Made by a program: the position numbers and the translations under genes
Assembly (NCBI RefSeq): GCF_036507355.1
Contig: NZ_AP027877.1
Strand: one strand, 5' to 3'
Source of the DNA: Escherichia coli
Lineage (GTDB): Bacteria; Pseudomonadota; Gammaproteobacteria; Enterobacterales; Enterobacteriaceae
DNA: 64,000 nt
Part shown: positions 1 through 64,000 of the stretch, piece by piece
How the letters are laid out: each line of letters begins with the position of its first letter
How positions within the stretch are numbered: position 1 is the first letter of the stretch
The notes under the pieces: generated by a model
Databases searched by the model: none
What the model saw: the letters and a program-made list of their open reading frames with translations, nothing else
What the model was told of the DNA's origin: nothing

Positions 1-2411
1 TTATCTTTCAGCATCAGCCCCCATTGGCACTGAGTCAGCGCCCGGAGAAATAGTCTGACTAAAATATCATCACTACGTTTGCTTCCGACTTTTAGTTTCA
101 TATCAGAAAACACCGTCCGGCAATAGAGAAAATCACACCAGTCATCCCAGTCAGCCAGGGTCTTCAGTGTATGCGTTTGCCGCCAGTCGTCGAAAAGGGA
201 GCGTTGCTGCAGAGCCTCTTCCATATTATCCCACGGGCGGGAAAACATCAGTAGATGCCCTTCATTCATGGCGGGCCGTACGGGCTGGCGTTTGAAATCG
301 AATTCCAGATTAAGACGGATATCCTGTTCCCGGGATACCAGATCGCTTTCCGAGAGCCACATCTCACGCGTTGATATCAACGTACTTCGGGATAACGTCT
401 GACCGGGTAAACGATTAAGGTAAAGATCTACCATATAGTCGTTATAGTCACTGCGTGGAATATCGGCAGGAGGTTTGACGCCAGCCCTGGCATGAACAAC
501 AGGTTTTCCCTGAATCGCTTTATAGGTTAACTGCCCCCGGGTTTTCATGGCGATAAGCTGGCTGACCTCATGCTTACATGTCAACATTGATGAACCCGGA
601 TCAACAATATCGCACAGCGACTGGAAGCGGGAAGACAGTGGACCGCTCATGTTTATCTTGTCAAGTGGGCAATTTGTCAAAAAACCATCGGTTGTGACGC
701 TGACAACCGATGAATCAGAAGGCAAAGCATTCATGAGTTCCCCGACAACGGCGCGGATAAATCCCGTCACATGCGCAGCAAAGAATGGCTGAGTAACCGA
801 TGATGGTGGGAGGGATCTGTTTAATCCACGGGCAGTATCAAAGGCGGTTTTGGCGCGAAGGCCCTGAGCAAGTTTGCCATAAAGCGAGTTGCCAATTTCT
901 TTCCAGAATTTCTCCTCCAAAGAACCCTTAATATGGCGATTACGGTTCTCACGGACCTGTTGAACAAAGGGAAGAAACACCGATGTTGATTCGCTGTTAT
1001 GTGGGGAGGTGTCACAGATCCAGGGGACGATGATCCCATTATGGATCGTCATCTCTGCCCCGAGCGACAGAGCAAGTTCGATTTCAGGTGCCGTTGCCCA
1101 TGATTCGCCACTTAATGGAAAGAATAACCCATATTGATCGGTCCGAACCGGCAGGCTGGGATAGGGAACTGATTCCGGGAACCGAAATGTGACAAGCGCA
1201 AATCCCATCACATGCCCACAGTAATCGTCCGGATTTTTACTGAGGCGGATGTTTCCGTAATCGGGTATGAGGATATCTAATAGCCCGGTGGTATACGCTC
1301 CAGCCAGATCGTAGTCATACCAGTGATCAGACGGTGTAACCCCCATCATAAAACACTCATTGCGTCCGCCGTGGTAACAGTTGATCGGGAACGTTTCAAA
1401 CAACTCTCTTGAAGGAACACTGGCGGGGTTTTTAATCGTCCGGAATGCCTGTTTCTCCGTGAGCCAGAGTTCACGGGTTTTAATGTGTGTCCCAAGGCAG
1501 ACTTCAGGAGACATATTGTTTTCTTTAAGTGTTTTGGTGAACCGTGAAACTGCCATCGCCCCGATGGTGGCGGGGACACGATCAATCATCAGCTCCCGGG
1601 CGCAAAAATTGCGAACCTGTAAAGCATAACGAACCGCAATCTCGGCATCCCGCAGAGCATAGGCTTCAAACCCTGCTCTGTCGCCCAGAAGATATTCACG
1701 CATATTGGTTATGGAATAAGGTGCAGGAATGGTGAGTTTGGGAAGACCCAGTAATTCACCACATTCAGCCAGACCCATACCCCCGGGAGTGATAAGCAGT
1801 GTATCGATGAAAGCTACGTTACTGCAACGCGGAGGGGAAGTTCGTTTGTCAAACATTATCTGTTCAGTCTTTACGCGACGTTCCTGCTGTTCATCAAAAT
1901 CGATACCGTAACGATTTTTGAAGCTGCTGACAGTACCGCGTATTCCTTTCAGAAGAATTTTGTAGTCTGACCAGAAATTGGCAAAGGAGGCGATATCCGC
2001 ACGAATGAAATGCGCATATATATTAATAATACCGGGCCATTTTGTAATCACACCCGTTTCAAGAAGCGGTGTAATCGTTTGACAGAGAAATTCCTTAAAA
2101 GACAGTCGGGATTTTTTCTGTGAGTCAGGTGGATAGATAATGTTCGATATACCAGTGTTATCGGGTAAGACGACATAACTCTGATATGACAGAATATCAT
2201 TCTGTTGTGTTTCAGGATTGAAAACATATTCGGTATCAAAACCGATATGGAGTGTCAGGTCACTTGAAATAACAGATACTTTTTTTGATGCAGGTGGTAT
2301 CACAGGATAATCATCAAGCGTTTTAGGTCTTTTAAGATTGAGCGCTGGCTCTGAAGTCACGGACTGATACCCCGAGGCGGCAGCGAGGATATCCTGCAAA
2401 TTATGGCTCAT
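1..2411 (-). CDS. Family-B DNA polymerase, piPolB-like (primer-independent PolB); C-terminal part truncated by the window edge
   Basis: Hand translation of the minus strand from ATG at 2411 (MSHNLQDIL...) is open to position 1, about 803 codons. Contains GFDTEYVF (ExoI-like), YDYDLAGAYTTG (motif A-like), KEIGNSLYGKLAQG (motif B), VVSVTTDGF (motif C-like) and AMKTRGQLTY (KTRG). Absent from the ORF track because it has no stop in the window. Confidence 0.8.
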   Translation of the reverse strand, partial: MSHNLQDILAAASGYQSVTSEPALNLKRPKTLDDYPVIPPASKKVSVISSDLTLHIGFDTEYVFNPETQQNDILSYQSYVVLPDNTGISNIIYPPDSQKKSRLSFKEFLCQTITPLLETGVITKWPGIINIYAHFIRADIASFANFWSDYKILLKGIRGTVSSFKNRYGIDFDEQQERRVKTEQIMFDKRTSPPRCSNVAFIDTLLITPGGMGLAECGELLGLPKLTIPAPYSITNMREYLLGDRAGFEAYALRDAEIAVRYALQVRNFCARELMIDRVPATIGAMAVSRFTKTLKENNMSPEVCLGTHIKTRELWLTEKQAFRTIKNPASVPSRELFETFPINCYHGGRNECFMMGVTPSDHWYDYDLAGAYTTGLLDILIPDYGNIRLSKNPDDYCGHVMGFALVTFRFPESVPYPSLPVRTDQYGLFFPLSGESWATAPEIELALSLGAEMTIHNGIIVPWICDTSPHNSESTSVFLPFVQQVRENRNRHIKGSLEEKFWKEIGNSLYGKLAQGLRAKTAFDTARGLNRSLPPSSVTQPFFAAHVTGFIRAVVGELMNALPSDSSVVSVTTDGFLTNCPLDKINMSGPLSSRFQSLCDIVDPGSSMLTCKHEVSQLIAMKTRGQLTYKAIQGKPVVHARAGVKPPADIPRSDYNDYMVDLYLNRLPGQTLSRSTLISTREMWLSESDLVSREQDIRLNLEFDFKRQPVRPAMNEGHLLMFSRPWDNMEEALQQRSLFDDWRQTHTLKTLADWDDWCDFLYCRTVFSDMKLKVGSKRSDDILVRLFLRALTQCQWGLMLKD

Positions 2412-2457
2412 AGTTAACTCCGAAAAAATGCCGGGAGCTGTGTCCCGGCATAAAGAA

Positions 2458-3096
2458 TCAAGATTTAATAACATTTACTACAGATTTGAAAATATCGGTT
2501 TTGCGTGATTCATCATCTACATGGATAAAGGAAACGAGTTTCCTGCCTGCTTTAATCAGGATACCGCGTTGCGTCTTTTCCACAGACGGGGTAACGTGTG
2601 CAGATAACAGACAATGTTCATGTAAATGAAGAAACTTTTTTGAGGCGTAGCCGCCATGTAATCGGGCTTGAATGTCAAGATACATATCATCAAGAGAACC
2701 GGGTTCTCCTGATTCACTCAATACCGGATAACCCTTCTTATCAAAGAGGTTAAGGATAGATTTACTATCATGTTCGAACAGGGTAACACCGTAAATGTAT
2801 TTCATTCGAAAGGTGAGGGAATCGGTGGTGTAGACCTCCTCCTGACGATTGAAATTTTTGAGACGCCTGGCTAATTCATTAAAAACAGCACGAGCAGTAG
2901 CCGTGTCCTGCAGGGTGTAGGTATAAAGTACGAAGCCATCTGTGCCGATGAGCTTTACTAAGTTGTCCATAATCGTGATAGCGAGAACTAATGCAAAGGA
3001 TAGATATTTTTCATCGTTGTCTACAGCTGTGTTTGCTGCTTCAGGAAGAATGTTCAGTGCATTATTAGCATTATTTGCTGTGTTCTTAGTAACCAT
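2458..3096 (-). CDS. Hypothetical protein, 212 aa, between the Xis-like gene and piPolB
   Basis: ORF track; start overlaps the stop of the upstream Xis-like gene by 11 nt; same strand as piPolB; no recognisable motif. Confidence 0.55.
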   Translation of the reverse strand: MVTKNTANNANNALNILPEAANTAVDNDEKYLSFALVLAITIMDNLVKLIGTDGFVLYTYTLQDTATARAVFNELARRLKNFNRQEEVYTTDSLTFRMKYIYGVTLFEHDSKSILNLFDKKGYPVLSESGEPGSLDDMYLDIQARLHGGYASKKFLHLHEHCLLSAHVTPSVEKTQRGILIKAGRKLVSFIHVDDESRKTDIFKSVVNVIKS

Positions 3097-3286
3097 TTAT
3101 ATCACCTTTAAGTTTGTTTTGACGATGTGCATTTTCCCACTCAACAATATCATCAAGAGAGAATCGTATAGCCCGCCCAATTCTGATGAAGGGCGGGAGT
3201 TTTCCGGGGTTGCGCGATATATCTGACGCAACCGTGGATGCAGAAAGATTAAATCTTTCTGCGAACTGCTTAATGGTTAAATACAT
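3086..3286 (-). CDS. AlpA/Xis-like helix-turn-helix excisionase or regulator, 66 aa
   Basis: Small basic protein MYLTIKQFAERF...RIGRAIRFSLDDIVEW typical of AlpA/Xis-family HTH proteins; sits immediately downstream of the integrase on the same strand. Confidence 0.6.
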   Translation of the reverse strand: MYLTIKQFAERFNLSASTVASDISRNPGKLPPFIRIGRAIRFSLDDIVEWENAHRQNKLKGDINGY

Positions 3287-3436
3287 AAACCTCCGGTTTC
3301 AGAGAATAAGAAGCCACGCGGATTTAATATCAATCCACATTCTGTGATGACTTAATGCAGGGCCCTGCAGAAGCATGCAATGACAATACCGTCCTTAAAC
3401 GAGTGTTGCATCAATCACGAATCACAGATCATAGGT

Positions 3437-4564
3437 TCATTTTGTGTCATAACTTTCTATGACCTGAGAAACCACTGCGTGTGATGTCGCTGCATTGTGA
3501 AAAGCGTAGCGACGGGTCGCCGTGAGTGAATGGTGATTTAGCAGATGGGAAGCGATTGCAATATCCCCGGTCGCCTGTAGTACCCGGGTGGCAAAGGTAC
3601 GGCGCAGGTCATGCATCCGCAGGTTATCAATGTTGGCATCCCGACAAATACGGGCAAAGGTTGCACGCGGATATGCCAGAGGGCGGGCATTGTCGGTTAG
3701 TTGTGGAAAAATGTAAGTTTTGCTGAGCATCAGGTCCTGCTGGCACTGGACAACTGCAATGGCTGGAAGTGCAAGTGGGCAGGTGAAAGGGTGTCCGGAC
3801 TTTGTATCAGGCAGTATGAGTTGATGCATATCCGGGTGCCAGTACTCCCATTTCAGGGTACATACCTCACCAATACGCATCCCCGTATAAAGAGCAAGCA
3901 ATATAGAATCAGCTGCCGGTGTTTGCAGCGCTGTTGCTGCGTTAATAAAGCGCGGGATTTCTGTCGCTGACAGTGTGCGATAGCGAATGTTATTTTCTTT
4001 CAGATAGCGGACATGTGACATCGGGGAATGTGTGATCCATCCAGCACGTACTGCCAGAGAGCATATTTTGGACAATATTGCGAGGATACGGTTTACTGTT
4101 GACGGACGTAATTTTTCCCGTAAGCCAGCAGCATATTGTTCTAGTTCTCCTGCCGTGATGTCGCGAAGTTGCCGCTTGCCCCAGAACGGGCGAACGTAGA
4201 GGTTGAGTTTTGACAACTCTGACTGAGGACTCTTTTTATACAACTGCAAATCCGGTAGCCACAGGTCATTGATGGCCTGTTCCACAGTGAATCGACGGGA
4301 CTGAACAGCAAGGCGATTTTTATCGGCAAGCAGGTTCATCACATGCTGACGGGCATCCTCAATGCAGAGATGAGGGAATTCACCCAGTGTTTCATATATA
4401 CGTTGATTTTTGATGGTGGCGCGAAAGGCCAGCGTGATCCGTTTTGGATATACCAGTGCACGCAGGTTTTGGCACTGAATATCACGGTATTCCTGACAAC
4501 CCGTGAGGGGATGTGGAAGTTGGTGAATTGATTTGTTGCTGAAACGCAGATCCAGAATAGGCAT
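3437..4564 (-). CDS. Tyrosine recombinase / phage-type integrase, 375 aa
   Basis: C-terminal catalytic signature: TGMRIGEV (Arg), MHDLRRTFATR (HxxR), LLNHHSLTATRRYAFH (catalytic Tyr). Confidence 0.9.
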   Translation of the reverse strand: MPILDLRFSNKSIHQLPHPLTGCQEYRDIQCQNLRALVYPKRITLAFRATIKNQRIYETLGEFPHLCIEDARQHVMNLLADKNRLAVQSRRFTVEQAINDLWLPDLQLYKKSPQSELSKLNLYVRPFWGKRQLRDITAGELEQYAAGLREKLRPSTVNRILAILSKICSLAVRAGWITHSPMSHVRYLKENNIRYRTLSATEIPRFINAATALQTPAADSILLALYTGMRIGEVCTLKWEYWHPDMHQLILPDTKSGHPFTCPLALPAIAVVQCQQDLMLSKTYIFPQLTDNARPLAYPRATFARICRDANIDNLRMHDLRRTFATRVLQATGDIAIASHLLNHHSLTATRRYAFHNAATSHAVVSQVIESYDTK

Positions 4565-4663
4565 CGTATTTCTCCTGTAAATGACACTGGAAAAATACGA
4601 TGTGAGGTTATAGTCTGCCAGTTACAGCTTTCACAGTTCATCAGGTGAAAAATGCTGATTCGG

Positions 4664-4699
4664 ATATAATGGCAACACAATTCCATGTCGCCATTATAT
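4664..4699. promoter_or_regulatory. Imperfect inverted repeat (ATAATGGCAAC ... GTCGCCATTAT) between ORF 4707-5837 and the integrase start
   Basis: Read directly from the sequence; could be a terminator for the upstream ORF or an operator in the integrase leader. Confidence 0.35.
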
Positions 4700-4706
4700 T
4701 AAGAAA

Positions 4707-5837
4707 CTACAGTTTCATGATCTTGTTCGCTATTTTTTCGAAGTAAACCTCATTCTTAAGAAGAGTGATATTGTTAGTTTGAACACCCAGACCACTGGAG
4801 GTTGACTGGAAGTTGAGTGAACCACTTATCACGGTGGACTTTCCTGATAAAAATGAAATCAACTCCTTGGAAGATGGTGCCCACTCAGGGTTTAAGAGTA
4901 ATGCAATGTAGATATATGTCTTACGAAGCAATTGTTCGATATCTTTTTTATACCCCGTAGTGTTTTGCTTACCTTTAATGCAAATTGATTTGATTATGAA
5001 CTCATCAGGGCTGGTTAAAGGCGTTTTAAACTTATTCAGTGATCCATCGTTATGAATGACTTCATAAGGCAGCATAGATAAAATGATCAATGCAATCATT
5101 TTAGGATGATAAAGGTAGTTATCACGAATGATTTTTCCTGCCTTCATTGTATTGAGTGTTGTTTGAATAAATACAAAAAGATATTCAGAGCAAAAGTAAC
5201 AAAACACAAGCCAGGATAGGTCAATGGCTGGAATGTTAATATCCTTAGGTAGTTTGTTTAGCCAGTATTCAGACTTCAAAAAGGTCCTGATTTCAACAGT
5301 ATATTCATGCATTTTTGCGCTGAAATCAAGCATTGCTACTTGACCTGATTGTTCCGTAACTGTGTGGTCTATAAATGTTAGTGTATTGCACATTTTATCC
5401 AGCGTGTTTTGAAAACAAGAAAGGAGTTCGGCATTATTATTACCATTAACCGCAGATGAAAGTTCAGTTGCAATAAATGCATCCAGTAGCATACAGATTT
5501 TTTTCGGAATGACATTTTTACGGGATTGCTGTGAATAGAAATATACTGCCAGTAAATTAAAGGCAGTGCACTCCTTTTTTAACCATTGTTCGAGCACTGG
5601 GACGTGCTGAAAAAAATTGATATGCTTAGCAGTAGATGCTGATGGAGATAGTACATGAAGAATATCTACAGCAGGCTTCATTTGCAATATTTGATCGGAT
5701 TCGGTAGTCGTCATTAGTTCCAGTAATTGCTGTTCAGAAAATAGTTTAGACAGGTGATCAATGTCTTTTTGGTATTGGTTAAGTTTTTTTAAATTCCCCG
5801 GTACACGGGTTACATTGTTTTTCATTTTCTCGAACAT
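4707..5837 (-). CDS. Hypothetical protein, 376 aa, AT-rich, no recognisable domain
   Basis: Long ORF in the track; low-GC codon usage; no Walker A, HEXXH or nuclease motif seen. Confidence 0.6.
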   Translation of the reverse strand: MFEKMKNNVTRVPGNLKKLNQYQKDIDHLSKLFSEQQLLELMTTTESDQILQMKPAVDILHVLSPSASTAKHINFFQHVPVLEQWLKKECTAFNLLAVYFYSQQSRKNVIPKKICMLLDAFIATELSSAVNGNNNAELLSCFQNTLDKMCNTLTFIDHTVTEQSGQVAMLDFSAKMHEYTVEIRTFLKSEYWLNKLPKDINIPAIDLSWLVFCYFCSEYLFVFIQTTLNTMKAGKIIRDNYLYHPKMIALIILSMLPYEVIHNDGSLNKFKTPLTSPDEFIIKSICIKGKQNTTGYKKDIEQLLRKTYIYIALLLNPEWAPSSKELISFLSGKSTVISGSLNFQSTSSGLGVQTNNITLLKNEVYFEKIANKIMKL

Positions 5838-6239
5838 AATTTTATCCTCGTTTGAATTAATACACTGATTTAAAAAGTAGCATGTCGTGTTAGCGAGGTA
5901 ATCCTAAAACGTGAATGGGATCAGGGGCAAGCTTGAATCTGCGTAAGGATATGGCTTAAATTTAATGGTGTAATTAGTGGATTAGAGGCTTATAGCTATT
6001 TAAATACAATAAGTTATGACGGTGTGTGGCGGGTGTAAATCGGTTAGTTTTTATGGTTAAAATATGAGCGCTATGAGGTTTCAGAGATGGTGGTGTTTAA
6101 ATTACATAAAACCAAGGCCTGATAATCAGTATCAATACCGGAACGATGTCATATGATTAACACTGTCTATGGCATTGATAATGATCTATGCAAGGCTGAA
6201 ATTAGCTCTGCTTCACGATGATATAGTGTTCTATAAAGA

Positions 6240-7475
6240 TTAAAAGGAAATAAACAGAGCCTTTCGCCGATGAATCAATGTGCTGATTTCCCTCAAATCA
6301 GCCTCAATACTACCAACATCACCAAAGACTTCACCTCTAATCTCACTTCGATTTTTCATGAAATTGGTGCTTAATAAGCTTTCTTTTTTTAATGCCATTA
6401 ATTTTGGTTTTATATCGTTATAGAAATGCTTACGGCTTACCCTGATGCTATGAATCGAGTAGTAAACTGTTTTATACATCAAAAATATAAGTAACTGGCC
6501 GAGAAGATATTCTTTTTCAATGTATTTATATTGAGAGGATTTTTCGCGTTTCGCCAGGTAGAAAACATGAGGTGCGATGATGGTGGGGATAAAATCCAGT
6601 GCTGGAGAGGTTTTGGTTTTTTCTGTTTCTCTTCCGGATTGAAGATGTTGAAGTACAGAGTATACAATGCTTAAAATTATGGCGTTACTTATATTATTAA
6701 TTGCAGTTGGGTAAATATGCAGATTGCTTATCAATTCTGAAAGGCAAAGTAAAACACCAGTGATGTTGGGTTTTCTGCCGGAGATTGTGGTGCTGTTGAA
6801 AATGTGACGATTCTTACGACTTATATTGACAAGTTTATGAGTGCAGAACTCTATATGTTCGACGATTTTATCTTGACTATTTTTAATGTATTTTGAAATG
6901 TTAGTGATCCGGCCATTCAACGTTAGTTCATCAAGCAATATATCATTTTTAATATTGCGAATTTCATCGCAATGTTCACATTGAGAAACTATCTCATGTA
7001 ATACATAACTCGAAGTATTGCGTGACGATGCTGATATGTAATCTAAAATGGAATGCTCGACTTTGATTTTTTGTTTGTATTTTTTAATGCACTGTTTGAT
7101 TGTTTTTTGTAGAGTATTTGAGATGTGTTTTTTATATTCTTTTAGAAAATCTTGCTCTAAAAAGAGTGAGGAGAAGATCAACTGCTGGCGAGATAATTTA
7201 ATCTCAGGCTTGATCAATTTAATCCGAAAAACTCTTCCCTCCAACTCATAGCTGAACATGGAAGATAAGTCATAGTGGGGTGATAAATGTTCGAGTAACG
7301 ACATTCGTGTATTCATTAGCCGCTTGAATTTATGGTCAGCATACATAAGTGTTTTTTTTATTTGCTCATCATAAAGTGGGCCGATAGCGCAGTTGGCAAT
7401 ACTCATTCTATCCGGAGACCTCCAGTCAGCAGGGGAATCACATTGACGGTCATCATTACTATCAAAGGGCATCAA
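6240..7475 (-). CDS. Hypothetical protein, 411 aa, AT-rich, no recognisable domain; has hydrophobic segments
   Basis: Long ORF in the track; divergent from hsdM across a ~300-bp intergenic region. Confidence 0.6.
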   Translation of the reverse strand: MMPFDSNDDRQCDSPADWRSPDRMSIANCAIGPLYDEQIKKTLMYADHKFKRLMNTRMSLLEHLSPHYDLSSMFSYELEGRVFRIKLIKPEIKLSRQQLIFSSLFLEQDFLKEYKKHISNTLQKTIKQCIKKYKQKIKVEHSILDYISASSRNTSSYVLHEIVSQCEHCDEIRNIKNDILLDELTLNGRITNISKYIKNSQDKIVEHIEFCTHKLVNISRKNRHIFNSTTISGRKPNITGVLLCLSELISNLHIYPTAINNISNAIILSIVYSVLQHLQSGRETEKTKTSPALDFIPTIIAPHVFYLAKREKSSQYKYIEKEYLLGQLLIFLMYKTVYYSIHSIRVSRKHFYNDIKPKLMALKKESLLSTNFMKNRSEIRGEVFGDVGSIEADLREISTLIHRRKALFISF

Positions 7476-7778
7476 CGTTGCCGATTATGGATGATGTCAG
7501 CTTCACACACCAGTACGGGTGATATATGGATCATCATTACCCCAACGGCAGTTTTACACCATGGCTAATATGGATGCTATCTTACTAAGATAATTGGTTT
7601 TTAGCGAGTGACGAGCCAGGTTGTGTCAGTCTGTCTCATGTCGATATTACGGGGATGATGCAAACCTGAATGCTGCGATATTGGCGTGTCAGGGGAGGCA
7701 TCTTACGGTATCATTTACCGCAATTTTTAAGATGCAAAGCCCTGCATCGCTAGCTTTTTCTTCAGACCAGGATGATTC

Positions 7779-9302
7779 ATGAACGACAAAATCAGTCAGG
7801 ACACGATCAACAAAGCCCTGTGGGCCGCGTGTGATACGTTCCGTGGCACCATCAGTGCTGATACCTATAAAGACTTTATCCTTACCATGCTGTTCCTCAA
7901 GTACATTTCAGATGTCTGGCAGGATCACTACGACGAATATAAAGTGCAATATGGCGATGCGCCGGAACTGATTGAAGCGATGATGGCGAACGAGCGCTTC
8001 GTGTTGCCGAAAAGCGCCAGTTTCTATGCGTTGTACGAGCGACGTCATGAGCCGGGCAACGGTGAGCGTATCGATCAGGCGCTGCATGCGATTGAAGAAG
8101 CCAACGGCACCAAACTGAAAGATGCCGGGAAAAGTGTCTTCCAGGATATTTCGTTTAACACTGACCGTCTGGGCGAAGAAAAACAGAAGAACACCATCCT
8201 GCGTCAGTTGCTGGAAGACTTTGCCGGTGAAGATCTTAACCTGAAGCCAAGCCGTGTCGGTACGCTGGACGTTATCGGTAATGCTTACGAATATCTGATC
8301 AAAAACTTTGCTGCCAGCGGTGGGCAGAAAGCCGGGGAATTCTATACCCCGCCGGAAGTTTCGGACCTGATTGCTGAACTGCTCGATCCGCAACCGGGTG
8401 ATACCATCTGCGATCCGGCCTGTGGTTCGGGTTCATTGTTGATGAAGTGTGGGCGTAAAATTGTCTCCGGGCATGATAGTCGTAACTATGCATTGTTCGG
8501 TCAGGAAGCGATCGGTTCTACGTGGTCGCTGGCGAAAATGAATATGTTCCTGCACGGGGAAGACAACCATAAAATCGAGTGGGGCGATACCATTCGTAAC
8601 CCGAAGCTGCTCGATAAAAATGGCGACCTGATGCTGTTTGATATCGTGACCGCTAACCCACCGTTCAGCCTCGATAAGTGGGGCCATGACGAGGCCGAGA
8701 ACGATAAGTTTGGCCGTTTTCGTCGCGGTGTACCGCCGAAGACTAAAGGAGATTACGCTTTTATCTCGCATATGATCGAAACCCTGAAACCGGGAACTGG
8801 CCGTATGGGCGTAGTTGTGCCACACGGTGTGCTTTTCCGTGGCTCCAGCGAAGGTAAAATTCGCCAGAAACTGATCGACGAAAATTTGCTGGATGCGGTA
8901 ATTGGTCTGCCGGAAAAACTGTTCTACGGTACGGGGATTCCGGCTGCGATTCTGATTTTTAAAAAGCAGAAAGTTGATGACAAGGTGCTGTTTATCGATG
9001 CCAGCCGTGAATTCAAGGCAGGTAAAAACCAGAACCAGCTTAGCGAAGAAAACATTAAGAAAATCGTCAAGACCTACCGTGATGGCGATAACGTCGAGAA
9101 ATACGCCTATCTTGCCAGCCTGAAGGAAATTCAGGACAACGACTATAATCTCAATATCCCGCGCTATGTCGATACCTTTGAAGAAGAGGATGAGATTGAC
9201 CTGCTGGCGGTGCGAGCAGAACGCGAGCAACTGAAGGCGGAATTGGCGAAGCTGGAAACGGAGATGGCTGGATATTTGAAGGAGTTGGGTTATGGCTCGT
9301 GA
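7779..9302 (+). CDS. hsdM: Type I restriction-modification system, DNA methyltransferase subunit M
   Basis: 507 aa; N6-adenine MTase motifs including DIVTANPPF and the AdoMet-binding region DPACGSGSLL. Confidence 0.95.
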   Translation: MNDKISQDTINKALWAACDTFRGTISADTYKDFILTMLFLKYISDVWQDHYDEYKVQYGDAPELIEAMMANERFVLPKSASFYALYERRHEPGNGERIDQALHAIEEANGTKLKDAGKSVFQDISFNTDRLGEEKQKNTILRQLLEDFAGEDLNLKPSRVGTLDVIGNAYEYLIKNFAASGGQKAGEFYTPPEVSDLIAELLDPQPGDTICDPACGSGSLLMKCGRKIVSGHDSRNYALFGQEAIGSTWSLAKMNMFLHGEDNHKIEWGDTIRNPKLLDKNGDLMLFDIVTANPPFSLDKWGHDEAENDKFGRFRRGVPPKTKGDYAFISHMIETLKPGTGRMGVVVPHGVLFRGSSEGKIRQKLIDENLLDAVIGLPEKLFYGTGIPAAILIFKKQKVDDKVLFIDASREFKAGKNQNQLSEENIKKIVKTYRDGDNVEKYAYLASLKEIQDNDYNLNIPRYVDTFEEEDEIDLLAVRAEREQLKAELAKLETEMAGYLKELGYGS

Positions 9303-10566
9303 TTCGCTTTACCCAGTGAGCGTTAAAGCTGGAAAACCGATCCTTGGAATGCTACCTACAGGATGGCAAAAGTTATCATTAGAAAAGTGCTTAAATATAG
9401 AGGCAAGAAAGGCATATATACAAGATAATCAAGAGTATGACTTAGTTACAGTAAAGCGCTCCAGAGGTGGCGTAATAAGACGTGAGCATCTTAAAGGAAA
9501 AGATATCTCCGTAAAAAGTCAATTCTATATTAAAGAAGGCGACTTTCTCATATCAAAACGACAAATTGTGCACGGTGCTTGCGGTCTTGTACCTAAAGAA
9601 CTTTCTGGCTCAATTGTATCGAATGAATATTGTGTGCTTACAGGGAAGTCCGGTTTTTATCTTCCTTATATGGAATTTCTATCGGAGTCTCTATATTTCC
9701 AGCAAACCTGCTTCCACTCTAGCATTGGTGTGCACATAGAGAAAATGATTTTTAAGTTAGATAGTTGGTTTAAGTGGCCATTTAATATCCCCCCACTGTC
9801 TGAACAAAAGAGAATCGTTAAAATCCTGTCAACCTGGGATAAGGCGATTTCGGTGACGGAAAAGCTTCTCACCAACAGTCAGCAGCAGAAAAAAGCCCTG
9901 ATGCAGCAATTGCTTACCGGGAAAAAACGCTTGCTGGATGAGAGGGGGGTGAGGTTTAGTGGGGAGTGGAAGAGAGTAAAACTGGGTGCGATAGCCGATA
10001 TGAACAGTGGAGGTACTCCGAAATCAACGGTTGAAGAGTATTATGGCGGGAATATCCCATGGGTATCTATTTCTGATATGACATCTAATGGAAAGTGGAT
10101 TGCTACAACTGAAAAATATCTGACTGAATTAGGATTGAACAGTTCATCCGCAAGAATATATCCAAAAAACTCGGTTCTTTATGCTATGTATGCTTCTATA
10201 GGTGAATGCAGCATTGCTGCTGTAAATTTAACATCTTCGCAGGCAATCTTGGGTATTAGACCAAAAGATTGTTTAAATTATGAGTTTTTATATTTCTATC
10301 TTACATCATTAAAAGAAAAAATAAAACTGCAAGGCCAGCAAGGTACACAGTCCAACCTAAACGCCGGAATGGTTAAAGAGTTTGAACTAGACTTACCCAG
10401 TATAAGAGAACAACAAAAAATCGCCGCCGTCCTGTCCGTCGCCGATGCCGAAATCTCCACGCTGGAGAAAAAACTCGCCTGCCTGAGAGATGAGAAAAAA
10501 GCCCTGATGCAACAGCTACTGACTGGCAAACGTCGTGTTAAGGTCGATGAGGCGGTTGCCGAATGA
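9292..10566 (+). CDS. hsdS: Type I restriction-modification system, specificity subunit S
   Basis: 424 aa; two AT-rich target-recognition domains separated by the repeated conserved segment KKALMQQLLTGKKRL / KKALMQQLLTGKRRV; start overlaps the hsdM stop by 11 nt. Confidence 0.95.
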   Translation: MARDSLYPVSVKAGKPILGMLPTGWQKLSLEKCLNIEARKAYIQDNQEYDLVTVKRSRGGVIRREHLKGKDISVKSQFYIKEGDFLISKRQIVHGACGLVPKELSGSIVSNEYCVLTGKSGFYLPYMEFLSESLYFQQTCFHSSIGVHIEKMIFKLDSWFKWPFNIPPLSEQKRIVKILSTWDKAISVTEKLLTNSQQQKKALMQQLLTGKKRLLDERGVRFSGEWKRVKLGAIADMNSGGTPKSTVEEYYGGNIPWVSISDMTSNGKWIATTEKYLTELGLNSSSARIYPKNSVLYAMYASIGECSIAAVNLTSSQAILGIRPKDCLNYEFLYFYLTSLKEKIKLQGQQGTQSNLNAGMVKEFELDLPSIREQQKIAAVLSVADAEISTLEKKLACLRDEKKALMQQLLTGKRRVKVDEAVAE

Positions 10567-11246
10567 AACTGACGAAAAGCGGTCCACTGACTGACCGGGA
10601 AATCGACTGGCTGGAAGAAATATTAATGAAGTATGGAATGGATGATTCTGTACTCTGTTTCTCTGAGCTGGATGGATTGCTGACGGCGATTTTATCAGGT
10701 CCAAATATGGTTTCACCCAATATCTGGCTGAGTGCTATTTGGGGAGGAGGCGATTATCATCCGAAATGGTCATCTGAGAGAGAGATGGAGCGTTTTGTCA
10801 GTCTGTGTTTTCAGCATATGAACGATATCGCTGGTTGCCTTTATGACGCCCCTGAACTGTTTGAGCCGATTTTCAATGAGCGTGAGGTAAAGGGGGAAAA
10901 ATATACCATTGTGGAAGAGTGGTGTTTTGGTTATATGAAAGGAAAGTCACTGGATGACTGGTCTGGTCTTCCCGGTGAGTTACGGCCTTCTCTGGAAGTG
11001 ATCGCTCTTCATGGCGTGGAGAAGAATTTTCCTGTACTTGAGAAAATGACCAGAGAGCAGTTTGAGAAAAGTATTTCCCTTATTAAGCCTGCTGCACTGG
11101 CACTTTATCAGTACTGGTTGTCAGTGAGAATGTCAGAGGCATCATCCCGGCCTGTTCCAGTGAAGGGGGCAGAAAACATGCCCGGGCGAAATGACCCGTG
11201 TCCGTGTGGCAGCGGTAAAAAATTTAAGAAGTGCTGTCTGCATTGA
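10563..11246 (+). CDS. YecA/UPF0149-family protein with C-terminal SEC-C metal-binding motif, embedded between hsdS and hsdR
   Basis: 227 aa; C-terminal [20 protein letters not shown]; colinear with chromosomal YecA (20141-20806) along its whole length; ATGA overlap with the hsdS stop. Confidence 0.85.
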   Translation: MKLTKSGPLTDREIDWLEEILMKYGMDDSVLCFSELDGLLTAILSGPNMVSPNIWLSAIWGGGDYHPKWSSEREMERFVSLCFQHMNDIAGCLYDAPELFEPIFNEREVKGEKYTIVEEWCFGYMKGKSLDDWSGLPGELRPSLEVIALHGVEKNFPVLEKMTREQFEKSISLIKPAALALYQYWLSVRMSEASSRPVPVKGAENMPGRNDPCPCGSGKKFKKCCLH

Positions 11247-11295
11247 TGAATCTTCATGTGACCAGTAGCGAGTAGCGCCAGAAAGAAAAGGATTA

Positions 11296-14200
11296 ATGAT
11301 GAACCAGACGTACACGCCTAAATTCCAGGAAGAATACAGCGCCAAAATTCCGGCACTGACGTTACTGACCAGCCTCGGCTGGACGTTTTTATCTCCGAAA
11401 CAGATTATGGATTACCGGGGCTATAAACAGGATGAGGTGGTGCTGCGTCCGGTTCTGCGTGAAGAGCTGTCGAAGCGTTCCTTTATGGCGGGTGGCAAAA
11501 CCTGCCAGTTATCGGAAAAAGCACTGGATAACCTGATATCACAGGTCTGTTCTCCGGCGCTGAATGAAGGGCTGCTCAAAGCCAATGAACGGATGTATAA
11601 CCATCTGCTCTACGGTATCGCCGTCACGGAGTTTGTCGATGGCAAGAAGGTGAACCCCACCATTGCGCTGATCGACTGGGAACATCCGGAAAGTAACCAG
11701 TTCCATTTTACCGAAGAATTTACGGTATTGCGGTCAGGCGGTGTCGAAACCCGCAGGCCGGATATTGTGTGTTTTGTGAATGGTATCCCGCTGGCCGTCA
11801 TTGAAGCGAAAAGCCCGGCGGGTCACGGCAAGAAAGGGCCAACCATTGACGAAGGGATATCCCAGAGTATCCGCAATCAGCTCAACGACGAAATCCCGCA
11901 GCTGTTTGCTTACAGCCAGATATTACTGTCGATTAACGGGCATGACGGGCGCTACGGTACCTGTCATACACCAATGAAATTCTGGGCGGCATGGCGCGAA
12001 GAAGATATTACTTACGCGCAGATGTATGCGCTGCGCAACCATAAGTTATCGACTGAACAAATTCATGCGTTGTTTGATGATCGTCCTTCAGTCGATCTCA
12101 AATGGTATCAACAGTTAATCGATGGGGGGGAACTGGCAGTCAGCGGGCAGGATAAGCTGCTCATCAGTCTGCTTTCACCGGAACGTCTGCTGGAGATGAC
12201 CCGCTTCTTCACCCTGTTTGATAAAAAAACCGGAAAAATTGTTGCCCGCTATCAGCAGGTGTTCGGTATTAAAAGACTGCTGGAACGCATCAGTACCCGC
12301 AGACCAGACGGGGGCAGGGAAGGTGGGGTGATCTGGCATACCACGGGGTCAGGTAAATCTTACACCATGGTATTCCTCAGCAAGGCGCTGATTCTTCATG
12401 ACAGCCTGAAGCAGTGTCGTATTGTGGTGGTGACGGACCGCGTGGACCTTGAAGGGCAGCTCAGCGGCACTTTTGTCTCTGGTGGCGAACTGGCAGGGAA
12501 GGATGATAAGGCCAAAGCGATGGCAACCTCAGGTCAGAAGCTGGCACAGCAGATTGGCTCTGGTAAAGAACGTATAATCTTTACCCTTATCCAGAAATTT
12601 AACTCAGCGACAAAATTGCCTGAATGCGTCAACACCAGCCCCGACATCATCGTTCTGATTGATGAAGGACACCGTAGCCAGGGTGGTGAGAACCATGTGC
12701 GAATGAAACTGGCACTGCCGAACGCCGCCTTTGTGGCATTTACTGGTACGCCATTGCTAAAAGAAGATAAGACCACCAATAAATTCGGGCCGATTGTCCA
12801 CGCTTATACCATGCAGCGAGCGGTAGAAGATAAAGCCGTTACACCTTTGCTGTATGAAGAACGTATTCCCGACCTTGAGGTTAACGATCGGGCAATAGAT
12901 GCCTGGTTTGATCGTATTACCGATGGGTTAAGCGAAGCGCAAAAAGCCGACCTTAAGCGTAAATATGCCCGTAAAGGTGAGGTTTATAGTGCAGATGATC
13001 GCATCCGTCTGATCGCACTCGATATCGCCACGCACTTCTCGAAGAATATTGATGAGGGGCTGAAAGGCCAGCTTGCCTGCGACAGCAAGATTTCCGCCAT
13101 CAAATATAAAAAGTATCTTGATGAAGCCGGGTTGTTTGAGTCAGCAGTAGTTATCAGCCCGCCGGATACCCGGGAAGGGAATACCGAAGTGGATGAAAGC
13201 AAACTGCCGGAAGTGACGAAATGGTGGAAGGATAATGTCGGCACGCAGGATGAGTCTGTGTATACCCGTAATATCATCAGTCGTTTCGATACCGATGAGA
13301 AGCTCAAATTGCTGATAGTCGTTGATAAACTGCTCACCGGGTTTGATGAGCCGAAGAATACCGTGCTGTATATCGACAAGCCGCTTAAGTCCCACAACCT
13401 TATCCAGGCGATTGCGCGGGTGAACCGACTGCATCCACTAAAAAAGTTCGGTCTGCTGATTGATTATCGCGGTATTCTGGCTGAGCTGGACACGACTATC
13501 GGCAAATATCAGGACCTCGCCTCCCGAACTCAGGGCGGATACGATATCAAAGATATTGACGGGCTGTACAGCGCCATGAGCTCTGAATACAAGCGCCTGC
13601 CGCATCTGTATAACCAGCTGTGGGCCATATTTGCCGGTGTTAAAAACAAAAATGATACTGAGCAGTTACGTGCGGTACTGGTGCCTAAAATGGAAGAACG
13701 TGACGGAGAGATGGTCGATATCCATCAGAAAACCCGTGATGATTTCTTCGAGGCGTTAACGGCCTTTGCCGGATGCCTGAAAGTGGCACTGCAGTCCGCT
13801 ACCTTCTTCACCGACAAGAGCTTTACGGAACAAGACCGAAATCTCTATAAAGAAACCGTAAAACAGATGTCCAGCCTGCGCCAGTGGGCGATGCAGGTAA
13901 GTGGAGAGCAGGTCAATTATGACGACTACGCTGAGCAGGTGAAAAAACTGCTGGATAAGCATGTCACCGGCGTTGAGGTTCGTGAACCGGATGGCGTGTA
14001 TGAAGTCGGTAAAATGGGCAAGAGCGAAAAGCCCGAAGAGTGGGACAACAATAAAACCCGCAATGAAACCGACATCATTAAAACCCGCGTGACGAAGATG
14101 ATTGAGCAGGAATTGCGTGATGACCCGTATGCTCAGGAGGCATTTTCAAAACTCCTGCGTATGGCTATCGAAGAGGCTGAAAAACTGTTTGACCATCCGC

Positions 14201-14583
14201 TGAAACAGTACCTTTTGTTCCGTGAATTTGAAGAACAGGTTGAAGCCCGTAAGCTCAGCGATATCCCGGATGCACTGGCGGTAAACAAGCATGCTCAGGC
14301 GTATTACGGTGTATTTAAAAAAGAGCTACCTGAGGTTTTTGCGGTAAACGACGTTCAGGTGCAGGATAAGTGGACCAAGCTGGCTTTTGAAGTGGACAAC
14401 ATTATCGTCAAAGCGGTGGCAGAAAACTCCCTGAACCCCCAGGACATTGAGAAAGTCGTTAAGACAAGTCTGCTACCACTGCTGTTTACGGCCTGCCGGG
14501 AAATTGGTGCCGGAATGAATCAGGTTAACCGTATTGTGGAAACCATCATCCAGATACTGCGCGTTGGTTTGATGAAATCATGA
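11296..14583 (+). CDS. hsdR: Type I restriction enzyme, restriction (helicase-nuclease) subunit R
   Basis: 1095 aa; Walker A TGSGKSYTM and DEAH-box LIDEGHRSQ; typical HsdR N-terminus. Confidence 0.95.
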   Translation: MMNQTYTPKFQEEYSAKIPALTLLTSLGWTFLSPKQIMDYRGYKQDEVVLRPVLREELSKRSFMAGGKTCQLSEKALDNLISQVCSPALNEGLLKANERMYNHLLYGIAVTEFVDGKKVNPTIALIDWEHPESNQFHFTEEFTVLRSGGVETRRPDIVCFVNGIPLAVIEAKSPAGHGKKGPTIDEGISQSIRNQLNDEIPQLFAYSQILLSINGHDGRYGTCHTPMKFWAAWREEDITYAQMYALRNHKLSTEQIHALFDDRPSVDLKWYQQLIDGGELAVSGQDKLLISLLSPERLLEMTRFFTLFDKKTGKIVARYQQVFGIKRLLERISTRRPDGGREGGVIWHTTGSGKSYTMVFLSKALILHDSLKQCRIVVVTDRVDLEGQLSGTFVSGGELAGKDDKAKAMATSGQKLAQQIGSGKERIIFTLIQKFNSATKLPECVNTSPDIIVLIDEGHRSQGGENHVRMKLALPNAAFVAFTGTPLLKEDKTTNKFGPIVHAYTMQRAVEDKAVTPLLYEERIPDLEVNDRAIDAWFDRITDGLSEAQKADLKRKYARKGEVYSADDRIRLIALDIATHFSKNIDEGLKGQLACDSKISAIKYKKYLDEAGLFESAVVISPPDTREGNTEVDESKLPEVTKWWKDNVGTQDESVYTRNIISRFDTDEKLKLLIVVDKLLTGFDEPKNTVLYIDKPLKSHNLIQAIARVNRLHPLKKFGLLIDYRGILAELDTTIGKYQDLASRTQGGYDIKDIDGLYSAMSSEYKRLPHLYNQLWAIFAGVKNKNDTEQLRAVLVPKMEERDGEMVDIHQKTRDDFFEALTAFAGCLKVALQSATFFTDKSFTEQDRNLYKETVKQMSSLRQWAMQVSGEQVNYDDYAEQVKKLLDKHVTGVEVREPDGVYEVGKMGKSEKPEEWDNNKTRNETDIIKTRVTKMIEQELRDDPYAQEAFSKLLRMAIEEAEKLFDHPLKQYLLFREFEEQVEARKLSDIPDALAVNKHAQAYYGVFKKELPEVFAVNDVQVQDKWTKLAFEVDNIIVKAVAENSLNPQDIEKVVKTSLLPLLFTACREIGAGMNQVNRIVETIIQILRVGLMKS

Positions 14584-15335
14584 GTGAAAAAGAATCGCCA
14601 TCAATGAAAGCGTTACGCATTGTCTATGGTGATGATGTCATCACCGTACAGTGTGTTCCGCGTCAGGTCGTAAAGGGCAGGGTGCTCATCAAGGTTTATC
14701 CGGACTGCCGGGTTGTGGCCTCTGTACCGCCTGAAACACCGGAGCACGAGGTATTGTCTGCGCTGAAAAAAAGAGGGCGCTGGATATACCAGCAACTGCG
14801 TGATTTCAGGGAGCAACAGACACACATTGTTCCGCGTCAGTATGTCAGCGGAGAAAGCCATTATTATCTCGGTAAGCAATATCAGTTGAAAGTGACAGAA
14901 GACGCTACTGTGCCGCAACGAGTGAAAATGTTGCGTGGGCGTCTGGAAGTGACTGTCAGACACAAATCGGCAGAAAAGATTAAAGCCTTGCTGGCTGAAT
15001 GGTATCGGGAACGTGCCAGAGATGTTTTTCAGCGCAGGCTTGATTTACTGATTCCGCAGACCCTTTGGGTCAGTGAGCGTCCTCCGATACGTCTGCGGGC
15101 GATGCAAACGCAATGGGGCAACTGTTCAGCAAAAGGCTGTCTGACCCTGAATCCATGGCTGGTTAAGGCATCCTCAGAATGTATCGATTATGTTTTGCTA
15201 CATGAGTTATGCCATGTGGCTGAGCACAACCACAGCGAGGAGTTTTACCGTCTGATGGGGCAGGTTATGCCTGGGTGGGAAAAGGTCAAGAAACGACTGG
15301 ATGGGATGGCTGGGATGTTGTTGGCTGATATGTAA
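14580..15335 (+). CDS. DUF45 / YgjP-like (M48-type) zinc metallopeptidase, translationally coupled to hsdR
   Basis: 251 aa; HEXXH motif HELCHVAEHNH near the C-terminus; ATGA overlap with the hsdR stop. Confidence 0.8.
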   Translation: MSEKESPSMKALRIVYGDDVITVQCVPRQVVKGRVLIKVYPDCRVVASVPPETPEHEVLSALKKRGRWIYQQLRDFREQQTHIVPRQYVSGESHYYLGKQYQLKVTEDATVPQRVKMLRGRLEVTVRHKSAEKIKALLAEWYRERARDVFQRRLDLLIPQTLWVSERPPIRLRAMQTQWGNCSAKGCLTLNPWLVKASSECIDYVLLHELCHVAEHNHSEEFYRLMGQVMPGWEKVKKRLDGMAGMLLADM

Positions 15336-15393
15336 CTTATCAATATGAGTTCTTAAGGGTTTGGTCAGTCTCGTTAATGTAGGGAGTATAATA

Positions 15394-17232
15394 ATGAGTA
15401 AGTTAGATAATAAAATTGAAGCACGCCATCGTAATTTGTTTGATGTTCTAAATGCGCAAAAATATACCGTTGATTACTTTCAGCGCGAGTATAGCTGGGG
15501 TGAGAAACATATTGAAGAGTTGGTTACAGACTTAACATCTGCGTTTCTCAATGAATACACCGTCGGTGATTCTCGGGAGCAGGGTGAAAACTACAATAAT
15601 TATTACTTAGGACCATTTGTTGTGAGTAGTAAAGATGGGAAACGGAGTATTATTGATGGTCAGCAACGACTGACTTCATTAACTTTATTTCTAATTTACC
15701 TCCATAACCTTCAGAAAGAACTTAAATATGAAGAGAAAATAGAATCAATGATTTTCTCCGAGTTACGTGGCAGCAAATCATTCAATATAGTAGTTGAAGA
15801 CAGAATACCTTGCATGGAAGCATTGTTTAATTTTGGTAGCTATAGTTTAGTTGATGGGGATGATGAGTCAACCCATAACATGGTGGAGAGATATCAGAAT
15901 ATCACAGATGCTTTTCCTGATGAATTAAAAGGTCAGGCTTTTCCTTTTTTTATCGACTGGCTTAAGTATAACGTTATTATGGTTGAGATAGTTGCCTATT
16001 CAGATGAAAACGCATATACCATCTTTGAGACTATGAATGACCGAGGATTAAATCTTACTCCGTCCGAAATGCTTAAAGGTTTTTTACTTTCACGCTTTCA
16101 TCAGGGAGATAAACGCCAAAAGGTAAATGAACTCTGGAAAAAAGCGATGATGGATTTAAAAAACTATGATAAAGATGAAGACCAACGTTTTTTCCAGTCA
16201 TGGTTGCGTGCTCAATATGCTGATACAATACGCCCGGGTAAAGCTGGTTCAAAAAATGAAGACTTTGAAAAAATAGGTACGCGTTTTCATAGCTGGGTTA
16301 GAGATAATCTTCAGGCGGTGGGATTGGACCCAGATAATGGTGAGACATTCGAACGATTTATACAAAAAAACTTTTTGTTTTATTTGAATGCCTATACACA
16401 AATACTGAATGCTGAGAGAGCATTAACGCACCAACTGGAATATGTATTTTATATCCACCATTGGGGTATTGCACCTACTTTAAGTTTCCCTTTGATGTTG
16501 GCTCCATTAAATGTAGGTGACAGTCCTGATGCTGTGATAGCCAAAATAAACCTGGTGGCGCGCTATATTGAAACATTTGTTGTTCGTCGTTCTGTTAATT
16601 TCCGAAAATTCTCTGCCAGTTCTATTCGTTACACAATGTACAGTCTTGTTAAAGAAATTCGTGGTAAAAGTATTGAAGAATTAAAAGATTTGTTATCTAA
16701 GAAGTTATCCGAAATGCCAGATACTTTTGCAGGAATGGAAGAGTTTCGTCTCCATGGTCAAAACTATCGTTTTGTGAAGTTTTTGCTTTCTCGTATAACT
16801 GCGTGGGTTGAGCAGCAAGCCGGAATGAGTACAACCTTCATTACATATTATCAGCCAGAACACGGTAAGCCATTTGAAGTCGAGCATATTTGGGCCGATA
16901 AATATGAACGTTACTCTGATGAGTTTGAACAAGAGCACGAATTTAACAATTACAGAAATCGCTTAGGTGATTTGGTTTTATTACCTAGAGGCTCAAACCA
17001 GTCATATGGTGATTTGTGTTACGATCAAAAGCAACCTCATTACATCAAAGAGAATCTCCTGGCTAAATCGTTATGCCCATTGGCATATATGAATAACCCT
17101 AATTTCAATCAGTTGAGAAATGTATTCGGATTGCCTTTCAAACCACATGATTCATTTAAAAAACAAGATGTCGATGAACGACAGTCTTTGTATAAAATAA
17201 TTTGTGAGAATATTTGGGACCATAATTTATAG
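15394..17232 (+). CDS. DUF262 (ParB-like, DGQQR) / DUF1524 (His-Me finger) protein, GmrSD-like type IV restriction candidate
   Basis: Motif IIDGQQRLTSL in the N-terminal half; C-terminal EVEHIWADKY...NRLGDLVLLPRGSNQS. I place the start at ATG 15394 with SD agggag 7 nt upstream; the track uses TTG at 15361. Confidence 0.75.
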   Translation: MSKLDNKIEARHRNLFDVLNAQKYTVDYFQREYSWGEKHIEELVTDLTSAFLNEYTVGDSREQGENYNNYYLGPFVVSSKDGKRSIIDGQQRLTSLTLFLIYLHNLQKELKYEEKIESMIFSELRGSKSFNIVVEDRIPCMEALFNFGSYSLVDGDDESTHNMVERYQNITDAFPDELKGQAFPFFIDWLKYNVIMVEIVAYSDENAYTIFETMNDRGLNLTPSEMLKGFLLSRFHQGDKRQKVNELWKKAMMDLKNYDKDEDQRFFQSWLRAQYADTIRPGKAGSKNEDFEKIGTRFHSWVRDNLQAVGLDPDNGETFERFIQKNFLFYLNAYTQILNAERALTHQLEYVFYIHHWGIAPTLSFPLMLAPLNVGDSPDAVIAKINLVARYIETFVVRRSVNFRKFSASSIRYTMYSLVKEIRGKSIEELKDLLSKKLSEMPDTFAGMEEFRLHGQNYRFVKFLLSRITAWVEQQAGMSTTFITYYQPEHGKPFEVEHIWADKYERYSDEFEQEHEFNNYRNRLGDLVLLPRGSNQSYGDLCYDQKQPHYIKENLLAKSLCPLAYMNNPNFNQLRNVFGLPFKPHDSFKKQDVDERQSLYKIICENIWDHNL

Positions 17233-17290
17233 CAAAGTTAGGGTGTTAATTAATCTGTAATGGCATCATGATTTTTAAAAGGAGGTTGAA

Positions 17291-18418
17291 TTGCGTTCTG
17301 AAACGTTTTTTGTCAAATTTATTGAACAACTGAAAGGTATTTCGGTTGAGGATGATGTTGAATTCAATTTTTTTGAATTGGGTGGTTCCGGATATCTCGA
17401 AAATCCAACTACGGATTTGATGGCTTTGTTTATGGGAGCCCAGAAAATGGTGCCGCCATGGTTGCTCAAAGCATTGCTATGTTGCCTGGATGATTCCCTC
17501 GATGTTGATGAAATTGATTTCACTTCTCTGGAGCTAATGAGAGAGGCCCGAACAGAAGATGGGAAATATATTGATATTCTTATCAGACATGATGAATTCA
17601 TTATAGGTATTGAGCATAAAGTTCTGGCTGATACATATAATCCTTTTCCCAGCTATGTAAGTCTCATTGATAGTTACGGCGGCAACAATCAAAAACTATT
17701 TCGCTGTATATTAAAGCCTGACGGTAACAGCGCTAAAGGCGTAGACGGTTGGCAACTGATCAATTATTCACTGCTGCTGGAAACCGCCATTCGACGTCTG
17801 GGGTTGGAGATGATGAATCAAGAGTTCAGCAAGTGGACTGTTTTTTATCAGGAGTTTTTAAGTCATCTTAAAAAATTGAGTGAGGTTAGTATGGATAAGG
17901 TATCTGATAAAAATGTGGAGTTTGTCACTGAAAATTTCTCAGCTTTGATAAAATCGGTTCAACTGCTGGAAATGTACCAAAATGCTATCACCGAGGAAGC
18001 TAAATCGGTTGTCTCAGAGGTATTGCCTGATATTCATATTGCAACAGGTATTAATAACTGGAAGGGTTACTATAAAGCAATTCATCTGATGCCGGGATGC
18101 TGGGGGCAAGGTAAAACAGGAATTACGTTAGTTTATCGCCCTTCAGAGGATGGACGAGATGAAGCTGAGTTCTACGTATATGGATGGATACATTCAGATG
18201 ATTACCCTGAAGTTAATGCACTAAAAGAAGAAATAAGAGTTGCTTTAAGTGCTGGAGATTTCATTCCAACAGCTAGCCCTGAGGACTATGAAGTATCAAT
18301 TACTGGGAAGGGGAAAGTGCTTGAACTGAGTTTTTGGGGGAATACGAGAAGCAAAAAAGATGCACTGGTTCTTCTTAAGGATATGACTAAGTGGATGGAC
18401 TCAAAAATAAGAACATAA
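17291..18418 (+). CDS. Hypothetical protein, 375 aa, with PD-(D/E)XK-like motif
   Basis: TTG start preceded by strong SD aaaaggagg; YIDILIRHDEFIIGIEHKV resembles a D...E-x-K nuclease core; remainder has no recognisable domain. Confidence 0.5.
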   Translation: MRSETFFVKFIEQLKGISVEDDVEFNFFELGGSGYLENPTTDLMALFMGAQKMVPPWLLKALLCCLDDSLDVDEIDFTSLELMREARTEDGKYIDILIRHDEFIIGIEHKVLADTYNPFPSYVSLIDSYGGNNQKLFRCILKPDGNSAKGVDGWQLINYSLLLETAIRRLGLEMMNQEFSKWTVFYQEFLSHLKKLSEVSMDKVSDKNVEFVTENFSALIKSVQLLEMYQNAITEEAKSVVSEVLPDIHIATGINNWKGYYKAIHLMPGCWGQGKTGITLVYRPSEDGRDEAEFYVYGWIHSDDYPEVNALKEEIRVALSAGDFIPTASPEDYEVSITGKGKVLELSFWGNTRSKKDALVLLKDMTKWMDSKIRT

Positions 18419-18522
18419 AGTAATATGACTGAGTGATGACGATCTTTTTTAAATTGTGGATTATTAGGCTGGTAATTGAAGCGCCGAATAGACAGATATT
18501 GGAATAAAAGGAGAATATTCAA

Positions 18523-19704
18523 ATGATTTATCAGTGTGATACTTGCAGTAGAACGACTTTTGAGGTTAATTGTCCCTGGTGTAGTGGAGTTTCGCCTGTA
18601 AAAACGTCTGCATGGGGTTCAGCATCATCGACCGCACAAGCAATAGGCATACAACGTATGACACCATTGAATCCATCGTTTTATCCCGAATTTCAGTATC
18701 GTTCAAAGGGTGTTCTAAAAGATCTATTTGGGAAAAAGAAAGAGCAAACTCAGCTTAATCAATTGCTTGAAAATGTTCTCAAAAAATACTCCAGTTTAAA
18801 AGATCCATATTTTACTAACTTCATTTACACTTCCAGATTCTCACATAATAATAAATCGGAAGCAGATTACTCAACAGATAATGGTACATACTCCGAATTA
18901 CAACTTTTCCGTGAGGTGTTGGTCAGAAAAGGGTTCAATGAGCTTGAGCAGTTACCTGAGCTATTAGATAAATTACTCCTTACCACGTCATTTAACGCTC
19001 TTTATTATGGTTTCGCTAAGGAAGTTAAACGGCATATTAAATCCACACTTACTGAATCCTTGAAGTCATGGATTGAGGAAGCGGGTACCACTTTTAGGGC
19101 AGATCTTTCATTGTTTCTATTCTATATATGGAGCAATAAAATAGAGTTCTCATCAGTAGAGTTCAATGAAAAAGCGGAGGCTACGCCTGGTGTTCCTTTA
19201 GTTTCATTTGATGAAGTTAAAAAATACTTAGCTGTGTGCGAACATATTTATTTTGATATTCTGGTTGATAGATTAGCTACACGGCTCGAACATTTTAACC
19301 CTAACAAATTCGTCACCATGTATTTAGTTGATGCAATGGACGGTTTCCAGTTTGAAGATTTCCTTGTGGAAGTATTCCAGACTATGGGCTATGACGTCAA
19401 AGAAACCAAGAGAACGCAAGATCAGGGGGCAGATCTCTTCGTCACTCGATTTGGTAAGGATATGGTTATTCAGGCGAAAAATTATTCTGGTTCTGTAGGT
19501 AACTCGGCGGTGCAGCAGGTGATCTCTGCTAAAACATTCTATGGTTGTGATGAGGCGATGGTTGTGACTAATTCCTACTTCACACGCTCTGCCAAAGAAT
19601 TAGCTGAATCAGCCTTGGTACGTTTGATCGACAGGGATGAACTGCAAAAGTATCTGGATGATTACAATCAGAAGATAATTGAAGATTTCCAGTCAAACTC
19701 GTAA
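18523..19704 (+). CDS. Restriction endonuclease-like protein: N-terminal Cys4 zinc-ribbon plus C-terminal Mrr catalytic domain
   Basis: N-terminus CDTCSRTTFEVNCPWC; C-terminus GADLFVT...VIQAKNYSGSV...VVTNSYFTRSAKELA...LIDRDEL, colinear with the E. coli Mrr catalytic region as I recall it (D...Q-x-K). Confidence 0.75.
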   Translation: MIYQCDTCSRTTFEVNCPWCSGVSPVKTSAWGSASSTAQAIGIQRMTPLNPSFYPEFQYRSKGVLKDLFGKKKEQTQLNQLLENVLKKYSSLKDPYFTNFIYTSRFSHNNKSEADYSTDNGTYSELQLFREVLVRKGFNELEQLPELLDKLLLTTSFNALYYGFAKEVKRHIKSTLTESLKSWIEEAGTTFRADLSLFLFYIWSNKIEFSSVEFNEKAEATPGVPLVSFDEVKKYLAVCEHIYFDILVDRLATRLEHFNPNKFVTMYLVDAMDGFQFEDFLVEVFQTMGYDVKETKRTQDQGADLFVTRFGKDMVIQAKNYSGSVGNSAVQQVISAKTFYGCDEAMVVTNSYFTRSAKELAESALVRLIDRDELQKYLDDYNQKIIEDFQSNS

Positions 19705-19889
19705 CTTTGCAGTCATATAGATATAGCAAAGGACAGGTAGGCCTCCGTGAGAGGGGGACTTACCTGTGCAGATTCTGTGCTCAAAGTTATCCAAGTCTAT
19801 CTATTTACTGCCAATTACAGTAAAATGAGTAAGCAATTACAGCAAAGTTTCGCAATGCACTGCTATGTAACTCATTGATCCTGCGTAGA

Positions 19890-19945
19890 ATTTAAAATCC
19901 CTCGGCGTTCGCGCTGTGCGGGTTCAAGTCCCGCTCCGGGTACCA
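19890..19945 (+). repeat. 3'-terminal 56 nt of tRNA-Leu (leuZ-type; anticodon loop to CCA), the att-site remnant at the right boundary of the element
   Basis: ATTTAAAATCCCTCGGCGTTCGCGCTGTGCGGGTTCAAGTCCCGCTCCGGGTACCA matches the 3' part of tRNA-Leu(UAA) as I recall it; the 5' acceptor and D-arm are absent upstream, so this is not a complete tRNA gene. Confidence 0.8.
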
Positions 19946-19988
19946 TGGGAAAGATAAGAATAAAATCAAAGCAATAAGCAGTGTCGTG

Positions 19989-20013
19989 AAACCACCTTCG
20001 GGTGGTTTTTTTG
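19989..20013 (+). terminator. Rho-independent terminator (aaccacc ttcg ggtggtt + T-run) downstream of the tRNA remnant
   Basis: Perfect 7-bp stem, 4-nt loop, run of 7 T. Confidence 0.65.
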
Positions 20014-20140
20014 TGCCTGCAACTTGTCGTTACACCCTCCTTAATTTTTAATCACCGGCAAAGCCACTCAAAAAGTATCTCTGATACGGACCGGCATGTA
20101 AGATAGGTGTTGGCGAGTTGAGATCCACAAGGAAAAGCGT

Positions 20141-20806
20141 ATGAAAACGGGACCGTTAAACGAAAGTGAGTTGGAATGGCTGGACGATATTCTGACCAAA
20201 TACAACACTGACCACGCCATCCTTGATGTGGCGGAGCTGGACGGTTTATTGACGGCGGTGTTGAGTTCTCCGCAAGAGATTGAACCGGCACAGTGGCTGG
20301 TTGCCGTGTGGGGTGGGGCTGACTATGTGCCGCGCTGGGCGTCAGAGAAAGAGATGACGCGCTTTATGAACCTGGCTTTTCAACATATGGCCGATACCGC
20401 AGAGCGTCTGAACGAATTCCCGGAGCAGTTTGAGCCGTTATTCGGCTTGCGAGAAGTTGATGGCAGCGAGCTGACGATTGTTGAGGAGTGGTGCTTTGGC
20501 TATATGCGGGGCGTGGCACTTTCTGACTGGTCAACATTGCCCGATTCGTTAAAACCAGCGCTGGAGGCGATAGCGCTGCACGGTACTGAGGAAAACTTCG
20601 AGCGGGTAGAGAAGATGTCGCCAGAAGCGTTTGAAGAGAGCGTAGATGCCATTCGACTGGCGGCGCTTGATCTACATGCGTACTGGATGGCGCATCCGCA
20701 GGAAAAAGCTGTTCAGCAACCGATCATAGCAGAAGAGAAACCGGGGCGTAACGATCCTTGCCCGTGCGGTAGTGGTAAGAAATTTAAGCAGTGCTGCCTG
20801 CATTAA
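20141..20806 (+). CDS. yecA: UPF0149-family protein YecA with SEC-C motif (chromosomal copy)
   Basis: 221 aa; ends [20 protein letters not shown]; position between tRNA-Leu and tyrP as in K-12. Confidence 0.9.
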
Positions 20807-20867
20807 GAAGTCAAATTGGGTGTCAGCGTTAATTCTGGCACCCAATAAGGAATTTGAGGCTATCTAA

Positions 20868-22079
20868 TCACCCCACTTCTGGTAACAACCCTGCCGCAAT
20901 CAAAAATTGCACGCCAATCACAGCAATACCACAGAGAAACACCACCACCAGCGCCGGACGACCACCTTTGACCCGGTAACCCGCTTGAGGATTGTGCTTT
21001 CTGCTTTGCCAGGTCAACAGCGAAGGGATAATCAATGCCAGTACCGCCAGCGCCACACCGGCGTAACCCAGCGCCATCACAAATCCTCGTGGATAAAACA
21101 GTGCAAACGCCAACGGCGGCAGAAAGGTAATTGCACCAGTTTGCAATCTTCCACCAACGGTATTTGAACGCTGAAACAAATCAGCCAGATAATCAAATAA
21201 GCCTAACGCAACGCCGAGAAATGACGTGGCGAGGGCTAAATCAGCAAATAAATGCACTGCCAGCTCAACATGCGGAGAGGCCACCATTTCGCGTAACGCC
21301 TGTAACAGCCCGTTTAATCCGGCATGATTAGCCAGCAATCCCATAAAGGTTGTTGAATCAATGCTGCCAAGCGTCGCCACCTGCCAGAAAATATATGCCA
21401 CCAGGGGGATCGCACTACCGGTTATAAACACCCAGCGTAGCTTACGAATGTTGCCATCCATATAGCTGACAATACTCGGCACGCTACCGTGAAAACCAAA
21501 CGACGTAAAAATCACCGGGATTGCAGACAGTGCCAGCCCCTGTTGCAACGGCAGGGTTAAAAGATTCACTTTGTGAATATGCGGTAGCAGCAATACCAGC
21601 ATCACCACCAGAAAAATAATTTTGGCGCTGAACAGAAAACGGTTAAATAAATCGACCAGCGATGTTCCAACACAAACCACGCCACCGGCAACAAAAGTGA
21701 ACAACAGCACGCCAGCGGTTGCCGACATTGAAATACCTGTCCAGTCGCTGATGCTGGAGGCCAACAATTCACCGGCACCGCTGATGTATGCCGCAGTCAG
21801 AGCATACATTAAGAACATCATACTGAAGCCCGTCAGCCATTGACCGTAGCGTCCCAGATAGCGTTTTGCCAGCGTGCCCAGACCGGTATCTGCCGGAACA
21901 TGCTGGTACACCTCCAGCAGTAATAGCGCCGTGTAGCACATCAACGCCCAAAGCCCAATCAACAAGATTAACGTAACGCTAAAACCAACACCGGCCGCAG
22001 CCAGCGGCATTGCCAGCATGCCTGCGCCAATTGTGGTTCCCGCCACGATAAAAACACTTCCCAGGGTTCTGTTTTTCAC
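20868..22079 (-). CDS. tyrP: Tyrosine-specific transport protein
   Basis: 403-aa polytopic membrane protein; sequence and synteny match TyrP. Confidence 0.9.
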
Positions 22080-22269
22080 GCTTTCTTCTGTCCTGACGAT
22101 CTTTATGAGTGATATCTGCGGCGCAGGTTAAGGCATAACGGCTGCTTCGTCAAACCGACGTTACATATGGTGTAAATATAAATGTACAATAAAAAGCATT
22201 CAGTCCTGCGCTGGCGCAAAGTCTTCATAAGCGGCAATCGCTACGCTAGGCTTTTTTTGAGGAGGAACG

Positions 22270-22509
22270 ATGGACTCTATTCACGGTCATGAAGTGTTAA
22301 ATATGATGATTGAATCAGGCGAGCAATATACGCATGCCAGTCTGGAAGCTGCGATTAAAGCGCGTTTTGGTGAACAGGCACGTTTTCACACCTGCTCGGC
22401 AGAAGGGATGACAGCGGGAGAGCTGGTAGCGTTTCTGGCAGCAAAAGGCAAATTTATACCTTCAGAAGACGGTTTTTCGACCGATCAGAGTAAGATTTGC
22501 CGTCACTGA
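22270..22509 (+). CDS. yecH: DUF2492-family small protein YecH
   Basis: 79 aa; position between tyrP and ftnA. Confidence 0.8.
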   Translation: MDSIHGHEVLNMMIESGEQYTHASLEAAIKARFGEQARFHTCSAEGMTAGELVAFLAAKGKFIPSEDGFSTDQSKICRH

Positions 22510-22545
22510 TTTGAAACGGCGGCAGAAACCTGCCGCCGGAGAGCA

Positions 22546-23043
22546 TTAGTTTTGTGTGTCGAGGGTAGAGAGTTCTTTGTCGATAAAATACAGACCTTCG
22601 CCGCTTTTGCCTGCCAGGCTTAATTTATCAATAATCGATTTGAACAGTTTCTCTTCTTCATGCTGCTCAGAAACATACCACTGCAGGAAATTAAATGTTG
22701 GGTAGTCCTGATTGGTCATTGCAGCATGAGCCAGTTCGTTAATTTTCTGGGTGATTAATTGTTCGTGTTTATAGGTTTCCTGGAATAATTCATCAAGTGA
22801 GGAATATTCAGCAAACGGAGATTCAACGGTATTAATACGCGGTAAATTGCCGGTATCAGTCAGGTAATCAAACAGACGCTGCATATGCGTCATCTCTTCC
22901 TGGGCGTGACGGCGCAGGAACGCGGCAGCACCTTCGAAGGTATGATAGCTGCACCAGGCGCTCATTTGCTGATAAAGCAGTGAAGAGTACAGTTCCAGGT
23001 TCATCTGCTCATTAAGTTTTTCAATCATTTCTGGTTTCAGCAT
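22546..23043 (-). CDS. ftnA: Ferritin A
   Basis: Start taken at [13 protein letters not shown] (ATG 23043); ferritin-like diiron residues present. Confidence 0.9.
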
Positions 23044-23213
23044 GATAGTGCTCCACAAAGGTTATATTTGTTGCTGTGGCGTCACTATAATTTGTTATTT
23101 TATTATTTGCAAAAGGTAAAATATAAACTTCAATTATTAAAAATACGAATGGGAATAAAACGCATTACCGCTATTTCTTTAATCAGCGAAGATCCCCTCG
23201 CTGATTAAAATAT

Positions 23214-23537
23214 TTAGAGAAAGACAGGGAAGGCGGAATGATGGCACTGATATGACAAAGTGAATTCCGTATTCAAACATAAGGAACCCGCAAAAAGGCT
23301 ACAGTTGCCTACTGGCTGACCAAAGGGGATCGCGTGGGTATAGCCTTCCTGTTGGCATGCGCGATCGGCGATCCCGCGACTGACATAACGATCGGTATGG
23401 GCATGCTGCAAAAAAGCCTGGTCATAAACCAACCGTACAATACCTGTTGCCGCGTCAACTTCGCTCACATGGGCCTGGCGAGTAACCGTACACCCCGCCA
23501 GCGTTATTAATGAAAGAGTCAGAATCAGAAGTCTCAT
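23214..23537 (-). CDS. yecR: Lipoprotein YecR
   Basis: 107 aa; signal peptide with lipobox LAGC. Confidence 0.75.
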   Translation of the reverse strand: MRLLILTLSLITLAGCTVTRQAHVSEVDAATGIVRLVYDQAFLQHAHTDRYVSRGIADRACQQEGYTHAIPFGQPVGNCSLFAGSLCLNTEFTLSYQCHHSAFPVFL

Positions 23538-23799
23538 GGTCCAGCCAGAAGAGTAAGAGAAAGCACTATTTTACGCGTTACAGCGCTGCGACAATGGCCG
23601 GAAAAGACGCCTGGCAGGCGCTATTTCTTGCCATCTGTAGGTGTCAGAAATAGGGGGGCTGTTTTTTGATTATCATTTTTATAACATTAAAGGGGTATTT
23701 ATGTGATTTGTATCACATAAAGATTGATTTTTGTGATGGTTGTCATATTATAAGCGCAAAGACAATAACACCTGTATAACAAATGGTCGGAGTGCCGCG

Positions 23800-23886
23800 A
23801 TGAAACTGCGCAAAATCCTGAAAAGTATGTTCAATAACTATTGCAAGACGTTCAAAGACGTACCGCCAGGCAATATGTTCCGATAA
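23800..23886 (+). CDS. azuC: Small protein AzuC, 28 aa
   Basis: ORF MKLRKILKSMFNNYCKTFKDVPPGNMFR followed by a terminator; below the ORF-track length cutoff. Confidence 0.6.
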   Translation: MKLRKILKSMFNNYCKTFKDVPPGNMFR

Positions 23887-23916
23887 CAAAAAACCTGCTC
23901 CGGCAGGTTTTTTTGT
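23887..23916 (+). terminator. Rho-independent terminator after azuC (aacctgctccggcaggtt + T-run)
   Basis: Stem-loop plus T-run. Confidence 0.6.
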
Positions 23917-24000
23917 GTCCTGATGACGGTGGATGTGACTATCGCTGAAGATGTGAAGCCGCTACTATAACGGCTTTCAAAATGCTATCAGGAGTTTACG

Positions 24001-24252
24001 ATGTCCCAGCCGCTGAATGCCGATCAGGAACTGGTTTCTGATGTGGTTGCTTGCCAGTTGGTTATCAAACAAATTCTGGATGTTCTCGATGTAATCGCGC
24101 CCGTTGAAGTTCGCGAAAAAATGTCCAGCCAGCTGAAGAATATCGACTTTACTAACCATCCCGCCGCCGCAGACCCGGTCACCATGCGGGCAATCCAAAA
24201 AGCCATCGCGCTGATTGAACTCAAGTTTACCCCACAGGGCGAATCCCATTAA
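24001..24252 (+). CDS. yecJ: DUF2766-family protein YecJ
   Basis: 83 aa; synteny. Confidence 0.75.
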
Positions 24253-24330
24253 AAAACCGCTGCTTCAAAAAGATGAGGCAGCGGTTTCTCAAAAACTTCA
24301 TCGGCGCAATGCATTAGCGCCGATGTATGA

Positions 24331-24834
24331 TCAATGCAGCTGGTGTGACACGACATTCAGAACATGTTGGTCGGTCTGCACTGGGCACATACCAGCAAGT
24401 TTCGCACTGCGCACTTCATCAAGAATGGTTTGCAGCAACAGGCCATCATGCTGCTGTTCTTTTTCCAGATCGCGCAGGAAATTGACGGTTGAATCATCAT
24501 TCAGTTCTTTCGCTTCATCGGCTAACTGCGCCAGCGTGCTTGAACGTTGCTCGTATTCTTCCATCGTTTTTTGGAACAGTTCTTCCAGAGAGTTCAGTTT
24601 TTCACCGGGAACATCAATGGCTTTAACGATGGGGGTAGCGCCGACACTCTTCATAAAGTTAAACATGCGCATCATTTGGGTCACATTACTCTGTGCCTGG
24701 GCGCGAAGGAAAGTGGCGGTGCCGTTCAGACTCTGTTCAGAACACCAGTTACTCAGGTGAAGGTAGAGATTGGATGCGTAAAACTCGCGGTTCATTTGAG
24801 AGTTGAGTTTGAGAAGCATTCCAGCGGTTGCCAT
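24331..24834 (-). CDS. ftnB: Ferritin-like protein FtnB
   Basis: 167 aa; ferritin fold; synteny. Confidence 0.85.
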
Positions 24835-25630
24835 ACCTAATATCCTTATATCCAGAAGTGGAGAGGTGCAAGATAAATCAAAACACCATAATTACTGTTT
24901 GCAGAATAATTCCTTTCTGCCGGTCCGAAATGTGATCGTGGAGTCAATTCTGACGATGCTCTGAAATAAGAATAACGTCTGAACGGGTATAAGAAAATGC
25001 TTAAATCATCAAGTTTATATATTTTTACATTTCATTGATGAAATCAATGTAACTGCAATGAATTTTAATGATAGTGCTTTTTGTATCTTGTTGATATTAA
25101 TCGATGAATTTGAATTCATGATGAAGTGATGATTTTATAAAACGTTTTTTCATTTTTGCGAGATGGCTCTCATTATACGTGTTCTGTTAATTAATGAGCA
25201 CAGTGATAATTAATGGCGAAATGAATGACGCGCATTTTCCACATCTTTGAGTTGTGGTTATTACACCATTTCAAAAACTCAACGCCAGGTAATGCGGCCT
25301 ATTGACTGGTTAAAAAGAAGACATCCCGCATGGGTACCAAAGACAACAAGGATTTCCAGGCTAATCTTATGGATTAATCTGCTGTGCATTCGACAATTTG
25401 TCTGACAAATTGGCTTTCCCTTATGTCTTTTCCCGCTAAATTTATGCACGTTCTCACTGTAATTCTGCGATGTGATATTGCTCTCCTATGGAGAATTAAT
25501 TTCTCGCTAAAACTATGTCAACACAGTCACTTATCTTTTAGTTAAAAGGTAATGCTTTGTTTTCCGATTAATTTAACGAATGTCATTCGTTTTTGCCCTA
25601 CACAAAACGACACTAAAGCTGGAGAGAACC

Positions 25631-26620
25631 ATGCACAAATTTACTAAAGCCCTGGCAGCCATTGGTCTGGCAGCCGTTATGTCACAATCCGCTATGGCGG
25701 AGAACCTGAAGCTCGGCTTTCTGGTGAAGCAACCGGAAGAGCCGTGGTTCCAGACCGAATGGAAGTTTGCCGATAAAGCCGGGAAGGATTTAGGATTTGA
25801 GGTTATTAAGATTGCCGTGCCGGATGGCGAAAAAACATTGAACGCGATCGACAGCCTGGCCGCCAGTGGCGCAAAAGGTTTCGTTATTTGTACTCCGGAC
25901 CCGAAACTCGGCTCTGCCATCGTGGCGAAAGCGCGTGGCTACGATATGAAAGTCATTGCCGTGGATGACCAGTTTGTTAACGCCAAAGGTAAGCCAATGG
26001 ATACCGTTCCTCTGGTGATGATGGCGGCGACCAAAATTGGCGAACGTCAGGGCCAGGAACTGTATAAAGAGATGCAGAAACGTGGCTGGGATGTCAAAGA
26101 AAGCGCGGTGATGGCGATTACCTCCAACGAACTGGATACGGCTCGTCGCCGTACTACGGGTTCTATGGATGCGCTGAAAGCTGCAGGATTCCCGGAAAAA
26201 CAAATTTATCAGGTACCTACCAAATCTAACGACATCCCCGGGGCATTTGACGCTGCCAACTCAATGCTGGTTCAACATCCGGAAGTTAAACATTGGCTGA
26301 TCGTCGGTATGAACGACAGCACCGTGCTGGGCGGCGTACGCGCGACGGAAGGTCAGGGCTTTAAAGCGGCCGATATCATCGGTATCGGTATTAACGGTGT
26401 GGATGCGGTGAGCGAACTGTCTAAGGCACAGGCAACCGGCTTCTACGGTTCCCTGTTGCCAAGCCCGGACGTACATGGTTATAAGTCCAGCGAAATGCTT
26501 TACAACTGGGTAGCAAAAGGTGTTGAACCGACCAAATTCACCGAAGTTACCGACGTGGTGCTGATCACGCGTGACAACTTTAAAGAAGAACTGGAGAAAA
26601 AAGGTTTAGGCGGTAAGTAA
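25631..26620 (+). CDS. araF: L-arabinose ABC transporter periplasmic binding protein
   Basis: Start at MHKFTKALAA with SD ggagag; signal peptide; synteny. Confidence 0.9.
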   Translation: MHKFTKALAAIGLAAVMSQSAMAENLKLGFLVKQPEEPWFQTEWKFADKAGKDLGFEVIKIAVPDGEKTLNAIDSLAASGAKGFVICTPDPKLGSAIVAKARGYDMKVIAVDDQFVNAKGKPMDTVPLVMMAATKIGERQGQELYKEMQKRGWDVKESAVMAITSNELDTARRRTTGSMDALKAAGFPEKQIYQVPTKSNDIPGAFDAANSMLVQHPEVKHWLIVGMNDSTVLGGVRATEGQGFKAADIIGIGINGVDAVSELSKAQATGFYGSLLPSPDVHGYKSSEMLYNWVAKGVEPTKFTEVTDVVLITRDNFKEELEKKGLGGK

Positions 26621-26689
26621 TTTGCCGGAAAAATTCCCCTCTGCATGATGCAGAGGGGGTGTGAACGACCAGTGATTCACGGAGACGTT

Positions 26690-28204
26690 ATGCAACAGTC
26701 TACCCCGTATCTCTCATTTCGCGGCATCGGTAAAACGTTTCCCGGCGTTAAGGCGCTGACGGATATTAGTTTTGACTGCTATGCCGGTCAGGTTCATGCG
26801 TTGATGGGTGAAAATGGCGCAGGAAAATCAACTCTCTTAAAAATCCTCAGCGGCAACTATGCGCCAACCACGGGTTCTGTAGTGATTAATGGGCAGGAAA
26901 TGTCCTTTTCCGACACGACCGCAGCACTTAACGCGGGTGTGGCGATTATTTACCAGGAACTGCATCTCGTGCCGGAAATGACCGTCGCGGAAAACATCTA
27001 TCTCGGCCAGCTGCCGCATAAAGGCGGCATTGTGAATCGCTCATTGCTGAATTATGAGGCGGGTTTACAACTTAAACATCTTGGTATGGATATTGACCCG
27101 GACACGCCGCTGAAATATCTCTCCATTGGTCAGTGGCAGATGGTTGAAATCGCCAAGGCGCTGGCGCGTAACGCTAAAATTATCGCCTTTGATGAGCCAA
27201 CCAGCTCCCTTTCTGCCCGCGAAATCGACAATCTTTTCCGCGTTATTCGTGAACTGCGAAAAGAGGGGCGGGTGATCTTATACGTTTCTCACCGTATGGA
27301 AGAAATATTTGCCCTCAGCGATGCCATCACTGTCTTTAAAGATGGACGTTATGTCAAAACCTTTACCGATATGCAGCAGGTTGACCACGACGCGCTGGTG
27401 CAGGCGATGGTCGGGCGCGACATTGGCGATATCTACGGCTGGCAACCGCGTAGTTATGGCGAGGAGCGCCTGCGTCTTGATGCTGTGAAAGCACCAGGCG
27501 TGCGTACGCCAATAAGTCTGGCGGTTCGCAGTGGTGAAATTGTTGGGCTGTTTGGTCTGGTAGGGGCGGGGCGTAGCGAATTAATGAAAGGCATGTTTGG
27601 CGGGACGCAAATCACCGCCGGTCAGGTTTATATCGACCAACAGCCGATCGATATTCGTAAACCGAGCCACGCCATTGCCGCAGGCATGATGCTCTGCCCG
27701 GAAGATCGCAAAGCGGAAGGCATTATTCCCGTGCACTCCGTTCGCGACAATATCAACATCAGTGCCAGACGTAAACATGTGCTCGGCGGTTGTGTAATCA
27801 ACAACGGTTGGGAAGAAAACAATGCCGATCACCACATTCGTTCGCTCAACATCAAAACGCCGGGCGCGGAGCAACTGATCATGAATCTCTCAGGCGGAAA
27901 TCAGCAAAAAGCCATTCTGGGCCGCTGGTTATCGGAAGAGATGAAGGTCATTTTGCTGGATGAACCTACGCGCGGCATTGATGTTGGCGCTAAGCACGAA
28001 ATATATAACGTAATTTATGCGCTGGCGGCGCAGGGTGTGGCGGTGCTGTTTGCCTCCAGCGACTTACCTGAAGTCCTCGGCGTTGCCGACCGGATTGTGG
28101 TGATGCGGGAAGGTGAAATCGCCGGTGAATTGTTACACGAGCAGGCAGATGAGCGTCAGGCACTGAGCCTTGCGATGCCTAAAGTCAGCCAGGCAGTTGC
28201 CTGA
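26690..28204 (+). CDS. araG: L-arabinose ABC transporter ATP-binding protein (two ABC domains)
   Basis: Start at [10 protein letters not shown]; Walker [10 protein letters not shown]. Confidence 0.9.
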
Positions 28205-28215
28205 GTAAGGAGAGT

Positions 28216-31571
<3,356 letters not shown>

Positions 31572-31577
31572 GAGCGG

Positions 31578-32006
31578 TTAATCTCCCGTAAGTGGAACTA
31601 ACAGCACATCGACCTCACTTGAGGCAATCACTCTTTTCGCCGAGCAGGATGCTCGCGAAAAGAAACTGTGATTGTGATTACCGCAAATCACCAAATCGAA
31701 ATGATATTTGCGACAAACTTCCAGAATATGTTCGCTTAACTCACCGTAGGCAATAAACGTCTTGTCAACGGGATACCCCGCATCCTGAATTAACTTATCA
31801 AGAAAGCTTTGCGTTTCTTCCTGCATCACGCTGCGTAAATCTTCAAGCATCGGCGCAGCTAATTGATTGTACATTTCCGGGTCGGAAGCGAGAGTAATTA
31901 AACTGATGTGTCCCTTTACTGGCCTGGCGATAGATACCGCTTTTGCCAGCAGTTGCTGACTTTCCGGTGTAACCGCAACAGCGACAAGAATATTGCTATA
32001 GCTCAT
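31578..32006 (-). CDS. uspC: Universal stress protein C
   Basis: 142 aa Usp-fold protein; synteny. Confidence 0.85.
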   Translation of the reverse strand: MSYSNILVAVAVTPESQQLLAKAVSIARPVKGHISLITLASDPEMYNQLAAPMLEDLRSVMQEETQSFLDKLIQDAGYPVDKTFIAYGELSEHILEVCRKYHFDLVICGNHNHSFFSRASCSAKRVIASSEVDVLLVPLTGD

Positions 32007-32785
32007 AACCTGTTCCTTATTCTGTGAACTTCAGGTGACATTAAAGCTTTACTCCTAATGGAGAAACGACGCAATCCCAACTCAGTCAAACAGGTAAATA
32101 TTAGTCTGATTATTAGTAAAGACAATTAATCAATCACTCTCGGTGATCATATGATTTCAACTGTAATTATAAGAAAAAAATGTACTGATTCCCCGCATTA
32201 AACAAGTGGTTAATATATGCAAAACATTTTATTAACATTAAGTTGATTGTTGCCTTTCTTTGTATTTAATTAGTTTGTTGTGCGGTAAGTGTCTGTTTAA
32301 AAATAGCTTATCTGGTATTGCATGAAAGTGATTATTTATAGCAGATGATTATTTACGGTGAGTTATTTTAACTGTGCGCAACATCCCATTTCGATTATTC
32401 CTGTTTCATTTTTGCTTGCTAGCGTAGCGAAAAACTTTTTAACAGATTGAAATACACACAAAACAAAAGTATGACTTATACATTTATGTTAAGTAATTGA
32501 GTGTTTTGTGTGATCTGCATCACGCATTATTGAAAATCGCAGCCCCCCTCCGTTGTATGTGCGTGTAGTGACGAGTACAGTTGCGTCGATTTAGGAAAAA
32601 TCTTAGATAAGTGTAAAGACCCCCTTCTATTTGTAAGGACTTATTAAACCAAAAAGGTGGCTCTGCTTATTGCAGCTTATCGCAACTATTCTAATGCTAA
32701 TTATTTTTTACCGGGGCTTCCCGGCGACATCACGGGGTGCGGTGAAACCGCATAAAAATAAAGTTGGTTATTCTGGGTGGGAATA

Positions 32786-32989
32786 ATGCATACCTCCGAG
32801 TTGCTGAAACACATTTATGACATCAACTTGTCATATTTACTACTTGCACAGCGTCTGATTGTTCAGGACAAAGCGTCCGCTATGTTTCGTCTCGGCATAA
32901 ATGAAGAAATGGCGACAACATTAGCGGCACTGACTCTTCCGCAAATGGTTAAGCTGGCAGAAACCAATCCCAGGAGATGCCAAAGCTGA
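32786..32989 (+). pseudogene. flhD: flhD truncated after about 62 codons by a deletion junction
   Basis: Matches FlhD from [19 protein letters not shown] through KLAETN, then reads PRRCQS-stop. Confidence 0.8.
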
Positions 32990-33498
32990 CGGAAGATCTC
33001 GTTCCTGGCGTCGTCACGCTCACCACACTTCATAAAGTGCTGCAAAATCTCCTCGATGAAAAAGTACCGATTCGCGATATGCGCACCATTCTCGAAACGC
33101 TGGCGGAACATGCGCCCATCCAAAGCGATCCACATGAATTAACCGCCGTCGTGCGCGTGGCGTTGGGACGGGCGATTACCCAGCAGTGGTTTCCTGGCAA
33201 AGATGAAGTCCATGTTATTGGCCTCGATACACCGCTGGAACGTTTGTTACTACAGGCGCTGCAGGGCGGGGGCGGACTGGAGCCAGGGTTGGCGGATCGT
33301 TTACTGGCGCAAACTCAGGAAGCGCTATCCCGTCAGGAGATGTTGGGTGCGCCGCCAGTATTGTTGGTGAACCACGCGCTGCGACCATTATTGTCTCGCT
33401 TTCTGCGCCGCAGCTTACCGCAGTTAGTGGTGCTGTCGAATCTGGAACTATCTGATAACCGACATATCCGCATGACGGCGACAATTGGCGGTAAATGA
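32971..33498 (+). pseudogene. flhA: 3' fragment of flhA (C-terminal ~173 codons) fused to the flhD remnant
   Basis: [22 protein letters not shown]...RMTATIGGK matches the FlhA C-terminal cytoplasmic domain; the N-terminal ~500 codons are missing. Confidence 0.8.
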
Positions 33499-33890
33499 TG
33501 AGAACCTTATTAGCAATATTATTGTTTCCGCTGCTGGTGCAAGCCGCCGGGGAGGGGATGTGGCAGGCAAGTAGTGTCGGAATTACGCTAAATCATCGCG
33601 GTGAGTCGATGTCGTCTGCGCCTCTTTCTACGCGACAACCTGCTTCAGGATTGATGACGCTGGTAGCGTGGCGTTATCAGCTTATCGGCCCGACACCTGC
33701 AGGACTGCGGGTTCGCTTGTGTTCGCAATCTCGTTGTGTCGAATTAGAGGGGCAGAGCGGAACCACCGTGGCCTTTTCCGGTATAGCGGCAGCAGAACCG
33801 TTGCGCTTTATCTGGGAAGTGCCTGGCGGTGGGCGGTTAATTCCACCGCTAAAGGTACAACGGAATGAAGTGATTGTGAATTATCGCTGA
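33495..33890 (+). CDS. flhE: Flagellar protein FlhE
   Basis: 131 aa with signal peptide; ATGA overlap with the flhA stop. Confidence 0.85.
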   Translation: MMRTLLAILLFPLLVQAAGEGMWQASSVGITLNHRGESMSSAPLSTRQPASGLMTLVAWRYQLIGPTPAGLRVRLCSQSRCVELEGQSGTTVAFSGIAAAEPLRFIWEVPGGGRLIPPLKVQRNEVIVNYR

Positions 33891-34011
33891 AGGACAAATA
33901 AAAATTACGCGCTCGCGAGCATGTTTAATAACTCAGCGAAAAAGGCTCGATGTTTTGTTGCAATTATTTATCAGGAATAGCTTGCAACAAAACATGCCAA
34001 AAAGATGTGAA

Positions 34012-34500
34012 TTATCCTCTTGTCAAAGGGCTTGGATAAAAATCTTCAGAGTTACGGTATAGCTGCAACTGGCGAGTTCGCGTATTGGTCTGTATGATCA
34101 TACATGATAGCCATTCTGATTCAGAATAAGGGTCACTTAAATCCTGAACATCCTCATTTGAAAGGATTAATTCACATTCTTTGTCCCTAAAATCCAGCCA
34201 GGCTCGTTGTGATTTTTTAAGCAAGTTAAGTTGTTCGGTATCAGGTTTTTTTGCACCTGTGCGTGGCACTTGTTCTATATAACGATAAGCTTCACCATAA
34301 GCTTTATTTAATTGCGCATCGACGAGATTGTATTCTTGTCGCAGACATGATTTGATCACGTTAATGTCAGTATCATCATCTGAATTTTTTTGCCAACAAT
34401 CTTTGATGGCTGAAATGTCATGGTCGTTTACTATAACCGTATCTTCTGCGTAAGCCTGGCAAGAGATAATGCCTAATGTTAATACAAGAAATTTAAACAC
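34012..34500 (-). CDS. yecT: DUF1311 / LprI-like periplasmic protein YecT
   Basis: 162 aa; signal peptide; synteny. Confidence 0.7.
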   Translation of the reverse strand: MFKFLVLTLGIISCQAYAEDTVIVNDHDISAIKDCWQKNSDDDTDINVIKSCLRQEYNLVDAQLNKAYGEAYRYIEQVPRTGAKKPDTEQLNLLKKSQRAWLDFRDKECELILSNEDVQDLSDPYSESEWLSCMIIQTNTRTRQLQLYRNSEDFYPSPLTRG

Positions 34501-34621
34501 TGCGGTATTCCTTAAATTGAACCGTTATCGTTTTCCTGGGCCTGGATATTACGCTTCTGGCCTCTAACTCAACAGTGAGAAAACAATGGCATGTCCGTTT
34601 TCAGAATACATTTAGATGGCA

Positions 34622-34657
34622 ATAAAAAAGCCTGATCGGCTAACCCTGATCAGGCTT
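34622..34657 (-). terminator. Rho-independent terminator downstream of argS
   Basis: On the minus strand: gcctgatcagggttagccgatcaggc followed by a T-run. Confidence 0.6.
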
Positions 34658-34676
34658 CACTCTCACGAAAAATCGA

Positions 34677-36410
34677 TTACATACGCTCTACAGTCTCAAT
34701 ACCCAGCGTATCCAGACCCAGCTTCAGCGTCTTCGCCGTCAGTTGTGCCAGTTTCAGACGGCTGTTACGCACTTCTTCGTTTTCTGCGCTGAGGATCGGG
34801 CAGTGCTCGTAGAAGCCAGAGAACAGACCGGCCAGATCGTACAGGTAAGCACACATTACATGCGGCGTGCCTTCACGGGCAACCACGGTGAGGGTTTCTT
34901 CAAACTGCAGCAGGCGAGCTGCCAGTTGCGCTTCACGATCTTCACGGATGATAACCGGAGCTGCAGCCAGTTGCTCTTCGTCAATTTCTGCTTTACGGAA
35001 CACGGACAATACACGCGTGTATGCATACTGCATGTATGGCGCGGTATTACCCTCAAACGCCAGCATGTTGTCCCAGTCGAAGATGTAGTCCGTGGTGCGG
35101 TTTTTGGAGAGATCCGCATATTTCACCGCACCAATACCAACCGCGTTAGCCAGTTTTTCCAGCTCGTCGGCTGGCATATCCGGGTTCTTTTCTGCCACCA
35201 GACGGCGTGCACGTTCCAGGGCTTCATCCAGCAGGTCTGCCAGTTTCACCGTACCGCCCGCGCGGGTTTTGAACGGTTTGCCGTCTTTGCCCAGCATCAT
35301 GCCGAACATGTGGTGTTCCAGCGGTACGGATTCCGGTACATAGCCTGCTTTACGGACGATCGCCCATGCCTGCATCAGGTGTTGATGCTGACGGGAGTCG
35401 ATGTAATACAGCACGCGATCGGCATGCAGTGTTTCATAACGATATTTCGCACAGGCGATATCAGTGGTGGTGTAGAGATAGCCGCCATCTTTCTTCTGAA
35501 TGATAACGCCCATCGGTTCGCCTTCCTTGTTTTTAAACTCATCAAGGAATACGACGGTCGCCCCTTCGCTTTCTACTGCCAGACCTTTGGCTTTGAGATC
35601 CGCCACAATTCCTGGCAGCATTGGGTTGTAGAGGCTTTCGCCCATCACGTCATCACGGGTCAGCGTCACGTTGAGACGATCGTAAGTGATCTGGTTCTGC
35701 GTCATGGTGATGTCGACCAGTTTGCGCCACATCTCGCGGAAATATTCGTCACCGCTTTGCAGTTTTACCACGTAGTTACGTGCACGCTCGGCAAACTCTT
35801 CATCTTCGTCGTAATGCTTTTTCGCATCGCGGTAGAAACCTTCAAGGTCAGCCAGCTCCATTTCACCGGCGTTTTCCTGCTGCTGCTTTTCCAGCCATGC
35901 AATCAGCATACCGAACTGAGTGCCCCAGTCGCCGACGTGGTTTGCGCGAATCACTTTGTGACCGAGGAACTCCAGAGTACGCACTGCTGCGTCACCAATA
36001 ATGGTAGAGCGCAGGTGACCGACGTGCATCTCTTTCGCCACGTTTGGCGCAGAGTAGTCAACCACAATGGTCTGTTTTTCTGGCGTAGCAACACCGAGAC
36101 GATCGGACGCCAGCGCCTGCTGAACATGTTCAGCCAGGAATGCCGGATCAAGGAAAATGTTGATAAAGCCTGGACCGGCGATCTCAACTTTGCTGGCGAT
36201 ACCGTTAAGATCCAGATGAGTCAGCACCTGCTCTGCTAATTGTCGCGGTGCCATACCCAGTTTTTTAGCAACTGCCATCATGCCGTTAGCCTGATAGTCG
36301 CCGAACTGAACTTTTGCTGACTGACGAACCTGCGGTTCGCAATCCGCAGGCGCGCCTGCCGCAATCATGGCCTGACGGACTTTTTCTGAGAGAAGAGCCT
36401 GAATATTCAC
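34677..36410 (-). CDS. argS: Arginine--tRNA ligase
   Basis: 577 aa; class I HIGH signature (HVGHLRS). Confidence 0.95.
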
Positions 36411-36625
36411 CGGAATACCTTACATTGATGAAGCGAGCAAAAATTGCCCGCACCAGTTAAAGAAATTAGGGCGGGAGTATACTGCAAATGGCTGTTTTCG
36501 TCAGCAACGTGCGCGTGGCGTATTGCCGTTTTCACTATTGCATCAGAAGCGGCGTGAAATCAGCGGTTGGTTGGCACAGGGCAACAGGGTAAATTAACGC
36601 TTTTACTGAAAGACGAAGAGTGATT

Positions 36626-37192
36626 ATGGCGAACTGGCAATCTATCGACGAGCTGCAGGATATTGCATCGGATTTACCGCGATTTACCCACGCATTAGAT
36701 GAACTTTCCCGCCGTCTGGGGTTAAATATCACTCCGCTGACTGCCGATCACATTTCTTTGCGTTGCCATCAAAACGCCACTGCTGAACGCTGGCGTCGCG
36801 GGTTTGAACAGTGTGGCGAGCTTTTGTCAGAAAATATGATCAATGGCAGACCGATTTGTCTGTTTAAATTGCATGAACCGGTACAGGTTGCTCACTGGCA
36901 GTTTTCCATTGTGGAGCTACCGTGGCCCGGGGAAAAACGTTACCCACACGAAGGTTGGGAACATATTGAAATCGTTCTGCCGGGTGATCCAGAAACGCTG
37001 AATGCCCGTGCGCTGGCATTGCTTTCTGATGAAGGACTCAGCCTACCGGGGATCTCAGTGAAAACCAGTTCGCCAAAAGGTGAGCATGAGCGATTACCGA
37101 ATCCGACGCTGGCGGTCACCGATGGCAAAACAACTATTAAGTTTCATCCGTGGTCCATTGAAGAGATCGTTGCCAGCGAGCAGTCGGCGTAA
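36626..37192 (+). CDS. yecM: VOC-family protein YecM
   Basis: Start at MANWQSIDEL; synteny. Confidence 0.8.
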   Translation: MANWQSIDELQDIASDLPRFTHALDELSRRLGLNITPLTADHISLRCHQNATAERWRRGFEQCGELLSENMINGRPICLFKLHEPVQVAHWQFSIVELPWPGEKRYPHEGWEHIEIVLPGDPETLNARALALLSDEGLSLPGISVKTSSPKGEHERLPNPTLAVTDGKTTIKFHPWSIEEIVASEQSA

Positions 37193-37196
37193 TTAA

Positions 37197-37952
<756 letters not shown>

Positions 37953-37998
37953 TTTTTACCGTTGCATCATGTCGCCCAATATGATGCTTGCTCGTACC

Positions 37999-38031
37999 AG
38001 GCCCCTGCAATTTCAACAGGGGCCTTTTTTT
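37999..38031 (+). terminator. Rho-independent terminator after cutC
   Basis: aggcccctg caatttcaa caggggcct followed by a T-run. Confidence 0.65.
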
Positions 38032-38339
38032 ATCCCTGAGCAGTATAAAAAACGAACGATTACCGTGATCTGTTGAGCGGGTGACAGTGAACATAGCGTT
38101 GTGCTAAAAATATTTTATATATTCACATTAATTATGGGATTTAAATTACTAAAACTGATAAATATATATTCTAAATAGCAACTGGGTTATTCCTTAGCAA
38201 TTAATGATTACATTGTAATAAATCATATTCTTTATCGATTATTTCAGGCAGTGTTGTGCCTAATTATGCAAGCGGTTAATTCATTGTATATTTAATTATA
38301 CAATGATTTCGGTGTCCAGTAATTTAATTAGAGGAATCT

Positions 38340-39440
38340 ATGCGAGGGAAAAAACACATTGGGTTATTGTTTTTGCTGATAGCGGTTGTGGTTGGTGGCG
38401 GCGGGTTATTGCTGGCGCAAAAAGCCTTACATAAAACGTCGGATACAGCATTTTGCCTTTCCTGCCACTCGATGAGTAAACCTTTTGAGGAATATCAGGG
38501 AACTGTCCACTTTTCGAACCAGAAAGGGATACGTGCGGAATGTGCCGATTGCCATATTCCAAAGTCAGGGATGGATTATTTATTTGCTAAATTAAAGGCA
38601 TCTAAAGATATTTATCATGAATTTGTTAGCGGCAAAATAGACAGTGATGATAAGTTCGAAGCTCATCGCCAGGAAATGGCCGAAACAGTATGGAAAGAAT
38701 TAAAGGCAACTGACTCTGCAACCTGCCGTAGTTGCCATTCTTTTGATGCTATGGATATTGCCTCGCAAAGTGAATCTGCGCAGAAAATGCATAACAAAGC
38801 GCAAAAGGACGGCGAAACCTGTATCGATTGTCATAAAGGCATTGCCCATTTTCCGCCAGAAATAAAAATGGATGACAACGCGGCGCATGAGCTGGAAAGT
38901 CAGGCCGCTACTTCAGTGACTAATGGCGCACATATTTATCCTTTCAAAACTTCTCGCATAGGCGAGCTGGCTACCGTGAATCCTGGTACCGATCTCACCG
39001 TCGTTGATGCCAGTGGCAAACAGCCGATCGTTCTGTTGCAGGGTTATCAAATGCAGGGCAGTGAAAACACGCTCTACCTGGCGGCAGGTCAACGGCTGGC
39101 GCTAGCCACATTAAGTGAAGAAGGTATCAAGGCGCTCACGGTAAACGGGGAATGGCAGGCTGACGAATACGGCAATCAATGGCGTCAGGCGTCTTTACAG
39201 GGTGCGCTTACCGATCCCGCATTAGCGGACCGTAAACCGCTATGGCAATACGCTGAAAAACTTGACGATACCTATTGCGCTGGTTGTCATGCCCCTATTG
39301 CCGCCGACCATTACACCGTCAATGCGTGGCCGTCCATTGCCAAAGGAATGGGGGCACGAGCCAGCATGAGCGAAAACGAACTGGACATTTTAACGCGGTA
39401 TTTCCAGTACAACGCCAAAGATATTACCGAGAAACAGTGA
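38340..39440 (+). CDS. torY: NapC/NirT-family tetraheme cytochrome c of the TorYZ system
   Basis: Multiple CxxCH heme motifs (CLSCH, CADCH, CRSCH, CIDCH, CAGCH); N-terminal membrane anchor. Confidence 0.85.
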
Positions 39441-39464
39441 TCCTCGTTGATCAGGGAGGAAGTT

Positions 39465-41894
39465 ATGACATTAACAAGACGTGAATTTATTAAACACAGC
39501 GGTATTGCCGCTGGAGCGCTGGTGGTGACATCGGCAGCACCGCTACCCGCATGGGCTGAAGAGAAGGGCGGTAAAATCCTCTCCGCGGGACGTTGGGGAG
39601 CGATGAACGTAGAAGTGAAGGACGGCAAGATTGTTTCTTCGACAGGCGCGCTGGCGAAAACCATACCGAACTCCTTACAGTCTACGGCGGCGGATCAGGT
39701 ACACACCACGGCGCGTATTCAGCATCCGATAGTGAGAAAAAGCTATCTCGATAATCCACTGCAACCGGCGAAAGGTCGAGGCGAAGATACCTATGTACAG
39801 GTGAGCTGGGAACAAGCATTAAAACTGATTCATGAACAACACGATCGTATTCGTAAAGCTAACGGACCATCGGCCATTTTTGCCGGATCTTACGGCTGGC
39901 GCTCTTCTGGCGTGTTGCATAAAGCGCAAACCTTACTGCAACGTTATATGAACCTGGCGGGCGGTTATTCCGGGCATAGCGGCGATTATTCAACCGGGGC
40001 AGCACAGGTGATCATGCCGCATGTGGTCGGTTCTGTAGAGGTGTATGAACAGCAGACCTCCTGGCCGCTGATTCTGGAAAACAGCCAGGTTGTGGTGCTG
40101 TGGGGAATGAACCCGCTGAATACCTTAAAAATTGCCTGGAGCAGTACCGATGAGCAAGGGCTGGAATACTTCCATCAGCTGAAAAAATCTGGCAAACCAG
40201 TGATTGCCATTGATCCTATCCGCTCCGAAACCATCGAATTCTTGGGCGATAATGCCACCTGGATCGCGCCGAATATGGGCACCGACGTGGCACTGATGTT
40301 AGGGATTGCGCATACCCTGATGACACAAGGCAAACACGATAAAGTGTTCCTTGAAAAATACACTACCGGGTATCCGCAGTTTGAAGAGTATCTGACAGGT
40401 AAGAGCGATAATACGCCGAAGAGCGCGGTCTGGGCGGCGGAAATTACTGGCGTACCGGAAGCGCAGATAGTCAAACTCGCTGAACTGATGGCGGCGAATC
40501 GCACAATGCTGATGGCAGGCTGGGGAATTCAGCGCCAGCAATATGGTGAACAGAAACACTGGATGCTGGTGACGCTGGCGGCGATGTTAGGGCAGATTGG
40601 TACACCGGGCGGCGGTTTTGGTTTCTCTTATCATTACTCCAACGGTGGCAACCCGACGCGTGTTGGCGGCGTGCTGCCGGAAATGTCTGCGGCGATTGCC
40701 GGACAGGCCAGCGAGGCCGCTGATGATGGCGGAATGACGGCGATTCCTGTTGCCCGTATCGTCGATGCGCTGGAAAATCCTGGTGGCAAATATCAGCATA
40801 ACGGTAAAGAACAAACGTATCCGAATATCAAAATGATCTGGTGGGCGGGTGGCGGTAACTTTACCCATCACCAGGATACTAATCGTCTGATCAAAGCATG
40901 GCAGAAACCGGAGATGATCGTCGTTTCTGAATGCTACTGGACCGCAGCTGCTAAACATGCAGATATCGTATTACCGATCACCACATCGTTTGAGCGCAAT
41001 GACTTGACGATGACCGGTGATTACAGCAACCAGCATATTGTACCGATGAAGCAGGCTGTTGCTCCGCAATTTGAAGCGCGTAACGATTTTGACGTGTTTG
41101 CCGATCTTGCGGAATTACTCAAACCTGGCGGAAAAGAGATCTATACCGAAGGTAAAGATGAAATGGCGTGGCTGAAATTTTTCTATGATGCCGCTCAGAA
41201 AGGTGCCCGTGCGCAACGCGTCACTATGCCAATGTTTAATGCCTTCTGGCAGCAAAATAAACTGATCGAAATGCGCCGCAGCGAGAAGAACGAACAGTAC
41301 GTTCGTTATGGTGATTTCCGCGCCGATCCGGTGAAAAATGCGCTGGGTACGCCAAGCGGCAAAATTGAGATTTACTCCAAAACGCTGGAAAAATTTGGCT
41401 ATAAGGATTGCCCGGCACACCCAACCTGGCTTGCGCCTGATGAGTGGAAGGGTACTGCCGACGAGAAGCAGTTACAGCTTCTGACCGCACATCCGGCACA
41501 CCGTTTACACAGTCAGCTTAACTATGCGGAACTGCGTAAAAAATATGCGGTTGCCGATCGTGAACCAATTACTATTCACACCGAAGATGCTGCTCGCTTT
41601 GGTATTGCGAATGGTGATCTGGTGCGTGTCTGGAACAAACGTGGTCAGATTCTGACAGGTGCGGTGGTGACTGACGGGATCAAAAAAGGCGTGGTATGCG
41701 TGCATGAAGGTGCATGGCCAGATCTGGAAAATGGCTTGTGTAAAAACGGCAGTGCGAACGTGTTAACGGCGGATATCCCCAGCTCGCAGCTGGCAAATGC
41801 CTGTGCCGGTAACTCAGCGTTGGTGTATATCGAAAAATATACGGGCAATGCACCGAAGTTAACGGCGTTTGATCAGCCAGCTGTTCAGGCGTAA
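39465..41894 (+). CDS. torZ: Molybdoenzyme TMAO/biotin-sulfoxide reductase TorZ
   Basis: Tat signal [21 protein letters not shown] with SD agggagg; ~809 aa. Confidence 0.9.
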
Positions 41895-41943
41895 GAAGTG
41901 AATAGCGCCCGGAAACGGGCGCTGAGGTTATGCAAACGTAAAG

Positions 41944-42045
41944 CTGCCTGATGCGCTATGCTTATCAGGCCTACATAGTCCCTGCAATATATTGAATTAG
42001 CAAGGTCTTGTAGGCCGGATAAGGCGTTCACGCCGCATCCGGCAG
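41944..42045. repeat. REP/BIME repetitive extragenic palindromes between torZ and cmoB
   Basis: gcctgatgcg...cttatcaggc and taggccggataaggcg...ccgcatccggca units. Confidence 0.55.
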
Positions 42046-42058
42046 TAATACCAGACCT

Positions 42059-44206
<2,148 letters not shown>

Positions 44207-44258
44207 ACAAACTCCCTTTAAAATGGCCGATGGCACCTGTCTATGATAGGTGGCAAAT

Positions 44259-45077
44259 TCAGAAAAGAGAAGATTGCTGTGGAATAGCCGGAACTGCTCC
44301 GATCTCTGGAAGCGTTTTACGTAAGTCTTCCCACAGGGTATGTACCAGTTCCGGTGCCTGGGCAATGTCTGGCGTATGTAAAAAAAGATAAGGCGTAGTG
44401 GTCTGATGCCACTGCGCTAATTTCTGTAACCAGACCTGAAATAATTCCCGGTTTTGCGTCATATCATCACTACCGATAAAACGGATCAGCGGATTTGTCG
44501 CCGTCAGTACAGCATGTACCGGAACTTTAGGTTTTTTTCGTTGAGCGTCGCGAATAGCTTCACTGTGTGGACGTGCTGCATGAACTGGGCGGCTGTCTAA
44601 AATCACCCGATTAACGCCGCGCTGATGTAAACCGCGATTAAGCGTTTGTTCCTCTTCCCCTTTGGCGAAAAACTGTGGATGGCGGACTTCCACACCATAA
44701 TTAAATTCGCCAGGGAGAGAATCGAGAAAATGCCAAAGCGCAGGCAGCTCCCGTGGGCCGAATGTGGCAGGCAGTTGCAGCCAGTATTGCCCAATGCGCG
44801 GAGCCAACGGTGACATGCGGGTCAAAAATTCAGTCACTAAATCATCGCAATGTCGTAATGCTGCCTGATGCGAAATGGTCGCCGGAAACTTAAAACAGAA
44901 GCGGAAGTCATCTGTGGTCTGTTCACGCCAGCGCAGGACAACCTCGGGTTTCGGCAGGGCGTAAAGCGTGGTGTTGCCCTCCACGCAGTTAAAGTGGCGG
45001 GCATACTCTTCAAGGCTGGTGATCCCCAACCGCACCCATTTAGGATGCGACCATTGCGGTAGACCGATGTAAATCAT
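44259..45077 (-). CDS. yecE: DUF72-family protein YecE
   Basis: 272 aa; synteny. Confidence 0.8.
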
Positions 45078-45640
45078 AACGCGTTGAGGATCTCTTCCAC
45101 GCTACGCACACGGGCGATGCGCGGGTAGATATGGTTGATGCTGTTATTGTGCTGCTCGGCGCTGGCGGCACTACAGGCGTCTTCGGCAATCACCAGATTA
45201 AAGCCAAGTTCCCAGGCATTGCGGGCGGTGGATTCAACACCGATATTGGTCGAGATCCCACATAACACTATTGTATCGATACCTCGGCGGCGTAATTGCA
45301 ACTCCAGATCCGTACCGTAAAACGCACCCCACTGACGTTTGATGATTTCGATATCACTGTCAGTTGCACCTAATGCAGCTGGATGTTGCCACCAGTTTTC
45401 GGGCAACACTTTAGCGGGGGAGGGGGCATCAACCGGCTGTTTTAATGCTTCGGCGTAATCGGCAGACCAGCCAACTCGCACCAGAAACACGGGCTGACCG
45501 CTGGCGCGAAATTTCGCCGCCAGCTTCCCGGCGCGATTAACTACCTCATCGGCAGTATGTGGACCACCGGCAAAAGGTAAGATGCCTTCTTGTAAATCGA
45601 TCACCACCAGCGCAGTGGTTTTAGCATTAAGTTCAAGCAT
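45074..45640 (-). CDS. yecD: Isochorismatase-family hydrolase YecD
   Basis: Start at [17 protein letters not shown]; 188 aa. Confidence 0.8.
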
Positions 45641-45949
45641 AATGACTCCTGAAAAAACAAAATCGTGCCTCACACCTTAATGCGATTAGCCGATGGCGGA
45701 ACGACAAATTTTGTTAATTTTTATGAGTTCGGGCAACACCTTTATAGCAAACTGGCGTAGAGTCTGATTTCAGGCCCGATATAAAGTGGTAACGAGGCGT
45801 TCCAGCGCGGGCCAGGCTCTTACGGTGCGGCAGAATTTCCAGTATAATAGCCGCCTTTTTTCATTCAGTTGTGACATACAGCTAACGCTGCGACTTGGTC
45901 ACCTGCGCAGCAGGGGGCATCCGCCGGCAGCTAAGTTAAGGGATATCTC

Positions 45950-47722
45950 ATGCGTACAGAATATTGTGGACAGCTCCGTTTGTCCCACGTGGGGCAGCAG
46001 GTGACTCTGTGTGGTTGGGTCAACCGTCGTCGTGATCTTGGTAGCCTGATCTTCATCGATATGCGCGACCGCGAAGGTATCGTGCAGGTATTTTTCGATC
46101 CGGATCGTGCGGACGCGTTAAAGCTGGCCTCTGAACTGCGTAATGAGTTCTGCATTCAGGTCACGGGCACCGTACGTGCGCGTGACGAAAAAAATATTAA
46201 CCGCGATATGGCGACCGGAGAAATCGAAGTGCTGGCGTCCTCGCTGACTATCATCAACCGCGCAGATGTTCTGCCGCTTGACTCTAACCACGTCAACACC
46301 GAAGAAGCGCGTCTGAAATACCGCTACCTCGACCTGCGTCGCCCGGAAATGGCTCAGCGCCTGAAAACCCGCGCTAAAATCACCAGCCTGGTGCGCCGTT
46401 TTATGGATGACCACGGCTTCCTCGACATCGAAACTCCGATGCTGACCAAAGCCACGCCGGAAGGCGCGCGTGACTACCTGGTGCCTTCTCGTGTGCACAA
46501 AGGTAAATTCTACGCACTGCCGCAATCCCCACAGTTGTTCAAACAGCTGCTGATGATGTCCGGCTTTGACCGCTACTATCAGATCGTTAAATGCTTCCGT
46601 GACGAAGACCTGCGCGCTGATCGTCAGCCTGAATTTACTCAGATCGATGTGGAAACTTCTTTCATGACCGCGCCGCAAGTGCGTGAAGTGATGGAAGCGC
46701 TGGTGCGCCATCTGTGGCTGGAAGTGAAGGGCGTGGATCTGGGCGATTTCCCGGTAATGACCTTTGCGGAAGCCGAACGCCGTTATGGTTCTGATAAACC
46801 GGATCTGCGTAACCCGATGGAACTGACCGACGTTGCTGATCTGCTGAAATCTGTTGAGTTTGCAGTATTTGCAGGTCCGGCGAACGATCCGAAAGGTCGC
46901 GTTGCCGCTCTGCGTGTTCCGGGTGGCGCATCGCTGACCCGTAAGCAGATCGACGAATACGGTAACTTCGTTAAAATCTACGGCGCGAAAGGTCTGGCTT
47001 ACATCAAAGTTAACGAACGCGCGAAAGGTCTGGAAGGTATCAACAGCCCGGTAGCGAAGTTCCTTAATGCTGAAATCATCGAAGCCATCCTGGATCGTAC
47101 TGCCGCGCAAGATGGCGATATGATTTTCTTCGGTGCCGACAACAAGAAAATTGTTGCCGACGCGATGGGCGCACTGCGCCTGAAAGTGGGTAAAGACCTT
47201 GGTCTGACCGACGAAAGCAAATGGGCACCGCTGTGGGTTATCGACTTCCCGATGTTTGAAGACGACGGTGAAGGCGGCCTGACGGCAATGCACCATCCGT
47301 TCACCTCACCGAAAGACATGACGGCTGCAGAGCTGAAAGCTGCACCGGAAAATGCGGTGGCGAACGCTTACGATATGGTCATCAATGGTTACGAAGTGGG
47401 CGGTGGTTCAGTACGTATCCATAATGGTGATATGCAGCAGACGGTGTTTGGTATTCTGGGTATCAACGAAGAGGAACAGCGCGAGAAATTCGGCTTCCTG
47501 CTCGACGCTCTGAAATACGGTACTCCGCCGCACGCAGGTCTGGCATTCGGTCTTGACCGTCTGACCATGCTGCTGACCGGCACCGACAATATCCGTGACG
47601 TTATCGCCTTCCCGAAAACCACGGCGGCAGCGTGTCTGATGACTGAAGCTCCGAGCTTTGCTAACCCGGCTGCACTGGCTGAGCTGAGCATTCAGGTTGT
47701 GAAGAAGGCTGAGAATAACTGA
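45950..47722 (+). CDS. aspS: Aspartate--tRNA ligase
   Basis: 590 aa; class II aaRS. Confidence 0.95.
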
Positions 47723-47839
47723 TATGACTCAAATACACGAAATCATTCGCGTTGCATCGAGGCGGCAACTGAGTGAACTCCCATGAGCATAGATAACTAT
47801 GTGAATGGGATGAGCGAAGGCAGTCAACGAAGAGGCAGC

Positions 47840-48292
47840 GTGAAGGATAAAGTGTATAAGCGTCCCGTTTCGATCTTAGTGGTCATCTACGCACAAGATA
47901 CGAAACGGGTGCTGATGTTGCAGCGGCGTGATGACCCCGATTTCTGGCAGTCGGTAACCGGCAGCGTGGAAGAGGGTGAAACCGCGCCGCAAGCTGCCAT
48001 GCGCGAAGTAAAGGAAGAGGTCACCATTGATGTTGTCGCTGAACAACTGACCTTAATTGACTGTCAGCGCACGGTAGAGTTTGAAATTTTTTCACATTTA
48101 CGTCATCGCTATGCGCCGGGCGTGACGCGTAATACGGAATCATGGTTCTGTCTTGCGCTTCCGCACGAGCGGCAGATCGTTTTCACTGAACATCTGGCTT
48201 ACAAGTGGCTTGATGCGCCTGCTGCGGCGGCGCTCACTAAGTCCTGGAGCAACCGGCAGGCGATTGAACAGTTTGTAATTAACGCTGCCTGA
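47840..48292 (+). CDS. nudB: Dihydroneopterin triphosphate diphosphatase (Nudix)
   Basis: GTG start at (M)[10 protein letters not shown]; Nudix box [20 protein letters not shown]. Confidence 0.85.
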
Positions 48293-48320
48293 ACAGGCAG
48301 GGCTATCTGGAGATATTTTT

Positions 48321-49061
48321 ATGGCAGGTCATAGTAAATGGGCCAACACCAGACATCGTAAAGCTGCGCAGGATGCTAAGCGCGGTAAAATCTTCACTAA
48401 AATCATTCGTGAGCTGGTAACCGCGGCTAAGCTGGGCGGTGGCGATCCGGACGCTAACCCGCGTCTGCGTGCAGCAATTGATAAAGCACTGTCTAACAAC
48501 ATGACCCGCGACACACTGAACCGCGCAATTGCACGTGGTGTGGGCGGTGATGATGATGCAAACATGGAAACCATCATCTACGAAGGTTACGGTCCTGGCG
48601 GCACGGCAATCATGATTGAATGTCTGTCTGACAACCGCAACCGTACCGTTGCTGAAGTGCGTCATGCATTCAGCAAATGTGGCGGTAACCTCGGTACTGA
48701 TGGTTCCGTAGCTTATCTGTTCAGCAAAAAAGGCGTCATCTCCTTCGAGAAAGGCGATGAAGACACCATCATGGAAGCAGCACTGGAAGCAGGTGCTGAA
48801 GACGTTGTGACCTATGATGACGGCGCGATTGATGTCTACACTGCATGGGAAGAAATGGGTAAAGTGCGCGACGCTCTGGAAGCGGCAGGTCTGAAAGCAG
48901 ACAGCGCGGAAGTTTCCATGATCCCGTCTACCAAAGCTGATATGGATGCAGAAACCGCACCGAAACTGATGCGTCTGATCGATATGCTGGAAGATTGCGA
49001 CGACGTGCAGGAAGTTTACCATAACGGTGAAATCTCTGATGAGGTCGCAGCGACTCTCTGA
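48321..49061 (+). CDS. yebC: YebC/PmpR-family transcriptional regulator
   Basis: 246 aa; starts [23 protein letters not shown]. Confidence 0.9.
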
Positions 49062-49095
49062 TGAGGCCTGCTAAACAGCAAAACGGAGACGCGTG

Positions 49096-49617
49096 ATGGC
49101 TATTATTCTCGGCATTGATCCGGGTTCGCGCGTGACCGGCTACGGTGTCATCCGCCAGGTAGGTAGGCAACTGTCCTACCTGGGTAGCGGATGCATACGC
49201 ACCAAAGTGGATGATTTACCGTCTCGTCTGAAACTCATCTATGCGGGCGTGACGGAAATCATCACCCAGTTCCAGCCTGATTATTTCGCCATTGAACAAG
49301 TCTTTATGGCAAAGAACGCTGACTCAGCCCTGAAACTGGGCCAGGCGCGCGGCGTGGCGATTGTGGCGGCGGTGAATCAGGAGTTGCCGGTATTTGAATA
49401 CGCGGCACGTCAGGTAAAGCAAACGGTGGTAGGTATTGGTAGTGCCGAAAAAAGCCAGGTGCAGCATATGGTCCGCACCTTGCTGAAACTGCCCGCTAAT
49501 CCACAGGCGGATGCCGCCGATGCGCTGGCGATTGCCATCACCCACTGCCACGTTAGTCAGAATGCGATGCAGATGAGCGAATCGCGGCTGAACCTGGCGA
49601 GAGGGCGACTGCGTTAA
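49096..49617 (+). CDS. ruvC: Holliday junction resolvase RuvC
   Basis: Start at [17 protein letters not shown]. Confidence 0.9.
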
Positions 49618-49618
49618 G

Positions 49619-50221
49619 TTATACCGCCTCGGTCAGTTCCGGCTGAGGCGTTTCCACTCCCTCCGCATGAATCAACACCAAACCCGGATGATGCCACAAA
49701 CTGGCTGGCGTGACGGTTTTACGCTCCCACGGAATAGAACCCAGGAACCAGAATTTCCAGAAAGTGAGTTTTGCATTCGGATTTCTATTTAACAATTCTC
49801 CAAACGTCTCTATTTCACCCACCGGAATACATAGCGCTTCTTTATAAATATCAAAAACAAATTTTGAACAGAACTGGCGCGAAGATTCGTATTTAAAACC
49901 GGTGTGGTAAAGTTTGCGTAGCCGGGAGGGAACCTGTTCAACAATTCGTTGTTTTTGTTGTTCTGTCAGCCCAGCGTCTAATCGCTTTATAGCATAGCGT
50001 TGATTAGACGAACGTTTAATAAAACGAGATAGCGTGGTGATGGTTGAAAGGGGAACCCGGCTTTCTGCAACCAGGAAGTCTTCACCGTTATGACCGATAA
50101 TGATCCCGACGTGATTACTCCAGCAATTTGATGCAGCTGATATTTGACCAAATAAGGCAGCACCTATACATGTAAAGACGATATCTCCAATTTCATATTC
50201 AGCAGGGTAATTAATATTCAC
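49619..50221 (-). CDS. yebB: DUF830-family protein YebB
   Basis: Probable GTG start giving ~200 aa ([11 protein letters not shown]...); the track ORF extends further upstream. Confidence 0.7.
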
Positions 50222-50495
50222 GTTGTCATTCCATGGAAATAGATACGAATATACGTAATAGCATAAAAAATTTATTTTTTCAGGAGGCGCAATGTATATT
50301 TTTATTACGCATTTCTTCACTGAATATGTAATATTAAAATATTTGCTTCCAATATAACCTGTAGAATAAATTATACTGTGCCATTTTTCAGTTCATCGAG
50401 ACACCTCGCAAGTTTTCTTCATCCTTCGCTGGATATCTATCCAGCATTTTTTTATCATACAGCATTATCTTTGATTCATTACGCAGGAGCGTCAT

Positions 50496-51107
50496 GTGAT
50501 AGGCAGACTCAGAGGCATCATCATTGAAAAACAACCCCCGCTGGTGTTAATTGAAGTGGGCGGCGTAGGCTATGAAGTGCATATGCCGATGACCTGTTTT
50601 TATGAACTCCCTGAAGCGGGTCAGGAAGCGATCGTTTTCACCCACTTTGTGGTGCGTGAAGACGCGCAACTGCTGTACGGTTTTAACAATAAACAAGAGC
50701 GCACGTTGTTCAAAGAGTTGATCAAAACCAACGGCGTCGGCCCGAAGTTGGCGCTGGCGATCCTCTCCGGAATGTCAGCGCAGCAGTTCGTTAATGCCGT
50801 TGAGCGTGAAGAAGTGGGGGCACTGGTGAAACTGCCGGGTATTGGCAAAAAAACCGCCGAACGCTTGATTGTTGAAATGAAAGACCGATTTAAAGGTTTG
50901 CATGGCGATCTCTTTACGCCAGCCGCCGACCTGGTACTCACGTCTCCTGCCAGCCCGGCGACCGACGATGCTGAACAAGAAGCGGTTGCCGCGCTGGTGG
51001 CGCTGGGCTATAAACCACAAGAAGCAAGCCGCATGGTGAGCAAAATCGCTCGCCCTGACGCCAGCAGTGAAACATTAATTCGCGAAGCCCTACGCGCCGC
51101 GTTATGA
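50496..51107 (+). CDS. ruvA: Holliday junction branch migration complex subunit RuvA
   Basis: 203 aa; GTG start ([15 protein letters not shown]). Confidence 0.9.
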
Positions 51108-51112
51108 GGTAA

Positions 51113-52126
<1,014 letters not shown>

Positions 52127-52127
52127 G

Positions 52128-52265
52128 TCGGATTGGTCGCTCGCGCCGCATCTGACATTGGCAGTGTGCCTGATGCGACGCTATTCGCGTCTTATCAGGC
52201 ATATACCAGAGATAGCGAACCGTAGGTCGGATAAGGCGCTCGCGCCGCATCCGACAAATGTGTTC
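52128..52265. repeat. REP/BIME repetitive extragenic palindromes between ruvB and znuB
   Basis: gcctgatgcgacgct...gcgtcttatcaggc and taggtcggataaggcgctcgcgccgcatccgaca. Confidence 0.6.
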
Positions 52266-52274
52266 AGCGACAGA

Positions 52275-53060
52275 TTAGCTGGCCTGCTTTTTCATCATAC
52301 TGATAATAAATAACAGTGCCGCACATAGCACCACCGACGGACCCGCCGGCGTATCGTAAAACGCGGAAAAGGTTAAACCGCCAGTTACTGCCACCATCCC
52401 CACCAAAACAGCGACACCAGCCATCTGTTCCGGCGTACGGGCAAAGCGACGCGCAGTAGCTGCAGGAATAATCAGCAACGAAGTAATAATCAACGCACCG
52501 ACAAATTTCATCGCTACACCAATCGTCAATGCCGTCACCAGCATCAACAACAATTTCACTCGCTGTAATTTCACACCATCAACAAACGCCAGATCCGGGC
52601 TAATCGTCATCGACAGCAAATTGCGCCATTGCCAGAACAAAATAGCCACCACGATGACCACGCCAATCGCAATAGAGATGAGATCTTCTGGCGTCACTGC
52701 CAGCAAATCACCGAACAGGTAAGCCATCAAATCAACACGAATGTTAGACATCAGACTAACGACCACCAGGCCCAGCGACAGGGCACTGTGCGCCATAATT
52801 CCTAATAATGTGTCGATCGCCAGCTGTGGACGTTTCTCCAGCCATACCAGACCGCCCGCCAGCAGCAGCGTAACGGCAATTACCGCATAGAATGGATTCA
52901 CGTCCAGCAACAAACCAAACGCGACGCCAAGTAATGAGGCATGAGCCAGCGTATCACCGAAATAAGACATACGACGCCAGACTACAAACGAACCCAGCGG
53001 ACCCGCGGCACAGGCGAGCATGATCCCGGCTAACCAACCGGGAAATAATAATTCAATCAT
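52275..53060 (-). CDS. znuB: Zinc ABC transporter permease
   Basis: 261 aa membrane protein; synteny. Confidence 0.9.
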
Positions 53061-53812
53061 GAGCGATCATTTCCCCGACGCAAAACAATTCGTCCCTGTA
53101 AATCGTGACGATGATTATGATGATGGCGATAGATACCCAGTTGTTCAGCACCACGAGGACCAAACATTGAAATAAACTCCGGATGCAGGGAAACAACTTC
53201 CGGTGTGCCGGAACAACAAATGTGGTGATTCAGGCACAGCACTTCATCGGTTTTTGCCATCACCAGATGCAGATCGTGAGAAACCATTAAAACGCCACAA
53301 TCCAGTTCACGACGCAGTTGGTCAATAAGGTCATATAACGCCACCTGGCCATTTACATCCACGCCTTGAGTGGGTTCATCCAGCACTAATAATTGCGGGC
53401 GATTTAACAATGCTCGCGCTAACAGTACACGCTGCGTTTCGCCACCAGAGAGCTTTTGCATCGGTGCGTTAATCAGGTGCCCGGCCTGGACACGTTTCAG
53501 TGCAGGCAAAATATCTTCTTTATGTGTACCAGGGCGTAAGCGTAAAAAACGGTTTACGGTCAGTGGCAACGTGGTGTCGAGATACAGCTTCTGCGGTACA
53601 TAGCCGATGCGCAGTTTTCCGTTGCGCTTGATAACCCCTTCATCGGGTGTTACCAGCCCGAGCACTACCCGTACCAGTGTCGACTTACCTGCGCCATTTG
53701 GCCCAAGTAAAGTCAAAATTTTTCCAGGTTTAAGTTCCAGCGACACATCAGAGAGGACGCGGCGTTGGCCAAAAGAAACCGAGACATTTTCCAGGGAAAC
53801 CAGACTTGTCAT
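53057..53812 (-). CDS. znuC: Zinc ABC transporter ATP-binding protein
   Basis: Walker [10 protein letters not shown]; 251 aa. Confidence 0.9.
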
Positions 53813-53838
53813 GTTAATTTTAGTCTTGCAGTAGTCAT

Positions 53839-53858
53839 GAAATGTTATAATATCACAC
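53839..53858. promoter_or_regulatory. Zur box in the divergent znuCB / znuA promoter region
   Basis: Palindromic gaaatgttataatatcacac between znuC and znuA. Confidence 0.5.
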
Positions 53859-53890
53859 TTCTCATATTCATTACGATGATTGGTCGCATT

Positions 53891-54823
53891 ATGTTACATA
53901 AAAAAACGCTTCTTTTCGCAGCATTATCCGCCGCTCTCTGGGAAGGTGCAACACAGGCCGCAGATGCCGCCGTTGTCGCTTCGCTTAAACCCGTTGGGTT
54001 CATCGCTTCTGCCATTGCTGATGGGGTAACAGAAACGGAGGTTTTACTTCCTGACGGCGCTTCAGAACATGATTATTCACTGCGTCCATCGGATGTAAAA
54101 CGCTTACAGAACGCGGACTTAGTCGTTTGGGTTGGCCCGGAGATGGAAGCGTTTATGCAAAAACCGGTAAGCAAATTACCAGAAGCGAAACAGGTAACGA
54201 TTGCGCAGCTAGAAGATGTGAAACCGCTACTAATGAAAAGTATTCACGGCGATGATGATGATCACGACCACGCGGAAAAAAGTGACGAAGATCACCATCA
54301 CGGCGATTTCAACATGCATCTTTGGCTTTCCCCAGAGATAGCGCGGGCTACAGCGGTTGCAATCCATGGAAAATTAGTGGAACTTATGCCGCAAAGTCGA
54401 GCCAAACTTGACGCCAACCTGAAGGATTTTGAGGCACAATTAGCCTCAACCGAAACGCAGGTTGGTAACGAGCTCGCGCCGTTCAAGGGGAAAGGTTATT
54501 TCGTTTTTCACGATGCTTACGGCTATTTCGAAAAACAGTTCGGACTGACACCGCTTGGTCATTTTACCGTTAACCCTGAGATTCAACCTGGCGCGCAGCG
54601 TTTACATGAAATAAGAACACAGTTGGTTGAGCAAAAAGCAACCTGCGTTTTTGCTGAGCCACAGTTCAGGCCAGCGGTCGTTGAGAGCGTCGCACGAGGG
54701 ACATCCGTTCGTATGGGAACGTTGGATCCCCTGGGGACGAATATCAAACTGGGTAAAACAAGCTATTCAGAATTCCTGAGTCAATTAGCCAACCAGTATG
54801 CGAGCTGCCTGAAAGGAGATTAA
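53891..54823 (+). CDS. znuA: Zinc ABC transporter periplasmic binding protein
   Basis: Start at [16 protein letters not shown]; His-rich loop [19 protein letters not shown]. Confidence 0.9.
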
Positions 54824-54838
54824 TGAGGAAGTGATTAC

Positions 54839-56161
54839 GTGCAACAGATAGCCCGCTCTGTCGCCCTGGCGTTTAATAATTTACCGCGACCACACCGCGT
54901 TATGTTGGGGTCGCTCACCGTTCTTACTCTGGCCGTCGCTGTCTGGCGGCCCTATGTTTATCACCGCGATGCCACGCCAATTGTCAAAACCATTGAGCTG
55001 GAACAGAACGAAATTCGTTCGCTCTTACCTGAAGCCAGTGAGCCGATTGATCAAGCTGCACAAGAAGATGAAGCCATTCCCCAGGACGAACTGGATGACA
55101 AAATCGCCGGTGAAGCGGGCGTGCATGAATATGTTGTTTCCACTGGCGATACGCTAAGCAGCATTCTCAATCAGTATGGTATTGATATGGGTGATATCAC
55201 CCAACTGGCTGCGGCCGACAAAGAATTGCGTAACCTGAAAATCGGTCAACAACTCTCCTGGACATTAACCGCGGACGGCGAACTGCAGCGCCTCACCTGG
55301 GAAGTGTCTCGTCGTGAAACCCGAACCTATGACCGTACTGCCGCTAACGGTTTTAAAATGACCAGCGAAATGCAGCAAGGAGAGTGGGTTAACAATCTGC
55401 TGAAAGGTACCGTCGGGGGGAGCTTTGTTGCCAGCGCCAGAAACGCCGGTTTAACCAGCGCCGAAGTGAGCGCAGTGATTAAAGCCATGCAGTGGCAAAT
55501 GGATTTCCGCAAACTGAAAAAAGGCGATGAATTTGCGGTATTAATGTCTCGAGAAATGCTTGATGGTAAACGTGAGCAAAGCCAGCTGCTGGGCGTACGT
55601 TTGCGTTCAGAAGGTAAAGATTATTACGCTATCCGCGCTGAAGATGGCAAATTCTACGATCGTAACGGTACTGGTCTGGCGAAAGGATTCTTGCGATTCC
55701 CGACGGCGAAACAGTTCCGTATCTCGTCTAACTTTAACCCGCGTCGTACTAATCCGGTGACCGGTCGCGTTGCACCACACAGAGGTGTTGATTTCGCCAT
55801 GCCGCAGGGTACGCCAGTGCTTTCAGTGGGTGACGGTGAAGTGGTGGTTGCCAAACGCAGTGGCGCAGCAGGTTATTATGTGGCTATTCGTCATGGTCGC
55901 AGCTACACCACGCGTTATATGCACTTGCGCAAGATTCTGGTGAAACCGGGACAGAAGGTGAAACGTGGCGACCGTATCGCGCTTTCCGGTAATACCGGAC
56001 GTTCAACCGGGCCGCATCTGCACTATGAAGTATGGATAAACCAGCAGGCCGTAAACCCGCTGACGGCAAAACTGCCGCGTACCGAAGGGCTGACCGGCTC
56101 CGATCGTCGCGAATTCCTGGCGCAGGCCAAAGAGATTGTGCCGCAGCTACGGTTTGATTAA
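54839..56161 (+). CDS. mepM: Murein DD-endopeptidase MepM (LysM + M23 peptidase)
   Basis: GTG start; 440 aa; M23 motifs HRGVDF and HLHYEV. Confidence 0.9.
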
Positions 56162-56176
56162 TTAACATCCATTCGC

Positions 56177-56208
56177 AGCCGGTACGCAGTCAGTACCGGC
56201 TTTTTTTA
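56177..56208 (+). terminator. Rho-independent terminator after mepM
   Basis: agccggtac gcagtca gtaccggct followed by a T-run. Confidence 0.7.
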
Positions 56209-56280
56209 TTTGGTGCGGGGCAAGTTGCGCCGCTACACTATCACCAGATTGATTTTTGCCTTATCCGAAACTGGAAAAGC

Positions 56281-57252
56281 ATGGAAACGAAAAAAAATAA
56301 TAGCGAATACATTCCTGAGTTTGATAAATCCTTTCGCCACCCGCGCTACTGGGGAGCATGGCTGGGCGTAGCAGCGATGGCGGGTATCGCTTTAACGCCG
56401 CCAAAGTTCCGTGATCCCATTCTGGCACGGCTGGGACGTTTTGCCGGACGACTGGGAAAAAGCTCACGCCGTCGTGCGTTAATCAATCTGTCGCTCTGCT
56501 TTCCAGAACGTAGTGAAGCTGAACGCGAAGCGATTGTTGATGAGATGTTTGCCACCGCGCCGCAAGCGATGGCAATGATGGCTGAGTTGGCAATACGCGG
56601 GCCGGAGAAAATTCAGCCGCGCGTTGACTGGCAAGGGCTGGAGATCATCGAAGAGATGCGGCGTAATAACGAGAAAGTTATCTTTCTGGTGCCGCACGGT
56701 TGGGCCGTCGATATTCCTGCCATGCTGATGGCCTCGCAAGGGCAGAAAATGGCAGCGATGTTCCATAATCAGGGCAACCCGGTTTTTGATTATGTCTGGA
56801 ACACGGTGCGTCGTCGCTTTGGCGGTCGTCTGCATGCGAGAAATGACGGTATTAAACCATTCATCCAGTCGGTACGTCAGGGGTACTGGGGATATTATTT
56901 ACCCGATCAGGATCATGGCCCAGAGCACAGCGAATTTGTGGATTTCTTTGCCACCTATAAAGCGACGTTGCCCGCGATTGGTCGTTTGATGAAAGTGTGC
57001 CGTGCGCGCGTTGTACCGCTGTTTCCGATTTATGATGGCAAGACGCATCGTCTGACGATTCAGGTGCGCCCACCGATGGATGATCTGTTAGAGGCGGATG
57101 ATCATACGATTGCGCGGCGGATGAATGAAGAAGTCGAGATTTTTGTTGGTCCGCGACCAGAACAATACACCTGGATACTAAAATTACTGAAAACTCGCAA
57201 ACCGGGCGAAATCCAGCCGTATAAGCGCAAAGATCTTTATCCCATCAAATAA
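56281..57252 (+). CDS. lpxM: Lipid A myristoyltransferase
   Basis: 323 aa; starts [25 protein letters not shown]. Confidence 0.9.
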
Positions 57253-57342
57253 AAAAGCCTCTCGCGAGGAGAGGCCTTCGCCTGATGATAAGTTCAAGTT
57301 TGCTTCAGAATATTCGAAATCTGTTGAACTATCATTGAACTG

Positions 57343-57378
57343 TAGGCCGGATGTGGCGTTTTCGCCGCATCCGGCAAC
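57343..57378. repeat. REP element between lpxM and pykA
   Basis: tgtaggccggatgtggcg...cgccgcatccggca. Confidence 0.5.
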
Positions 57379-57382
57379 GTAC

Positions 57383-58825
57383 TTACTCTACCGTTAAAAT
57401 ACGCGTGGTATTAGTAGAACCCACGGTACTCATCACGTCGCCCTGGGTGACAATCACCAGGTCACCAGACATCAAGTAACCTTTATCGCGCAGCAGATTA
57501 ACCGCTTCGCTGGCAGCTGCTACGCCGTCATTAGCGCTATCAAAGTGCACCGGCGTAACGCCACGATAGAGAGCAGTCAGGTTCAGCGTACGTTCATGGC
57601 GCGACATGGCGAAAATTGGTAGACCAGAGCTGATACGGGAGGTCATCAGCGCGGTACGACCCGATTCGGTCATGGTAATGATCGCCGTAACGCCTTTCAG
57701 GTGGTTAGCTGCGTACATTGCTGACATGGCAATAGCTTCTTCCACATTGTCGAACTGAACGTCCAGACGGTGTTTAGAAACGTTGATGCTCGGGATTTTT
57801 TCCGCACCCAGGCAAACGCGCGCCATGGCTGCAACAGTTTCTGACGGATACTGCCCAGCGGCAGTTTCTGCAGACAGCATCACAGCGTCAGTACCATCCA
57901 GAACGGCGTTTGCTACGTCCATGACTTCTGCACGCGTCGGCATCGGGTTAGTAATCATTGACTCCATCATCTGGGTCGCCGTGATTACCGCTCGGTTTAG
58001 CTGACGCGCACGACGGATCAACGCTTTCTGAATGCCGACCAGTTCCGGGTCGCCAATTTCCACACCGAGGTCGCCACGTGCAACCATTACCACGTCAGAG
58101 GCGAGGATGATGTCATCCATTGCATCCTGGCTGCAAACGGCTTCCGCACGTTCAACCTTGGCAACAATTTTCGCATCACATCCTGCATCGCGTGCCAGGC
58201 GACGGGCATAGTTCAGATCTTCGCCACAGCGTGGGAAGGAGACAGCCAGGTAATCTACGCCAATCAACGCCGCAGTCTTAATGTCTGCTTTGTCTTTTTC
58301 GGTCAGCGCTTCAGCCGACAAACCGCCGCCAAGTTTGTTGATACCTTTATTGTTGGAGAGGGGACCACCGACGGTGACTTCGGTGAACACTTTCATGCCC
58401 TGAACTTCCAGTACTTTTAACTGGACGCGACCATCGTCCAGCAGCAGGATGTCACCAGGCACGACGTCAGCAGGCAGGCCTTTGTAGTCGATACCGACTT
58501 TTTCTTTGTCGCCTTCACCTTTACCCAGGTTGGCGTCGAGCAGGAATTTATCCCCAATATTGAGGAAAACTTTGCCTTCTTTAAAGGTGGATACACGGAT
58601 TTTGGGCCCCTGGAGGTCACCCAGAATAGCCACATGACGCCCCAGTTTTGCGGCAATCTCACGAACTTTATCCGCGCGCATTTTGTGATCTTCAGGCGAG
58701 CCGTGAGAAAAGTTCATACGTACAACGTTGGCACCCGCCGCGATAACTTTTTCAAGATTATTATCGCGATCTGTTGCTGGGCCTAACGTGGTAACGATTT
58801 TTGTTCTGCGAAGCCTTCTGGACAT
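57383..58825 (-). CDS. pykA: Pyruvate kinase II
   Basis: Start at [16 protein letters not shown] (480 aa); the track ORF extends upstream. Confidence 0.9.
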
Positions 58826-58952
58826 GTAATACTCCGTTGACTGAAACAACCAGGTGTTGCTTGAACATGAAATCCGAATGAAATAACGCCACGATGGCGA
58901 TAAATTAATCTCATTCGGATGTCGTATAAGATTAGAACAGTGACAGTCGCTT

Positions 58953-59822
58953 TTAGCGATCGTCACTTAAATTAAGTAACTGCTTATCAAAACGCGATTC
59001 CTTCAGCGCTTCCTTGACCCGCTTCAAGTTATCTCTGAATTTTGCACCGCGTCGCAAAGTAAATCCTGTCGCCAGCACATCTATCACGGTCAGCTGTGCA
59101 AGTCGAGAAACCATGGGCATATAAATGTCAGTATCTTCCGGTACGTCGAGGGTAATTGCCAGCGTTGCTTCCCGAGCGAGCGGGGTACCCGCAGAGGTGA
59201 GGGCAATCACCATAGCGTCGTTTTCGCGTGCCAGCTGCGCCAGCTCGACCAGATTTTTTGTTCTTCCGGTGTGAGAAATCAGCACCACCACGTCTCCGTC
59301 GCTACAATTCATACAACTCATGCGTTGCAGCACAATATCATCGGAGTACACCACCGGAACATTAAAACGAAAGAACTTATTCATCGCATCGTGGGCAACG
59401 GCGGCTGAAGAGCCTAATCCGAAAAAGGCGATTTTTTTTGCCTGAGTGAGCAAGTCGACGGCGCGGTTGATGGCAGATTTATCCAGTGAATGGCGGACAT
59501 GATCGAGCGTTGCCATTGCGGACTCAAATATTTTCCCCGTGTATGATTCAACGCTGTCATCTTCATTGACGTTGCGATTAACATAGGGAGTGCCATTCGC
59601 CAGACTTTGTGCCAGATGAAGTTTAAAATCAGGAAAACCGCGCGTGTCCATGCTGCGACAGAAACGATTCACCGTCGGTTCGCTAACATTGGCTTCCAGC
59701 GCCAGAGCAGCAATACTCGAATGGATCGCGTTATCGGGCGAAGCCAGAATGACCTCGGCAACTTTGCGCTCCGATTTGCTCAAATGTTCCAGCTGAGACT
59801 GGATTTTTTCCAGCATATTCAT
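58953..59822 (-). CDS. hexR: RpiR-family transcriptional regulator HexR
   Basis: 289 aa; N-terminal HTH plus SIS domain; divergent from zwf. Confidence 0.85.
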
Positions 59823-60159
59823 GATGTAAAGAGACTCACGGGTAATGACGATTTCCGCACTGAAAGAAATCGAAATGCAGTTTTGTCAGATATTACGCCT
59901 GTGTGCTGTGTTAATGACAAAAGCAGATAAAAAAGTTGTTATTTTTTTTCATAACATGATCAGTGTCAGATTTTTACCCAATGGAAAACGATGATTTTTT
60001 TATCAGTTTTGCCGCACTTTACGCGCTTTTACCGTAATCGCACGGGTGGATAAGCGTTTACAGTTTTCGCAAGCTCGTAAAAGCAGTACAGTGCACCGTA
60101 AGAAAATTACAAGTATACCCTGGCTTAAGTACCGGGTTAGTTAACTTAAGGAGAATGAC

Positions 60160-61635
60160 ATGGCGGTAACGCAAACAGCCCAGGCCTGTGACCTGGTCAT
60201 TTTCGGCGCGAAAGGCGACCTTGCGCGTCGTAAATTGCTGCCTTCCCTGTATCAACTGGAAAAAGCCGGTCAGCTCAACCCGGACACCCGGATTATCGGC
60301 GTAGGGCGTGCTGACTGGGATAAAGCGGCATATACCAAAGTTGTCCGCGAGGCGCTCGAAACTTTCATGAAAGAAACCATTGATGAAGGTTTATGGGACA
60401 CCCTGAGTGCACGTCTGGATTTTTGTAATCTCGATGTCAATGACACTGCTGCATTCAGCCGTCTCGGCGCGATGCTGGATCAAAAAAATCGTATCACCAT
60501 TAACTACTTTGCCATGCCGCCCAGCACTTTTGGCGCAATTTGCAAAGGGCTTGGCGAGGCAAAACTGAATGCTAAACCGGCACGCGTAGTCATGGAGAAA
60601 CCGCTGGGGACGTCGCTGGCGACCTCGCAGGAAATCAACGATCAGGTTGGCGAATACTTCGAGGAGTGCCAGGTTTACCGTATCGACCACTATCTTGGTA
60701 AAGAAACGGTGCTGAACCTGTTGGCGCTGCGTTTTGCTAACTCCCTGTTTGTGAATAACTGGGACAATCGCACCATTGATCATGTTGAGATTACCGTGGC
60801 AGAAGAAGTGGGGATCGAAGGGCGCTGGGGCTATTTTGATAAAGCCGGTCAGATGCGCGACATGATCCAGAACCACCTGCTGCAAATTCTTTGCATGATT
60901 GCGATGTCTCCGCCGTCTGACCTGAGCGCAGACAGCATCCGCGATGAAAAAGTGAAAGTACTGAAGTCTCTGCGCCGCATCGACCGCTCCAACGTACGCG
61001 AAAAAACCGTACGCGGGCAATATACTGCGGGCTTCGCCCAGGGCAAAAAAGTGCCGGGATATCTGGAAGAAGAGGGCGCGAATAAGAGCAGCAATACAGA
61101 AACCTTCGTGGCGATCCGCGTCGACATTGATAACTGGCGCTGGGCCGGTGTGCCATTCTACCTGCGTACTGGTAAACGTCTGCCGACCAAATGTTCTGAA
61201 GTCGTGGTCTATTTCAAAACACCTGAACTGAATCTGTTTAAAGAGTCGTGGCAGGATCTGCCGCAGAATAAACTGACTATCCGTCTGCAACCTGATGAAG
61301 GCGTGGATATCCAGGTACTGAATAAAGTTCCTGGCCTTGACCACAAACATAACCTGCAAATCACCAAGCTGGATCTGAGCTATTCAGAAACCTTTAATCA
61401 GACGCATCTGGCGGATGCCTATGAACGTTTGCTGCTGGAAACCATGCGTGGTATTCAGGCACTGTTTGTACGTCGCGATGAAGTGGAAGAAGCCTGGAAA
61501 TGGGTAGACTCCATTACTGAGGCGTGGGCGATGGACAATGATGCGCCGAAACCGTATCAGGCCGGAACCTGGGGACCCGTTGCCTCGGTGGCGATGATTA
61601 CCCGTGATGGTCGTTCCTGGAATGAGTTTGAGTAA
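60160..61635 (+). CDS. zwf: Glucose-6-phosphate 1-dehydrogenase
   Basis: 491 aa; starts [28 protein letters not shown]; contains RIDHYLGKE. Confidence 0.95.
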
Positions 61636-61714
61636 TATCTGCGCTTATCCTTTATGGTTATTTTACCGGTAACATGATCTTGCACAGATTGTAGAACAAT
61701 TTTTACACTTTCAG

Positions 61715-61748
61715 GCCTCGTGCGGATTCACCCACGAGGCTTTTTTTA
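61715..61748 (+). terminator. Rho-independent terminator after zwf
   Basis: gcctcgtgcggattcacccacgaggc followed by a T-run. Confidence 0.7.
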
Positions 61749-61869
61749 TTACACTGACTGAAACGTTTTTGCCCTATGAGCTCCGGTTACAGGCGTTTCA
61801 CTCATAAATCCTCTGAATGAAACGCGTTGTGAATCATCCTGCTCTGACAACTCAATTTCAGGAGCCTTT

Positions 61870-63681
61870 ATGAATCCACAATTGTTACGCGTAACAAATC
61901 GAATCATTGAACGTTCGCGCGAGACTCGCTCTGCTTATCTCGCCCGGATAGAACAAGCGAAAACGTCGACCGTTCATCGTTCGCAGTTGGCATGCGGTAA
62001 CCTGGCACACGGTTTCGCTGCCTGCCAGCCAGAAGACAAAGCCTCTTTGAAAAGCATGTTGCGTAACAATATCGCCATCATCACCTCCTATAACGACATG
62101 CTCTCCGCGCACCAGCCTTATGAACACTATCCAGAAATCATTCGTAAAGCCCTGCATGAAGCGAATGCGGTTGGTCAGGTTGCGGGTGGTGTTCCGGCGA
62201 TGTGTGATGGTGTCACCCAGGGGCAGGATGGAATGGAATTGTCGCTGCTAAGCCGCGAAGTGATAGCGATGTCTGCGGCGGTCGGGCTGTCCCATAACAT
62301 GTTTGATGGTGCTCTGTTCCTCGGGGTGTGCGACAAGATTGTCCCGGGTCTGACGATGGCAGCCCTGTCGTTTGGTCATTTGCCTGCGGTGTTTGTGCCG
62401 TCTGGACCGATGGCAAGCGGTTTGCCAAATAAAGAAAAAGTGCGTATTCGCCAGCTTTATGCCGAAGGTAAAGTGGACCGCATGGCCTTACTGGAGTCAG
62501 AAGCCGCGTCTTACCATGCGCCGGGAACATGTACTTTCTACGGTACTGCCAACACCAACCAGATGGTGGTGGAGTTTATGGGGATGCAGTTGCCAGGCTC
62601 TTCTTTTGTTCATCCGGATTCTCCGCTGCGCGATGCTTTGACCGCTGCCGCTGCGCGTCAGGTTACACGCATGACCGGTAATGGTAATGAATGGATGCCG
62701 ATCGGTAAGATGATCGATGAGAAAGTGGTGGTGAACGGTATCGTTGCACTGCTGGCGACCGGTGGTTCCACTAACCACACCATGCACCTGGTGGCGATGG
62801 CGCGCGCGGCCGGTATTCAGATTAACTGGGATGACTTCTCTGACCTTTCTGATGTTGTACCGCTGATGGCACGTCTCTACCCGAACGGTCCGGCCGATAT
62901 TAACCACTTCCAGGCGGCAGGTGGCGTACCGGTTCTGGTGCGTGAACTGCTCAAAGCAGGCCTGCTGCATGAAGATGTCAATACGGTGGCAGGCTTTGGT
63001 CTGTCTCGTTATACCCTTGAACCATGGCTGAATAATGGTGAACTGGACTGGCGGGAAGGAGCGGAAAAATCACTCGACAGCAATGTGATCGCTTCCTTCG
63101 AACAACCTTTCTCTCATCATGGTGGGACAAAAGTGTTAAGCGGTAACCTGGGCCGTGCGGTTATGAAAACCTCTGCCGTGCCGGTTGAGAACCAGGTGAT
63201 TGAAGCGCCAGCGGTTGTTTTTGAAAGCCAGCATGACGTTATGCCGGCCTTTGAAGCGGGTTTGCTGGACCGCGATTGTGTCGTTGTTGTCCGTCATCAG
63301 GGGCCAAAAGCGAACGGAATGCCAGAATTACATAAACTCATGCCGCCACTTGGTGTATTATTGGACCGGTGTTTCAAAATTGCGTTAGTTACCGATGGAC
63401 GACTCTCCGGCGCTTCAGGTAAAGTGCCGTCAGCTATCCACGTAACACCAGAAGCCTACGATGGCGGGCTGCTGGCAAAAGTGCGCGACGGGGACATCAT
63501 TCGTGTGAATGGACAGACAGGCGAACTGACGCTGCTGGTAGACGAAGCGGAACTGGCTGCTCGCGAACCGCACATTCCTGACCTGAGCGCGTCACGCGTG
63601 GGAACAGGACGTGAATTATTCAGCGCCTTGCGTGAAAAACTGTCCGGTGCCGAACAGGGCGCAACCTGTATCACTTTTTAA
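61870..63681 (+). CDS. edd: Phosphogluconate dehydratase
   Basis: 603 aa; ILVD/EDD-family dehydratase. Confidence 0.95.
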
Positions 63682-63716
63682 GACGACAAATTTGTAATCA
63701 GGCGAGAGAAAACTCT

Positions 63717-64000
63717 GATGAAAAACTGGAAAACAAGTGCAGAATCAATCCTGACCACCGGCCCGGTTGTACCGGTTATCGTGGTAAAAAAACTGGAACA
63801 CGCGGTGCCGATGGCAAAAGCGTTGGTTGCTGGTGGGGTGCGCGTTCTGGAAGTGACTCTGCGTACCGAGTGTGCAGTTGACGCTATCCGTGCTATCGCC
63901 AAAGAAGTGCCTGAAGCGATTGTGGGTGCCGGTACGGTGCTGAATCCACAGCAGCTGGCAGAAGTCACTGAAGCGGGTGCACAGTTCGCAATTAGCCCGG
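63717..64000 (+). CDS. eda: KHG/KDPG aldolase, 5' part; continues beyond the window end
   Basis: Hand translation [51 protein letters not shown]...; no stop before the window end. Confidence 0.9.

Follow-up and report, generated by a model that had tools for sequence, protein, structure and literature searches.

Two genes of the YecA family lie close together in the E. coli DNA analysed here, a stretch of 64,000 nucleotides from contig NZ_AP027877.1 that we call the window. The right-hand copy is the housekeeping yecA (ascA) in its fixed Enterobacteriaceae place (tRNA Gly-Cys-Leu, yecA, tyrP), and the other, denoted yecA', represents an old separate lineage confined to mobile type I restriction operons. 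We hold this assignment with high confidence, together with the view that the two genes are paired simply as a consequence of where the island that carries yecA' integrates. We propose in addition, more tentatively, that YecA' serves the restriction enzyme as a holdase tethered to the ribosome and SecB. Taken as a whole, the two-part explanation (lineage and integration site, plus holdase role) is probably correct.

A sequence-only reading of this locus had described two diverged YecA genes about 9 kb apart, one in the hsd operon and one chromosomal beside the insertion site, with the same architecture, near-identical SEC-C ends and, by eye, half or more of their residues in common. This description is accurate. 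The open reading frames (Table 1) are separated by 8.9 kb, and BLASTP aligns their products with 127 of 223 residues identical (57%, 74% positives, E 4e-99). Both proteins match Pfam UPF0149 (1.8e-30 for YecA', 2.3e-36 for YecA) and Pfam SEC-C (approximately 2e-10); in YecA' the former domain spans residues 15-185 (PF03695; TIGR02292, 6e-37) and the latter residues 209-225 (2.3e-10). The membership of the island copy in UPF0149, also claimed by that reading, is upheld by alignment to the NCBIfam YecA equivalog NF007704, which YecA' matches with 357 bits and YecA with 435 bits, both above the cut-off of 149 bits. The C-terminal 20 residues, [15 protein letters not shown][K/Q]CCLH, are identical at 19 positions. 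C213, C215, C224 and C225, which form a SecA-like motif (CxC...CC/H), are invariant across 91 sequences, and the tail of YecA' matches the metal-binding peptides of SecA and YchJ in the PDB. The AlphaFold2 model of YecA' (pLDDT 93.9) has the helical UPF0149 fold, with the UPF0149 structures 4gyt and 1izm as the top PDB matches; no domain beyond UPF0149 and SEC-C was detected in YecA' with Pfam, NCBIfam profiles or fold comparison. Seventy-five positions are conserved in both the YecA' and YecA clades, against 11 fixed clade-specific differences. A housekeeping orthologue would combine the tRNA-Leu/yecA/tyrP position with membership of the chromosomal clade; yecA' lacks this combination, while the right-hand gene occupies the position, and every fetched E. 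coli locus that reaches that far has RefSeq yecA followed by tyrP.

Table 1 Features of the island and its right flank (window coordinates)
Feature	Position	Strand	Evidence and remarks
Candidate piPolB (primer-independent family-B DNA polymerase)	1-2411	-	ORF of about 803 codons, runs off window start; PolB-like motifs by eye
Tyrosine recombinase (integrase) of island	3437-4564	-	Pfam Phage_integrase 1.6e-21; RefSeq tyrosine-type recombinase in strain HKUOPY1
hsdM, type I methyltransferase subunit	7779-9302	+	Pfam HsdM_N and N6_Mtase (4e-107); PADLOC MTase_I
hsdS, type I specificity subunit	9292-10566	+	Pfam Methylase_S, two stretches; PADLOC Specificity_I 1e-213
yecA'	10563-11246	+	227 aa; UPF0149 and SEC-C metal-binding tail; matches PADLOC candidate PDC-S12; embedded in hsd operon
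hsdR, type I restriction subunit	11296-14583	+	Pfam HSDR_N, ResIII, SWI2_SNF2, T1R_D3-like; PADLOC REase_I 1363 bits
YgjP-like (M48/SprT-like) metallopeptidase	14580-15335	+	Pfam YgjP-like 3e-58; start overlaps hsdR stop
GmrSD/DUF262-type restriction enzyme	15361-17232	+	Pfam GmrSD_N, GmrSD_C; PADLOC HEC-06 4.7e-41
PD-(D/E)XK nuclease family protein	17291-18418	+	Pfam PDDEXK_4; PADLOC candidate PDC-S26 1e-50
Mrr-like restriction endonuclease	18523-19704	+	Pfam Mrr_cat 7e-30
attR / right island boundary	19890-19945	+	3' 56 nt of tRNA-Leu (leuZ), then native leuZ terminator
Housekeeping chromosomal yecA (ascA)	20141-20806	+	221 aa; NF007704 equivalog 435 bits; RefSeq yecA
tyrP	20868-22079	-	Core gene convergent with yecA; ORF, RefSeq annotation in syntenic loci

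yecA' is an old copy and no recent duplicate of the local yecA, as the sequence-only reading had also concluded. The two genes are 63.6% identical in DNA, dS between them is saturated, and GC3 is 0.46 in yecA' compared with 0.59 in yecA. Protein matches to YecA' have 73-97% identity if hsd-linked, with the next tier, chromosomal YecA from many genera, at 60% or below. Neighbour-joining recovers YecA' as a monophyletic clade (100% bootstrap support) that falls with the YecA of Enterobacterales (55-57% identity) and not with other Gammaproteobacteria (43%); chromosomal YecA is monophyletic to the exclusion of YecA' in only 7.5% of bootstraps. The age of yecA' is approximately that of the split between Enterobacteriaceae and the family of Pantoea. 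The lineage is under purifying selection, with dN/dS inside the clade of 0.08-0.21. Its DNA is some 10 points more diverged than that of the neighbouring hsdM and hsdR, which fits a looser or different constraint. Recombination between yecA' and yecA as a source of deletions or chimeras was ruled out, because the longest exact run they have in common is 12 nt; the sole truncated E. coli match is an IS insertion.

yecA' is flanked by hsdS and hsdR on the same strand, and its start ATG shares bases with the stop codon of hsdS (ATGA). The stop/start overlap (ATGA or TGATG) is kept in 7/7 aligned loci and likewise in Morganella, and every intact yecA' examined begins on the hsdS stop codon. The cassette order is hsdM-hsdS-yecA'-(optional extra cargo)-hsdR-ygjP, with yecA' immediately downstream of hsdS and its translation coupled to that of hsdS. 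Sampling for this arrangement can be summarised as (i) an annotated hsdS is overlapped by 59/60 E. coli matches, the remaining one being disrupted by an IS element; (ii) plasmid matches of at least 85% identity with a gene annotated under the match all fall on the hsdS-yecA' junction; (iii) the order hsdS-yecA' is also present in 8/8 matches of species-representative genomes and in four metagenome or genome contigs. Among more than 100 sampled loci, no yecA' was seen outside a type I operon.

yecA' is optional for the operon. An E. coli plasmid with the same hsd family (hsdR 88% DNA identity) has hsdR directly after hsdS, a Vibrio relative has a different gene in the yecA' slot, and ygjP is found in all related operons, those without yecA' included. 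Nor is yecA' tied to one subunit set, since in Morganella and Providencia the hsdS ahead of it belongs with a markedly different HsdM (42% identity). In this operon family the slot between hsdS and hsdR behaves like an exchangeable cargo site (yecA', a CSD protein or GmrSD) and is as such a place to seek new defence genes.

A plausible function for YecA' comes from its housekeeping relative. E. coli YecA/AscA binds SecB and ribosomes via the metal-binding tail and suppresses aggregation; this chaperone role itself rests on a preprint (bioRxiv 10.1101/2020.07.21.215244). SecB and ribosome binding is known only for E. coli YecA, and the near-identical tail suggests that YecA' may bind them too. 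A holdase role would be expected because YecA' keeps nearly all YecA-conserved residues along with the SecA-type metal-binding tail. By analogy, then, YecA' could be a holdase tethered to the ribosome or SecB and made in step with HsdS, which would help the restriction enzyme to fold and assemble or set the timing of these steps, for instance by holding nascent HsdS or HsdR in solution, and would not be a stand-alone effector. We regard this as possible, at somewhat less than even chances. Dependence of yecA' on the restriction enzyme is argued from its absence outside type I operons, since the co-embedded CSD protein, unlike yecA', also occurs outside them.

Several observations sit less easily with a holdase: the operon runs without yecA' elsewhere, the HsdM partners differ, and the DNA of yecA' carries the extra divergence of about 10 points. 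A stronger version is doubtful; it would make yecA' the first accessory subunit of chaperone type in a restriction-modification (RM) system, controlling the timing and manner of type I assembly, or else a guard of the enzyme against phage anti-restriction proteins. If true, bacterial immunity would have recruited a housekeeping chaperone of secretion, and assembly control by yecA' might be most important in the period right after a plasmid or island has entered a new cell. A literature search found no functional study tying YecA, UPF0149 or SEC-C to restriction or defence. Domain fusions of distant YecA homologues (DUF6933, DUF1186) were uninformative on restriction.

yecA' could instead be an independent anti-phage gene occupying the cargo slot ('guilt-by-embedding'), for instance neutralising a phage protein in the way that the UPF0149 protein YgfB binds the antiterminator AlpA (PMC9998450). 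The family is already listed by PADLOC as defence candidate PDC-S12, which yecA' matches at 2.4e-99 (330 bits). Genes lying inside BREX, DISARM and type I systems were the basis on which the PDC families were defined (bioRxiv 10.1101/2024.01.29.577857), and both type I RM and PDC-S12 are listed as frequent pipolin cargo in Enterobacterales (PMC11551731). Other cargo of the slot, the CSD protein and GmrSD, is plainly independent, and the operon exists as a unit without yecA' elsewhere. We nevertheless consider this account unlikely. Independent defence systems are usually also found outside type I operons, whereas yecA' never was in the loci sampled; it invariably takes the first place in the slot, coupled to hsdS, and YecA' has no recognisable effector domain. 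The defence label of the family itself appears weak, as the housekeeping yecA scores higher on the profile (365 bits) than yecA' does. Across the pipolin paper and the guilt-by-embedding preprint, supplements included, PDC-S12, YecA or UPF0149 comes up just once, in the former, and no experimental report of anti-phage activity of PDC-S12 was found in the papers searched.

The EcoprrI locus has the order hsdM-hsdS-prrC-hsdR, and yecA' holds the position of prrC. YecA' might by this likeness be a guard that is silenced by the type I enzyme, freed once a phage anti-restriction protein puts that enzyme out of action, and then harmful to the infected cell because its metal-binding tail would occupy ribosomes or SecB. 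Its exclusive embedding in type I operons among the sampled loci would suit such a guard, PrrC being cited as almost exclusively embedded in type I RM (Payne et al., bioRxiv 10.1101/2024.01.29.577857), as would a tail 19/20 identical to the ribosome- and SecB-binding tail of YecA. This is quite improbable, however, as YecA' lacks any toxic domain such as a nuclease or an ATPase and retains the conserved core of the housekeeping chaperone, and YecA is not reported to be lethal on overexpression.

In the present genome the yecA' operon is cargo of a pipolin-like island integrated into leuZ. The partial tRNA-Leu at the right end, recognised against the complete tRNA-Leu of strain TUM1881, is present as a single copy in the window, and homology with island-free E. 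coli genomes starts at its first nucleotide, position 19890. The pipolin att site in E. coli is the tRNA-Leu between pgsA and yecA (PMC11551731); a tRNA 3' end with an att-like repeat, as pipolin integration would leave, is what this partial tRNA-Leu provides. The left end of the island falls outside the window. The ORF that runs off the window start contains, read by eye, the motifs DTEY, NSLYGKLAQ and VTTDGF, and is 69% identical to its counterpart in Enterobacter and Buttiauxella, which there too neighbours this integrase and hsd block. It has no profile or structure match in Pfam, NCBIfam or the PDB; from the motifs and the pipolin literature (PMC11551731) it is probably the piPolB gene of an island of pipolin type. 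The window contains no MZA defence system, which the annotation of one match had suggested.

The cassette is widely distributed. yecA' is present in 419 of 5,426 complete E. coli genomes (about 8%), and all ten E. coli loci with informative flanks place it between leuZ and yecA, where it adjoins differing elements (pipolin, P2-like prophage, other integrases). The chromosomal position in E. coli is drawn from such sampled loci; a count of places per genome with a 25-kb query is confounded, since in most genomes synteny breaks down near window position 32,969, and its usable part is a rank-based lower bound alongside the sampled loci. Approximately 346 PLSDB plasmids, mostly conjugative Klebsiella plasmids, carry the hsdS-yecA' cassette, which is also found in eight other species. 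One YecA' protein, WP_001459731.1, is identical on plasmid p2 of K. pneumoniae PittNDM01 and in an E. coli chromosomal island. Neither yecA nor tyrP was found within the 8-10 kb flanks of yecA' loci outside E. coli (islands of Citrobacter, Franconibacter, Morganella and Providencia). The hsd-embedded YecA lineage, present in roughly 8% of complete E. coli genomes and on hundreds of conjugative plasmids from Klebsiella, is therefore a frequent accessory gene of type I systems.

Because leuZ lies some 200 bp upstream of yecA in Enterobacteriaceae, anything integrated at leuZ adjoins yecA. The adjacency of yecA' and yecA follows from the integration site, as the island integrates into leuZ, and there is no sign of interplay between the two genes; interference via the common SecB- and ribosome-binding tail is conceivable, but these data give no pointer to it. 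The sequence-only reading had thought it notable that the island carries a relative of the gene it landed beside. That significance is lost once leuZ integration accounts for the placement and the cassette is seen on plasmids and in other genera without yecA. Nor do elements at this site always carry the paralogue, a question the same reading had raised, as yecA' occurs in the 419 of 5,426 genomes and the leuZ site is occupied in 21% according to the literature. That the adjacency is meaningful, the island having captured the neighbouring yecA in an ancestral host, or yecA' competing with or replacing host YecA such that the pairing is selected, is very hard to credit: near-identical metal-binding tails, a cassette almost always at one site in E. 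coli (giving co-occurrence in about 8% of genomes) and a place for YecA' within Enterobacterales-type YecA diversity, with its low bootstrap for exclusion, would suit it, but the cassette abounds where there is no neighbouring yecA, the two genes have no common DNA for recombination, the 204-bp region upstream of yecA is left intact by the island, and leuZ-yecA adjacency is found in Enterobacteriaceae loci but in none of the Pantoea loci, while yecA' is about as old as that family split. Capture of yecA at a leuZ hotspot as such is neither supported nor excluded, the adjacency being absent in Pantoea loci and the tree unresolved at that depth. As a genome feature the arrangement is ordinary, a tRNA-integrating defence island beside the core gene that flanks its attachment site.

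Four known systems invite comparison. yecA' resembles PDC-S12 both in its strong profile match and in its type I RM embedding between hsdS and hsdR, but the profile draws no line between housekeeping yecA and the hsd-embedded lineage. PADLOC would give two PDC-S12 matches 9 kb apart at this locus, and 'PDC-S12' calls in Enterobacterales likely include, or mostly are, housekeeping yecA. Like prrC of EcoprrI, yecA' is an additional, co-oriented gene between hsdS and hsdR that is essentially confined to this setting; the prrC product, however, combines an ABC-ATPase with an anticodon nuclease, whereas YecA' contains neither of these and looks like a chaperone. YgfB of Pseudomonas aeruginosa, which acts by binding AlpA (PMC9998450), belongs to the same N-terminal fold family as YecA' (1izm is the YgfB of H. 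influenzae), but it lacks the metal-binding tail, is chromosomal, is unrelated to restriction systems and has low sequence similarity to YecA'. With the fourth, E. coli YecA/AscA, YecA' agrees in two-domain architecture, length, predicted fold, 57% identity and the 75 conserved positions. It differs in forming its own clade, in occurring only in mobile type I operons coupled to hsdS, in its lower GC3 and 11 fixed substitutions, and in never occupying the leuZ-yecA-tyrP position.

The sequence-only reading had described two diverged YecA-family genes, one in the hsd operon of the island (yecA') and one chromosomal (yecA, also known as ascA), and this description is confirmed. Both genes are present as complete reading frames, and each product combines a UPF0149 domain with a SEC-C motif at the C-terminus. 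BLASTP aligns YecA' with YecA end to end (E 4e-99) at 57% identity and 74% positives, which fits the estimate by eye of roughly half or more; a single position differs in the last 20 residues. The NCBIfam YecA equivalog profile (curated cut-off 149) scores YecA' at 357 bits and YecA at 435 bits. At the DNA level the genes are 63.6% identical with saturated dS, the longest exact run they have in common (12 nt) is out of register, and GC3 is 0.46 in yecA' versus 0.59 in yecA. Together these values bear out the earlier claim that the duplication is not recent, and they leave no substrate for recombination between the copies.

Features of the window discussed in the text
Feature	Position	Strand	Description
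yecA'	10563-11246	+	227 aa; complete ORF
yecA	20141-20806	+	221 aa; complete ORF
partial tRNA-Leu	19890-19945		3' 56 nt of leuZ, then native terminator; sole copy in window
long open frame	runs off window start		family-B polymerase motifs
tyrosine recombinase, orphan genes	left of 19890		island content
hsdM, hsdS, yecA', hsdR, YgjP-like peptidase	left of 19890		island content
GmrSD-type enzyme, PD-(D/E)XK protein, Mrr-like nuclease	left of 19890		island content

A search of 5.8 billion proteins with YecA' returned matches at 73-97% identity and then a gap down to 60% or below, where the chromosomal YecA proteins of Pantoea, Erwinia, Rouxiella, Cronobacter, Klebsiella, Salmonella and other genera lie. 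The gap reappeared when a single genome was scanned for each species (8 loci at 74-84%, the remainder at 59% or below). In a neighbour-joining tree yecA' forms its own clade with 100% bootstrap and is not a recent duplicate of the local yecA. The clade groups with Enterobacterales YecA (55-57% identity) and not with Pseudohongiella and Pseudidiomarina, the nearest outside relatives (43-52% identity), a placement that reaches the order and does not separate families. Accelerated evolution of yecA' is not seen, since its distance to the outgroups is no greater than that of chromosomal YecA. Within the clade, dN/dS of 0.08-0.21 indicates purifying selection.

The yecA' gene occurs in 419 of 5,426 complete E. 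coli genomes (7.7%). In an evenly spaced sample of 60 matches, 59 overlap an annotated hsdS, and IS elements split the other one. Of the complete E. coli genomes, 552 carry the matching hsdR family; one such genome without yecA' was examined and had lost hsdM, hsdS and yecA' next to IS1. The same gene order, hsdM-hsdS-yecA'-hsdR-ygjP, is found in Citrobacter freundii, Franconibacter, Intestinirhabdus, Enterobacter and Buttiauxella, and on a plasmid contig of Klebsiella michiganensis. In Morganella and Providencia, yecA' lies 3' of an hsdS and is followed by a GmrSD gene; the HsdM that partners this hsdS shares only 42% identity with that of the window. About 346 PLSDB records carry yecA' (at least 80% amino-acid identity), mostly conjugative Klebsiella plasmids and again at the hsdS junction; the YecA' protein WP_001459731.1 of K. 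pneumoniae PittNDM01 plasmid p2 is identical to that of an E. coli chromosomal island. The hsdS stop and yecA' start overlap in every locus checked.

The type I enzyme operon does not require yecA'. On an E. coli plasmid with the same hsd family, hsdR begins 20 bp after hsdS with no yecA' between them, and in a Vibrio vulnificus relative a 614-aa cold-shock-domain (CSD) protein takes its place. The CSD protein comes after yecA' in roughly half the E. coli loci and in 5/8 other species. It also occurs without yecA', both in Erwinia and on a Vibrio conjugative element, and is therefore cargo in its own right rather than a partner of yecA'. The hsdS-hsdR interval is therefore a cargo slot, in which yecA' differs from the other cargo: it invariably takes the first position, is coupled to hsdS in every case and, among the loci sampled, is never seen elsewhere. 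Plasmids of Xanthomonas, Pseudomonas and Burkholderia commonly carry distant YecA-family genes (25-33% identity). Those of Xanthomonas citri pXcB (L102) and a Pseudomonas syringae plasmid (L103) have no adjoining hsd; one distant gene has a zeta toxin and ParA nearby, and another is directly followed by genes for a HipA-family kinase and a DUF3037 protein.

Alleles of yecA' vary more than their surroundings. When window 7779-15335 is compared with three other loci (L013, L017, L008), yecA' DNA is ~82% identical against ~92-94% for flanking hsdM and hsdR; this excess of ~10 percentage points implies that allelic lineages go deeper in the stretch spanning hsdS and the cargo slot than elsewhere in the operon. 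By its sequence, the allele of E. coli TUM1881 (L010:16001-16684) is recombinant, with the first ~95 residues of the O145-type allele and the rest of the window allele, and accounts for a class at 92% identity; the identical protein is found on a K. pneumoniae IncFIB plasmid (L101:9001-9684). In E. coli O145:H28 RM13514 (L009:16001-16684) the metal-binding motif has CQC where CPC spacing is otherwise invariant. Its hsdM and hsdR are pseudogenes (internal stop and IS600 insertion), thus this cassette may be decaying.

RefSeq labels these genes 'YecA family protein', and PADLOC-DB 2.0 lists the family as PDC-S12, one of 145 'guilt-by-embedding' candidates, each with a profile derived by clustering all RefSeq homologues (bioRxiv 10.1101/2024.01.29.577857). 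The embedded yecA' is an already catalogued candidate accessory of mobile type I restriction operons. Consistent with that construction, PDC-S12 scores yecA (365 bits) above yecA' (330 bits), and PDC-S12 calls in Enterobacterales genomes may thus be largely housekeeping yecA. In our literature search no paper set the embedded lineage apart from housekeeping yecA or put its function to the test.

The two clades share 75 conserved positions and have 11 fixed differences; the predicted YecA' model is confident (pLDDT 93.9) and best matches two UPF0149 structures in the PDB. E. coli YecA/AscA has been reported in a preprint to bind SecB and the ribosome in a tail-dependent manner, to bind other proteins promiscuously and to suppress aggregation (bioRxiv 10.1101/2020.07.21.215244). 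The simplest reading, which we advance tentatively, is that YecA' would share this biochemistry and would have been recruited into the service of the type I enzyme, perhaps by holding nascent HsdS or HsdR or by timing the assembly of the enzyme. The PADLOC label implies an independent defence gene, a view weakened by the exclusive embedding in type I operons and by the lack of an effector domain in YecA'; the latter equally weakens a role as a PrrC-like guard.

That an island carries a relative of its neighbour had seemed suggestive; the pairing stands, a special significance is not supported, and the integration site accounts for the adjacency. In all ten E. coli loci whose flanks are informative, yecA' sits between leuZ and yecA, accompanied by differing elements (pipolin, P2-like prophage, other integrases). 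In the ranked match list yecA' and the yecA-tyrP core are joined within 13 kb to rank ~365, which puts by far most of the 424 chromosomal copies at leuZ. Neither yecA nor tyrP is present within 8-10 kb of the plasmid copies or of the loci outside E. coli. The adjacency thus follows as a by-product of a tRNA integration hotspot flanking yecA. Elements there do not always carry the paralog: the hotspot is reported occupied in 21% (PMC11551731), against 7.7% of genomes with yecA'. An element at leuZ may conceivably have captured yecA, but this finds no support: leuZ adjoins yecA in Enterobacteriaceae loci but in none of the Pantoea loci, and the age of yecA' roughly matches that of the split between these families.

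The window is part of an E. coli chromosome. Every fetched RefSeq locus that extends to the gene at 20141 annotates it as yecA, with convergent tyrP next and then yecH, ftnA and yecR. In island-free relatives the Gly-Cys-Leu tRNA genes (glyW-cysT-leuZ) stop ~190 bp 5' of yecA, and homology to the window starts exactly at 19890. This start and the partial tRNA-Leu show that all DNA to the left is integrated into leuZ. A collinear match also ends at ~32969, downstream of otsA, in most E. coli genomes, which suggests a variable site or rearrangement there too. The only YecA matches in the phage collection are of chromosomal type and sit at the very record end (~4-690) of ON470596, ON470627, ON470604, ON470624 and NC_049344, suggesting that leuZ-site prophage boundaries in these records were drawn into host DNA.

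The polymerase frame had no match in any profile library searched, hence we call the island only a probable pipolin. Enterobacterial pipolins have a published att site at the 'tRNA-Leu between pgsA and yecA' and frequently carry 'Type 1 RM, PDC-S12' (PMC11551731); the island agrees with them in both gene content and integration site.

Follow-up and report, generated by a model that had tools for sequence, protein, structure and literature searches.

Textbooks describe Type I restriction-modification (R-M) systems as enzymes of three subunits. The window analysed here (a stretch of 64,000 nucleotides of Escherichia coli) contains a Type I operon in which a gene for a putative zinc metalloprotease directly follows hsdR, which raises the question what such an enzyme does at the end of a restriction operon. 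We provide strong evidence that the gene encodes a soluble, strongly basic zinc metalloprotease that is predicted to be catalytically competent, and that in one large Type I clade, which spans many phyla, it is an obligate partner of HsdR to which it is translationally coupled. It is thereby probably the fourth component of a major Type I restriction family. The genomic pattern speaks for a core role directed at HsdR rather than for an optional toxin, and of the two roles raised in a preliminary description of the locus, restriction alleviation and a toxin-like backup, the latter is the less likely. The substrate, the DNA dependence and the HsdR binding discussed below are what we infer.

The operon follows an order that is strongly supported for the entire protease-linked clade: hsdM-hsdS-(variable cargo)-hsdR-protease (Table 1). 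The cargo slot is occupied by a YecA-family gene, the product of which is 57% identical to the chromosomal YecA; this gene belongs to the operon, though not to its conserved core. HsdR scores 1539 bits on the HMM of the clade (against 66 for the HsdR of EcoKI) and its C-terminal 365 aa show no Pfam match. In E. coli the hsdR-protease pair is constant, whereas slot cargo and downstream genes vary. Judged by gene order, the same plan is found in the RRDM island of EPEC E2348/69 (RptR-HsdM-HsdS-DarT-DarG-HsdR-M48), where the M48 gene is also the last one, right after hsdR (PMC12255303). There, DarTG2 takes the slot that is held by the YecA-family protein in the window, and a gene for the repressor RptR precedes hsdM, whereas neither an RptR gene nor TAGCTA repeats were found upstream of hsdM in the window.

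Table 1. Features of the Type I operon and of the hsdR-linked protease gene (positions in the window).
Feature	Position	Strand	Basis
hsdM, Type I methyltransferase subunit	7779..9302	+	N6_Mtase E 4e-107, HsdM_N; TIGR00497 E 4e-84
hsdS, specificity subunit	9292..10566	+	Methylase_S, two stretches, E 3e-41
YecA-family (UPF0149 + SEC-C) cargo gene in the hsdS-hsdR slot	10563..11246	+	PF03695, PF02810; PADLOC PDC-S12 E 2e-99
hsdR, restriction/translocase subunit, protease-linked clade	11296..14583	+	TIGR00348 E 8e-138; HSDR_N, SWI2_SNF2, T1R_D3
ATGA junction, protease start codon over hsdR stop codon	14580..14583	+	read from sequence
YgjP-like (DUF45) zinc metallohydrolase	14580..15335	+	PF01863 E 3e-58; AF2 pLDDT 95.3; dN/dS 0.054
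N-terminal alpha/beta domain (residues ~10-128), basic, without confident structural homologue	14607..14963	+	
Long helix and minigluzincin-like catalytic domain (predicted; residues ~131-248)	14970..15323	+	
Zinc site HELCH-x5-H (H208, E209, H212, H218)	15201..15233	+	homologue alignment

The protease gene encodes 251 aa, with the same start in the RefSeq annotation. Its product belongs to the YgjP-like family PF01863 (DUF45, COG1451), as was proposed from the sequence: the Pfam match is well above the gathering score (E 3.1e-58, 197.6 bits against a cutoff of 26) and covers the full profile (positions 3-205 of 207). The zinc site HELCHVAEHNH is intact, also as proposed. Its four residues (H208-E209-x-x-H212 and H218) are invariant among 72 diverse homologues, and HExxHx5H is preserved in 147 of 148 homologous open reading frames, the lone exception being cut at a contig end. 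H218 aligns with the third zinc-ligand histidine of proabylysin. The same proposal also spoke of an M48-type enzyme, and this part does not hold, since the Pfam scan yields no match to Peptidase_M48 (PF01435) and the third ligand is a histidine instead of the glutamate of MEROPS M48 sensu stricto (Ste24/HtpX/Oma1/BepA); 'M48 family metallopeptidase' is an NCBI product name only. The reading frame is no product of chance, given that in comparison with a diverged E. coli allele it is under purifying selection (dN/dS 0.054 at a dS of 0.95), with a constraint comparable to that of hsdR (0.059) and hsdM (0.032). Unlike M48 proteins sensu stricto, which are located in the membrane or periplasm, the translation shows neither a hydrophobic stretch nor a signal peptide when read by eye. 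In PADLOC-DB v2 no family matches the protease at E <= 0.01; its neighbours match the models PDC-S12, HEC-06/Orf5, PDC-S26 and others.

The AF2 model suggests a minigluzincin/SprT-like fold, with minigluzincins as first structural matches, followed by Spartan and Wss1, and with CapP and IrrE among the weak ones. The predicted catalytic domain superposes closely on the minigluzincin scaffold (a zincin fold of ~100 residues with HExxH and a further histidine). The minigluzincins themselves (proabylysin 4jiu, projannalysin 4jix, selecase 4qhf) are stand-alone archaeal proteins of ~100 aa, whereas the present protease adds a basic N-terminal domain of ~130 aa and is operonic with hsdR, hence it is not a minimal stand-alone minigluzincin. 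Minigluzincin zymogens are auto-inhibited by C-terminal segments. The protease may also resemble the DNA-protein-crosslink proteases SprT, Spartan and Wss1 in working mode, though this is a likeness and no proof of membership: the WLM (PF08325) and SprT-like (PF10263) Pfam scores are slightly under their cutoffs, and the Zn-binding subdomain, SHP, UBZ and SIM motif are absent. A viral structure library returned weak SprT-like matches to the catalytic domain, and no full-length equivalent was found in it. With a median pI of 9.75 and a median net charge of +15 (81 homologues), the family is strongly basic, which hints indirectly at DNA binding. One lineage carries the protease as a fusion with a segment whose M78 and HTH matches are sub-threshold. 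The namesake of PF01863, E. coli K-12 YgjP (b3085), has the C-terminal HExxH region in common with the protease (PF01863 positions 146-200), but it counts only 167 aa, is 25% identical over ~60 residues, is without the N-terminal domain and has no R-M gene adjacent; it is no functional model for the HsdR-linked protease.

The junction reads ...GAAATCATGAGTG..., in which the ATG of the protease (14580-14582) and the TGA of hsdR (14581-14583) share a 4-nt ATGA overlap. The preliminary description was right about this overlap, but went too far in deriving stoichiometric co-expression from it: an ATGA overlap implies translational coupling, i.e. co-expression that depends on translation of hsdR, and not a 1:1 ratio. 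As a strong Shine-Dalgarno sequence is absent ahead of the ATG, re-initiation more likely yields an amount of protease equal to or below that of HsdR. Similar arrangements are widespread: among 138 homologous hsdR-protease junctions, 113 overlap (75 have a gap of exactly -4 or -1) and 119 lie within 30 nt. In the same operons the hsdS-hsdR gap amounts to at least 150 nt in 74 out of 116 cases and to at least 1 kb in 56, due to inserted cargo that often spans kilobases. Insertions are thus tolerated at all positions in the operon except for the hsdR-protease junction. Between two E. coli alleles the dS of the protease gene (0.95) is much larger than that of hsdR (0.18); tight allele-specific co-adaptation is therefore not apparent, a point that counts against the alleviation reading set out below.

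The connection with HsdR was quantified in two directions. The protease-anchored census covered the 80 best out of 594 loci from GTDB genomes. Two of the 80 were untestable; hsdR is directly upstream on the same strand in 71 of the other 78, with 7 exceptions. The 80 loci span Proteobacteria, Bacteroidota, Chloroflexota, Planctomycetota, Verrucomicrobiota, Cyanobacteria and Actinomycetota. In the HsdR-anchored census (80 loci from IMG/VR, with counts limited to HsdRs with downstream DNA) the protease follows all 67 in-clade HsdRs, each scoring at least 491 bits, against none of the 7 HsdRs at 431-454 bits, which all belong to one sister clade in the NJ tree. The link between this peptidase family and Type I R-M that the preliminary description mentions is therefore real both ways, yet it does not extend to the whole family: it is confined to the full-length (~240 aa) subfamily and one HsdR clade, K-12 YgjP not being R-M linked. 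The operon in the window belongs to this group by its overlapping, hsdR-adjacent protease start as well as by its HsdR. The protease-linked clade occurs in 560 of 5426 complete E. coli genomes (~10%) and in at least seven phyla. EcoKI HsdR falls far outside (66 against at least 491 bits) and has no protease adjacent, while EcoR124I HsdR is distantly related (E 4e-32).

Within the clade the C-terminal ~365 aa of HsdR diverge from the canonical T1RH-like_C domain (PF11867), with E-values of 6e-10 to 6e-4 and no match at all for the HsdR in the window. Three of five protease-less HsdRs that were scanned match this domain at 1e-96 to 1e-126, whereas the other two show a weak match or none. The divergent C-terminus correlates with protease linkage, but was rejected as discriminator given these two protease-less cases that also lack a strong PF11867 match.

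A link between COG1451 and Type I systems was reportedly noted by Makarova et al. in their 2011 work on defence islands. It is already known from the EPEC RRDM paper that M48 is conserved alongside Type I genes (neighbourhood analysis by Zhang et al., NAR 2025; PMC12255303). The link with one HsdR clade, as quantified here, is far tighter than an annotation remark. Two reviews of Type I enzymes (Loenen et al. 2014; EcoSal Plus 2025) leave the peptidase unmentioned, and our literature searches found no functional study of the HsdR-linked form.

The reading that is best supported, though we hold it as a serious possibility rather than a probability, is that the protease, as an obligate partner coupled to HsdR, exerts control over HsdR complexes and so provides built-in restriction alleviation. 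The protease would be made solely with, and next to, newly made HsdR, because its translation begins where that of hsdR ends. It probably binds HsdR and may act in cis on complexes that contain it. By analogy with the DNA-dependent Spartan and Wss1, it might be turned on once the complex has engaged DNA or has stalled there, and would then destroy the HsdR subunit in complexes that turn against unmodified sites of the host or have reached a dead end after cleavage. The operon itself would in this way supply the alleviation that ClpXP supplies for EcoKI-type systems and Lon/AsrA for P. aeruginosa. A more specific version is possible but rather doubtful, namely a four-component machine in which a DNA-activated, HsdR-tethered zincin dismantles HsdR motors that are stalled or attack the host chromosome, as would befit a bacterial counterpart of the eukaryotic crosslink proteases Spartan and Wss1.

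Precedents for built-in alleviation are found in general host proteases. In ClpXP-dependent alleviation of Types IA and IB the substrate of proteolysis is the translocating HsdR, whereas Type IC is insensitive to ClpXP and alleviation is still seen (PMC3874165). Loss of HsdR (PA2732) in PAO1 requires a translocation-competent HsdR and Lon/AsrA (bioRxiv 10.1101/2024.10.21.619520). ClpXP acting on EcoKI/EcoAI HsdR and Lon/AsrA acting on PAO1 HsdR are functional analogues of the proposed mechanism, in that translocation-competent HsdR is selectively destroyed and self-restriction is thereby prevented; both are AAA+ proteases encoded elsewhere, whereas the present protease is predicted to be ATP-independent and is encoded in the operon. 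The same precedents also weigh against built-in alleviation, as host proteases already suffice in these two systems, and the Lon/AsrA dependence would count if the PAO1 system carries the protease. For a family member from Pseudomonas, neither the 120 closest homologues nor the clusters to which these belong included a P. aeruginosa protein, and a published PAO1 primer sequence had no match in viral contigs; four metagenome matches to this primer were discarded as chance hits (low GC, no hsd genes). The Type I system on V. cholerae VPI-2, cloned as five genes and active, was considered as a test of dispensability, but is uninformative, with Zorya adjoining hsdR and the protease absent. A further caution comes from ArdC of R388, a plasmid-encoded anti-restriction ssDNA-binding protein with a SprT-like metalloprotease domain and an architecture unlike that of the present protease. 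Although ArdC is linked with Type I restriction, it functions without its protease site and a substrate was not found (PMC7213743), so that fold plus context are a weak predictor of what the protease does.

Among the alternatives, counter-counter-defence fares best, but we consider it unlikely. Here the protease would degrade anti-restriction proteins that bind the Type I enzyme (the DNA mimics Ocr and ArdA, or ArdB/KlcA-type proteins). The gene does sit in a defence operon, DNA-mimic inhibitors mainly target Type I enzymes (PMC12429846), and tethering to HsdR would put the protease where inhibitors bind. With its net charge (+11 to +15) the protease would be suited to bind DNA and highly acidic DNA mimics alike, which takes away part of the argument for built-in alleviation. 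DNA mimics bind the HsdM/HsdS core and not HsdR, however, which leaves the coupling to hsdR unexplained, and the presence in all members of the clade, in many phyla, points to a function that belongs to the enzyme itself and not to a reaction against particular inhibitors.

The backup role raised in the preliminary description has a familiar logic in PrrC, which accompanies EcoprrI, and in the metalloprotease Lit, which cleaves EF-Tu. A protease held inactive by HsdR could be freed upon phage attack on the R-M complex and then cleave an essential host protein, causing abortive infection. Its coupling to HsdR would fit, as would the tendency of Type I operons of the clade to host second-line effectors such as DarTG2 (PMC12255303; cargo is present in 74 of 116 loci). 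Known backups, on the other hand, are optional and occupy the variable hsdS-hsdR slot; the protease lies outside this slot, and its presence in 67 out of 67 clade members is what one expects from a core subunit. Since we also have no PADLOC model, cognate immunity gene or toxicity report for the protease, this role seems improbable.

We give a similarly small chance to a maturation or assembly factor, which would process HsdR (e.g. by removal of an inhibitory segment) or chaperone its assembly onto HsdM2S and would be required for any restriction. Strict co-occurrence with one HsdR clade that has a divergent C-terminal ~365 aa is consistent with such a role, and a coupling that is located at the C-terminal end of HsdR would fit assembly during translation. 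Nonetheless, minigluzincins and SprT-type enzymes are degradative endopeptidases, and the HsdR C-terminus is weakly conserved.

Very improbable is a signal-responsive regulator that cleaves a repressor such as RptR and thereby induces the island upon infection or DNA damage, comparable to CapP/CapH, IrrE/DdrO and ImmA/ImmR. Removal of RptR by proteolysis or sequestration was proposed by its authors, and the last gene of the EPEC island encodes the protease (PMC12255303); the weak structural matches to CapP and IrrE and the single-lineage fusion mentioned above point the same way. Against this, the window has neither the RptR gene nor its repeats, RptR is reported for Gammaproteobacteria whereas the protease-hsdR pair occurs in many phyla, and the protease is coupled to hsdR rather than to a regulator. 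That the protein is no protease at all but a small-molecule or nucleotide hydrolase, as might be argued from the UniRef name of K-12 YgjP ('UTP pyrophosphatase') and from the fact that we found no reports of peptidase activity for PF01863 members, is just as improbable.

Overall, if the protease controls HsdR, this would explain how Type I families other than IA and IB escape self-restriction and come through horizontal transfer, and one point mutation would offer a simple genetic handle on restriction alleviation. If it targets phage inhibitors or host proteins instead, it would constitute a new layer of defence. Either way, a clone of hsdMSR from this clade that lacks the fourth gene may represent an incomplete system. 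Should the four-component machine prove true, these operons would carry a self-contained, host-independent alleviation switch, which would explain how they become established in new hosts across phyla.

Linkage between the protease gene and Type I restriction-modification (R-M) was assessed in both directions. Starting from the protease, we searched GTDB, represented by a single genome for each species, with an alignment of 72 sequences, which gave 594 confirmed loci; neighbours were typed with iterated HMMs derived from the window's Hsd proteins. The best 80 of these loci cover Proteobacteria, Bacteroidota, Chloroflexota, Planctomycetota, Verrucomicrobiota, Cyanobacteria, Actinomycetota and candidate phyla, and an HsdR ORF lies directly upstream on the same strand in 71 of them. 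Two of the other nine have no upstream sequence and seven have unrelated neighbours. Since these seven homologues (L046, L050 from Commensalibacter, L049, L065, L067, L070 and L080; 31-41% identity) reside away from hsdR, next to genes for housekeeping functions, two-component systems or other peptidases, R-M-independent members exist in the family as well.

Starting from HsdR, a 30-sequence alignment returned 80 loci from IMG/VR contigs (98-28% identity). The protease is found directly 3' in 67/67 cases where HsdR scores at least 491 bits on the profile of the protease-linked clade and downstream DNA is present, against 0/7 for HsdRs of 431-454 bits with at least 4.9 kb of downstream DNA; six loci end at a contig edge. 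EcoKI HsdR, which has no protease neighbour, reaches 66 bits. In a neighbour-joining tree, which leaves the deep branching order unsettled, the HsdRs without the protease group together in one clade. Given this split and the tree, the association is clade-specific and, in this sample, complete within the clade. The peptidase-Type I link that the preliminary description mentioned is thus borne out from both sides. The C-terminal ~365 aa of the window's HsdR (residues ~730-1095, window 13480-14580) have no Pfam match; T1RH-like_C (PF11867) matches weakly in related protease-linked HsdRs, against 1e-96 to 1e-126 in three protease-less relatives. This divergent domain may be the docking site of the protease.

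At the junction (...ATC ATG AGT...) the hsdR TGA falls within ATGA, so the overlap that had been described is real and spans 4 nt; the RefSeq boundaries of both genes agree with our ORF reading. We measured the distance from hsdR stop to protease start at 138 junctions, taking the longest ORF as start: it is exactly -4 or -1 nt in 75, negative (overlapping) in 113, within 30 nt in either direction in 119 and above 100 nt in only 5. The hsdS-hsdR interval of the same operons is at least 150 nt in 74/116 loci and at least 1 kb in 56/116, with a maximum of ~6 kb. Insertions pile up in the hsdS-hsdR interval, while the boundary of hsdR and the protease gene is almost always free of them. Of all our observations, this contrast speaks most strongly for the coupling as such being important, and for constraint on the junction. 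The overlap makes protease co-expression dependent on hsdR translation. The stoichiometric co-expression first proposed does not follow from it: a 1:1 ratio is not established, and the protease ATG has no strong Shine-Dalgarno sequence upstream.

The protease matches PF01863 (YgjP-like, formerly DUF45) over nearly the whole profile (E 3.1e-58; 197.6 bits, cutoff 26), in agreement with the family first assigned; WLM and SprT-like profiles score slightly under their cutoffs. The 'M48-type' naming had to be dropped: there is no Peptidase_M48 profile match and the third ligand is His, not Glu, and the RefSeq label 'M48 family metallopeptidase' is loose. The zinc motif HELCHVAEHNH (window 15201-15233) is intact as claimed, with H208, E209, H212 and H218 invariant across the 72 homologues (identity down to ~32%) and H218 aligned to the third zinc-ligand His of the solved minigluzincin proabylysin; the catalytic motif is complete in 147/148 ORFs. 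Overall, the original observation is confirmed and its description largely correct. An AlphaFold2 model based on the 72-sequence alignment is confident (pLDDT 95.3), and two E. coli alleles compared with each other give a dN/dS of 0.054. Basicity is uniform across the family (median pI 9.75; median net charge +15), and it is the N-terminal part that carries the charge. No viral proteins with the full protease architecture were found, and no PADLOC model matches the protease. K-12 YgjP, the namesake of PF01863, differs clearly: it has 167 aa and no N-terminal domain, aligns over only ~60 residues (25% identity), is encoded among unrelated neighbours and is named UTP pyrophosphatase in UniRef. 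In one IMG/VR lineage (L120 9018-11573; also L123 and L124) the protease continues into a ~600-aa C-terminal extension, giving a protein of 851 aa; the extension has sub-threshold Peptidase_M78 (IrrE-like) and HTH_3 matches and no PDB sequence match.

Operon and island features in the window
Feature	Position	Strand	Remarks
integrase	3437-4564		near island
two hypothetical-protein ORFs, 376 + 411 aa	4707-5837 and 6240-7475	(-)	between integrase and hsdM
hsdM	7779-9302	(+)	first operon gene
hsdS	9292-10566	(+)	second operon gene
YecA-family gene (UPF0149 + SEC-C zinc motif)	10563-11246	(+)	between hsdS and hsdR
hsdR	11296-14583	(+)	TIGR00348 E 8e-138; HSDR_N nuclease, SWI2/SNF2 motor, T1R_D3
protease ORF, 251 codons	14580-15335	(+)	Pfam PF01863; last operon gene
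GmrSD, PDDEXK_4 and Mrr-like nuclease genes	15394-19704		3' of protease
chromosomal yecA	20141-20806		island edge; beyond nuclease trio, tyrP also there

The window is E. coli chromosome, and its HsdR is full-length, with nuclease and motor domains. The junction region (window 14000-15400) is 100% identical to strain HKUOPY1, and the hsdR-protease junction occurs in 560/5426 complete E. coli genomes; in other strains this pair is constant, while the gene(s) between hsdS and hsdR and all downstream genes vary. The nuclease trio (GmrSD, DUF262/DUF1524, PADLOC HEC-06/Orf5; PDDEXK_4, PDC-S26; Mrr_cat with a ~260-aa N-terminal extension) has a GC content of 37-41% against 48-50% for hsdR and protease, and is therefore probably a separately acquired module. 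At L120 a GmrSD gene likewise lies immediately 3' of the protease. Both hypothetical-protein ORFs (RefSeq label) are AT-rich (~35% GC) and without PADLOC match. Despite the integrase, ARAGORN found no tRNA genes across window 1-64000; neither the left end of the island nor its attachment site can fall inside the window.

In this clade the space between hsdS and hsdR serves as a cargo slot (window 10566-11296; loci L002-L162), holding DarTG2 in EPEC (PMC12255303), the YecA-family gene in the window and other genes elsewhere. That gene's product is 57% identical to chromosomal YecA and matches PADLOC phage-defence candidate PDC-S12 (E 2e-99); its dN/dS (0.20) is above that of the hsd genes. YecA-like genes occupy the same slot in Alcanivorax, Aliidiomarina, Pseudomonas, Aliivibrio, Desulfuromusa, a Bacteroidota MAG and other E. 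coli, accompanied in strain 2014EL-1343-2 (L164) by a cold-shock-domain protein. Between window 11296-15335 and E. coli PSS-16 (L163 5720-9756), dS is 0.18 for hsdR and 0.95 for the protease (hsdM, 0.66); the jump indicates a recombination breakpoint near their junction and a mosaic operon ancestry.

The protease is thus a conserved basic zincin with an intact catalytic site; its gene occurs only alongside a single HsdR clade (7/80 exceptions), to whose hsdR it is translationally coupled. It would bind HsdR and act on HsdR-containing complexes, and we favour, tentatively and at somewhat less than even odds, a built-in restriction-alleviation or turnover module that conditionally destroys DNA-engaged HsdR. 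HsdR is a proven alleviation target in other systems; the coupling partner is hsdR rather than hsdM or hsdS; the protease behaves like a core subunit, not optional cargo; and, apart from minimal proteins, the structures closest to it belong to DNA-dependent proteases clearing DNA-trapped proteins. Proteolytic alleviation by ClpXP is established for Types IA and IB, and ClpXP-insensitive Type IC nonetheless shows alleviation (PMC3874165). In P. aeruginosa PAO1, translocation-competent HsdR is removed by Lon and AsrA after hypomethylation (bioRxiv 10.1101/2024.10.21.619520); if PA2731 is this protease, that dependence could overturn the alleviation reading. Caution on inferring function from fold and context comes from ArdC, a SprT-like metalloprotease counteracting HsdRMS, whose active site is dispensable and for which no substrate was found (PMC7213743). 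Degradation of anti-restriction proteins seems unlikely, and slightly less probable still are maturation or assembly of HsdR and an abortive-infection effector, given that known backups of the latter kind are optional and located in the variable slot. Cleavage of a repressor is very improbable, as a regulator is neither conserved with the hsdR-protease pair nor present here, and we give equally little credence to a hydrolase other than a protease.

The protease gene and its neighbourhood were annotated previously, and the association was noticed earlier in passing; Makarova et al. reportedly noted in 2011 that COG1451 adjoins Type I R-M. Two comprehensive Type I reviews (Loenen et al. 2014; EcoSal Plus 2025) mention no peptidase or metalloprotease. 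Of the papers we found, the RptR study alone names the gene in its context; it describes the EPEC RptR-RMS-DarTG-M48 island and shows M48 as one of the conserved neighbours of RptR (PMC12255303). In the literature searched we found no description of the strictness, clade specificity or junction constraint of the association. Judged from sequence, the system would be a Type I R-M with an obligate fourth gene, encoding a predicted protease.

Follow-up and report, generated by a model that had tools for sequence, protein, structure and literature searches.

Nucleases of the GmrSD family have been described from several defence settings. BrxU and TgvAB, GmrSD-like proteins of BREX or Type I restriction-modification (R-M) loci, target phages with hypermodified cytosine, and complementary cover against modified DNA has been proposed for the BREX-embedded BrxU, for TgvAB and for GmrSD-ECOR17. 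DndI and SspE sense the phosphorothioate mark of the host, and modified DNA is not their target. HEC-06 is a single protein that is validated by experiment and works alone in E. coli (bioRxiv 10.1101/2024.01.29.577857). In the census by Srikant et al. (2025; PMC12373910), representatives of 15 GmrSD groups were synthesised, T-even phages were restricted by only 8 of the 15, expression of canonical GmrSD was very toxic, and the cluster CLS_012 is grouped with the Type IV enzymes of the GmrSD family. A link between GmrSD-like genes and Type I R-M loci is already published, and layered defence has been proposed in the literature for the GmrSD-like proteins of such loci.

The DNA analysed here (the window, 64,000 nucleotides) is E. 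coli chromosome and contains a GmrSD-family gene of 612 aa at positions 15394-17232 on the plus strand, identified from its open reading frame, Pfam, PADLOC HEC-06, the RefSeq CDS, the CLS_012 listing and a structural model. The gene is enclosed in an intact open reading frame (15361-17232, plus strand). We take the ATG at 15394 as the true start because a Shine-Dalgarno sequence, GGGAG (15382-15386, plus strand; read from the sequence), lies 7 nt upstream of it, because MSKL stands at the N-termini of all orthologues and because RefSeq agrees. In a 99.9% identical genome the RefSeq CDS has the same length of 1839 nt and the product name "DUF262 domain-containing protein".

Family membership was judged by the presence of Pfam GmrSD_N and GmrSD_C, after Machnicka et al. 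2015. GmrSD_N (PF03235, formerly DUF262) matches residues 17-231 with a score of 115.5 bits (cut-off 33.2), and GmrSD_C (PF07510, formerly DUF1524) matches residues 485-558 with a score of 33.0 bits (cut-off 23); the profile search for DUF262 and DUF1524 that the preliminary description had proposed thus places both domains above their cut-offs. The protein is a single chain in which an N-terminal DUF262/ParB-like NTPase domain is followed by a helical linker and a C-terminal DUF1524 His-Me nuclease. Neither this protein nor any of its three neighbours matched an NCBIfam family. The best PADLOC family is HEC-06, both for the window protein (PDLC04157, E 4.1e-41) and for 81 of 81 relatives, an assignment made without the PADLOC coverage rule and with a best-matching stretch of 1-266 in the 558-position model. 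The only near-full-length profile match is PADLOC 'Orf5' (residues 21-555). We suspected 'Orf5' to be an older name of DndI, but found no confirmation of this in the DndI paper or by searching the literature.

We examined residue conservation in 11 orthologues (75-96% identity) and in 81 relatives (down to 32% identity). The DGQQR motif of the ParB-like NTPase domain, to which the preliminary description had drawn attention, is present at aa 88-92 (15655-15669, plus strand; sequence and conservation) and is the NTP-hydrolysis motif of GmrSD-like proteins. Among the 81 relatives D88, G89 and Q91 are invariant, and Q90 and R92 are conserved in at least 90%. Mutants in the equivalent Q/R residues lose defence in HEC-06 (bioRxiv 10.1101/2024.01.29.577857), and such mutants lose it in DndI too. 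Two further DUF262 motifs lie on the plus strand: motif I, YFQREYSW (Q30-R31; 15475-15498), in which Q30, R31 and W35 are invariant in the 81 relatives, and motif III, FETMNDRG (FxxxN, F211-N215; 16024-16047), in which N215, R217 and G218 are invariant and F211 is conserved in at least 90%.

A C-terminal His-Me finger region had also been proposed, and the GmrSD_C match together with E497-H498, N522 and N535 bears this out. E497 and the catalytic H498 lie in FEVEHIW (16873-16893, plus strand), the beta-1 strand of the finger, which is modelled as a strand at 494-498 with H498 as its last residue; both are conserved in at least 90% of the 81 relatives, and mutants in the equivalent E/H residues kill HEC-06 (bioRxiv 10.1101/2024.01.29.577857). 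The loop asparagine N522 (YRNRLGDL; 16951-16974, plus strand) precedes a modelled strand at 527-531 and is invariant in 11 of 11 orthologues, yet it is missing from the conserved columns of the 81-sequence alignment, in which the nearby R521 and G525 are conserved in at least 90%. The helix asparagine N535 (RGSNQSY; 16987-17007, plus strand), a putative metal ligand in a modelled helix at 534-538, is again conserved in at least 90% of the relatives. All QR, DGQQR, FxxxN and His-Me residues are invariant across the 11 orthologues. These orthologues come from distant Gammaproteobacteria, and such invariance of the whole nuclease motif at 75-96% identity is a sign that purifying selection maintains an active enzyme.

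A confident AlphaFold2 model from the 81-sequence alignment (pLDDT 92.3, pTM 0.83) has an alpha/beta domain at the N-terminus, a beta-beta-alpha unit at the C-terminus and, between them, a long helical region whose linker helices (about 238-486) mostly have a pLDDT above 90. The significant PDB matches of this model were GmrSD-like proteins only, namely DndI (9JFL; 4.9e-13, 22.0), SspE (7DRS / 6JIV; 1.2e-11, 17.4), the SspE C-terminal domain (7DRI; 8.6e-4, 17.9) and BrxU (7P9M / 7P9K; 2.5e-4, 9.9). The predicted fold is closest to that of DndI, canonical GmrSD having no solved structure with which to compare it, and to judge from the model the subfamily is structurally nearer the phosphorothioate sensors than the known cytosine-modification enzymes.

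We also used a subfamily profile to score PDB sequences and two reference proteins, GmrSD-CT596 and BrxU, taken from Supplementary Data 5 of PMC12373910. Among the phosphorothioate-sensing proteins the scores were 89 bits for DndI (9JFL; 3e-24), 84 bits for E. coli SspE (20YV; 1e-22) and 68 bits for Streptomyces SspE (6JIV; 6e-18). The glc-hmC-dependent GmrSD-CT596 scored 80.8 bits and the modified-cytosine-dependent BrxU (7P9K) 23.2 bits (2.5e-4), or 24.8 bits in a second comparison. All of these matches to DndI, SspE, GmrSD-CT596 and BrxU are limited to the N-domain. These scores put the subfamily at about the same distance from the glc-hmC-dependent GmrSD as from DndI and SspE, which sense phosphorothioate, and far from BrxU. 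The tyrosine that senses phosphorothioate (Y25 in DndI, Y30 in SspE) has F29 as its counterpart in the window protein and Tyr in both the subfamily consensus and GmrSD-CT596; it was rejected as a discriminator, since the canonical enzyme has the same residue.

The gene is part of an island with an integrase, inserted downstream of a tRNA Gly-Cys-Leu cluster beside pgsA; its other end lies immediately ahead of the core gene yecA, and the window begins within it. ARAGORN found no tRNA in window positions 1-25000, as the tRNA cluster used for attachment is outside the window, past its left edge. On one strand, the local order is hsdM, hsdS, a YecA paralogue, hsdR, M48, the GmrSD-like gene, PD-(D/E)XK and an Mrr-like gene. 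The Type I R-M system is complete (7779-14583, plus strand; Pfam and PADLOC MTase_I / REase_I) and consists of hsdM (7779-9302), hsdS (9292-10566) and hsdR (11296-14583), with the YecA paralogue (10563-11246) embedded in it, all four on the plus strand and assigned by Pfam. This system has an embedded PDC-S12 candidate. A YgjP-like M48 metallopeptidase gene (14580-15335, plus strand; Pfam) overlaps the hsdR stop by 4 bp; it travels with the Type I R-M lineage of the window and is kept after hsdR in loci L003, L006, L009 and L011.

Downstream of the GmrSD-like gene are a PD-(D/E)XK_4 nuclease gene (17291-18418, plus strand; Pfam, and PADLOC candidate PDC-S26) and an Mrr-like nuclease gene (18523-19704, plus strand; Pfam) with an Mrr_cat domain at aa 270-377. 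The former, between the GmrSD-like and Mrr-like genes, is a fourth nuclease that the preliminary description did not mention. We rejected it as an obligate partner in a two-gene system, the gene being missing from Citrobacter, Yersinia and all distant loci. There is no second adjacent DUF262 gene in the window, and neither neighbour, M48 or PD-(D/E)XK_4, carries DUF262 by Pfam. The G+C content is 0.50 in hsdR and M48 but drops in the nuclease genes that follow (0.365, 0.394 and 0.387), which marks these three, the GmrSD-like, PD-(D/E)XK and Mrr-like genes, as a separately acquired block. No convincing terminator was found between genes across the operon, and promoter and terminator consensus scans performed at or near chance.

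Among 5,426 complete E. coli genomes, 178 (about 3%) carry the gene, in every case on the chromosome, and at least 80% of the gene is covered in 158 of the 178 copies. IS5-family insertions interrupt it in a few. Shortened forms are frequent in protein databases (P0087, P0111). An exhaustive search at E <= 1e-30 gave 541 cluster representatives of the subfamily, mostly of about 610 aa and spread over many bacterial phyla and two archaea. Homologues are rarely carried on plasmids (26 records), and none was found in the phage collection.

The surroundings of these genes vary. Citrobacter and Yersinia (90-96% identity) have the order hsdMSR-M48-DUF262-Mrr, without the PD-(D/E)XK gene. In Type I operons of Marinobacter, Acinetobacter, an Oleibacter-like marine bacterium and metagenomes, orthologues at 75-80% identity are inserted after hsdS and before hsdR; these embedded genes have a 4-bp overlap with the hsdS stop, and in Marinobacter-type loci they overlap the hsdR start as well. 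In Aggregatibacter, a type I-C CRISPR-Cas operon carries an orthologue at 76% identity, flanked by cas4 and cas1 and without a neighbouring methylase. When locus L007 is compared with the window, the DUF262 protein is 80% identical, but HsdM is only 32% and HsdR 23% identical. The specificity of hsdS varies from locus to locus (31-45% identity). Of 32 loci from species-representative genomes, 14 have Type I parts within 10 kb of the gene, always on the same strand, and 18 have none. Across 111 flanking ORFs of 31 loci, Type I R-M was the sole recurrent neighbour (Pfam N6_Mtase 8, HSDR_N 7, Methylase_S 7) and no dnd or ssp family recurred; the island of the window contains no dnd or ssp genes.

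To judge from this genomic evidence, the gene is not tied to the operon that houses it: its occurrence in operons as varied as unrelated Type I R-M systems and CRISPR-Cas points to an autonomous single-gene cassette with no fixed partner. The cassette, on the same comparison of loci, appears to insert into other defence operons preferentially but not obligatorily. The same operon-inserting behaviour has been described for GmrSD-like genes by Payne et al. (bioRxiv 10.1101/2024.01.29.577857).

With profiles, motifs, fold and context all in agreement with the GmrSD-like DUF262/DUF1524 identity given in the preliminary description, the window protein is very probably a GmrSD-family defence nuclease of some kind. 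The fuller statement, that it is an autonomous single-chain enzyme of this family that acts most likely against modified phage DNA, modification dependence included, we consider moderately probable. In this account the DUF262 (ParB-like) NTPase domain would be the sensor of DNA or of its modification, nucleotide hydrolysis by that domain would license the DUF1524 His-Me nuclease, and the nuclease, joined to it by the helical linker, would cut the invading DNA. The target would most likely be phage DNA with non-canonical, probably hypermodified, bases, and the enzyme would complement the adjacent upstream Type I R-M system, which attacks unmethylated DNA. NTP regulation of the nuclease is presumed from what is known of the family, and modification-dependent (Type IV) activity is the most likely mode of action on the basis of family membership. 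Our confidence in modification dependence is held down because the closest structures sense a host mark rather than attack modified DNA and because, in the census (PMC12373910), only 8 of the 15 GmrSD groups acted on T-even phages.

That same census result would also fit a GmrSD-like defence nuclease whose trigger is something other than DNA base modification, such as unmodified phage DNA, replication intermediates or another infection cue, a mode of action that other DUF262-HNH defence proteins may share. In favour of such a trigger, HEC-06, the best-matching validated family, is said to differ from BrxU in structure and phenotype, with no modification dependence stated in the available part of its description (bioRxiv 10.1101/2024.01.29.577857), and the subfamily is far from every characterised member (about 21% identity, in the N-domain only). 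Against it, a nuclease acting on ordinary DNA needs self-protection, yet the gene has neither a methylase nor any other conserved partner, and the compared GmrSD-like proteins with a reported DNA specificity all discriminate by a modification mark. We regard such a trigger as unlikely, though it deserves some weight. Less probable still is that the protein senses a self-mark as SspE or DndI do, reading phosphorothioate or the m6A of the Type I system so as to spare self and cut unmarked invaders; in that case it would serve the R-M system as a second effector and would not be a Type IV enzyme. Against this, dnd and ssp genes are neither in the island nor recurrent in the flanking ORFs, the 76% orthologue sits in a CRISPR-Cas operon without a methylase, the 80% orthologue is in an unrelated Type I system, more than half of the species-representative loci (18 of 32) lack Type I parts within 10 kb, and hsdS specificity varies across loci. 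The Tyr/F29 position does not discriminate.

There is a slim chance that CLS_012 is, in place of a classical Type IV enzyme, a DndI/SspE-like mark reader recruited to Type I R-M operons, which would spare self DNA by the m6A or another host mark that its operon writes, or that it reads a phage modification new to GmrSD enzymes; either would be mechanistically new within the GmrSD family. The gene might instead be a non-functional or decaying passenger, or a DndB-like regulator with no nuclease role, in keeping with the IS5 insertions in some E. coli genomes, the incomplete coverage of some of the 178 copies and the frequent shortened database forms (P0087, P0111). Against this, the gene is complete in the window and has kept all its catalytic residues, and the purifying selection indicated by an invariant nuclease motif at 75-96% identity across distant Gammaproteobacteria makes decay very improbable. 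The modification-dependent GmrSD-family enzyme remains our preferred reading.

The combination of a Type I system with an Mrr-like gene in this island, also pointed out earlier, holds: hsdM, hsdS and hsdR are complete, and the Mrr_cat gene lies 1.3 kb downstream of the GmrSD-like gene. Layered restriction, which the preliminary description had proposed on these grounds, can reasonably be inferred. The present gene adds one GmrSD-family nuclease to a stacked island that comprises the Type I R-M system, the PDC-S12 candidate, M48, the PD-(D/E)XK candidate and the Mrr-like gene. Such an island predicts resistance of the E. coli lineages that carry it to phages, including phages with modified DNA, and to other incoming DNA, which bears on phage therapy and on transformability. 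The gene also illustrates cleanly how a defence cassette can move from one kind of defence operon to an unrelated one, here Type I R-M and CRISPR-Cas.

Among the named systems, BrxU (PDB 7P9K), TgvAB and GmrSD-ECOR17 share with the window gene the embedding of a GmrSD-like nuclease in another defence operon. They differ from it in several respects. The RLFDS nucleotide-binding motif of BrxU is absent from the aligned window stretch, which reads ELVTDLTS, and no BREX genes were found near the window gene. TgvAB and ECOR17 (GmrS1/GmrSD2) are two-gene systems with an adjacent DUF262-only gene, whereas the window locus has no such gene. Canonical GmrSD (E. coli CT596 / Eco94GmrSD), a Type IV enzyme dependent on glc-hmC, is, like the window protein, a single chain with the same domain order and of similar length (629 versus 612 aa). 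Pairwise identity is 21.6% over 255 aa (E 1.8e-9), with no significant pairwise similarity beyond the DUF262 domain, and the nuclease motif is DHLMP in the canonical enzyme but EHIWA in the window protein.

For DndI (PDB 9JFL) and SspE (6JIV, 7DRS, 20YV), fold similarity to the window protein spans both domains, although identity is only 10-17% and SspE is longer (about 770-820 versus 612 aa). Unlike SspE and DndI, the window gene and the surveyed loci have no linked dndBCDE or sspABCD in the island or the flanking ORFs. HEC-06 (PADLOC PDLC04154-04157) resembles the window protein in architecture: it is a single-chain DUF262-linker-DUF1524 protein with DGQQR and EH motifs, and its gene, too, is embedded in other defence operons. 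The window protein is about 50 aa longer and has EHIWA in place of the EHICP of HEC-06, and HEC-06 is found in Hma systems whereas the window gene lies beside Type I R-M.

CLS_012 of Srikant et al. (2025) is the cluster to which the window protein belongs, with no sequence-level difference between them (PMC12373910). It lists WP_075699494, a protein encoded by a gene with 99.9% DNA identity to that of the window. Its example locus, ETEC H10407 ETEC_RS10590 / WP_000039876, has the neighbours seen here, DUF45/M48, PDDEXK_4 and a COG1787 Mrr-like gene. With the RefSeq annotation and its place in CLS_012, the window gene is a correct identification of something already known.

The G+C content of the island changes abruptly at the 15335/15394 boundary of the window, with values of 0.50 in hsdM, hsdR and the M48 gene versus 0.365-0.394 in the genes for the GmrSD-like, PD-(D/E)XK and Mrr-like proteins. 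Therefore, the three downstream nucleases differ in origin from the Type I system that precedes them.

The gene for the PD-(D/E)XK_4 nuclease (17291-18418, plus strand), which matches the PADLOC defence candidate PDC-S26 (E = 1e-50), starts with TTG behind an AGGAGG Shine-Dalgarno sequence. Its placement between the GmrSD-like and Mrr-like genes is particular to the E. coli version of the island, and the gene is missing from the Citrobacter and Yersinia islands. This protein is a fourth nuclease, left out of the preliminary description. In the Mrr-like protein (18523-19704, plus strand), the Mrr_cat domain is confined to residues 270-377. The N-terminal 260 residues are without a family match and open with a zinc-ribbon-like CxxC...CxxC motif (CDTCSRTTFEVNCPWCSG); models of the ZorD nuclease domain and of PDC-S02 also match this protein.

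The GmrSD-like gene itself is broken by IS5-family elements (IS903B, ISKpn26) in some E. coli strains, as in G4/9 (NZ_CP060073.1) and C21 (NZ_CP184155.1), matches H11 and H14. Shortened GmrSD-like proteins of about 472-474 aa (entries P0087 and P0111) are also frequent in protein databases. Together, the IS5-family interruptions and the truncated forms suggest that this gene has been inactivated repeatedly.

Upstream of the compositional break, the YecA paralogue (UPF0149 plus SEC-C motif; 10563-11246, plus strand) lies between hsdS and hsdR, and its gene overlaps the hsdS stop. A match to the PADLOC defence candidate PDC-S12 (E = 2.4e-99) covers the whole paralogue, which is 57% identical to core YecA, whose gene (20141-20806, plus strand) flanks the island 9 kb away. 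The locus of E. coli WCHEC050613 (L013, NZ_CP019213.3), which is identical to the window sequence across the first 2.4 kb, has one more gene in the interval that separates the YecA paralogue from hsdR (L013 25158-27020); it encodes a 'cold shock domain-containing protein' of 621 aa. Given this extra gene, the cargo of the slot embedded in the Type I operon is variable.

At its left edge, the window starts inside an island gene annotated by RefSeq as 'DNA polymerase' (1-2400, minus strand; 2601 nt, extending past the edge). This gene is followed by one for a 212-aa protein without a family match, then a small HTH regulator and then a tyrosine recombinase; these next genes include the intervals 2458-3096 and 3437-4564 (minus strand). 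The set of genes in 1-4564 resembles a module for replication and integration such as a satellite-like or integrative element would carry. A second integrase lies closer to the tRNA cluster. Between the tyrosine recombinase and hsdM are two minus-strand ORFs of the island, of 376 and 411 aa (4707-5837 and 6240-7475), labelled hypothetical proteins by RefSeq and without a Pfam or PADLOC match.

Homologues of the GmrSD-like protein also occur in other settings. An orthologue with 76% identity in Aggregatibacter actinomycetemcomitans (NPOT01000001.1; L005 8001-9845) is nested in a type I-C CRISPR-Cas operon with cas4 on one side and cas1 on the other, such that a restriction-type nuclease sits within a CRISPR-Cas adaptation module. 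The layout differs in the metagenome-assembled genome JACPMR010000004.1 (L014 7001-11163). There, a homologue with 51% identity precedes an EcoRI-methylase-like gene and another GmrSD_N-HNH protein, which is shorter (364 aa), an arrangement combining one methylase with two DUF262 nucleases.

Follow-up and report, generated by a model that had tools for sequence, protein, structure and literature searches.

A candidate PD-(D/E)XK defence nuclease of the PDDEXK_4 family (PDC-S26) among the cargo genes of an Escherichia coli pipolin

The gene at 17291-18418 of the window, by which we mean the whole stretch of 64,000 nucleotides of Escherichia coli DNA that was analysed, encodes a protein of 375 aa that would be a self-contained nuclease of the PDDEXK_4 family, the PDC-S26 of PADLOC, protecting the cell from phage or other mobile DNA. 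We give this reading a probability of roughly 0.55. The gene, its annotation, its status as a defence candidate and its presence in pipolins were all already known from public resources, and in this sense the gene is a routine re-identification (a RefSeq name, a PADLOC candidate, a 2024 paper on pipolin cargo); what is added here is a map of its domains, the invariant residues that could be mutated, and evidence that the gene can be tested without its Mrr-like neighbour.

The gene, its family and its pipolin

The features that define the gene are the following.

17291-18418, + strand: PDDEXK_4-family / PADLOC PDC-S26 gene, 375 aa plus stop (ORF, RefSeq, PADLOC and dN/dS)
17280-17285, + strand: Shine-Dalgarno sequence AGGAGG, 5 nt before the TTG start (direct reading of the sequence)

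An earlier note, made from the letters alone, had proposed an ORF of 375 aa beginning with TTG behind a strong Shine-Dalgarno sequence, and the AGGAGG with its 5-nt spacing, the ORF scan and RefSeq all agree with it, the RefSeq CDS in a near-identical region (~99%) of another E. coli genome having coordinates identical to those of this ORF. TTG at 17291 is the earliest possible start downstream of the preceding stop. From these comparisons the TTG start is credible, because RefSeq agrees on it, because a start at M44, the first in-frame ATG, would drop the residues N26-T40 that are invariant among the aligned homologues, because TTG is conserved in the five other-genus copies compared (out of six such loci), and because a 77%-identical paralogue in Kluyvera carries ATG at the equivalent codon. 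The dN/dS values against orthologues, taken from the other-genus copies, are 0.07-0.29, which points to a real gene under purifying selection.

The same note had called the protein an orphan, a description that did not survive the searches. An identical protein, named 'PD-(D/E)XK nuclease family protein', is recorded on 682 public contigs, and of 5426 complete E. coli genomes 214 (3.9%) carry the gene, chromosomal every time. A word-indexed search gave 46 homologue clusters from Enterobacterales, Aeromonas and Burkholderia, all with PF14281, and an exhaustive HMMER search gave 817 family representatives at 50% identity with E <= 0.001 (293 at E <= 1e-10); nearly all the full-length members among the matches listed (n = 150) are of ~340-420 aa and have the same layout. 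The family occurs on 54 plasmids, and tblastn found it in none of 50,697 phage records. At 3.9% of the E. coli genomes, the protein is accessory and not housekeeping, and the role of a conserved housekeeping factor, which the note had also considered, is rejected for that reason.

Eight PDC-S26 models of PADLOC-DB match the protein, the best being PDLC04981 (E = 1e-50; residues 8-300 against positions 8-295 of a profile of 358), and in PADLOC v2.0.0 only PDC-S26 models match, with neither Shedu nor any other named system among them. The 375-aa protein has no match in NCBIfam or PHROGs; among PDB sequences there was none either by the single protein or by a 36-sequence profile, so that no member of solved structure was found by sequence, and a text search found no literature naming PDDEXK_4 or PF14281. 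Applying 'guilt-by-embedding' to BREX, DISARM and type I R-M loci, Payne et al. [quoted passage not shown] A later study left the PDCs out of its reference set 'because they are unvalidated', and we found no published test of PDC-S26, nor any experiment on its family, which counts against certainty about the defence role.

In the window, the gene stands near the end of the following series.

7779-9302, + strand: hsdM
9292-10566, + strand: hsdS
10563-11246, + strand: YecA-family paralogue
11296-14583, + strand: hsdR
14580-15335, + strand: M48/YgjP-like peptidase
15394-17232, + strand: DUF262/DUF1524 GmrSD-like protein (HEC-06-like), the upstream neighbour (PADLOC HEC-06, E = 4.7e-41; RefSeq; mechanical ORF start 15361, RefSeq start 15394)
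18523-19704, + strand: Zn-ribbon plus Mrr_cat restriction-endonuclease-like protein, the downstream neighbour (Pfam Mrr_cat, E = 9.8e-30), last gene before the right-end tRNA-Leu repeat
19890-20022, no strand given: tRNA-Leu repeat (3' part plus flank), interpreted as the pipolin's right attachment repeat (matches the tRNA-Leu region of E. coli HKUOPY1, locus L027, 19748-19878, at 96%)

From hsdM through the Mrr-like gene all are co-directional, and the chromosomal yecA, tyrP and ftnA come next. Both neighbours are of nuclease type, as had been noticed from the letters: Pfam GmrSD_N and GmrSD_C are found on an orthologue of the upstream DUF262 protein, and the downstream protein has a CxxC...CxxC N-terminus fused to Mrr_cat, with PADLOC matches to PDC-S02 and to the C-terminal part of ZorD; mREase_IV models of PADLOC also match a neighbour. 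HEC-06 is a GmrSD-like family that was validated experimentally by Payne et al. (bioRxiv 10.1101/2024.01.29.577857). The cargo around the gene thus holds three restriction-type systems, namely the type I R-M system, the HEC-06-like GmrSD protein and the Mrr-like protein.

The near-identical region of HKUOPY1 reads tRNA-Leu, integrase, DUF2787, a protein of 866 aa, integrase, hsdMS, hsdR and, further on, the PDDEXK_4 gene, the Mrr-like gene and yecA; the element, with two tyrosine recombinases, begins at the glyW-cysT-leuZ tRNA cluster after pgsA (tRNA annotated at 19717-19803 of L027). By DNA match to this region, the first bases of the window fall inside the 866-aa gene, the product of which matches Pfam DNA_pol_B_2 weakly (E = 0.01) and is identified as piPolB mainly from its context. 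The pipolins described from E. coli are inserted at tRNA-Leu between pgsA and yecA and have tyrosine recombinases, DUF2787 and piPolB as their core (PMC11551731), and the insertion site and the core genes of the HKUOPY1-type element match them. By this comparison of sequences, the PDDEXK_4 gene is cargo of an E. coli pipolin at the tRNA-Leu next to yecA, the right end of which probably lies at 19890-20022. In the pipolins of Enterobacterales, PDC-S26 ranks with the most frequent defence systems and, unlike the other frequent ones, is not enriched among recently exchanged genes (PMC11551731), an observation that counts against a defence reading. Some pipolins are without the gene.

Domain architecture

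The protein can be divided, from its N-terminus to its C-terminus, as follows.

17363-17788, + strand: N-terminal PD-(D/E)XK nuclease domain, residues 25-166, which includes the NFF..GGxGYLENPT(S/T)D motif, residues 26-42
17573-17620, + strand: predicted catalytic motif, D95 to E108-H109-K110 (D...ExK), from conservation in 165 members and the predicted strands 93-99 and 103-109
17765-18025, + strand: helical linker, residues ~159-245 (helices 159-175, 181-197 and 206-244), with conserved K181 and W182, from AlphaFold2 secondary structure and conservation
18026-18415, + strand: C-terminal family-specific alpha/beta domain, residues ~246-375 (beta4-alpha-beta2-alpha), with a distantly type III secretion chaperone / YbjN-like topology

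The Pfam model PDDEXK_4 (PF14281) matches residues 25-166 with an i-Evalue of 9.5e-13 (model positions 1-160 of 183). Within this domain, the peptide YIDILIRHDEFIIGIEHKV, residues 93-111, yields D95, E108, H109 and K110. In 165 aligned members of the family, D95, E108, K110, N117 and Y122 are identical in 100%, E37, E85, W154 and W182 are conserved in 99%, K181 in 98% and R84 in 96%, and the whole set of residues conserved in 87-100% comprises, besides the catalytic ones, F28, G34, E37, N38, P39, D42, R84, E85, N117, Y122, W154, K181, W182, W257 and W271. D95, E108 and K110 are also invariant in the 36-sequence alignment.

The full-length AlphaFold2 model, built from that 36-sequence alignment, has a mean pLDDT of 84 and a pTM of 0.50, and in its N-terminal half shows a helix at 39-50, strands at 81-87, 93-99 and 103-109, a helix at 119-128 and a strand at 135-142. 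The second strand of a beta-beta-beta-alpha-beta core carries D95 and the third carries E108-x-K110, so that in the model the order of the strands and the placement of the three residues are those of the canonical PD-(D/E)XK arrangement; residues 20-37, within the most conserved N-terminal motif, have a pLDDT <50, and the geometry of the active site is hence only predicted. The predicted core fold is restriction-endonuclease-like (alpha-beta-beta-beta-alpha-beta), and in fold comparison the model resembles NucS, BspD6I, McrC and FokI. To judge by conservation and by the model, D95...E108-H-K110 is a genuine PD-(D/E)XK active-site signature, and the predicted nuclease fold of the protein is well supported. 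The PD-(D/E)XK-like core that the earlier note had suspected, with D...E-H-K near residue 100, has in this way been located, and structure prediction with fold search, which the note had proposed as a check, gave a nuclease fold. Its remark that D...EHK was the only recognisable feature was too narrow, as the PDDEXK_4 match spans 25-166 and further residues are strongly conserved, and the ~270 residues that it had left without a motif resolve into the helical linker and the family-specific alpha/beta domain, with the conserved K181, W182, W257 and W271.

Residues 198-375, modelled separately from a 35-sequence alignment, gave a pLDDT of 93.9 and a pTM of 0.87, with a topology of long helix, four strands, helix, two strands and helix. 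The C-terminal region is less conserved than the catalytic segments, with a mean top-residue frequency of 0.14-0.34 as against 0.48-0.69 in the 165 members. A Pfam scan of this region in 35 members gave no match at E <= 0.001, and in a Foldseek search of AFDB50 the significant matches (<= 0.001) of the C-terminal domain were confined to the same nuclease family. Among structural look-alikes, with which the sequence identities are 3-12%, the best matches are protein-binding, chaperone-type folds and not DNA readers: the topology resembles distantly the alpha/beta fold of the type III secretion chaperones and YbjN-like proteins (CesT, SycN, Spa15, AmyR and DR_1245), while YktB (DUF1054) and the C-terminal 'double wing' of MotA are also listed, the likeness to MotA being weak. 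The last ~130 residues form a confidently modelled, family-specific alpha/beta domain that distantly resembles the chaperone/YbjN fold in topology only. The median pI of the domain is 5.5, mostly acidic to neutral across the family; an argument from charge for DNA binding by this domain was dropped, since such values are uninformative.

Proposed function and rival readings

In the reading that we prefer, the N-terminal domain (residues ~25-166) would be a metal-dependent PD-(D/E)XK phosphodiesterase with an active site formed by D95, E108 and K110, probably assisted by E37 and/or E85, and would cut nucleic acid, most likely the DNA of an invading phage or plasmid, whereas the helical linker and the faster-evolving C-terminal domain (~246-375) may provide the choice of target, oligomerisation, or the control and activation of the nuclease. 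Nuclease activity, defence role, substrate and the function of the C-terminal domain are all things that we infer. Those considerations that lead to the defence role are: (i) the assignment to PDC-S26; (ii) the position in pipolin cargo beside restriction-type systems; (iii) the defence-rich islands around several homologues; (iv) the occurrence of the family on 54 plasmids as against none of the phage records; (v) and finally, a patchy distribution combined with purifying selection.

The divergent homologues are found in a variety of settings.

Yersinia homologue: between Gabija-like genes (OLD-type ATPase and UvrD) and LlaJI/AAA_5 genes
Dickeya homologue: beside a transposase and a SIR2_2 protein of 920 aa
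Another homologue: in an island where OLD-like, Mrr, AIPR and integrase genes are also found
Another homologue: near BrxL and UvrD genes
Pectobacterium: two copies in a single genome, each beside paired tyrosine recombinases
Rahnella homologue: near HNH and ClpP genes
Distant homologues (24-33% identity): alone amid housekeeping genes, namely lipA; metX-metW/chrA; ubiH; nrdJ

The association of the family with defence islands is not universal, because several distant homologues sit alone between housekeeping genes, and neighbours of this purely housekeeping kind count against the defence reading. PADLOC gave only one weak match, of methyltransferase type, among 20 neighbour proteins of divergent loci, and none among the neighbours in Kluyvera, Pectobacterium and Rahnella; the latter result also counts against it.

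A more specific form of the preferred reading can be put forward tentatively, and we consider it unlikely as it stands: PDC-S26 would be a new single-protein immune nuclease in which the chaperone/YbjN-like C-terminal domain acts as a sensor, binding, for example, a protein of the phage or nucleic acid of unusual structure, and thereby releases a restrained PD-(D/E)XK nuclease. No validated defence system has so far been described as pairing sensor and effector in this way.

Among the rivals, the one that survives best, itself rather improbable, is a non-immune nuclease that would serve the DNA transactions of the mobile element or of the host, that is, recombination, repair, or the replication and excision intermediates of the pipolin. 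Enzymes of repair or recombination make up many of the PD-(D/E)XK families, the distant homologues stand as single genes amid housekeeping genes, the chromosomal copy in Kluyvera lies at the pipolin attachment site, and the lack of enrichment of PDC-S26 among recently exchanged pipolin genes would also agree with such a role. However, most E. coli genomes and some pipolins lack the gene; its place is at the cargo end of the element, and the integrases, DUF2787 and piPolB are at the other, tRNA-Leu end; across the divergent loci there is no conserved link to integrase, piPolB or repair genes; and the family is also present in unrelated islands packed with defence genes.

Quite improbable, in our estimation, is a type IV-like, modification-dependent endonuclease in which, as in both neighbours, modified phage DNA would be read, here by the C-terminal domain. 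The company of the two neighbours is what suggests it, but the protein matches only PDC-S26 and PDDEXK_4 and neither the mREase_IV models of PADLOC nor known modified-base reader domains, and the chaperone-type matches, the median pI and the weak likeness to MotA do not describe a DNA reader. Membership of the type IV restriction enzymes is rejected, as neither a reader domain nor a model match was found in PADLOC, Pfam or NCBIfam.

The last rival is a system of two or three genes, in which the protein would work together with the Mrr-like endonuclease and perhaps also with the GmrSD-like protein, one component sensing and the other cutting. The three genes are co-directional, separated by gaps of 58 nt and 104 nt that contain no terminator-like site; a scan of 15200-20200 for promoters and terminators found sites no more often than in shuffled sequence, so that co-transcription is neither supported nor excluded. 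Within E. coli the PDDEXK_4 and Mrr-like genes are usually together (214 and 243 genomes respectively, with 178 for DUF262). The comparison was extended to 18 loci from one-genome-per-species contigs and, in addition, to other contigs on which ten particular homologues are encoded. There, the Mrr-like gene directly follows the PDDEXK_4 gene in copies at least 96% identical from six other genera, and in four of these loci (L004-L007) the pair is retained while the DUF262 gene is missing; yet it does so only in such copies, all of them behind the same hsdR-M48 arrangement, and the single copy for which the upstream region was inspected is part of a pipolin. Homologues at or below 77% identity, in more than 12 independent contexts, never have the Mrr-like gene next to them; around those in the 18 loci, homologues of the Mrr-like, DUF262 and HsdR proteins are missing for 10 kb, and an all-against-all comparison of neighbours at 11 divergent loci gave no recurrent neighbour family. 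Kluyvera has one copy in a pipolin and the 77%-identical paralogue just outside it, and this paralogue is also found alone beside pgsA and the tRNA site on a contig without pipolin and without Mrr-like gene. Likewise, in E. coli 0H18 the DUF262 gene is followed directly by an intact Mrr-like gene and the PDDEXK_4 gene is gone, and in KFu023 the PDDEXK_4 gene is split by a deletion of ~221 bp while the Mrr-like gene next to it is intact; at least three further strains match with the same 95% coverage as KFu023. The deletion or splitting of the gene in some E. coli lineages counts against the defence reading as well.

Because the co-occurring cases are all at least 96% identical and share the hsdR-M48 arrangement, the adjacency of the two genes is apparently linkage by descent on one mobile element and not a conserved two-gene system, and the multi-gene reading is highly doubtful. 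Obligate pairing is rejected, since the co-occurrence fails beyond these near-identical copies. In other words, of the two possibilities that the earlier note had left side by side, an independent nuclease or a partner of the Mrr-like protein, the former fits better, and the co-occurrence analysis with the Zn-ribbon/Mrr gene that it had suggested shows that the pairing is not kept across divergent homologues. On this genomic evidence, the PDDEXK_4 protein would behave as a single gene without obligate partner.

Comparison with known systems

As a target for the bench the gene is a reasonable one: it is small, single, native to E. coli and under purifying selection, active-site mutants can be made at D95, E108 and K110, and it carries an uncharacterised, confidently modelled C-terminal domain. 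If phage protection were proven, one of the 145 PDC candidates would enter the validated set, and the role of a chaperone-like domain on a nuclease would be revealed.

With regard to PADLOC PDC-S26, the protein is a member without difference; PDC-S26 is a bioinformatic candidate, for which no activity, mechanism or structure is reported, a single gene without conserved partner, and here it directly follows a type I R-M operon, the type of context from which the PDCs were drawn. With Pfam PDDEXK_4 it has in common a significant match, the invariant D...ExK and the restriction-endonuclease-like predicted core; that model covers residues 25-166 only, and no Pfam model reaches the conserved helices or the C-terminal domain of ~130 residues. 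The type IV enzymes (Mrr, McrBC, GmrSD, and those with SRA- or YTH-type readers) differ in that the 375-aa protein has no model or reader-domain match to them, and, by the model matches, it belongs to no named and validated defence family of PADLOC v2.0.0 and to none of the type IV models.

Shedu SduA is a stand-alone PD-(D/E)XK defence nuclease with an extra regulatory or sensor domain. By analogy, and without a sequence match, the 375-aa protein may share its general design, in which a PD-(D/E)XK core is combined with a divergent extra domain and carried in accessory islands. The DefensePredictor study (10.1101/2025.01.08.631726) describes 13 validated E. coli systems with PD-(D/E)XK domains and a great structural diversity outside the core, and the protein considered here may have the same general design as those: a conserved core to which a divergent additional domain is joined.

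Loss of the PDDEXK_4 gene and decay of its neighbour

Two comparison loci from other E. coli strains carry natural loss alleles of the PDDEXK_4 gene. In strain 0H18 (locus L034) the gene is cleanly absent, and the Mrr-like gene follows 45 nt after the DUF262 gene, while in strain KFu023 (L035, 2431-3337) a deletion of about 221 bp splits it into ORFs of 119 and 202 aa; at least three further strains match the gene at the same 95% coverage as KFu023. The Mrr-like gene is itself reduced, in other strains, to IS-truncated 3′ remnants, one of which adjoins an MZA system.

Homologues in other genera

Comparison loci (coordinates local to each)
L037, 5051-6178 and 8001-9128: PDDEXK_4 genes, Kluyvera
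L038, 8001-9128: PDDEXK_4 gene, Kluyvera
L039, 7001-13060: homologue region, Pectobacterium zantedeschiae
L040, 1137-7196: homologue region, Pectobacterium zantedeschiae
L015, 8022-9976: region with a MetX-type acyltransferase gene, Polaromonas
L018, 11517-12713: MetX-type acyltransferase gene, Vreelandella

Kluyvera possesses two PDDEXK_4 paralogues, 77% identical to each other, of which one lies within the pipolin and the other is chromosomal, just past the attachment site; the chromosomal paralogue also adjoins pgsA in a contig without a pipolin. A single genome of Pectobacterium zantedeschiae contains a homologue of 48% identity in two identical copies, and, since two tyrosine recombinases and a 561-aa ORF come directly after either copy, these regions suggest a small mobile element that would have been duplicated. 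Among more distant homologues, MetX-type acyltransferase genes are found as neighbours in two unrelated genomes, Polaromonas and Vreelandella, in one case as metX-metW upstream of the homologue, and in the other as a MetX-like esterase downstream, a recurrence that is probably a coincidence.

The pipolin and its type I restriction-modification operon

Features of the window
1 to about 2411, - strand: 866-aa gene cut by the window start, about 800 codons inside
10563-11246, + strand: YecA-family (UPF0149/SEC-C) paralogue between hsdS and hsdR
19890-20022: 133-bp repeat of the tRNA-Leu (leuZ) 3′ part with flanking sequence, 96% identity

The 866-aa gene, missing from the ORF listing since it is truncated at the window start, is probably the primer-independent PolB of the pipolin; the Pfam DNA_pol_B_2 match of its protein is weak (E = 0.01). 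At the other end, the leuZ-derived repeat, which sits between the Mrr-like gene and yecA, would mark the right attachment repeat of the pipolin; ARAGORN found no complete tRNA in the whole window.

The YecA-family paralogue lies inside the type I operon, a layout shared by copies from other genera; its identity to yecA on the chromosome (20141-20806) is 57%. For the DUF262 gene, the mechanical ORF begins at a TTG at 15361, and RefSeq places the start at an ATG 11 codons downstream, which maps to 15394 (N-terminus MSKLDNK...). Finally, hsdS (about 9294-10407) matches the near-identical pipolin region of strain HKUOPY1 solely through a 168-bp piece of 90% identity, in contrast to its flanks, which remain 96-99% identical, and this sharp divergence between conserved flanks suggests that the specificity subunit has been swapped.

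Follow-up and report, generated by a model that had tools for sequence, protein, structure and literature searches.

We found an Escherichia coli gene in which a familiar nuclease domain of the Mrr type is joined to an uncharacterised sensor module that is confined to its own family, and this combination is new. The gene lies in the window, that is, the whole stretch of DNA analysed here (64,000 nucleotides). With a probability that we put at roughly 60%, its product is a defence nuclease that consists of one polypeptide and acts alone, and whose N-terminal module would gate or target the nuclease domain, most likely in a Type IV-like manner. The features of the gene and of the island that carries it are collected in Table 1.

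Table 1. Positions in the window of the nuclease gene, its predicted domains and residues, and the island features discussed in the text
Feature	Position	Strand	Remarks
Family-B DNA polymerase, first 803 aa	3-2411	-	Runs off the start of the window
YecA-family (UPF0149/SEC-C motif) paralogue	10563-11246	+	PADLOC PDC-S12, E 2e-99; between hsdS and hsdR
M48-family metallopeptidase gene	14580-15335	+	4-nt overlap with the stop codon of hsdR
DUF262/GmrSD-like protein	15361-17232	+	PADLOC HEC-06, Orf5, weak SspE; solitary candidate defence gene
PD-(D/E)XK protein	17291-18418	+	PDC-S26, E 1e-50; solitary candidate defence gene
Shine-Dalgarno sequence AAGGAG	18508-18513	+	9 nt before the ATG of the nuclease gene
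Nuclease gene	18523-19704	+	Complete ORF, 393 aa plus stop; WP_032176356.1 of E. coli
Zinc-ribbon-like knuckle pair CxxC-x8-CxxC (putative), residues 5-20	18535-18582	+	Conservation; AlphaFold2 strands
Hypervariable linker, residues 21-45	18583-18657	+	Predicted disordered; 19% mean identity to the query
Family-private α-helical domain, residues 46-262	18658-19308	+	AlphaFold2 model; no Pfam or fold relative
Mrr_cat (PF04471) PD-(D/E)XK nuclease domain, residues 270-377	19330-19653	+	Pfam E 9.8e-30
Span with the predicted catalytic residues	19354-19479	+	Alignment to EcoKMrr; invariance in homologues
E278, predicted catalytic	19354-19356	+	Counterpart of EcoKMrr E172
D304, predicted catalytic	19432-19434	+	Counterpart of EcoKMrr D203
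Q317, predicted catalytic	19471-19473	+	Counterpart of EcoKMrr Q219
K319, predicted catalytic	19477-19479	+	Counterpart of EcoKMrr K221
attR, duplicated 3' part of tRNA-Leu (leuZ), 56 nt	19890-19945	+	Matches of island-free genomes

The gene and its nuclease domain

The open reading frame is the longest of its frame, and its product is completely identical in sequence to an E. coli protein labelled 'restriction endonuclease' in RefSeq. Because the ATG is preceded by a strong Shine-Dalgarno sequence and the homologues share the MIYQC start, the annotated start is supported as correct, which would make the zinc ribbon the true N-terminus of the protein. This N-terminus reads MIYQCDTCSRTTFEVNCPWC, with cysteines at positions 5, 8, 17 and 20 (C5, C8, C17 and C20). 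A consensus scan for a promoter or a terminator belonging to the gene itself gave nothing above the shuffled expectation.

The first-pass annotation had described the C-terminal ~120 residues as colinear with the catalytic region of Mrr, and both comparisons that we made agree with it. The Pfam Mrr_cat model is matched nearly over its full length (model positions 2-114 of 115), and BLASTP against EcoKMrr (MG1655) pairs residues 276-363 with Mrr residues 170-265 at 27% identity. The four residues predicted to be catalytic, as well as their neighbours (DQGADLFV and VIQAKNY), are invariant in 35 homologues of 60-88% identity. An AlphaFold2 model places these four residues on helix 274-287 and on strands 302-309 and 312-319, within an α-β-β-β-α-β core (H274-287, E291-297, E302-309, E312-319, H327-340, E344-349). 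The block means of pLDDT in this core are 74-93, mostly above 80. The full-length model has a pTM of 0.46 and thus does not give the arrangement of the sensor and the nuclease.

Foldseek comparison of the nuclease half with the PDB returned EndoMS/NucS, AF1548, MspJI, AspBHI and EcoT38I. The likeness to EndoMS/NucS, the top match, is confined to the generic PD-(D/E)XK core, with 16% identity. For relatives of solved structure, single-sequence and profile searches with this half gave nothing useful. Profile match, catalytic residues and core fold, which are all the sequence and fold criteria, place the gene product in the Mrr_cat/PD-(D/E)XK superfamily. Its C-terminal domain has the conserved residues and, in the model, the fold of a metal-dependent DNA-cleaving enzyme, with cleavage itself being predicted. 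The conservation indicates that the Mrr_cat domain is very probably an active nuclease.

The N-terminal module

The N-terminal half had been described beforehand as opening with a Cys4 ribbon and as differing from the canonical N-terminal domain of Mrr, and our results bear out both statements. The 35 homologues down to 60% identity all have C5, C8 and C17, and at least 90% of them have C20; in 108 homologues each of the four cysteines is at least 98% conserved. Most members at 25-40% identity keep the Cys4 pattern; CCCH or shifted variants occur occasionally, and a few of these distant members have start-truncated gene calls. Judged by this conservation, the Cys4 pattern is not a product of chance. 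In the AlphaFold2 model, residues 1-20 (pLDDT 93) form short paired strands (3-5 and 10-12), which also pair with strand 46-48. The two CxxC pairs stand at ribbon spacing and are conserved across the family; we therefore describe them as a putative zinc ribbon, with predicted zinc binding. The following loop differs among aligned homologues in length as well as in sequence, and its residues 26-42 have a pLDDT below 50.

The helical domain comprises four long helices (64-104, 145-171, 176-204 and 229-256) and several short ones. The AlphaFold2 model of the N-terminal module was built from a 25-sequence alignment that included distant members, and it has a mean pLDDT of 87.7 and a pTM of 0.83. 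Across Enterobacterales, Pseudomonas and Burkholderiales, the domain shows 55-65% identity. As the cysteines are conserved and the helical domain is so similar between orders, the N-terminal module appears to be under selection, and it appears to be tied to the nuclease half. A basic stretch (residues 46-124, pI about 9) contains the conserved lysines K62, K66, K71-73, K88 and K93 and the conserved motifs GKKKE and PYFxNF. The rest of the protein is acidic (pI 5.4 for residues 125-262 and 4.4 for the C-terminal domain).

A domain search of the N-terminal half had been set beforehand as the check that could overturn the departure from canonical Mrr. The Pfam Mrr_N domain (PF14338, a winged helix) was found neither in the query nor in 25 family members, and the positive control, EcoKMrr, matched it at E 9.3e-20. 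In addition, nothing in this half aligned with EcoKMrr in BLASTP. Together, these results rule out a canonical Mrr. No other Pfam family significantly matched residues 1-265 of the query or the N-termini of the 25 members, and no NCBIfam model matched the protein. PDB sequences searched with a profile of the N-terminal module gave only non-significant matches to Nop10 zinc ribbons (E 1.3-2). None of the recognised readers of modified DNA (SRA, PUA/EVE/YTH, Mrr_N, SBD, iEndoIII and McrB-N) was found in the module.

Foldseek found no fold relative of the N-terminal module in the PDB or AFDB outside its own family; the eight significant matches in AFDB50 are all 'restriction endonuclease' proteins of the same family or fragments of them. 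An HMM search of 1.84 billion representative proteins found 52, and every full-length one has 340-394 aa and the same layout of zinc ribbon, helical domain and Mrr_cat. A profile search of 5.8 billion clusters found 209 at the level of 90% identity, and the 120 of the 209 that were listed all bear Mrr_cat or are fragments. One protein of 1889 aa has ten short repeated matches to the profile of the module, which looks like a compositional artefact. Among the matches listed, the N-terminal module is, by these profiles, private to the family and has no other effector partner.

Known defence families do not accommodate the protein either. The PADLOC models of ZorD, PDC-S02 and mREase_IV match residues 259-389 only (E 2e-21 to 1e-7). 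These matches cover the C-terminal 125-130 residues, for example at profile positions 185-313 of 334 and 935-1065 of 1071, and the three families were ruled out on this ground. More generally, PADLOC and PHROGs reach the nuclease domain only, and NCBIfam is without a match. An END nuclease was rejected as well, since the inactivated EndoIII/OGG1-like (HhH-GPD) sensor was not found. In terms of sequence, the protein cannot be filed under PDC-S02, ZorD, mREase_IV, NA-iREase1 (discussed below) or the END nucleases. Our literature searches found no publication on this Zn-ribbon-Mrr family.

Distribution and integration sites

The 1182-nt gene is 100% identical in strain HKUOPY1 and in nine further complete genomes. 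It is present in 243 of 5426 complete E. coli genomes (4.5%), in all of them on the chromosome. In a scan of one genome per species, 51 of 100,044 species carried the gene, and these belong to Enterobacterales, Pseudomonas and Burkholderiales, along with a few metagenome-assembled genomes. Between enterobacterial genera, the N-terminal module of the copies is 91-99% identical, indicating recent horizontal transfer. A search of 72,556 plasmids gave one match, to a Burkholderia megaplasmid, and 50,697 phage records gave none. A phage or plasmid gene was rejected on these grounds. Early stops truncate six of the 51 species-representative copies (loci L056-L060 and L062). This suggests recurrent inactivation of the gene, possibly owing to a fitness cost or toxicity; the truncated copies fit a costly or toxic gene without pointing to a mechanism.

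Where a tRNA gene lies within 10 kb (9 loci), it is always upstream of the nuclease gene and on the same strand, with tRNA-Arg found in Klebsiella and tRNA-Gly in Pseudomonas. In Klebsiella, different mobile elements are found between the tRNA and the gene, and the gene stays in place. The gene of Pseudomonas hygromyciniae (locus L006, 4962-9167) lies just after pgsA and tRNA-Gly, as in the pgsA-tRNA hotspot of E. coli, and this integration hotspot appears to be common to different orders. A minimal islet is found in Erwinia mallotivora (L022) and Candidatus Pantoea varia (L023) at 8300-11170; it consists of tRNA-Pro, an integrase and the gene, with nothing else between.

The pipolin in the window

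In the window, the island's cargo ends with this gene, because attR lies about 190 bp beyond its stop codon. Island-free E. coli genomes match from position 19890, and tRNA-Leu is annotated there. The attR sequence ends ...GGTTCAAGTCCCGCTCCGGGTACCA, and the partial leuZ duplicate at attR escapes ARAGORN. After attR, within 19890-20013, there is a stem-loop and a T-run (aaaccaccttcgggtggttttttt), which looks like the original terminator of the tRNA operon.

By its gene content and position, the island is a pipolin (a primer-independent PolB element) at tRNA-Leu between pgsA and yecA. This assignment follows from the family-B polymerase, the DUF2787 gene, the two tyrosine recombinases and the site of insertion. 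The polymerase fragment in the window carries KEIGNSLYGK (motif B-like) and VTTDGF (motif C-like), and the only Pfam match of the 866-aa HKUOPY1 copy is a weak one, to DNA_pol_B_2. The island start in HKUOPY1 shows an intact tRNA-Gly/Cys/Leu cluster after pgsA, the two tyrosine recombinases and the DUF2787 gene. Published pipolins are inserted at the same site, tRNA-Leu between pgsA and yecA, and their defence cargo includes Type I restriction-modification (R-M), PDC-S12, PDC-S26 and HEC-06 (PMC11551731, PMC7385651). The main texts of these two papers make no mention of the Zn-ribbon-Mrr gene.

Upstream of the gene in the window are hsdM, hsdS and hsdR of a Type I R-M system, followed by the M48 peptidase, the DUF262 protein and the PD-(D/E)XK protein. 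Given its overlap with the end of hsdR, the M48 peptidase gene is probably translated together with the Type I genes. At 8 enterobacterial loci it is conserved alongside hsdR, and it matches neither PADLOC nor NCBIfam. Only about 9 kb separate the YecA paralogue from the chromosomal yecA (20141-20806). Among near-identical islands, the DUF262 and PDC-S26 genes come and go independently.

Neighbouring genes

We then clustered the ORFs flanking 47 loci into families. The most frequent neighbour family occurs at no more than 8 of the 47 loci, and those 8 make up one enterobacterial island lineage. No methyltransferase or other obligatory partner is conserved across the 47 loci, so the gene is solitary in the sense of Type IV systems. 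A two-gene system with the upstream PDC-S26 gene was also considered. Within the enterobacterial island lineage, this PD-(D/E)XK gene is either present or absent; the pairing is found in this lineage only, near-identical copies exist without it, and the two-gene system was rejected. The gene upstream of the Pseudomonas copy is unrelated to the PDC-S26 gene.

From loci of Pseudomonas, Burkholderiales and Erwinia, we compared ten large neighbours lying upstream of the gene with PADLOC. They include Gabija GajA twice (once with GajB), a PDC-S06/LmuB-like protein, PDC-S39, PD-Lambda-1, an AbiO/Nhi-like protein, a weak match to a PD-T4-6-like kinase and two integrases. Because no neighbour is conserved and the defence neighbours vary, the gene is an independent cargo gene of variable, tRNA-integrated defence islands. 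The link to defence is one of guilt by association, drawn from about ten neighbours compared with PADLOC. In five Pseudomonas loci (L036 and L040-L043), a 140-aa ORF is conserved on the same strand about 530-600 nt upstream, and it is absent elsewhere. This ORF may encode a partner specific to the lineage, or it may be an open reading frame by chance.

Proposed function and alternatives

In the stand-alone defence nuclease that we propose, the N-terminal module (Cys4 ribbon, variable loop and helical domain) would decide when or on what the nuclease acts. Its most likely mode would be the binding of invading nucleic acid that has a feature absent from host DNA, as in a Type IV-like restriction without a methyltransferase partner. 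Contacts to the nucleic acid may come from the zinc ribbon and from the basic region of residues 46-124, and the nuclease domains would dimerise before they cut. Most likely, the protein acts alone against phages or plasmids, from a mobile defence island. We favour the Type IV-like mode because the layout resembles those of EcoKMrr and MspJI, because the END nucleases offer a precedent, and because the N-terminal module is conserved and combines a ribbon with a basic patch. Helical sensor domains fused to nucleases can indeed be modification-dependent restriction enzymes, as exemplified by the END nucleases (PMC12191111). Among the points against this explanation, the N-terminal module matches no known DNA-binding or modified-base-reading fold, and the protein is acidic overall. 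A bolder version, which we advance tentatively and at somewhat less than even odds, is that the zinc ribbon and helical domain form a previously unrecognised sensor fold. Such a fold might perceive a DNA feature or hypermodification beyond the known Type IV readers, or a phage-encoded trigger, and would license the Mrr-type nuclease in a one-gene immune system that travels on pipolins and other tRNA islands between Enterobacterales, Pseudomonas and Burkholderiales.

The main rival is an abortive-infection nuclease activated by a trigger. Here, the N-terminal module would keep Mrr_cat inactive until a phage protein, a replication intermediate or stress appears, whereupon DNA, including that of the host, would be degraded indiscriminately. 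A sensor domain that is family-private and lacks homology to DNA readers is consistent with this, as is the fitness cost suggested by pseudogenes in 6 of the 51 species. Defence systems commonly use PD-(D/E)XK effectors under the control of a sensor (Shedu, bNACHT-Mrr and ZorD), and EcoKMrr, too, stays latent until stress activates it. However, the N-terminal domain is strongly conserved between orders (55-65%), unlike many fast-evolving sensors of phage proteins, and the protein contains no NTPase or other signalling module. We consider an abortive mechanism rather unlikely. A function outside defence seems improbable to us. The protein might serve the mobile element by maintenance, by addiction or by excluding competitors for the same att site, or it might be a repair or structure-specific nuclease. 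Its invariable place on tRNA-integrated islands, often next to an att end or an integrase, would suit such a role, and so would the Erwinia/Pantoea islet (L022 and L023), the 190 bp to attR in the window copy and the repair nuclease EndoMS/NucS as the top Foldseek match. Yet the gene is found with many integrases and island types, and the Klebsiella copy remains fixed while elements insert beside it. No antitoxin-like or partner gene is conserved, sequenced phages lack the gene and plasmids almost never carry it, and the likeness to NucS is that of the generic core.

It is highly improbable that the Mrr-like domain is dead and that the protein is a non-enzymatic binding or scaffold protein. 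This idea comes from the Pfam family NA-iREase1 ('inactive restriction endonuclease', PF22722), whose match spans residues 277-374 at E 5.6e-15. Mrr_cat matches far more strongly, at about E 1e-29, and the active EcoKMrr also matches NA-iREase1 (E 4.7e-10), indicating that the match is cross-talk within the clan. Moreover, the E, D and QxK residues never vary among the homologues, so no catalytic residue has been lost, and membership in NA-iREase1 was rejected.

Fusions of Mrr_cat to novel domains are common, and a specialist would not be greatly surprised by one more. In bacterial immunity, nuclease domains of the Mrr type are reused with many sensors, and each new sensor defines what counts as foreign. 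The present family is small and well defined and offers a compact example in a single gene; its sensor domain is modelled with confidence and is without detectable relatives, and the gene is carried in defence islands by E. coli and by clinically relevant Klebsiella and Pseudomonas. If modified or therapeutic phages are restricted by the nuclease, this would add a new specificity to the prediction of phage host range and possibly a new DNA-recognition module to enzyme tools. For pipolins, an unclassified cargo gene is added to their defence module. If the protein is an ordinary nuclease with a structural N-terminal domain, the gain would be better annotation only.

Comparison with known systems

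The END nucleases consist of a helical iEndoIII sensor fused to a PLD or a NucS-like PD-DExK nuclease (PMC12191111). Like the family described here, they combine a helical non-catalytic sensor domain with a nuclease and have no methyltransferase, and their stand-alone genes are found in defence islands of Pseudomonas and E. coli (PMC12191111). PDC-S02, ZorD and mREase_IV of PADLOC share the Mrr-like nuclease domain, the match lying in the C-terminal part of their profiles, whereas the N-terminal half is unrelated. PDC-S02 itself is only a candidate defence system. MspJI and AspBHI have a structurally similar nuclease domain (Foldseek E about 1e-3) and the same single-chain layout of sensor and nuclease. 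Their sensor, however, is an SRA β-barrel, whereas that of our family is all-helical with a zinc ribbon, and the N-terminal half of the family has no sequence or fold match to these enzymes.

EcoKMrr is the Type IV methyl-directed restriction enzyme of E. coli K-12 and consists of Mrr_N and Mrr_cat. The two proteins differ in length (304 aa in EcoKMrr and 393 aa here), their 27% identity is limited to the nuclease core, and the Mrr_N winged helix of EcoKMrr is replaced here by the Cys4 ribbon, the variable loop and a helical domain of roughly 215 aa. They are alike in having an N-terminal targeting or regulatory module ahead of a C-terminal Mrr_cat, in the D...QxK arrangement of the active site and in being encoded by a solitary gene without a methyltransferase. 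The protein described here, solitary but without a recognised reader domain, may work like a Type IV enzyme.

Follow-up and report, generated by a model that had tools for sequence, protein, structure and literature searches.

What placed half of a tRNA-Leu gene between a block of defence genes and chromosomal yecA, and to which genome did each part of the junction originally belong? We addressed this question in a stretch of 64,000 nucleotides of Escherichia coli DNA (the window), whose positions 19,705 to 20,013 had been annotated from the sequence as the junction between an island and the chromosome. In the explanation that we consider highly probable, a pipolin integrated site-specifically at the anticodon loop of leuZ, and the segment from 19761 to about 20024 is its tRNA-distal attachment site, named attR if the orientation of the tRNA is followed and 'attL' in pipolin papers. 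The kind of feature is a textbook one, and the instance is a published one: two att repeats have been described for these pipolins, and the junction holds one of them.

The tRNA-Leu fragment and the chromosomal flank

The 56 nt at 19890-19945 (plus strand) are an exact match to the last 56 nt of K-12 leuZ (tRNA-Leu UAA, nt 32-87 including CCA), and no longer exact leuZ suffix occurs in the window. The fragment starts with the base preceding the anticodon loop, ends with CCA, lacks the 5' 31 nt of the tRNA and has the same orientation as the intact gene, which corresponds to type A of the Islander classification. A 55-mer and a 25-mer taken from the 3' end of the tRNA were each found once in the window and never in 100 shuffles. 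ARAGORN predicted no tRNA gene in the whole 64 kb, and 19890-19945, which does not form a complete cloverleaf, is thus a displaced fragment of the native leuZ 3' end and not a gene. The initial annotation had described the same piece, from the anticodon loop to CCA and without the 5' half, and had made its reading depend on the lack of a complete tRNA at this place; with none predicted in the window, the reading stands.

The window is collinear from 19890 on with K-12, where the leuZ-yecA site is empty (3 mismatches in 400 nt), the island arm lying to the left and chromosomal yecA following at 20141-20806 (plus strand; open reading frame and RefSeq annotation of relatives). This alignment, which had been proposed as a check, agrees with the annotation of an island-chromosome junction followed by yecA, whose start is at 20141. 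As a mere boundary the feature has annotation value only: the right end of the pipolin is fixed to the base, and the fragment should not be listed as a tRNA gene.

The island and its tRNA-side end

The island is a pipolin, a class of mobile element that has been described in several studies (Redrejo-Rodriguez 2017, PMC5695915; Flament-Simon 2020, PMC7385651; ExplorePipolin, PMC9710591; Mateo-Caceres 2024, PMC11551731). Its left part in the window is the gene for piPolB, a primer-independent family-B DNA polymerase (1-2411, minus strand), the last 63 codons of which lie beyond the left edge and which was recognised by its catalytic residues and motif. The 866-aa PolB of the related strain RM14721 carries D59/E61, D368 and K613-H614-X8-K623-T-R625-G, i.e., KH-X8-KTRG, together with a weak Pfam match to DNA_pol_B_2, and the same residues and motif define the piPolB of E. 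coli 3-373-03_S1_C2 (PMC5695915). Two further genes of the minus strand follow: an HTH_17 excisionase-like gene at 3086-3286 (Pfam HTH_17, E = 5.9e-9 for the product of 16086-16286 in a relative's locus, L003, whose position 13001 is window position 1, an offset of 13000) and, beside it, a second tyrosine recombinase of the IntP2 type at 3437-4564 (Pfam Phage_integrase and Phage_int_M). The latter, whose role in pipolins has been described (PMC11551731), is 27% identical to the leuZ-proximal integrase of the IntSXT type and, at only 24% identity, not close to the leuZ-specific integrase of P2-like prophages.

The core of gammaproteobacterial pipolins consists of IntSXT on the tRNA side, DUF2787, and IntP2 with an excisionase next to piPolB (PMC11551731); here IntP2 and HTH_17 are in the window, while the IntSXT-type gene and DUF2787 were found in RM14721, to the left of the window. 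Between 7779 and 19704 (plus strand) the element carries defence cargo, namely a type I restriction-modification system (hsdM, hsdS, a YecA-like gene and hsdR), an M48 peptidase, GmrSD (DUF262), a PDDEXK_4 nuclease and an Mrr-like endonuclease, as identified through the RefSeq annotation of relatives and Pfam. E. coli pipolins reside at a tRNA-Leu between pgsA and yecA (PMC11551731) and have conserved att-like direct repeats at both ends, the Leu-tRNA gene overlapping with one of the two (PMC7385651; PMC9710591), and a 26-kb 'leuZ-associated island' has been listed for an APEC O78 genome (PMC4313913). The present island thus shares with the published ones the element class, the site, the core of two recombinases and piPolB, and the repeats (PMC5695915; PMC7385651; PMC9710591; PMC11551731). 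Excision of E. coli pipolins has been reported as negligible or undetectable (PMC7385651), and their mechanism 'still needs to be confirmed in vivo' (PMC9710591).

The window begins inside the island, and the tRNA-side repeat was therefore placed from near-identical genomes, its intactness in this strain being assumed from these relatives; of the two flanking att repeats, the yecA-side copy is in the window and the tRNA-side copy is seen in the relatives only. RM14721 is the closest complete genome (99.2% identical over window positions 1-20400), and MY203L1 is 99.9% identical over an 801-nt junction query (19600-20400). In RM14721 the glyW-cysT-leuZ operon is intact; it lies about 6.6 kb left of the point that corresponds to window position 1 and precedes the gene for a 399-aa integrase with the Pfam domains Arm-DNA-bind_3 and Phage_integrase, and the operon and integrase are laid out in the same way in MY203L1. 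The matching repeat on which the initial annotation had staked its interpretation is therefore present at the other end of the element in both genomes, outside the window. Exactly two copies of it occur at the RM14721 locus, bounding about 28 kb, and with up to 4 mismatches allowed no third, internal copy, such as would mark two tandem islands with one integrase each, was found in the window or in RM14721. The initial annotation had interpreted the fragment as the direct-repeat scar of an integrase; the repeat and the adjacent integrase are borne out in the relatives, but the repeat is about 133 bp long and not 56 nt.

Trailer RNA and terminator within the repeat

Alignment of both island ends with K-12 shows that the direct repeat extends from 19890 to about 20022, past the CCA end and through a 67-nt trailer and its terminator, the last similarity between attL and attR lying at 20013-20024 (plus strand). 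The 67 nt that follow CCA are annotated in the K-12 record as the small regulatory RNA 3'ETS-leuZ (b4759), and the window holds a copy at 19946-20012 (plus strand) that is identical to it in 67 of 67 nt, terminator included. This RNA is cut by RNase E from the glyW-cysT-leuZ precursor and acts as a sponge of RyhB and RybB (PMC6191717; bioRxiv 10.1101/2021.04.25.441314), both articles citing Lalaouna et al. (2015). Two of the four pipolin papers (PMC11551731; PMC7385651) make no mention of the start of the repeat in the anticodon loop, of 3'ETS-leuZ or of the operon terminator. The overlap between the pipolin repeat and 3'ETS-leuZ was not found in the limited literature that we searched, which is no proof of novelty. 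The repeat used to delimit E. coli pipolins is, in other words, the 3' half of leuZ plus a sponge RNA plus a terminator.

The Rho-independent terminator of the glyW-cysT-leuZ operon (plus strand; hairpin 19988-20009, U-run 20006-20012) is documented at the end of 3'ETS-leuZ (PMC6191717). Its hairpin has 9 pairs and a UUCG loop, with a folding energy of -12.5 kcal/mol (z = -3.25), and none of 200 shuffles folded as well. The native terminator hairpin that had been annotated at 19989-20013 was correctly placed, and it is native since its sequence is identical to that of K-12. A consensus terminator scan missed it; the probable cause is pairing between the A-tract and the U-run, by which fewer unpaired U's remain than the rule of the scan demands. 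The assignment rests instead on folding and on the K-12 annotation; having overlooked a known terminator, the same scan gives only weak evidence with its blank result after the Mrr-like gene. An Rfam search of 19300-20400 returned only sub-threshold, terminator-like hits (STnc130 and sroD), Rfam holding no model of 3'ETS-leuZ.

Unlike its K-12 counterpart, the window copy has been severed by the island from the glyW-cysT-leuZ promoter and is preceded by half a tRNA only. ARAGORN found no tRNA gene in the 19.9 kb of the window upstream of it, and in RM14721 about 28 kb of island separate the yecA-side copy from the tRNA operon. The trailer that now stands behind the intact leuZ is the element's. 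In RM14721 and MY203L1 it differs from K-12 by four changes (G>C, A>C and deletion of AA), all inside the equivalent of window positions 19953-19965, and differences at four positions in this A-rich 5' part occur in many strains. Given that the window trailer is identical to K-12 while the leuZ-side trailer is a variant, the yecA-side copy is, judging from the alleles, the displaced native one, and the copy serving the tRNA operon is by the same token element-derived. Since the repeat includes 3'ETS-leuZ, strains with an occupied leuZ carry two copies of the sponge, the operon-attached one being that of the element. This duplication is relevant to studies of RyhB and RybB buffering in strains other than K-12 and to the design of 3'ETS-leuZ probes.

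All the alleles examined agree in the terminator and in the stretch with predicted pairing to RyhB and RybB. Duplex predictions gave the native and the element copies similar energies; these calculations ignore intramolecular structure, yield unrealistically long duplexes and were used only to judge the sameness of the pairing segment. [quoted passage not shown]

An intact copy of a regulatory RNA downstream of plus-strand genes raises the prospect, compatible with integration of the pipolin at leuZ, that the yecA-side copy would also work as a second 3'ETS-leuZ gene, fed by read-through from the defence genes and released by RNase E, so that the buffering of RyhB and RybB would be raised or re-timed. 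We regard this as unlikely. The 67-nt RNA and its terminator are indeed complete and K-12-identical, the predicted pairing segment is kept with similar duplex energies, and two copies are present in many strains. The Mrr-like gene has the same orientation, with its end 185 nt upstream, and the sole hairpin in between (14 pairs, 19733-19767, reaching from the spacer after that gene into the right arm of the element; -32.4 kcal/mol, z = -2.83) has no U-run. No promoter-like site was found, however, on the plus strand from 19008 to the fragment, and 3'ETS-leuZ is normally released from a tRNA precursor, whereas the transcript here would be the 3' end of an mRNA with a half-tRNA. Moreover, the copy is fully accounted for as a passive by-product of integration.

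Crossover, attachment arms and occupancy of leuZ

The leuZ fragment begins one base 5' of TTTAAAA (19891-19897, plus strand), the anticodon-loop sequence, which the comparison of attB with attP-like junctions suggests as the presumed strand-exchange (overlap) region: attB reads AAGGGA-TTTAAAA-TCCCT and the attP-like junctions read GTAGAA-TTTAAAA-TCCCT. Chimeric tRNAs confine the crossover to the stretch from nt 13 to the variable arm. That of Buttiauxella warmboldiae joins a 5' half of the Buttiauxella (host) type to a 3' half of the element type, and in E. coli SCPM-O-B-8794 the T stem is of the element type and contains a compensated pair (GTGGG/CCCAC). These chimeras, together with the fixed left boundary, place the exchange in the anticodon loop, from which we infer that the cleavage points themselves would lie within TTTAAAA, and the native trailer allele on the yecA side puts the crossover to the left of 19953. 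The initial annotation had spoken of insertion into the 3' end of the tRNA: integration at the tRNA is supported, with the exchange point in the anticodon loop instead.

A scan for the element-type trailer, covering one genome per species, brought up tRNA-side junctions in Shimwellia, Buttiauxella, Intestinirhabdus and a further E. coli, all of them sharing the left arm. The scan demanded 37 exact bases, and the apparent conservation of these bases in several genera is therefore no evidence of selection. In Buttiauxella massiliensis (n = 2) and B. noackiae (n = 1), junctions in the attP configuration occur between tandem elements, in the order right arm, 56 nt, element-variant trailer, terminator and left arm. 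These tandem junctions, although from other species than the present E. coli strain, directly show in sequence form what the element carries.

The conserved right arm of the pipolin (the P arm of attP; 19761-19889, plus strand) was delimited by alignment of E. coli with Buttiauxella, in which similarity starts abruptly at a pair of CTGTGC motifs and continues through to the core. The preceding spacer, which follows the Mrr-like gene (19705-19760, plus strand), is variable. Neither RM14721 nor Buttiauxella shares the sequence ahead of about 19745-19761, which is cargo-specific, and cargo insertions occur around the spacer, such as the 1.76-kb SIR2 gene that RM14721 carries just inside its right end and that is absent from the window. 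The pair, CCTGTGCAGATTCTGTGCTCA with its two CTGTGC repeats (19763-19783, plus strand), lies 115-128 nt from the loop in 6 of 6 junctions from two genera. A near-copy (18 of 21 positions, same orientation) is found in the left arm of a relative (L003 6505-6525), about 20 nt after the terminator, and by a rough estimate the chance probability of such a match between two stretches of about 200 nt is near 5e-4. Nine of 10 aligned left arms keep the pair; in the remaining one, from B. noackiae, the second repeat alone is retained, and it is altered. As the leuZ-proximal integrase has an Arm-DNA-bind_3 domain, and in view of their conservation, we interpret the CTGTGC motifs as putative arm-type binding sites of the integrase.

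On this basis, integration may be pictured as follows. The circular element would carry an attP of about 300 bp. Between a P arm and a P' arm, each with two CTGTGC motifs, this attP would contain, in this order, the core GTAGAA-TTTAAAA-TCCCT, the 3'-terminal 49 nt of a tRNA-Leu and a copy of the 3'ETS-leuZ trailer, terminator included. Of the two recombinases of the element, either of which may act, the IntSXT-type enzyme (Arm-DNA-bind_3 plus catalytic domain) is the one proposed here, and it would exchange strands in the 7-nt anticodon-loop sequence of leuZ. The gene would be rebuilt from its own 5' 31 nt and the element's 3' half, trailer and terminator, while the native 3' half, 3'ETS-leuZ and terminator would be pushed to the far end of the island, beside yecA. 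There the half-tRNA cannot give rise to a tRNA and would serve as the recombination partner for excision, and the displaced native terminator would still shield yecA from read-through. The excised circle is predicted to run from ...CTGCGTAGA of the window across the junction into ATTTAAAA..., joined to the element-type trailer, the terminator and the left arm. The anticodon-loop crossover, the chimeric tRNAs and the attP-like junctions thus lend sequence-level support to an att-mediated mechanism for pipolins.

Sublocation classes of tDNA islands were reportedly distinguished by Williams in 2002. A precedent for the long repeat is phage HP1 of Haemophilus influenzae, whose attP shares a block of about 180 bp with a tRNA operon and has its crossover in an anticodon loop, so that the phage rebuilds the tRNA gene together with the sequence downstream. 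It differs from the leuZ case in host, tRNA operon and element, and we know of no regulatory trailer RNA at the HP1 site. In the Islander collection the anticodon loop is the commonest subsite among the mapped tDNA islands (2,083 of 3,919; PMC4383910), and the pipolin resembles these anticodon-centred islands in its anticodon-loop crossover, in the gene regenerated at one end and in the 3' tDNA fragment displaced to the other. It differs from them in that its identity block runs about 77 nt past the tRNA, through the trailer RNA and the terminator, since the operon ends with leuZ.

The same target is used by P2-like prophages (HB6 and H3), which share the TTTAAAA core of attB, leave a similar displaced fragment by yecA and also carry the 3' half of the tRNA, the trailer and the terminator, their trailer being nearly of the E. 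coli type. Their arms (a P2-type arm ending in ...GGTGGTTGATAGTT) and gene content are, in contrast, unrelated to those of the pipolin, and the P2-type integrase lies at the yecA end of its prophage. The frequency of such occupants was estimated from 5,426 complete E. coli genomes. The site was empty, with leuZ and yecA contiguous, in 3,790 of them (70%) and the interval was interrupted in about 1,635 (about 30%); the right junction of the present element was found in 548 genomes and its left end in 553, i.e., about 10% are occupied by a pipolin. About 1,080 occupied sites (the interrupted ones minus about 553) are of a non-pipolin type, and both of those that were opened, HB6 and H3, hold P2-like prophages. 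It could therefore be asked whether the fragment stems from a P2-like prophage, or from some other leuZ-targeting element since lost, and not from the present island. The shared core (HB6 attR, GATAGTT-TTTAAAA-TCCC), the like fragment and the number of non-pipolin sites would fit such an origin, which we nevertheless judge very improbable: the 129 nt immediately before the fragment constitute the right arm of the pipolin, which is conserved between the pipolin junctions of E. coli and those of Buttiauxella and differs from the P2-type arm; no P2 genes are present in window positions 1-19704; and the closest genome has just two repeat copies, which bound the element.

Homologous exchange between the 133-bp repeats does occur, as deduced from the homogenised copies of the decayed pipolin EcE.ESBL.COL, which has lost both integrases and piPolB and in which both repeat copies have the native trailer, and it can blur the inference of the crossover. 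Yet an origin of the repeat in local duplication or general homologous recombination, independent of a site-specific integrase, is hardly credible even with a repeat long enough for RecA-dependent exchange and that one homogenised lineage, given that the left boundary lies exactly at the anticodon loop in every junction of two element families, next to integrases and conserved arm motifs and with precise empty sites in 70% of genomes.

Site-specific integration of the pipolin has a possible consequence at the population level. A 125-nt block comprising the 3' part of leuZ and the trailer (query L003 6367-6491) is present in 7,103 copies in 5,424 genomes, from which it follows that many strains carry two. 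It might accordingly be speculated that leuZ-targeting elements, pipolins and P2-like phages alike, routinely swap the 3'ETS-leuZ of the host for an allele that they bring along, the native one persisting as an island-driven second copy. The buffering of the sRNAs RyhB (iron stress) and RybB (envelope stress) would then be set by a mobile element in about 30% of E. coli strains, and would differ measurably in the genomes with the four-change allele. This proposal is one to which we give little credence. The four-change allele itself was found in at least 221 E. coli genomes, a lower bound, since other element alleles (e.g., one with a UCCG loop) share the 95-99% identity band with the native one.

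Probable exchange of leuZ 3' ends

The leuZ anticodon-loop core used by pipolins is also used by P2-like prophages in E. coli HB6 (L006 20269-20470 and L015 1322-1680; attR GATAGTT/TTTAAAA/TCCC) and in strain H3 (L005). The tRNA 3' half, the 3'ETS-leuZ trailer and the terminator are brought in by these prophages in versions of their own, and the HB6 version has one changed base in the trailer as well as a shortened U-run.

The apparently intact leuZ genes adjacent to pipolins in Buttiauxella warmboldiae and E. coli SCPM-O-B-8794 were found to be chimeras. In B. warmboldiae (L009 2428-2514) a host-type 5' half is joined to an element-type 3' half, which leaves the acceptor stem with G-U pairs at its two ends; in SCPM-O-B-8794 (L008 2921-3007) the T stem is of the element type, with a compensated pair change.

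The leuZ trailer of Serratia rubidaea NCTC12971 is identical to the pipolin-borne allele over its 5' 43 nt but differs from it in the terminator hairpin (L014 1180-2960). Just 1.58 kb further downstream there is a second copy, which follows a half-tRNA. These features suggest that the element allele is similar to the trailer of other Enterobacterales and that a very small element occupies the S. rubidaea leuZ site.

Integrase-less and decayed elements

In Buttiauxella massiliensis, two attP-like junctions (right arm, 56 nt of leuZ, variant trailer, terminator, left arm) were located 6.7 kb apart on the minus strand, with their anticodon-loop sequences near L010 860 and 7601. Neither an integrase nor piPolB was found in the unit between them, whose only content is an AAA ATPase, an Mrr-type nuclease and proteins without a family match; it looks like att-flanked cargo devoid of an integrase that has accreted in tandem with a pipolin. 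PMC11551731 reported no re-infection by pipolins in Enterobacterales.

A decayed pipolin is present in E. coli EcE.ESBL.COL (L018 635-15470), in which an IS3 element takes the place of the region that normally contains both integrases and piPolB, and the type I restriction-modification (R-M) and GmrSD cargo is retained between two repeats, both bearing the native trailer allele. Cargo was variable immediately inside the conserved right arm (window about 19705-19760): RM14721, the closest complete genome, has a SIR2 gene there (L003 32809-34308) which is missing from the window. In other relatives an IS1 or a cold-shock-domain gene is found at other points of the cargo.

Right arm, terminator and YecA-family gene

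The right arm includes two copies of CAATTACAG, at window 19812-19820 and 19834-19842, spaced by 22 nt. RM14721 has one of the two in degraded form, and in Buttiauxella both are only loosely conserved, as AACTACAGC; the pair could represent an additional candidate protein-binding site or have arisen by chance.

Negative results of the consensus terminator scan need caution, since it missed the experimentally known terminator at window 19988-20012, which folds strongly despite this.

A YecA-family gene (UPF0149 and SEC-C; window 10563-11246, plus strand) lies between hsdS and hsdR in the type I R-M operon of the island. Protein comparison gave 57% identity between its product and the YecA encoded by the chromosomal gene that adjoins the insertion site (20141-20806, plus strand); this resemblance to the neighbouring gene could reflect either coincidence or an ancient capture of the adjoining yecA.

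Follow-up and report, generated by a model that had tools for sequence, protein, structure and literature searches.

The segment from 23758 to 23921 on the + strand of the window (the whole 64,000-nt stretch of Escherichia coli DNA analysed here) is, with very high confidence, the E. coli azuCR gene. It specifies a 164-nt dual-function RNA that serves as the mRNA of the small protein AzuC and, as AzuR, as a base-pairing small RNA (sRNA). Sequence identity, anatomy, conservation, coding signature and amphipathicity of the product were observed directly, and no evidence against the identification was found. The locus is already known and the finding is an ordinary one: azuC has been recognized since 2008, is annotated in RefSeq and had its mechanism characterised in 2022 (Raina et al., PMC8915982), and it therefore carries little weight as a discovery. 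Recovery of a real 28-codon gene, below ordinary ORF thresholds, from raw sequence and with exact coordinates nevertheless provides a useful positive control, and the analysis adds that the azuC ORF is one half of the dual-function RNA AzuCR.

Comparison with K-12 MG1655 revealed identity at every base of window positions 23585–23958, a span that contains both azuC (b4663) and the ncRNA gene azuR (b4434). The AzuC translation, MKLRKILKSMFNNYCKTFKDVPPGNMFR, matched the b4663 product at 28 of 28 residues, and the coding sequences agreed at 87 of 87 nucleotides. In the MG1655 annotation, azuC (1987873–1987959) is nested within azuR (1987843–1988001). The promoter, transcript, terminator, protein, yecR-azuC-yecJ-ftnB context, and CRP and FnrS sites of K-12 azuC/azuR (AzuCR, formerly IsrB or IS092) are all identical in the window. 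No difference lies within the gene; differences occur only outside 23585–23958, with the nearest SNPs at 23584 and 23959 and further ones in the flanking genes, which indicates that the host strain is other than MG1655. The AzuC peptide matched the NCBIfam equivalog model NF033642 (stress_AzuC) over profile positions 1–26 of 26, with a score of 75.9 bits against a cutoff of 30 (E = 1.3e-21); Pfam holds no model for AzuC. A 461-nt query around azuC matched 5,419 of 5,426 complete E. coli genomes; in each of the 15 records listed, the RefSeq label under the match read “azuC: stress response protein AzuC”. Within the window, the azuC ORF is single-copy.

The first-pass annotation had proposed an intact 28-codon ORF in this position and named it azuC. 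The ORF proved exact to the base (ATG, 28 sense codons, TAA), and the name was borne out by the exact DNA and protein match to the annotated K-12 gene. Its description as a small protein gene was right but incomplete, since the same 164-nt transcript is both an mRNA and a base-pairing sRNA, with azuR b4434 annotated across the coding sequence (PMC8915982). The accompanying remark that such proteins are easily missed by length cutoffs holds in that the ORF falls under ordinary thresholds, but azuC is currently annotated by RefSeq/PGAP with a dedicated model, NF033642. Coordinates of the locus features are collected in Table 1.

Table 1. Features of the azuCR locus in window coordinates; the strand is left empty where none is given.
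Feature	Position	Strand	Basis and remarks
Reported NarP repressor site, upstream of azuCR (isrB) promoter	23683–23699		K-12 1,988,060–1,988,076 (PMC12266141)
Reported PhoP repressor site	23696–23713		K-12 1,988,046–1,988,063 (PMC12266141)
Reported FNR repressor site	23701–23720		K-12 1,988,039–1,988,058 (PMC12266141); overlaps distal CRP site
Distal CRP site TGTGATTTGTATCACA	23702–23717	+	Pattern search, 0 mismatches to TGTGA-N6-TCACA; centre about -48.5
-35-like hexamer TTGATT	23724–23729	+	Promoter scan; conserved across genera
Proximal CRP site TGTGATGGTTGTCATA	23732–23747	+	Pattern search, 1 mismatch; centre about -18.5, overlaps spacer and -10
-10 hexamer TATTAT	23746–23751	+	Promoter scan; 16-nt spacer; ends 7 nt before transcription start
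AzuCR (IsrB/IS092/azuR) transcript	23758–23921	+	164 nt per paper; RefSeq azuR b4434 ends at 23916 (159 nt)
FnrS pairing site CACCUGU	23769–23775	+	25–31 nt upstream of ATG; complementary to FnrS 5' end GCAGGUG
Shine-Dalgarno GGAG	23789–23792	+	7 nt before ATG; GGAG or GGGG in 50/50 sequences (49 species loci and the window)
azuC CDS	23800–23886	+	ATG 23800, 28 sense codons, TAA 23884–23886; family match, K-12 identity, cross-genus conservation and codon periodicity
Predicted AzuR seed segment	23846–23871	+	AzuCR nt 89–114, codons 16–24; local duplex scan, in silico pairing with cadA -16..+10 and galE +17..+44
Intrinsic terminator / sRNA 3' hairpin AAAAAACCUGC-UCCG-GCAGGUUUUUU and one more U	23888–23914	+	Fold; conservation

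Homologues were sought in one genome per species with a degenerate DNA pattern that covers the N-terminal residues only, which returned at least 50 loci, 49 of them enterobacterial among those listed. The remaining one of the 50, in Clostridium ragsdalei, was rejected as a chance hit to an unrelated 45-aa ORF. The E. coli type strain, Shigella and Salmonella are not among the loci listed, from which nothing is concluded about absence of azuC from Salmonella. The loci belong to about 20 genera overall, including Escherichia, Citrobacter, Enterobacter, the Klebsiella oxytoca group, Raoultella, Kosakonia, Leclercia, Cedecea, Buttiauxella, Siccibacter, Franconibacter, Silvania, Superficieibacter, Pluralibacter, Intestinirhabdus, and Dryocola. 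An alignment from -150 to +157 relative to the ATG, with identity measured against the window, demonstrated a conserved block at 23702–23916, flanked on both sides by sequence of about 0.35 identity. Conservation peaked at the CRP half-sites, the -35 and -10 elements, the FnrS site, the Shine-Dalgarno motif and, highest of all, the terminator.

The promoter region follows this pattern. The half-sites of the distal CRP site are conserved across genera; the proximal CRP site was found at the matching position in all 50 sequences (the 49 species loci and the window), and the -10 hexamer in 49 of the same 50. A sigma-70 promoter with two CRP sites drives azuCR, and through the site lying over the -10, CRP represses transcription when glucose is absent. 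CRP repression of azuCR has been published (PMC8915982), and the two-site geometry, with one site overlapping the -10, fits it. A 2025 study additionally reported FNR, PhoP and NarP repressor sites (PMC12266141), which we placed by coordinate arithmetic from K-12, the window being identical to MG1655 over 23585–23958. All three lie just upstream; the NarP site is not conserved across genera.

A post-transcriptional input is located in the 5' UTR. Read from both sequences, the FnrS pairing site forms six Watson-Crick pairs and one G-U pair with the FnrS 5' end, and compensatory mutations have established pairing at the corresponding position (PMC8915982). Under anaerobiosis, the FnrS 5' end pairs with 23769–23775 and prevents AzuC synthesis. 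The motif CACCTG[CT] is present in 38 of the 50 sequences (the 49 species loci and the window), in 35 of them as the fully complementary CACCTGC, and absent in 12. Most genera carry CACCUGC with full complementarity, and the CACCUGU of E. coli leaves one G-U pair. Escherichia albertii has ACAGAUA in place of the site, which appears to have been lost there.

The transcription start mapped in K-12 (1988001; PMC8915982) corresponds to window position 23758. The same paper places the azuC coding sequence at transcript nucleotides 40–126, and the start at 1988001 combined with the RefSeq CDS gives 43–129, a discrepancy of 3 nt. Two other readings of the segment were set aside: a 48-aa frame from TTG 23740, merely the earliest start that the frame allows, which would begin upstream of the mapped start, and a 48-aa antisense ORF at 23743–23889 (-), for which there was no support.

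Published experiments on the identical K-12 gene are the source for the translation of AzuC, for its membrane localisation and binding to GlpD, for the repression of cadA and galE, and for regulation by FnrS, CRP, FNR, NarP and PhoP. As an mRNA, AzuCR has its GGAG/ATG at 23789/23800 and yields the 28-aa AzuC, which is proposed to recruit GlpD to the membrane. AzuC is described as an amphipathic inner-membrane peptide that binds and activates GlpD and is proposed to promote GlpD binding to the membrane (PMC8915982). The peptide itself agrees with this description: over residues 1–21, its helical hydrophobic moment is 0.55 with a peak at 95–100 degrees, a value reached by 0.44% of shuffles, and its net charge is +6. 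The AzuC helix is amphipathic and suited to membrane association.

As the sRNA AzuR, a segment within the coding sequence would pair with two mRNAs, with cadA close to the ribosome binding site and with galE inside the coding region, repressing both, and the overlap of coding and pairing regions would set translation and pairing in competition. In the published work, AzuR represses cadA and galE by pairing at these two kinds of position, the pairing region lies inside the azuC ORF, and translation and pairing interfere (PMC8915982). We compared both targets in a 28-nt windowed duplex scan against shuffled AzuCR. [quoted passage not shown] The predicted energies, -24.2 kcal/mol for cadA and -19.8 kcal/mol for galE, lie within the shuffled range (means of -20.3 and -19.7 kcal/mol, respectively), and the exact pairing nucleotides 23846–23871 are our own prediction, consistent with the published region. 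No extra synonymous-site conservation was found in the predicted pairing segment: third-position entropy, averaged per codon, was about 0.78, versus about 0.66 in the rest of the ORF. With third-position variability no lower there, the riboregulator role has no detectable cross-genus footprint.

The shuffled-range duplex energies and the freely varying synonymous sites would both be expected if the locus were only a small-protein mRNA, the reading implicit in the first-pass annotation, with the sRNA activity an overexpression effect that lacks physiological importance, at any rate outside Escherichia. Among the genera that keep the peptide, several, such as Citrobacter and many Enterobacter, typically test negative for lysine decarboxylase; cadA could therefore not be a universal target, which points the same way. 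The published repression assays, moreover, mostly used plasmid overexpression (PMC8915982). We nevertheless consider an mRNA-only locus unlikely. Compensatory mutations in cadA-gfp and galE-gfp, which support both pairings, restored repression; expression of cadA-gfp was higher in a chromosomal azuCR deletion; an RNA with a stop-codon mutation still caused the galactose growth defect; and AzuCR co-immunoprecipitates with Hfq and ProQ (PMC8915982). According to a review, ProQ alone is required for the pairing activity (PMC12612679). The cross-genus invariance of the terminator also fits the 3' end of a chaperone-binding sRNA. In the published tests, translation of the ORF, GlpD-related phenotypes that track the peptide, and compensatory cadA and galE mutations all supported the dual-function model (PMC8915982).

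Across genera, the terminator is conserved more strongly than any other part of the locus, at 0.945 identity, above the ORF. The first-pass annotation had given the ORF a terminator of its own, and the fold confirms it: an 11-bp hairpin at 23888–23913, with a T-run to 23914, begins one nucleotide after the stop codon and folds with a dG of -18 kcal/mol (z = -6.05; 0 of 200 shuffles folded as well). It is kept in 48 of the 50 sequences (the 49 species loci and the window), and in an 18-genus consensus fold it is the only strongly supported structure, with 10 contiguous pairs. A simple terminator scanner did not report it, an omission probably explained by pairing of the flanking A-run with the T-run. 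The element is symmetric (an A6 run, the stem, and a T7 run) and could act in both directions. Its near-invariance would fit a role that depends on the sequence itself, for instance binding of Hfq or ProQ. In Intestinirhabdus, a compensatory stem change from CCUGC/GCAGG to CGGC/GCCG was seen by eye. Outside the terminator, AzuCR had no significant stability in the single-sequence fold (z = -1.84) and no conserved structure in the 18-genus consensus (covariation term -0.06); the rest of the molecule resembles an open mRNA. The transcript matched no Rfam 15 family, and AzuCR appears not to be represented in that release. Two sub-threshold Rfam matches were rejected: rsmX (+; 23.4 bits versus a gathering score of 56), at chance level, and STnc370 (-; 33.4 bits versus 54); both rest on the terminator hairpin.

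The neighbours are yecR (23214–23537, -) and yecJ (24001–24252, +), between which the first-pass annotation had correctly set the gene, and beyond them lie ftnA, yecH and tyrP in one direction and ftnB and araF in the other; this gene order is shared with MG1655 and strain WCHEC020031. Linkage of azuC to yecJ on the same strand was found in 44 of the 49 species loci listed, and yecR neighbours azuC in Escherichia alone. What is conserved is therefore the azuC-yecJ pair, a possible sign of co-regulation or of a functional connection, and the pairing could hint that YecJ, an uncharacterised DUF2766 protein, acts in the same pathway. In most loci outside Escherichia, about 2.5 kb separates yecR from azuC, a segment that is absent in E. 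coli. In one Citrobacter sp. locus (2533–4685), this gap holds a 222-aa ORF and a 478-aa ORF, the latter with many hydrophobic segments and, judged by its sequence, resembling a membrane transporter. On the other side of yecJ, the yecJ-ftnB intergenic region differs from MG1655 at 24257–24326 by an apparent indel or diverged block, and it contains a hairpin resembling a bidirectional terminator (aaaaaccgctgc...gcagcggttt).

The position of yecJ 3' of azuC, maintained while the yecR side varies, raises the question of whether the azuCR transcript is a leader of yecJ, through read-through or attenuation, rather than an independent gene. The spacer from the terminator to the yecJ ATG is short (59–92 nt in most placeable loci) and not conserved in sequence, and a consensus scan found no + strand promoter in 23917–24000. 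A leader function is very improbable all the same: the transcript stops at an intrinsic terminator that is strong and highly conserved, Northern blotting shows a discrete ~164-nt RNA (PMC8915982), no anti-terminator alternative is predicted or conserved, and a spacer of 59–92 nt can hold an independent promoter. For this last reason, we dropped the notion that the shortness of the spacer forces transcription of yecJ by read-through.

The 3 kb around azuC contain 50 ORFs of at least 20 aa, so that by length alone a 28-codon ORF does not stand above chance; with length uninformative, the case rests on K-12 identity, the family match, codon-periodic conservation and published experiments. An intact ORF of 27–28 aa is present in 48 of the 50 loci among those listed, and residues 14–24, which lie outside the pattern constraint, are almost invariant, the unconstrained part reading YCKTFKDVPPG.MF. 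Over codons 12–27 of 48 distinct sequences, nucleotide entropy was 0.12 at the first, 0.19 at the second and 0.74 at the third codon position, and pairwise comparison of the same set counted 4,274 synonymous versus 1,959 non-synonymous codon differences. Third-position wobble together with the synonymous excess indicates purifying selection on the translated peptide. One homologue, in Enterobacter sp. EA-1 (from position 9983 of its locus), has an altered C-terminus and a length of 34 aa (...DVPPRALCSDDKKTC), which fits a frameshift at about codon 24; either a pseudogene or an error in sequencing could account for it. AzuC production has been documented by tagged-protein detection, ribosome binding, and antiserum detection of the untagged protein (PMC8915982).

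That the locus is only a non-coding sRNA with a chance ORF, as the abundance of short ORFs, its first description as the sRNA IS092/IsrB (PMC8915982) and the ncRNA annotated over it in MG1655 might suggest, is effectively ruled out by the codon-periodic conservation and the published protein detection, to which the intact ORF with near-invariant residues across ~20 genera and the Shine-Dalgarno motif kept in every sequence can be added.

With the dual-function reading retained, what is mildly new concerns its evolution: the breadth of peptide, promoter and terminator conservation in the Enterobacteriaceae, a pairing segment under no additional constraint, and the conserved azuC-yecJ adjacency. 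Since the predicted segment varies freely at synonymous sites and cadA is probably missing from some of the genera that bear the peptide, one may tentatively imagine that AzuC and its CRP-controlled promoter are ancestral to the ~20 Enterobacteriaceae genera and that the AzuR riboregulator is a recent, Escherichia-specific addition. We regard this scenario as conceivable, if rather doubtful; were it true, azuCR would offer a tractable case of an mRNA that gained an sRNA function.

Like AzuCR, SgrS/SgrT of E. coli combines in one short transcript a base-pairing sRNA and the mRNA of a small membrane-acting protein of carbon metabolism. SgrS/SgrT has distinct regions for coding and for pairing, and its two products target one pathway (PtsG), whereas in AzuCR the regions overlap and compete and the pathways are partly different; the two share no sequence relationship. 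Spot 42/SpfP of E. coli and VcdRP of Vibrio cholerae are, like AzuCR, CRP-repressed dual-function RNAs, but their sequences, targets and partner proteins differ from those of AzuCR: SpfP binds CRP, and VcdP acts on citrate synthase. VcdRP also keeps its coding and pairing regions separate, unlike AzuCR, in which the pairing region lies within the reading frame itself.
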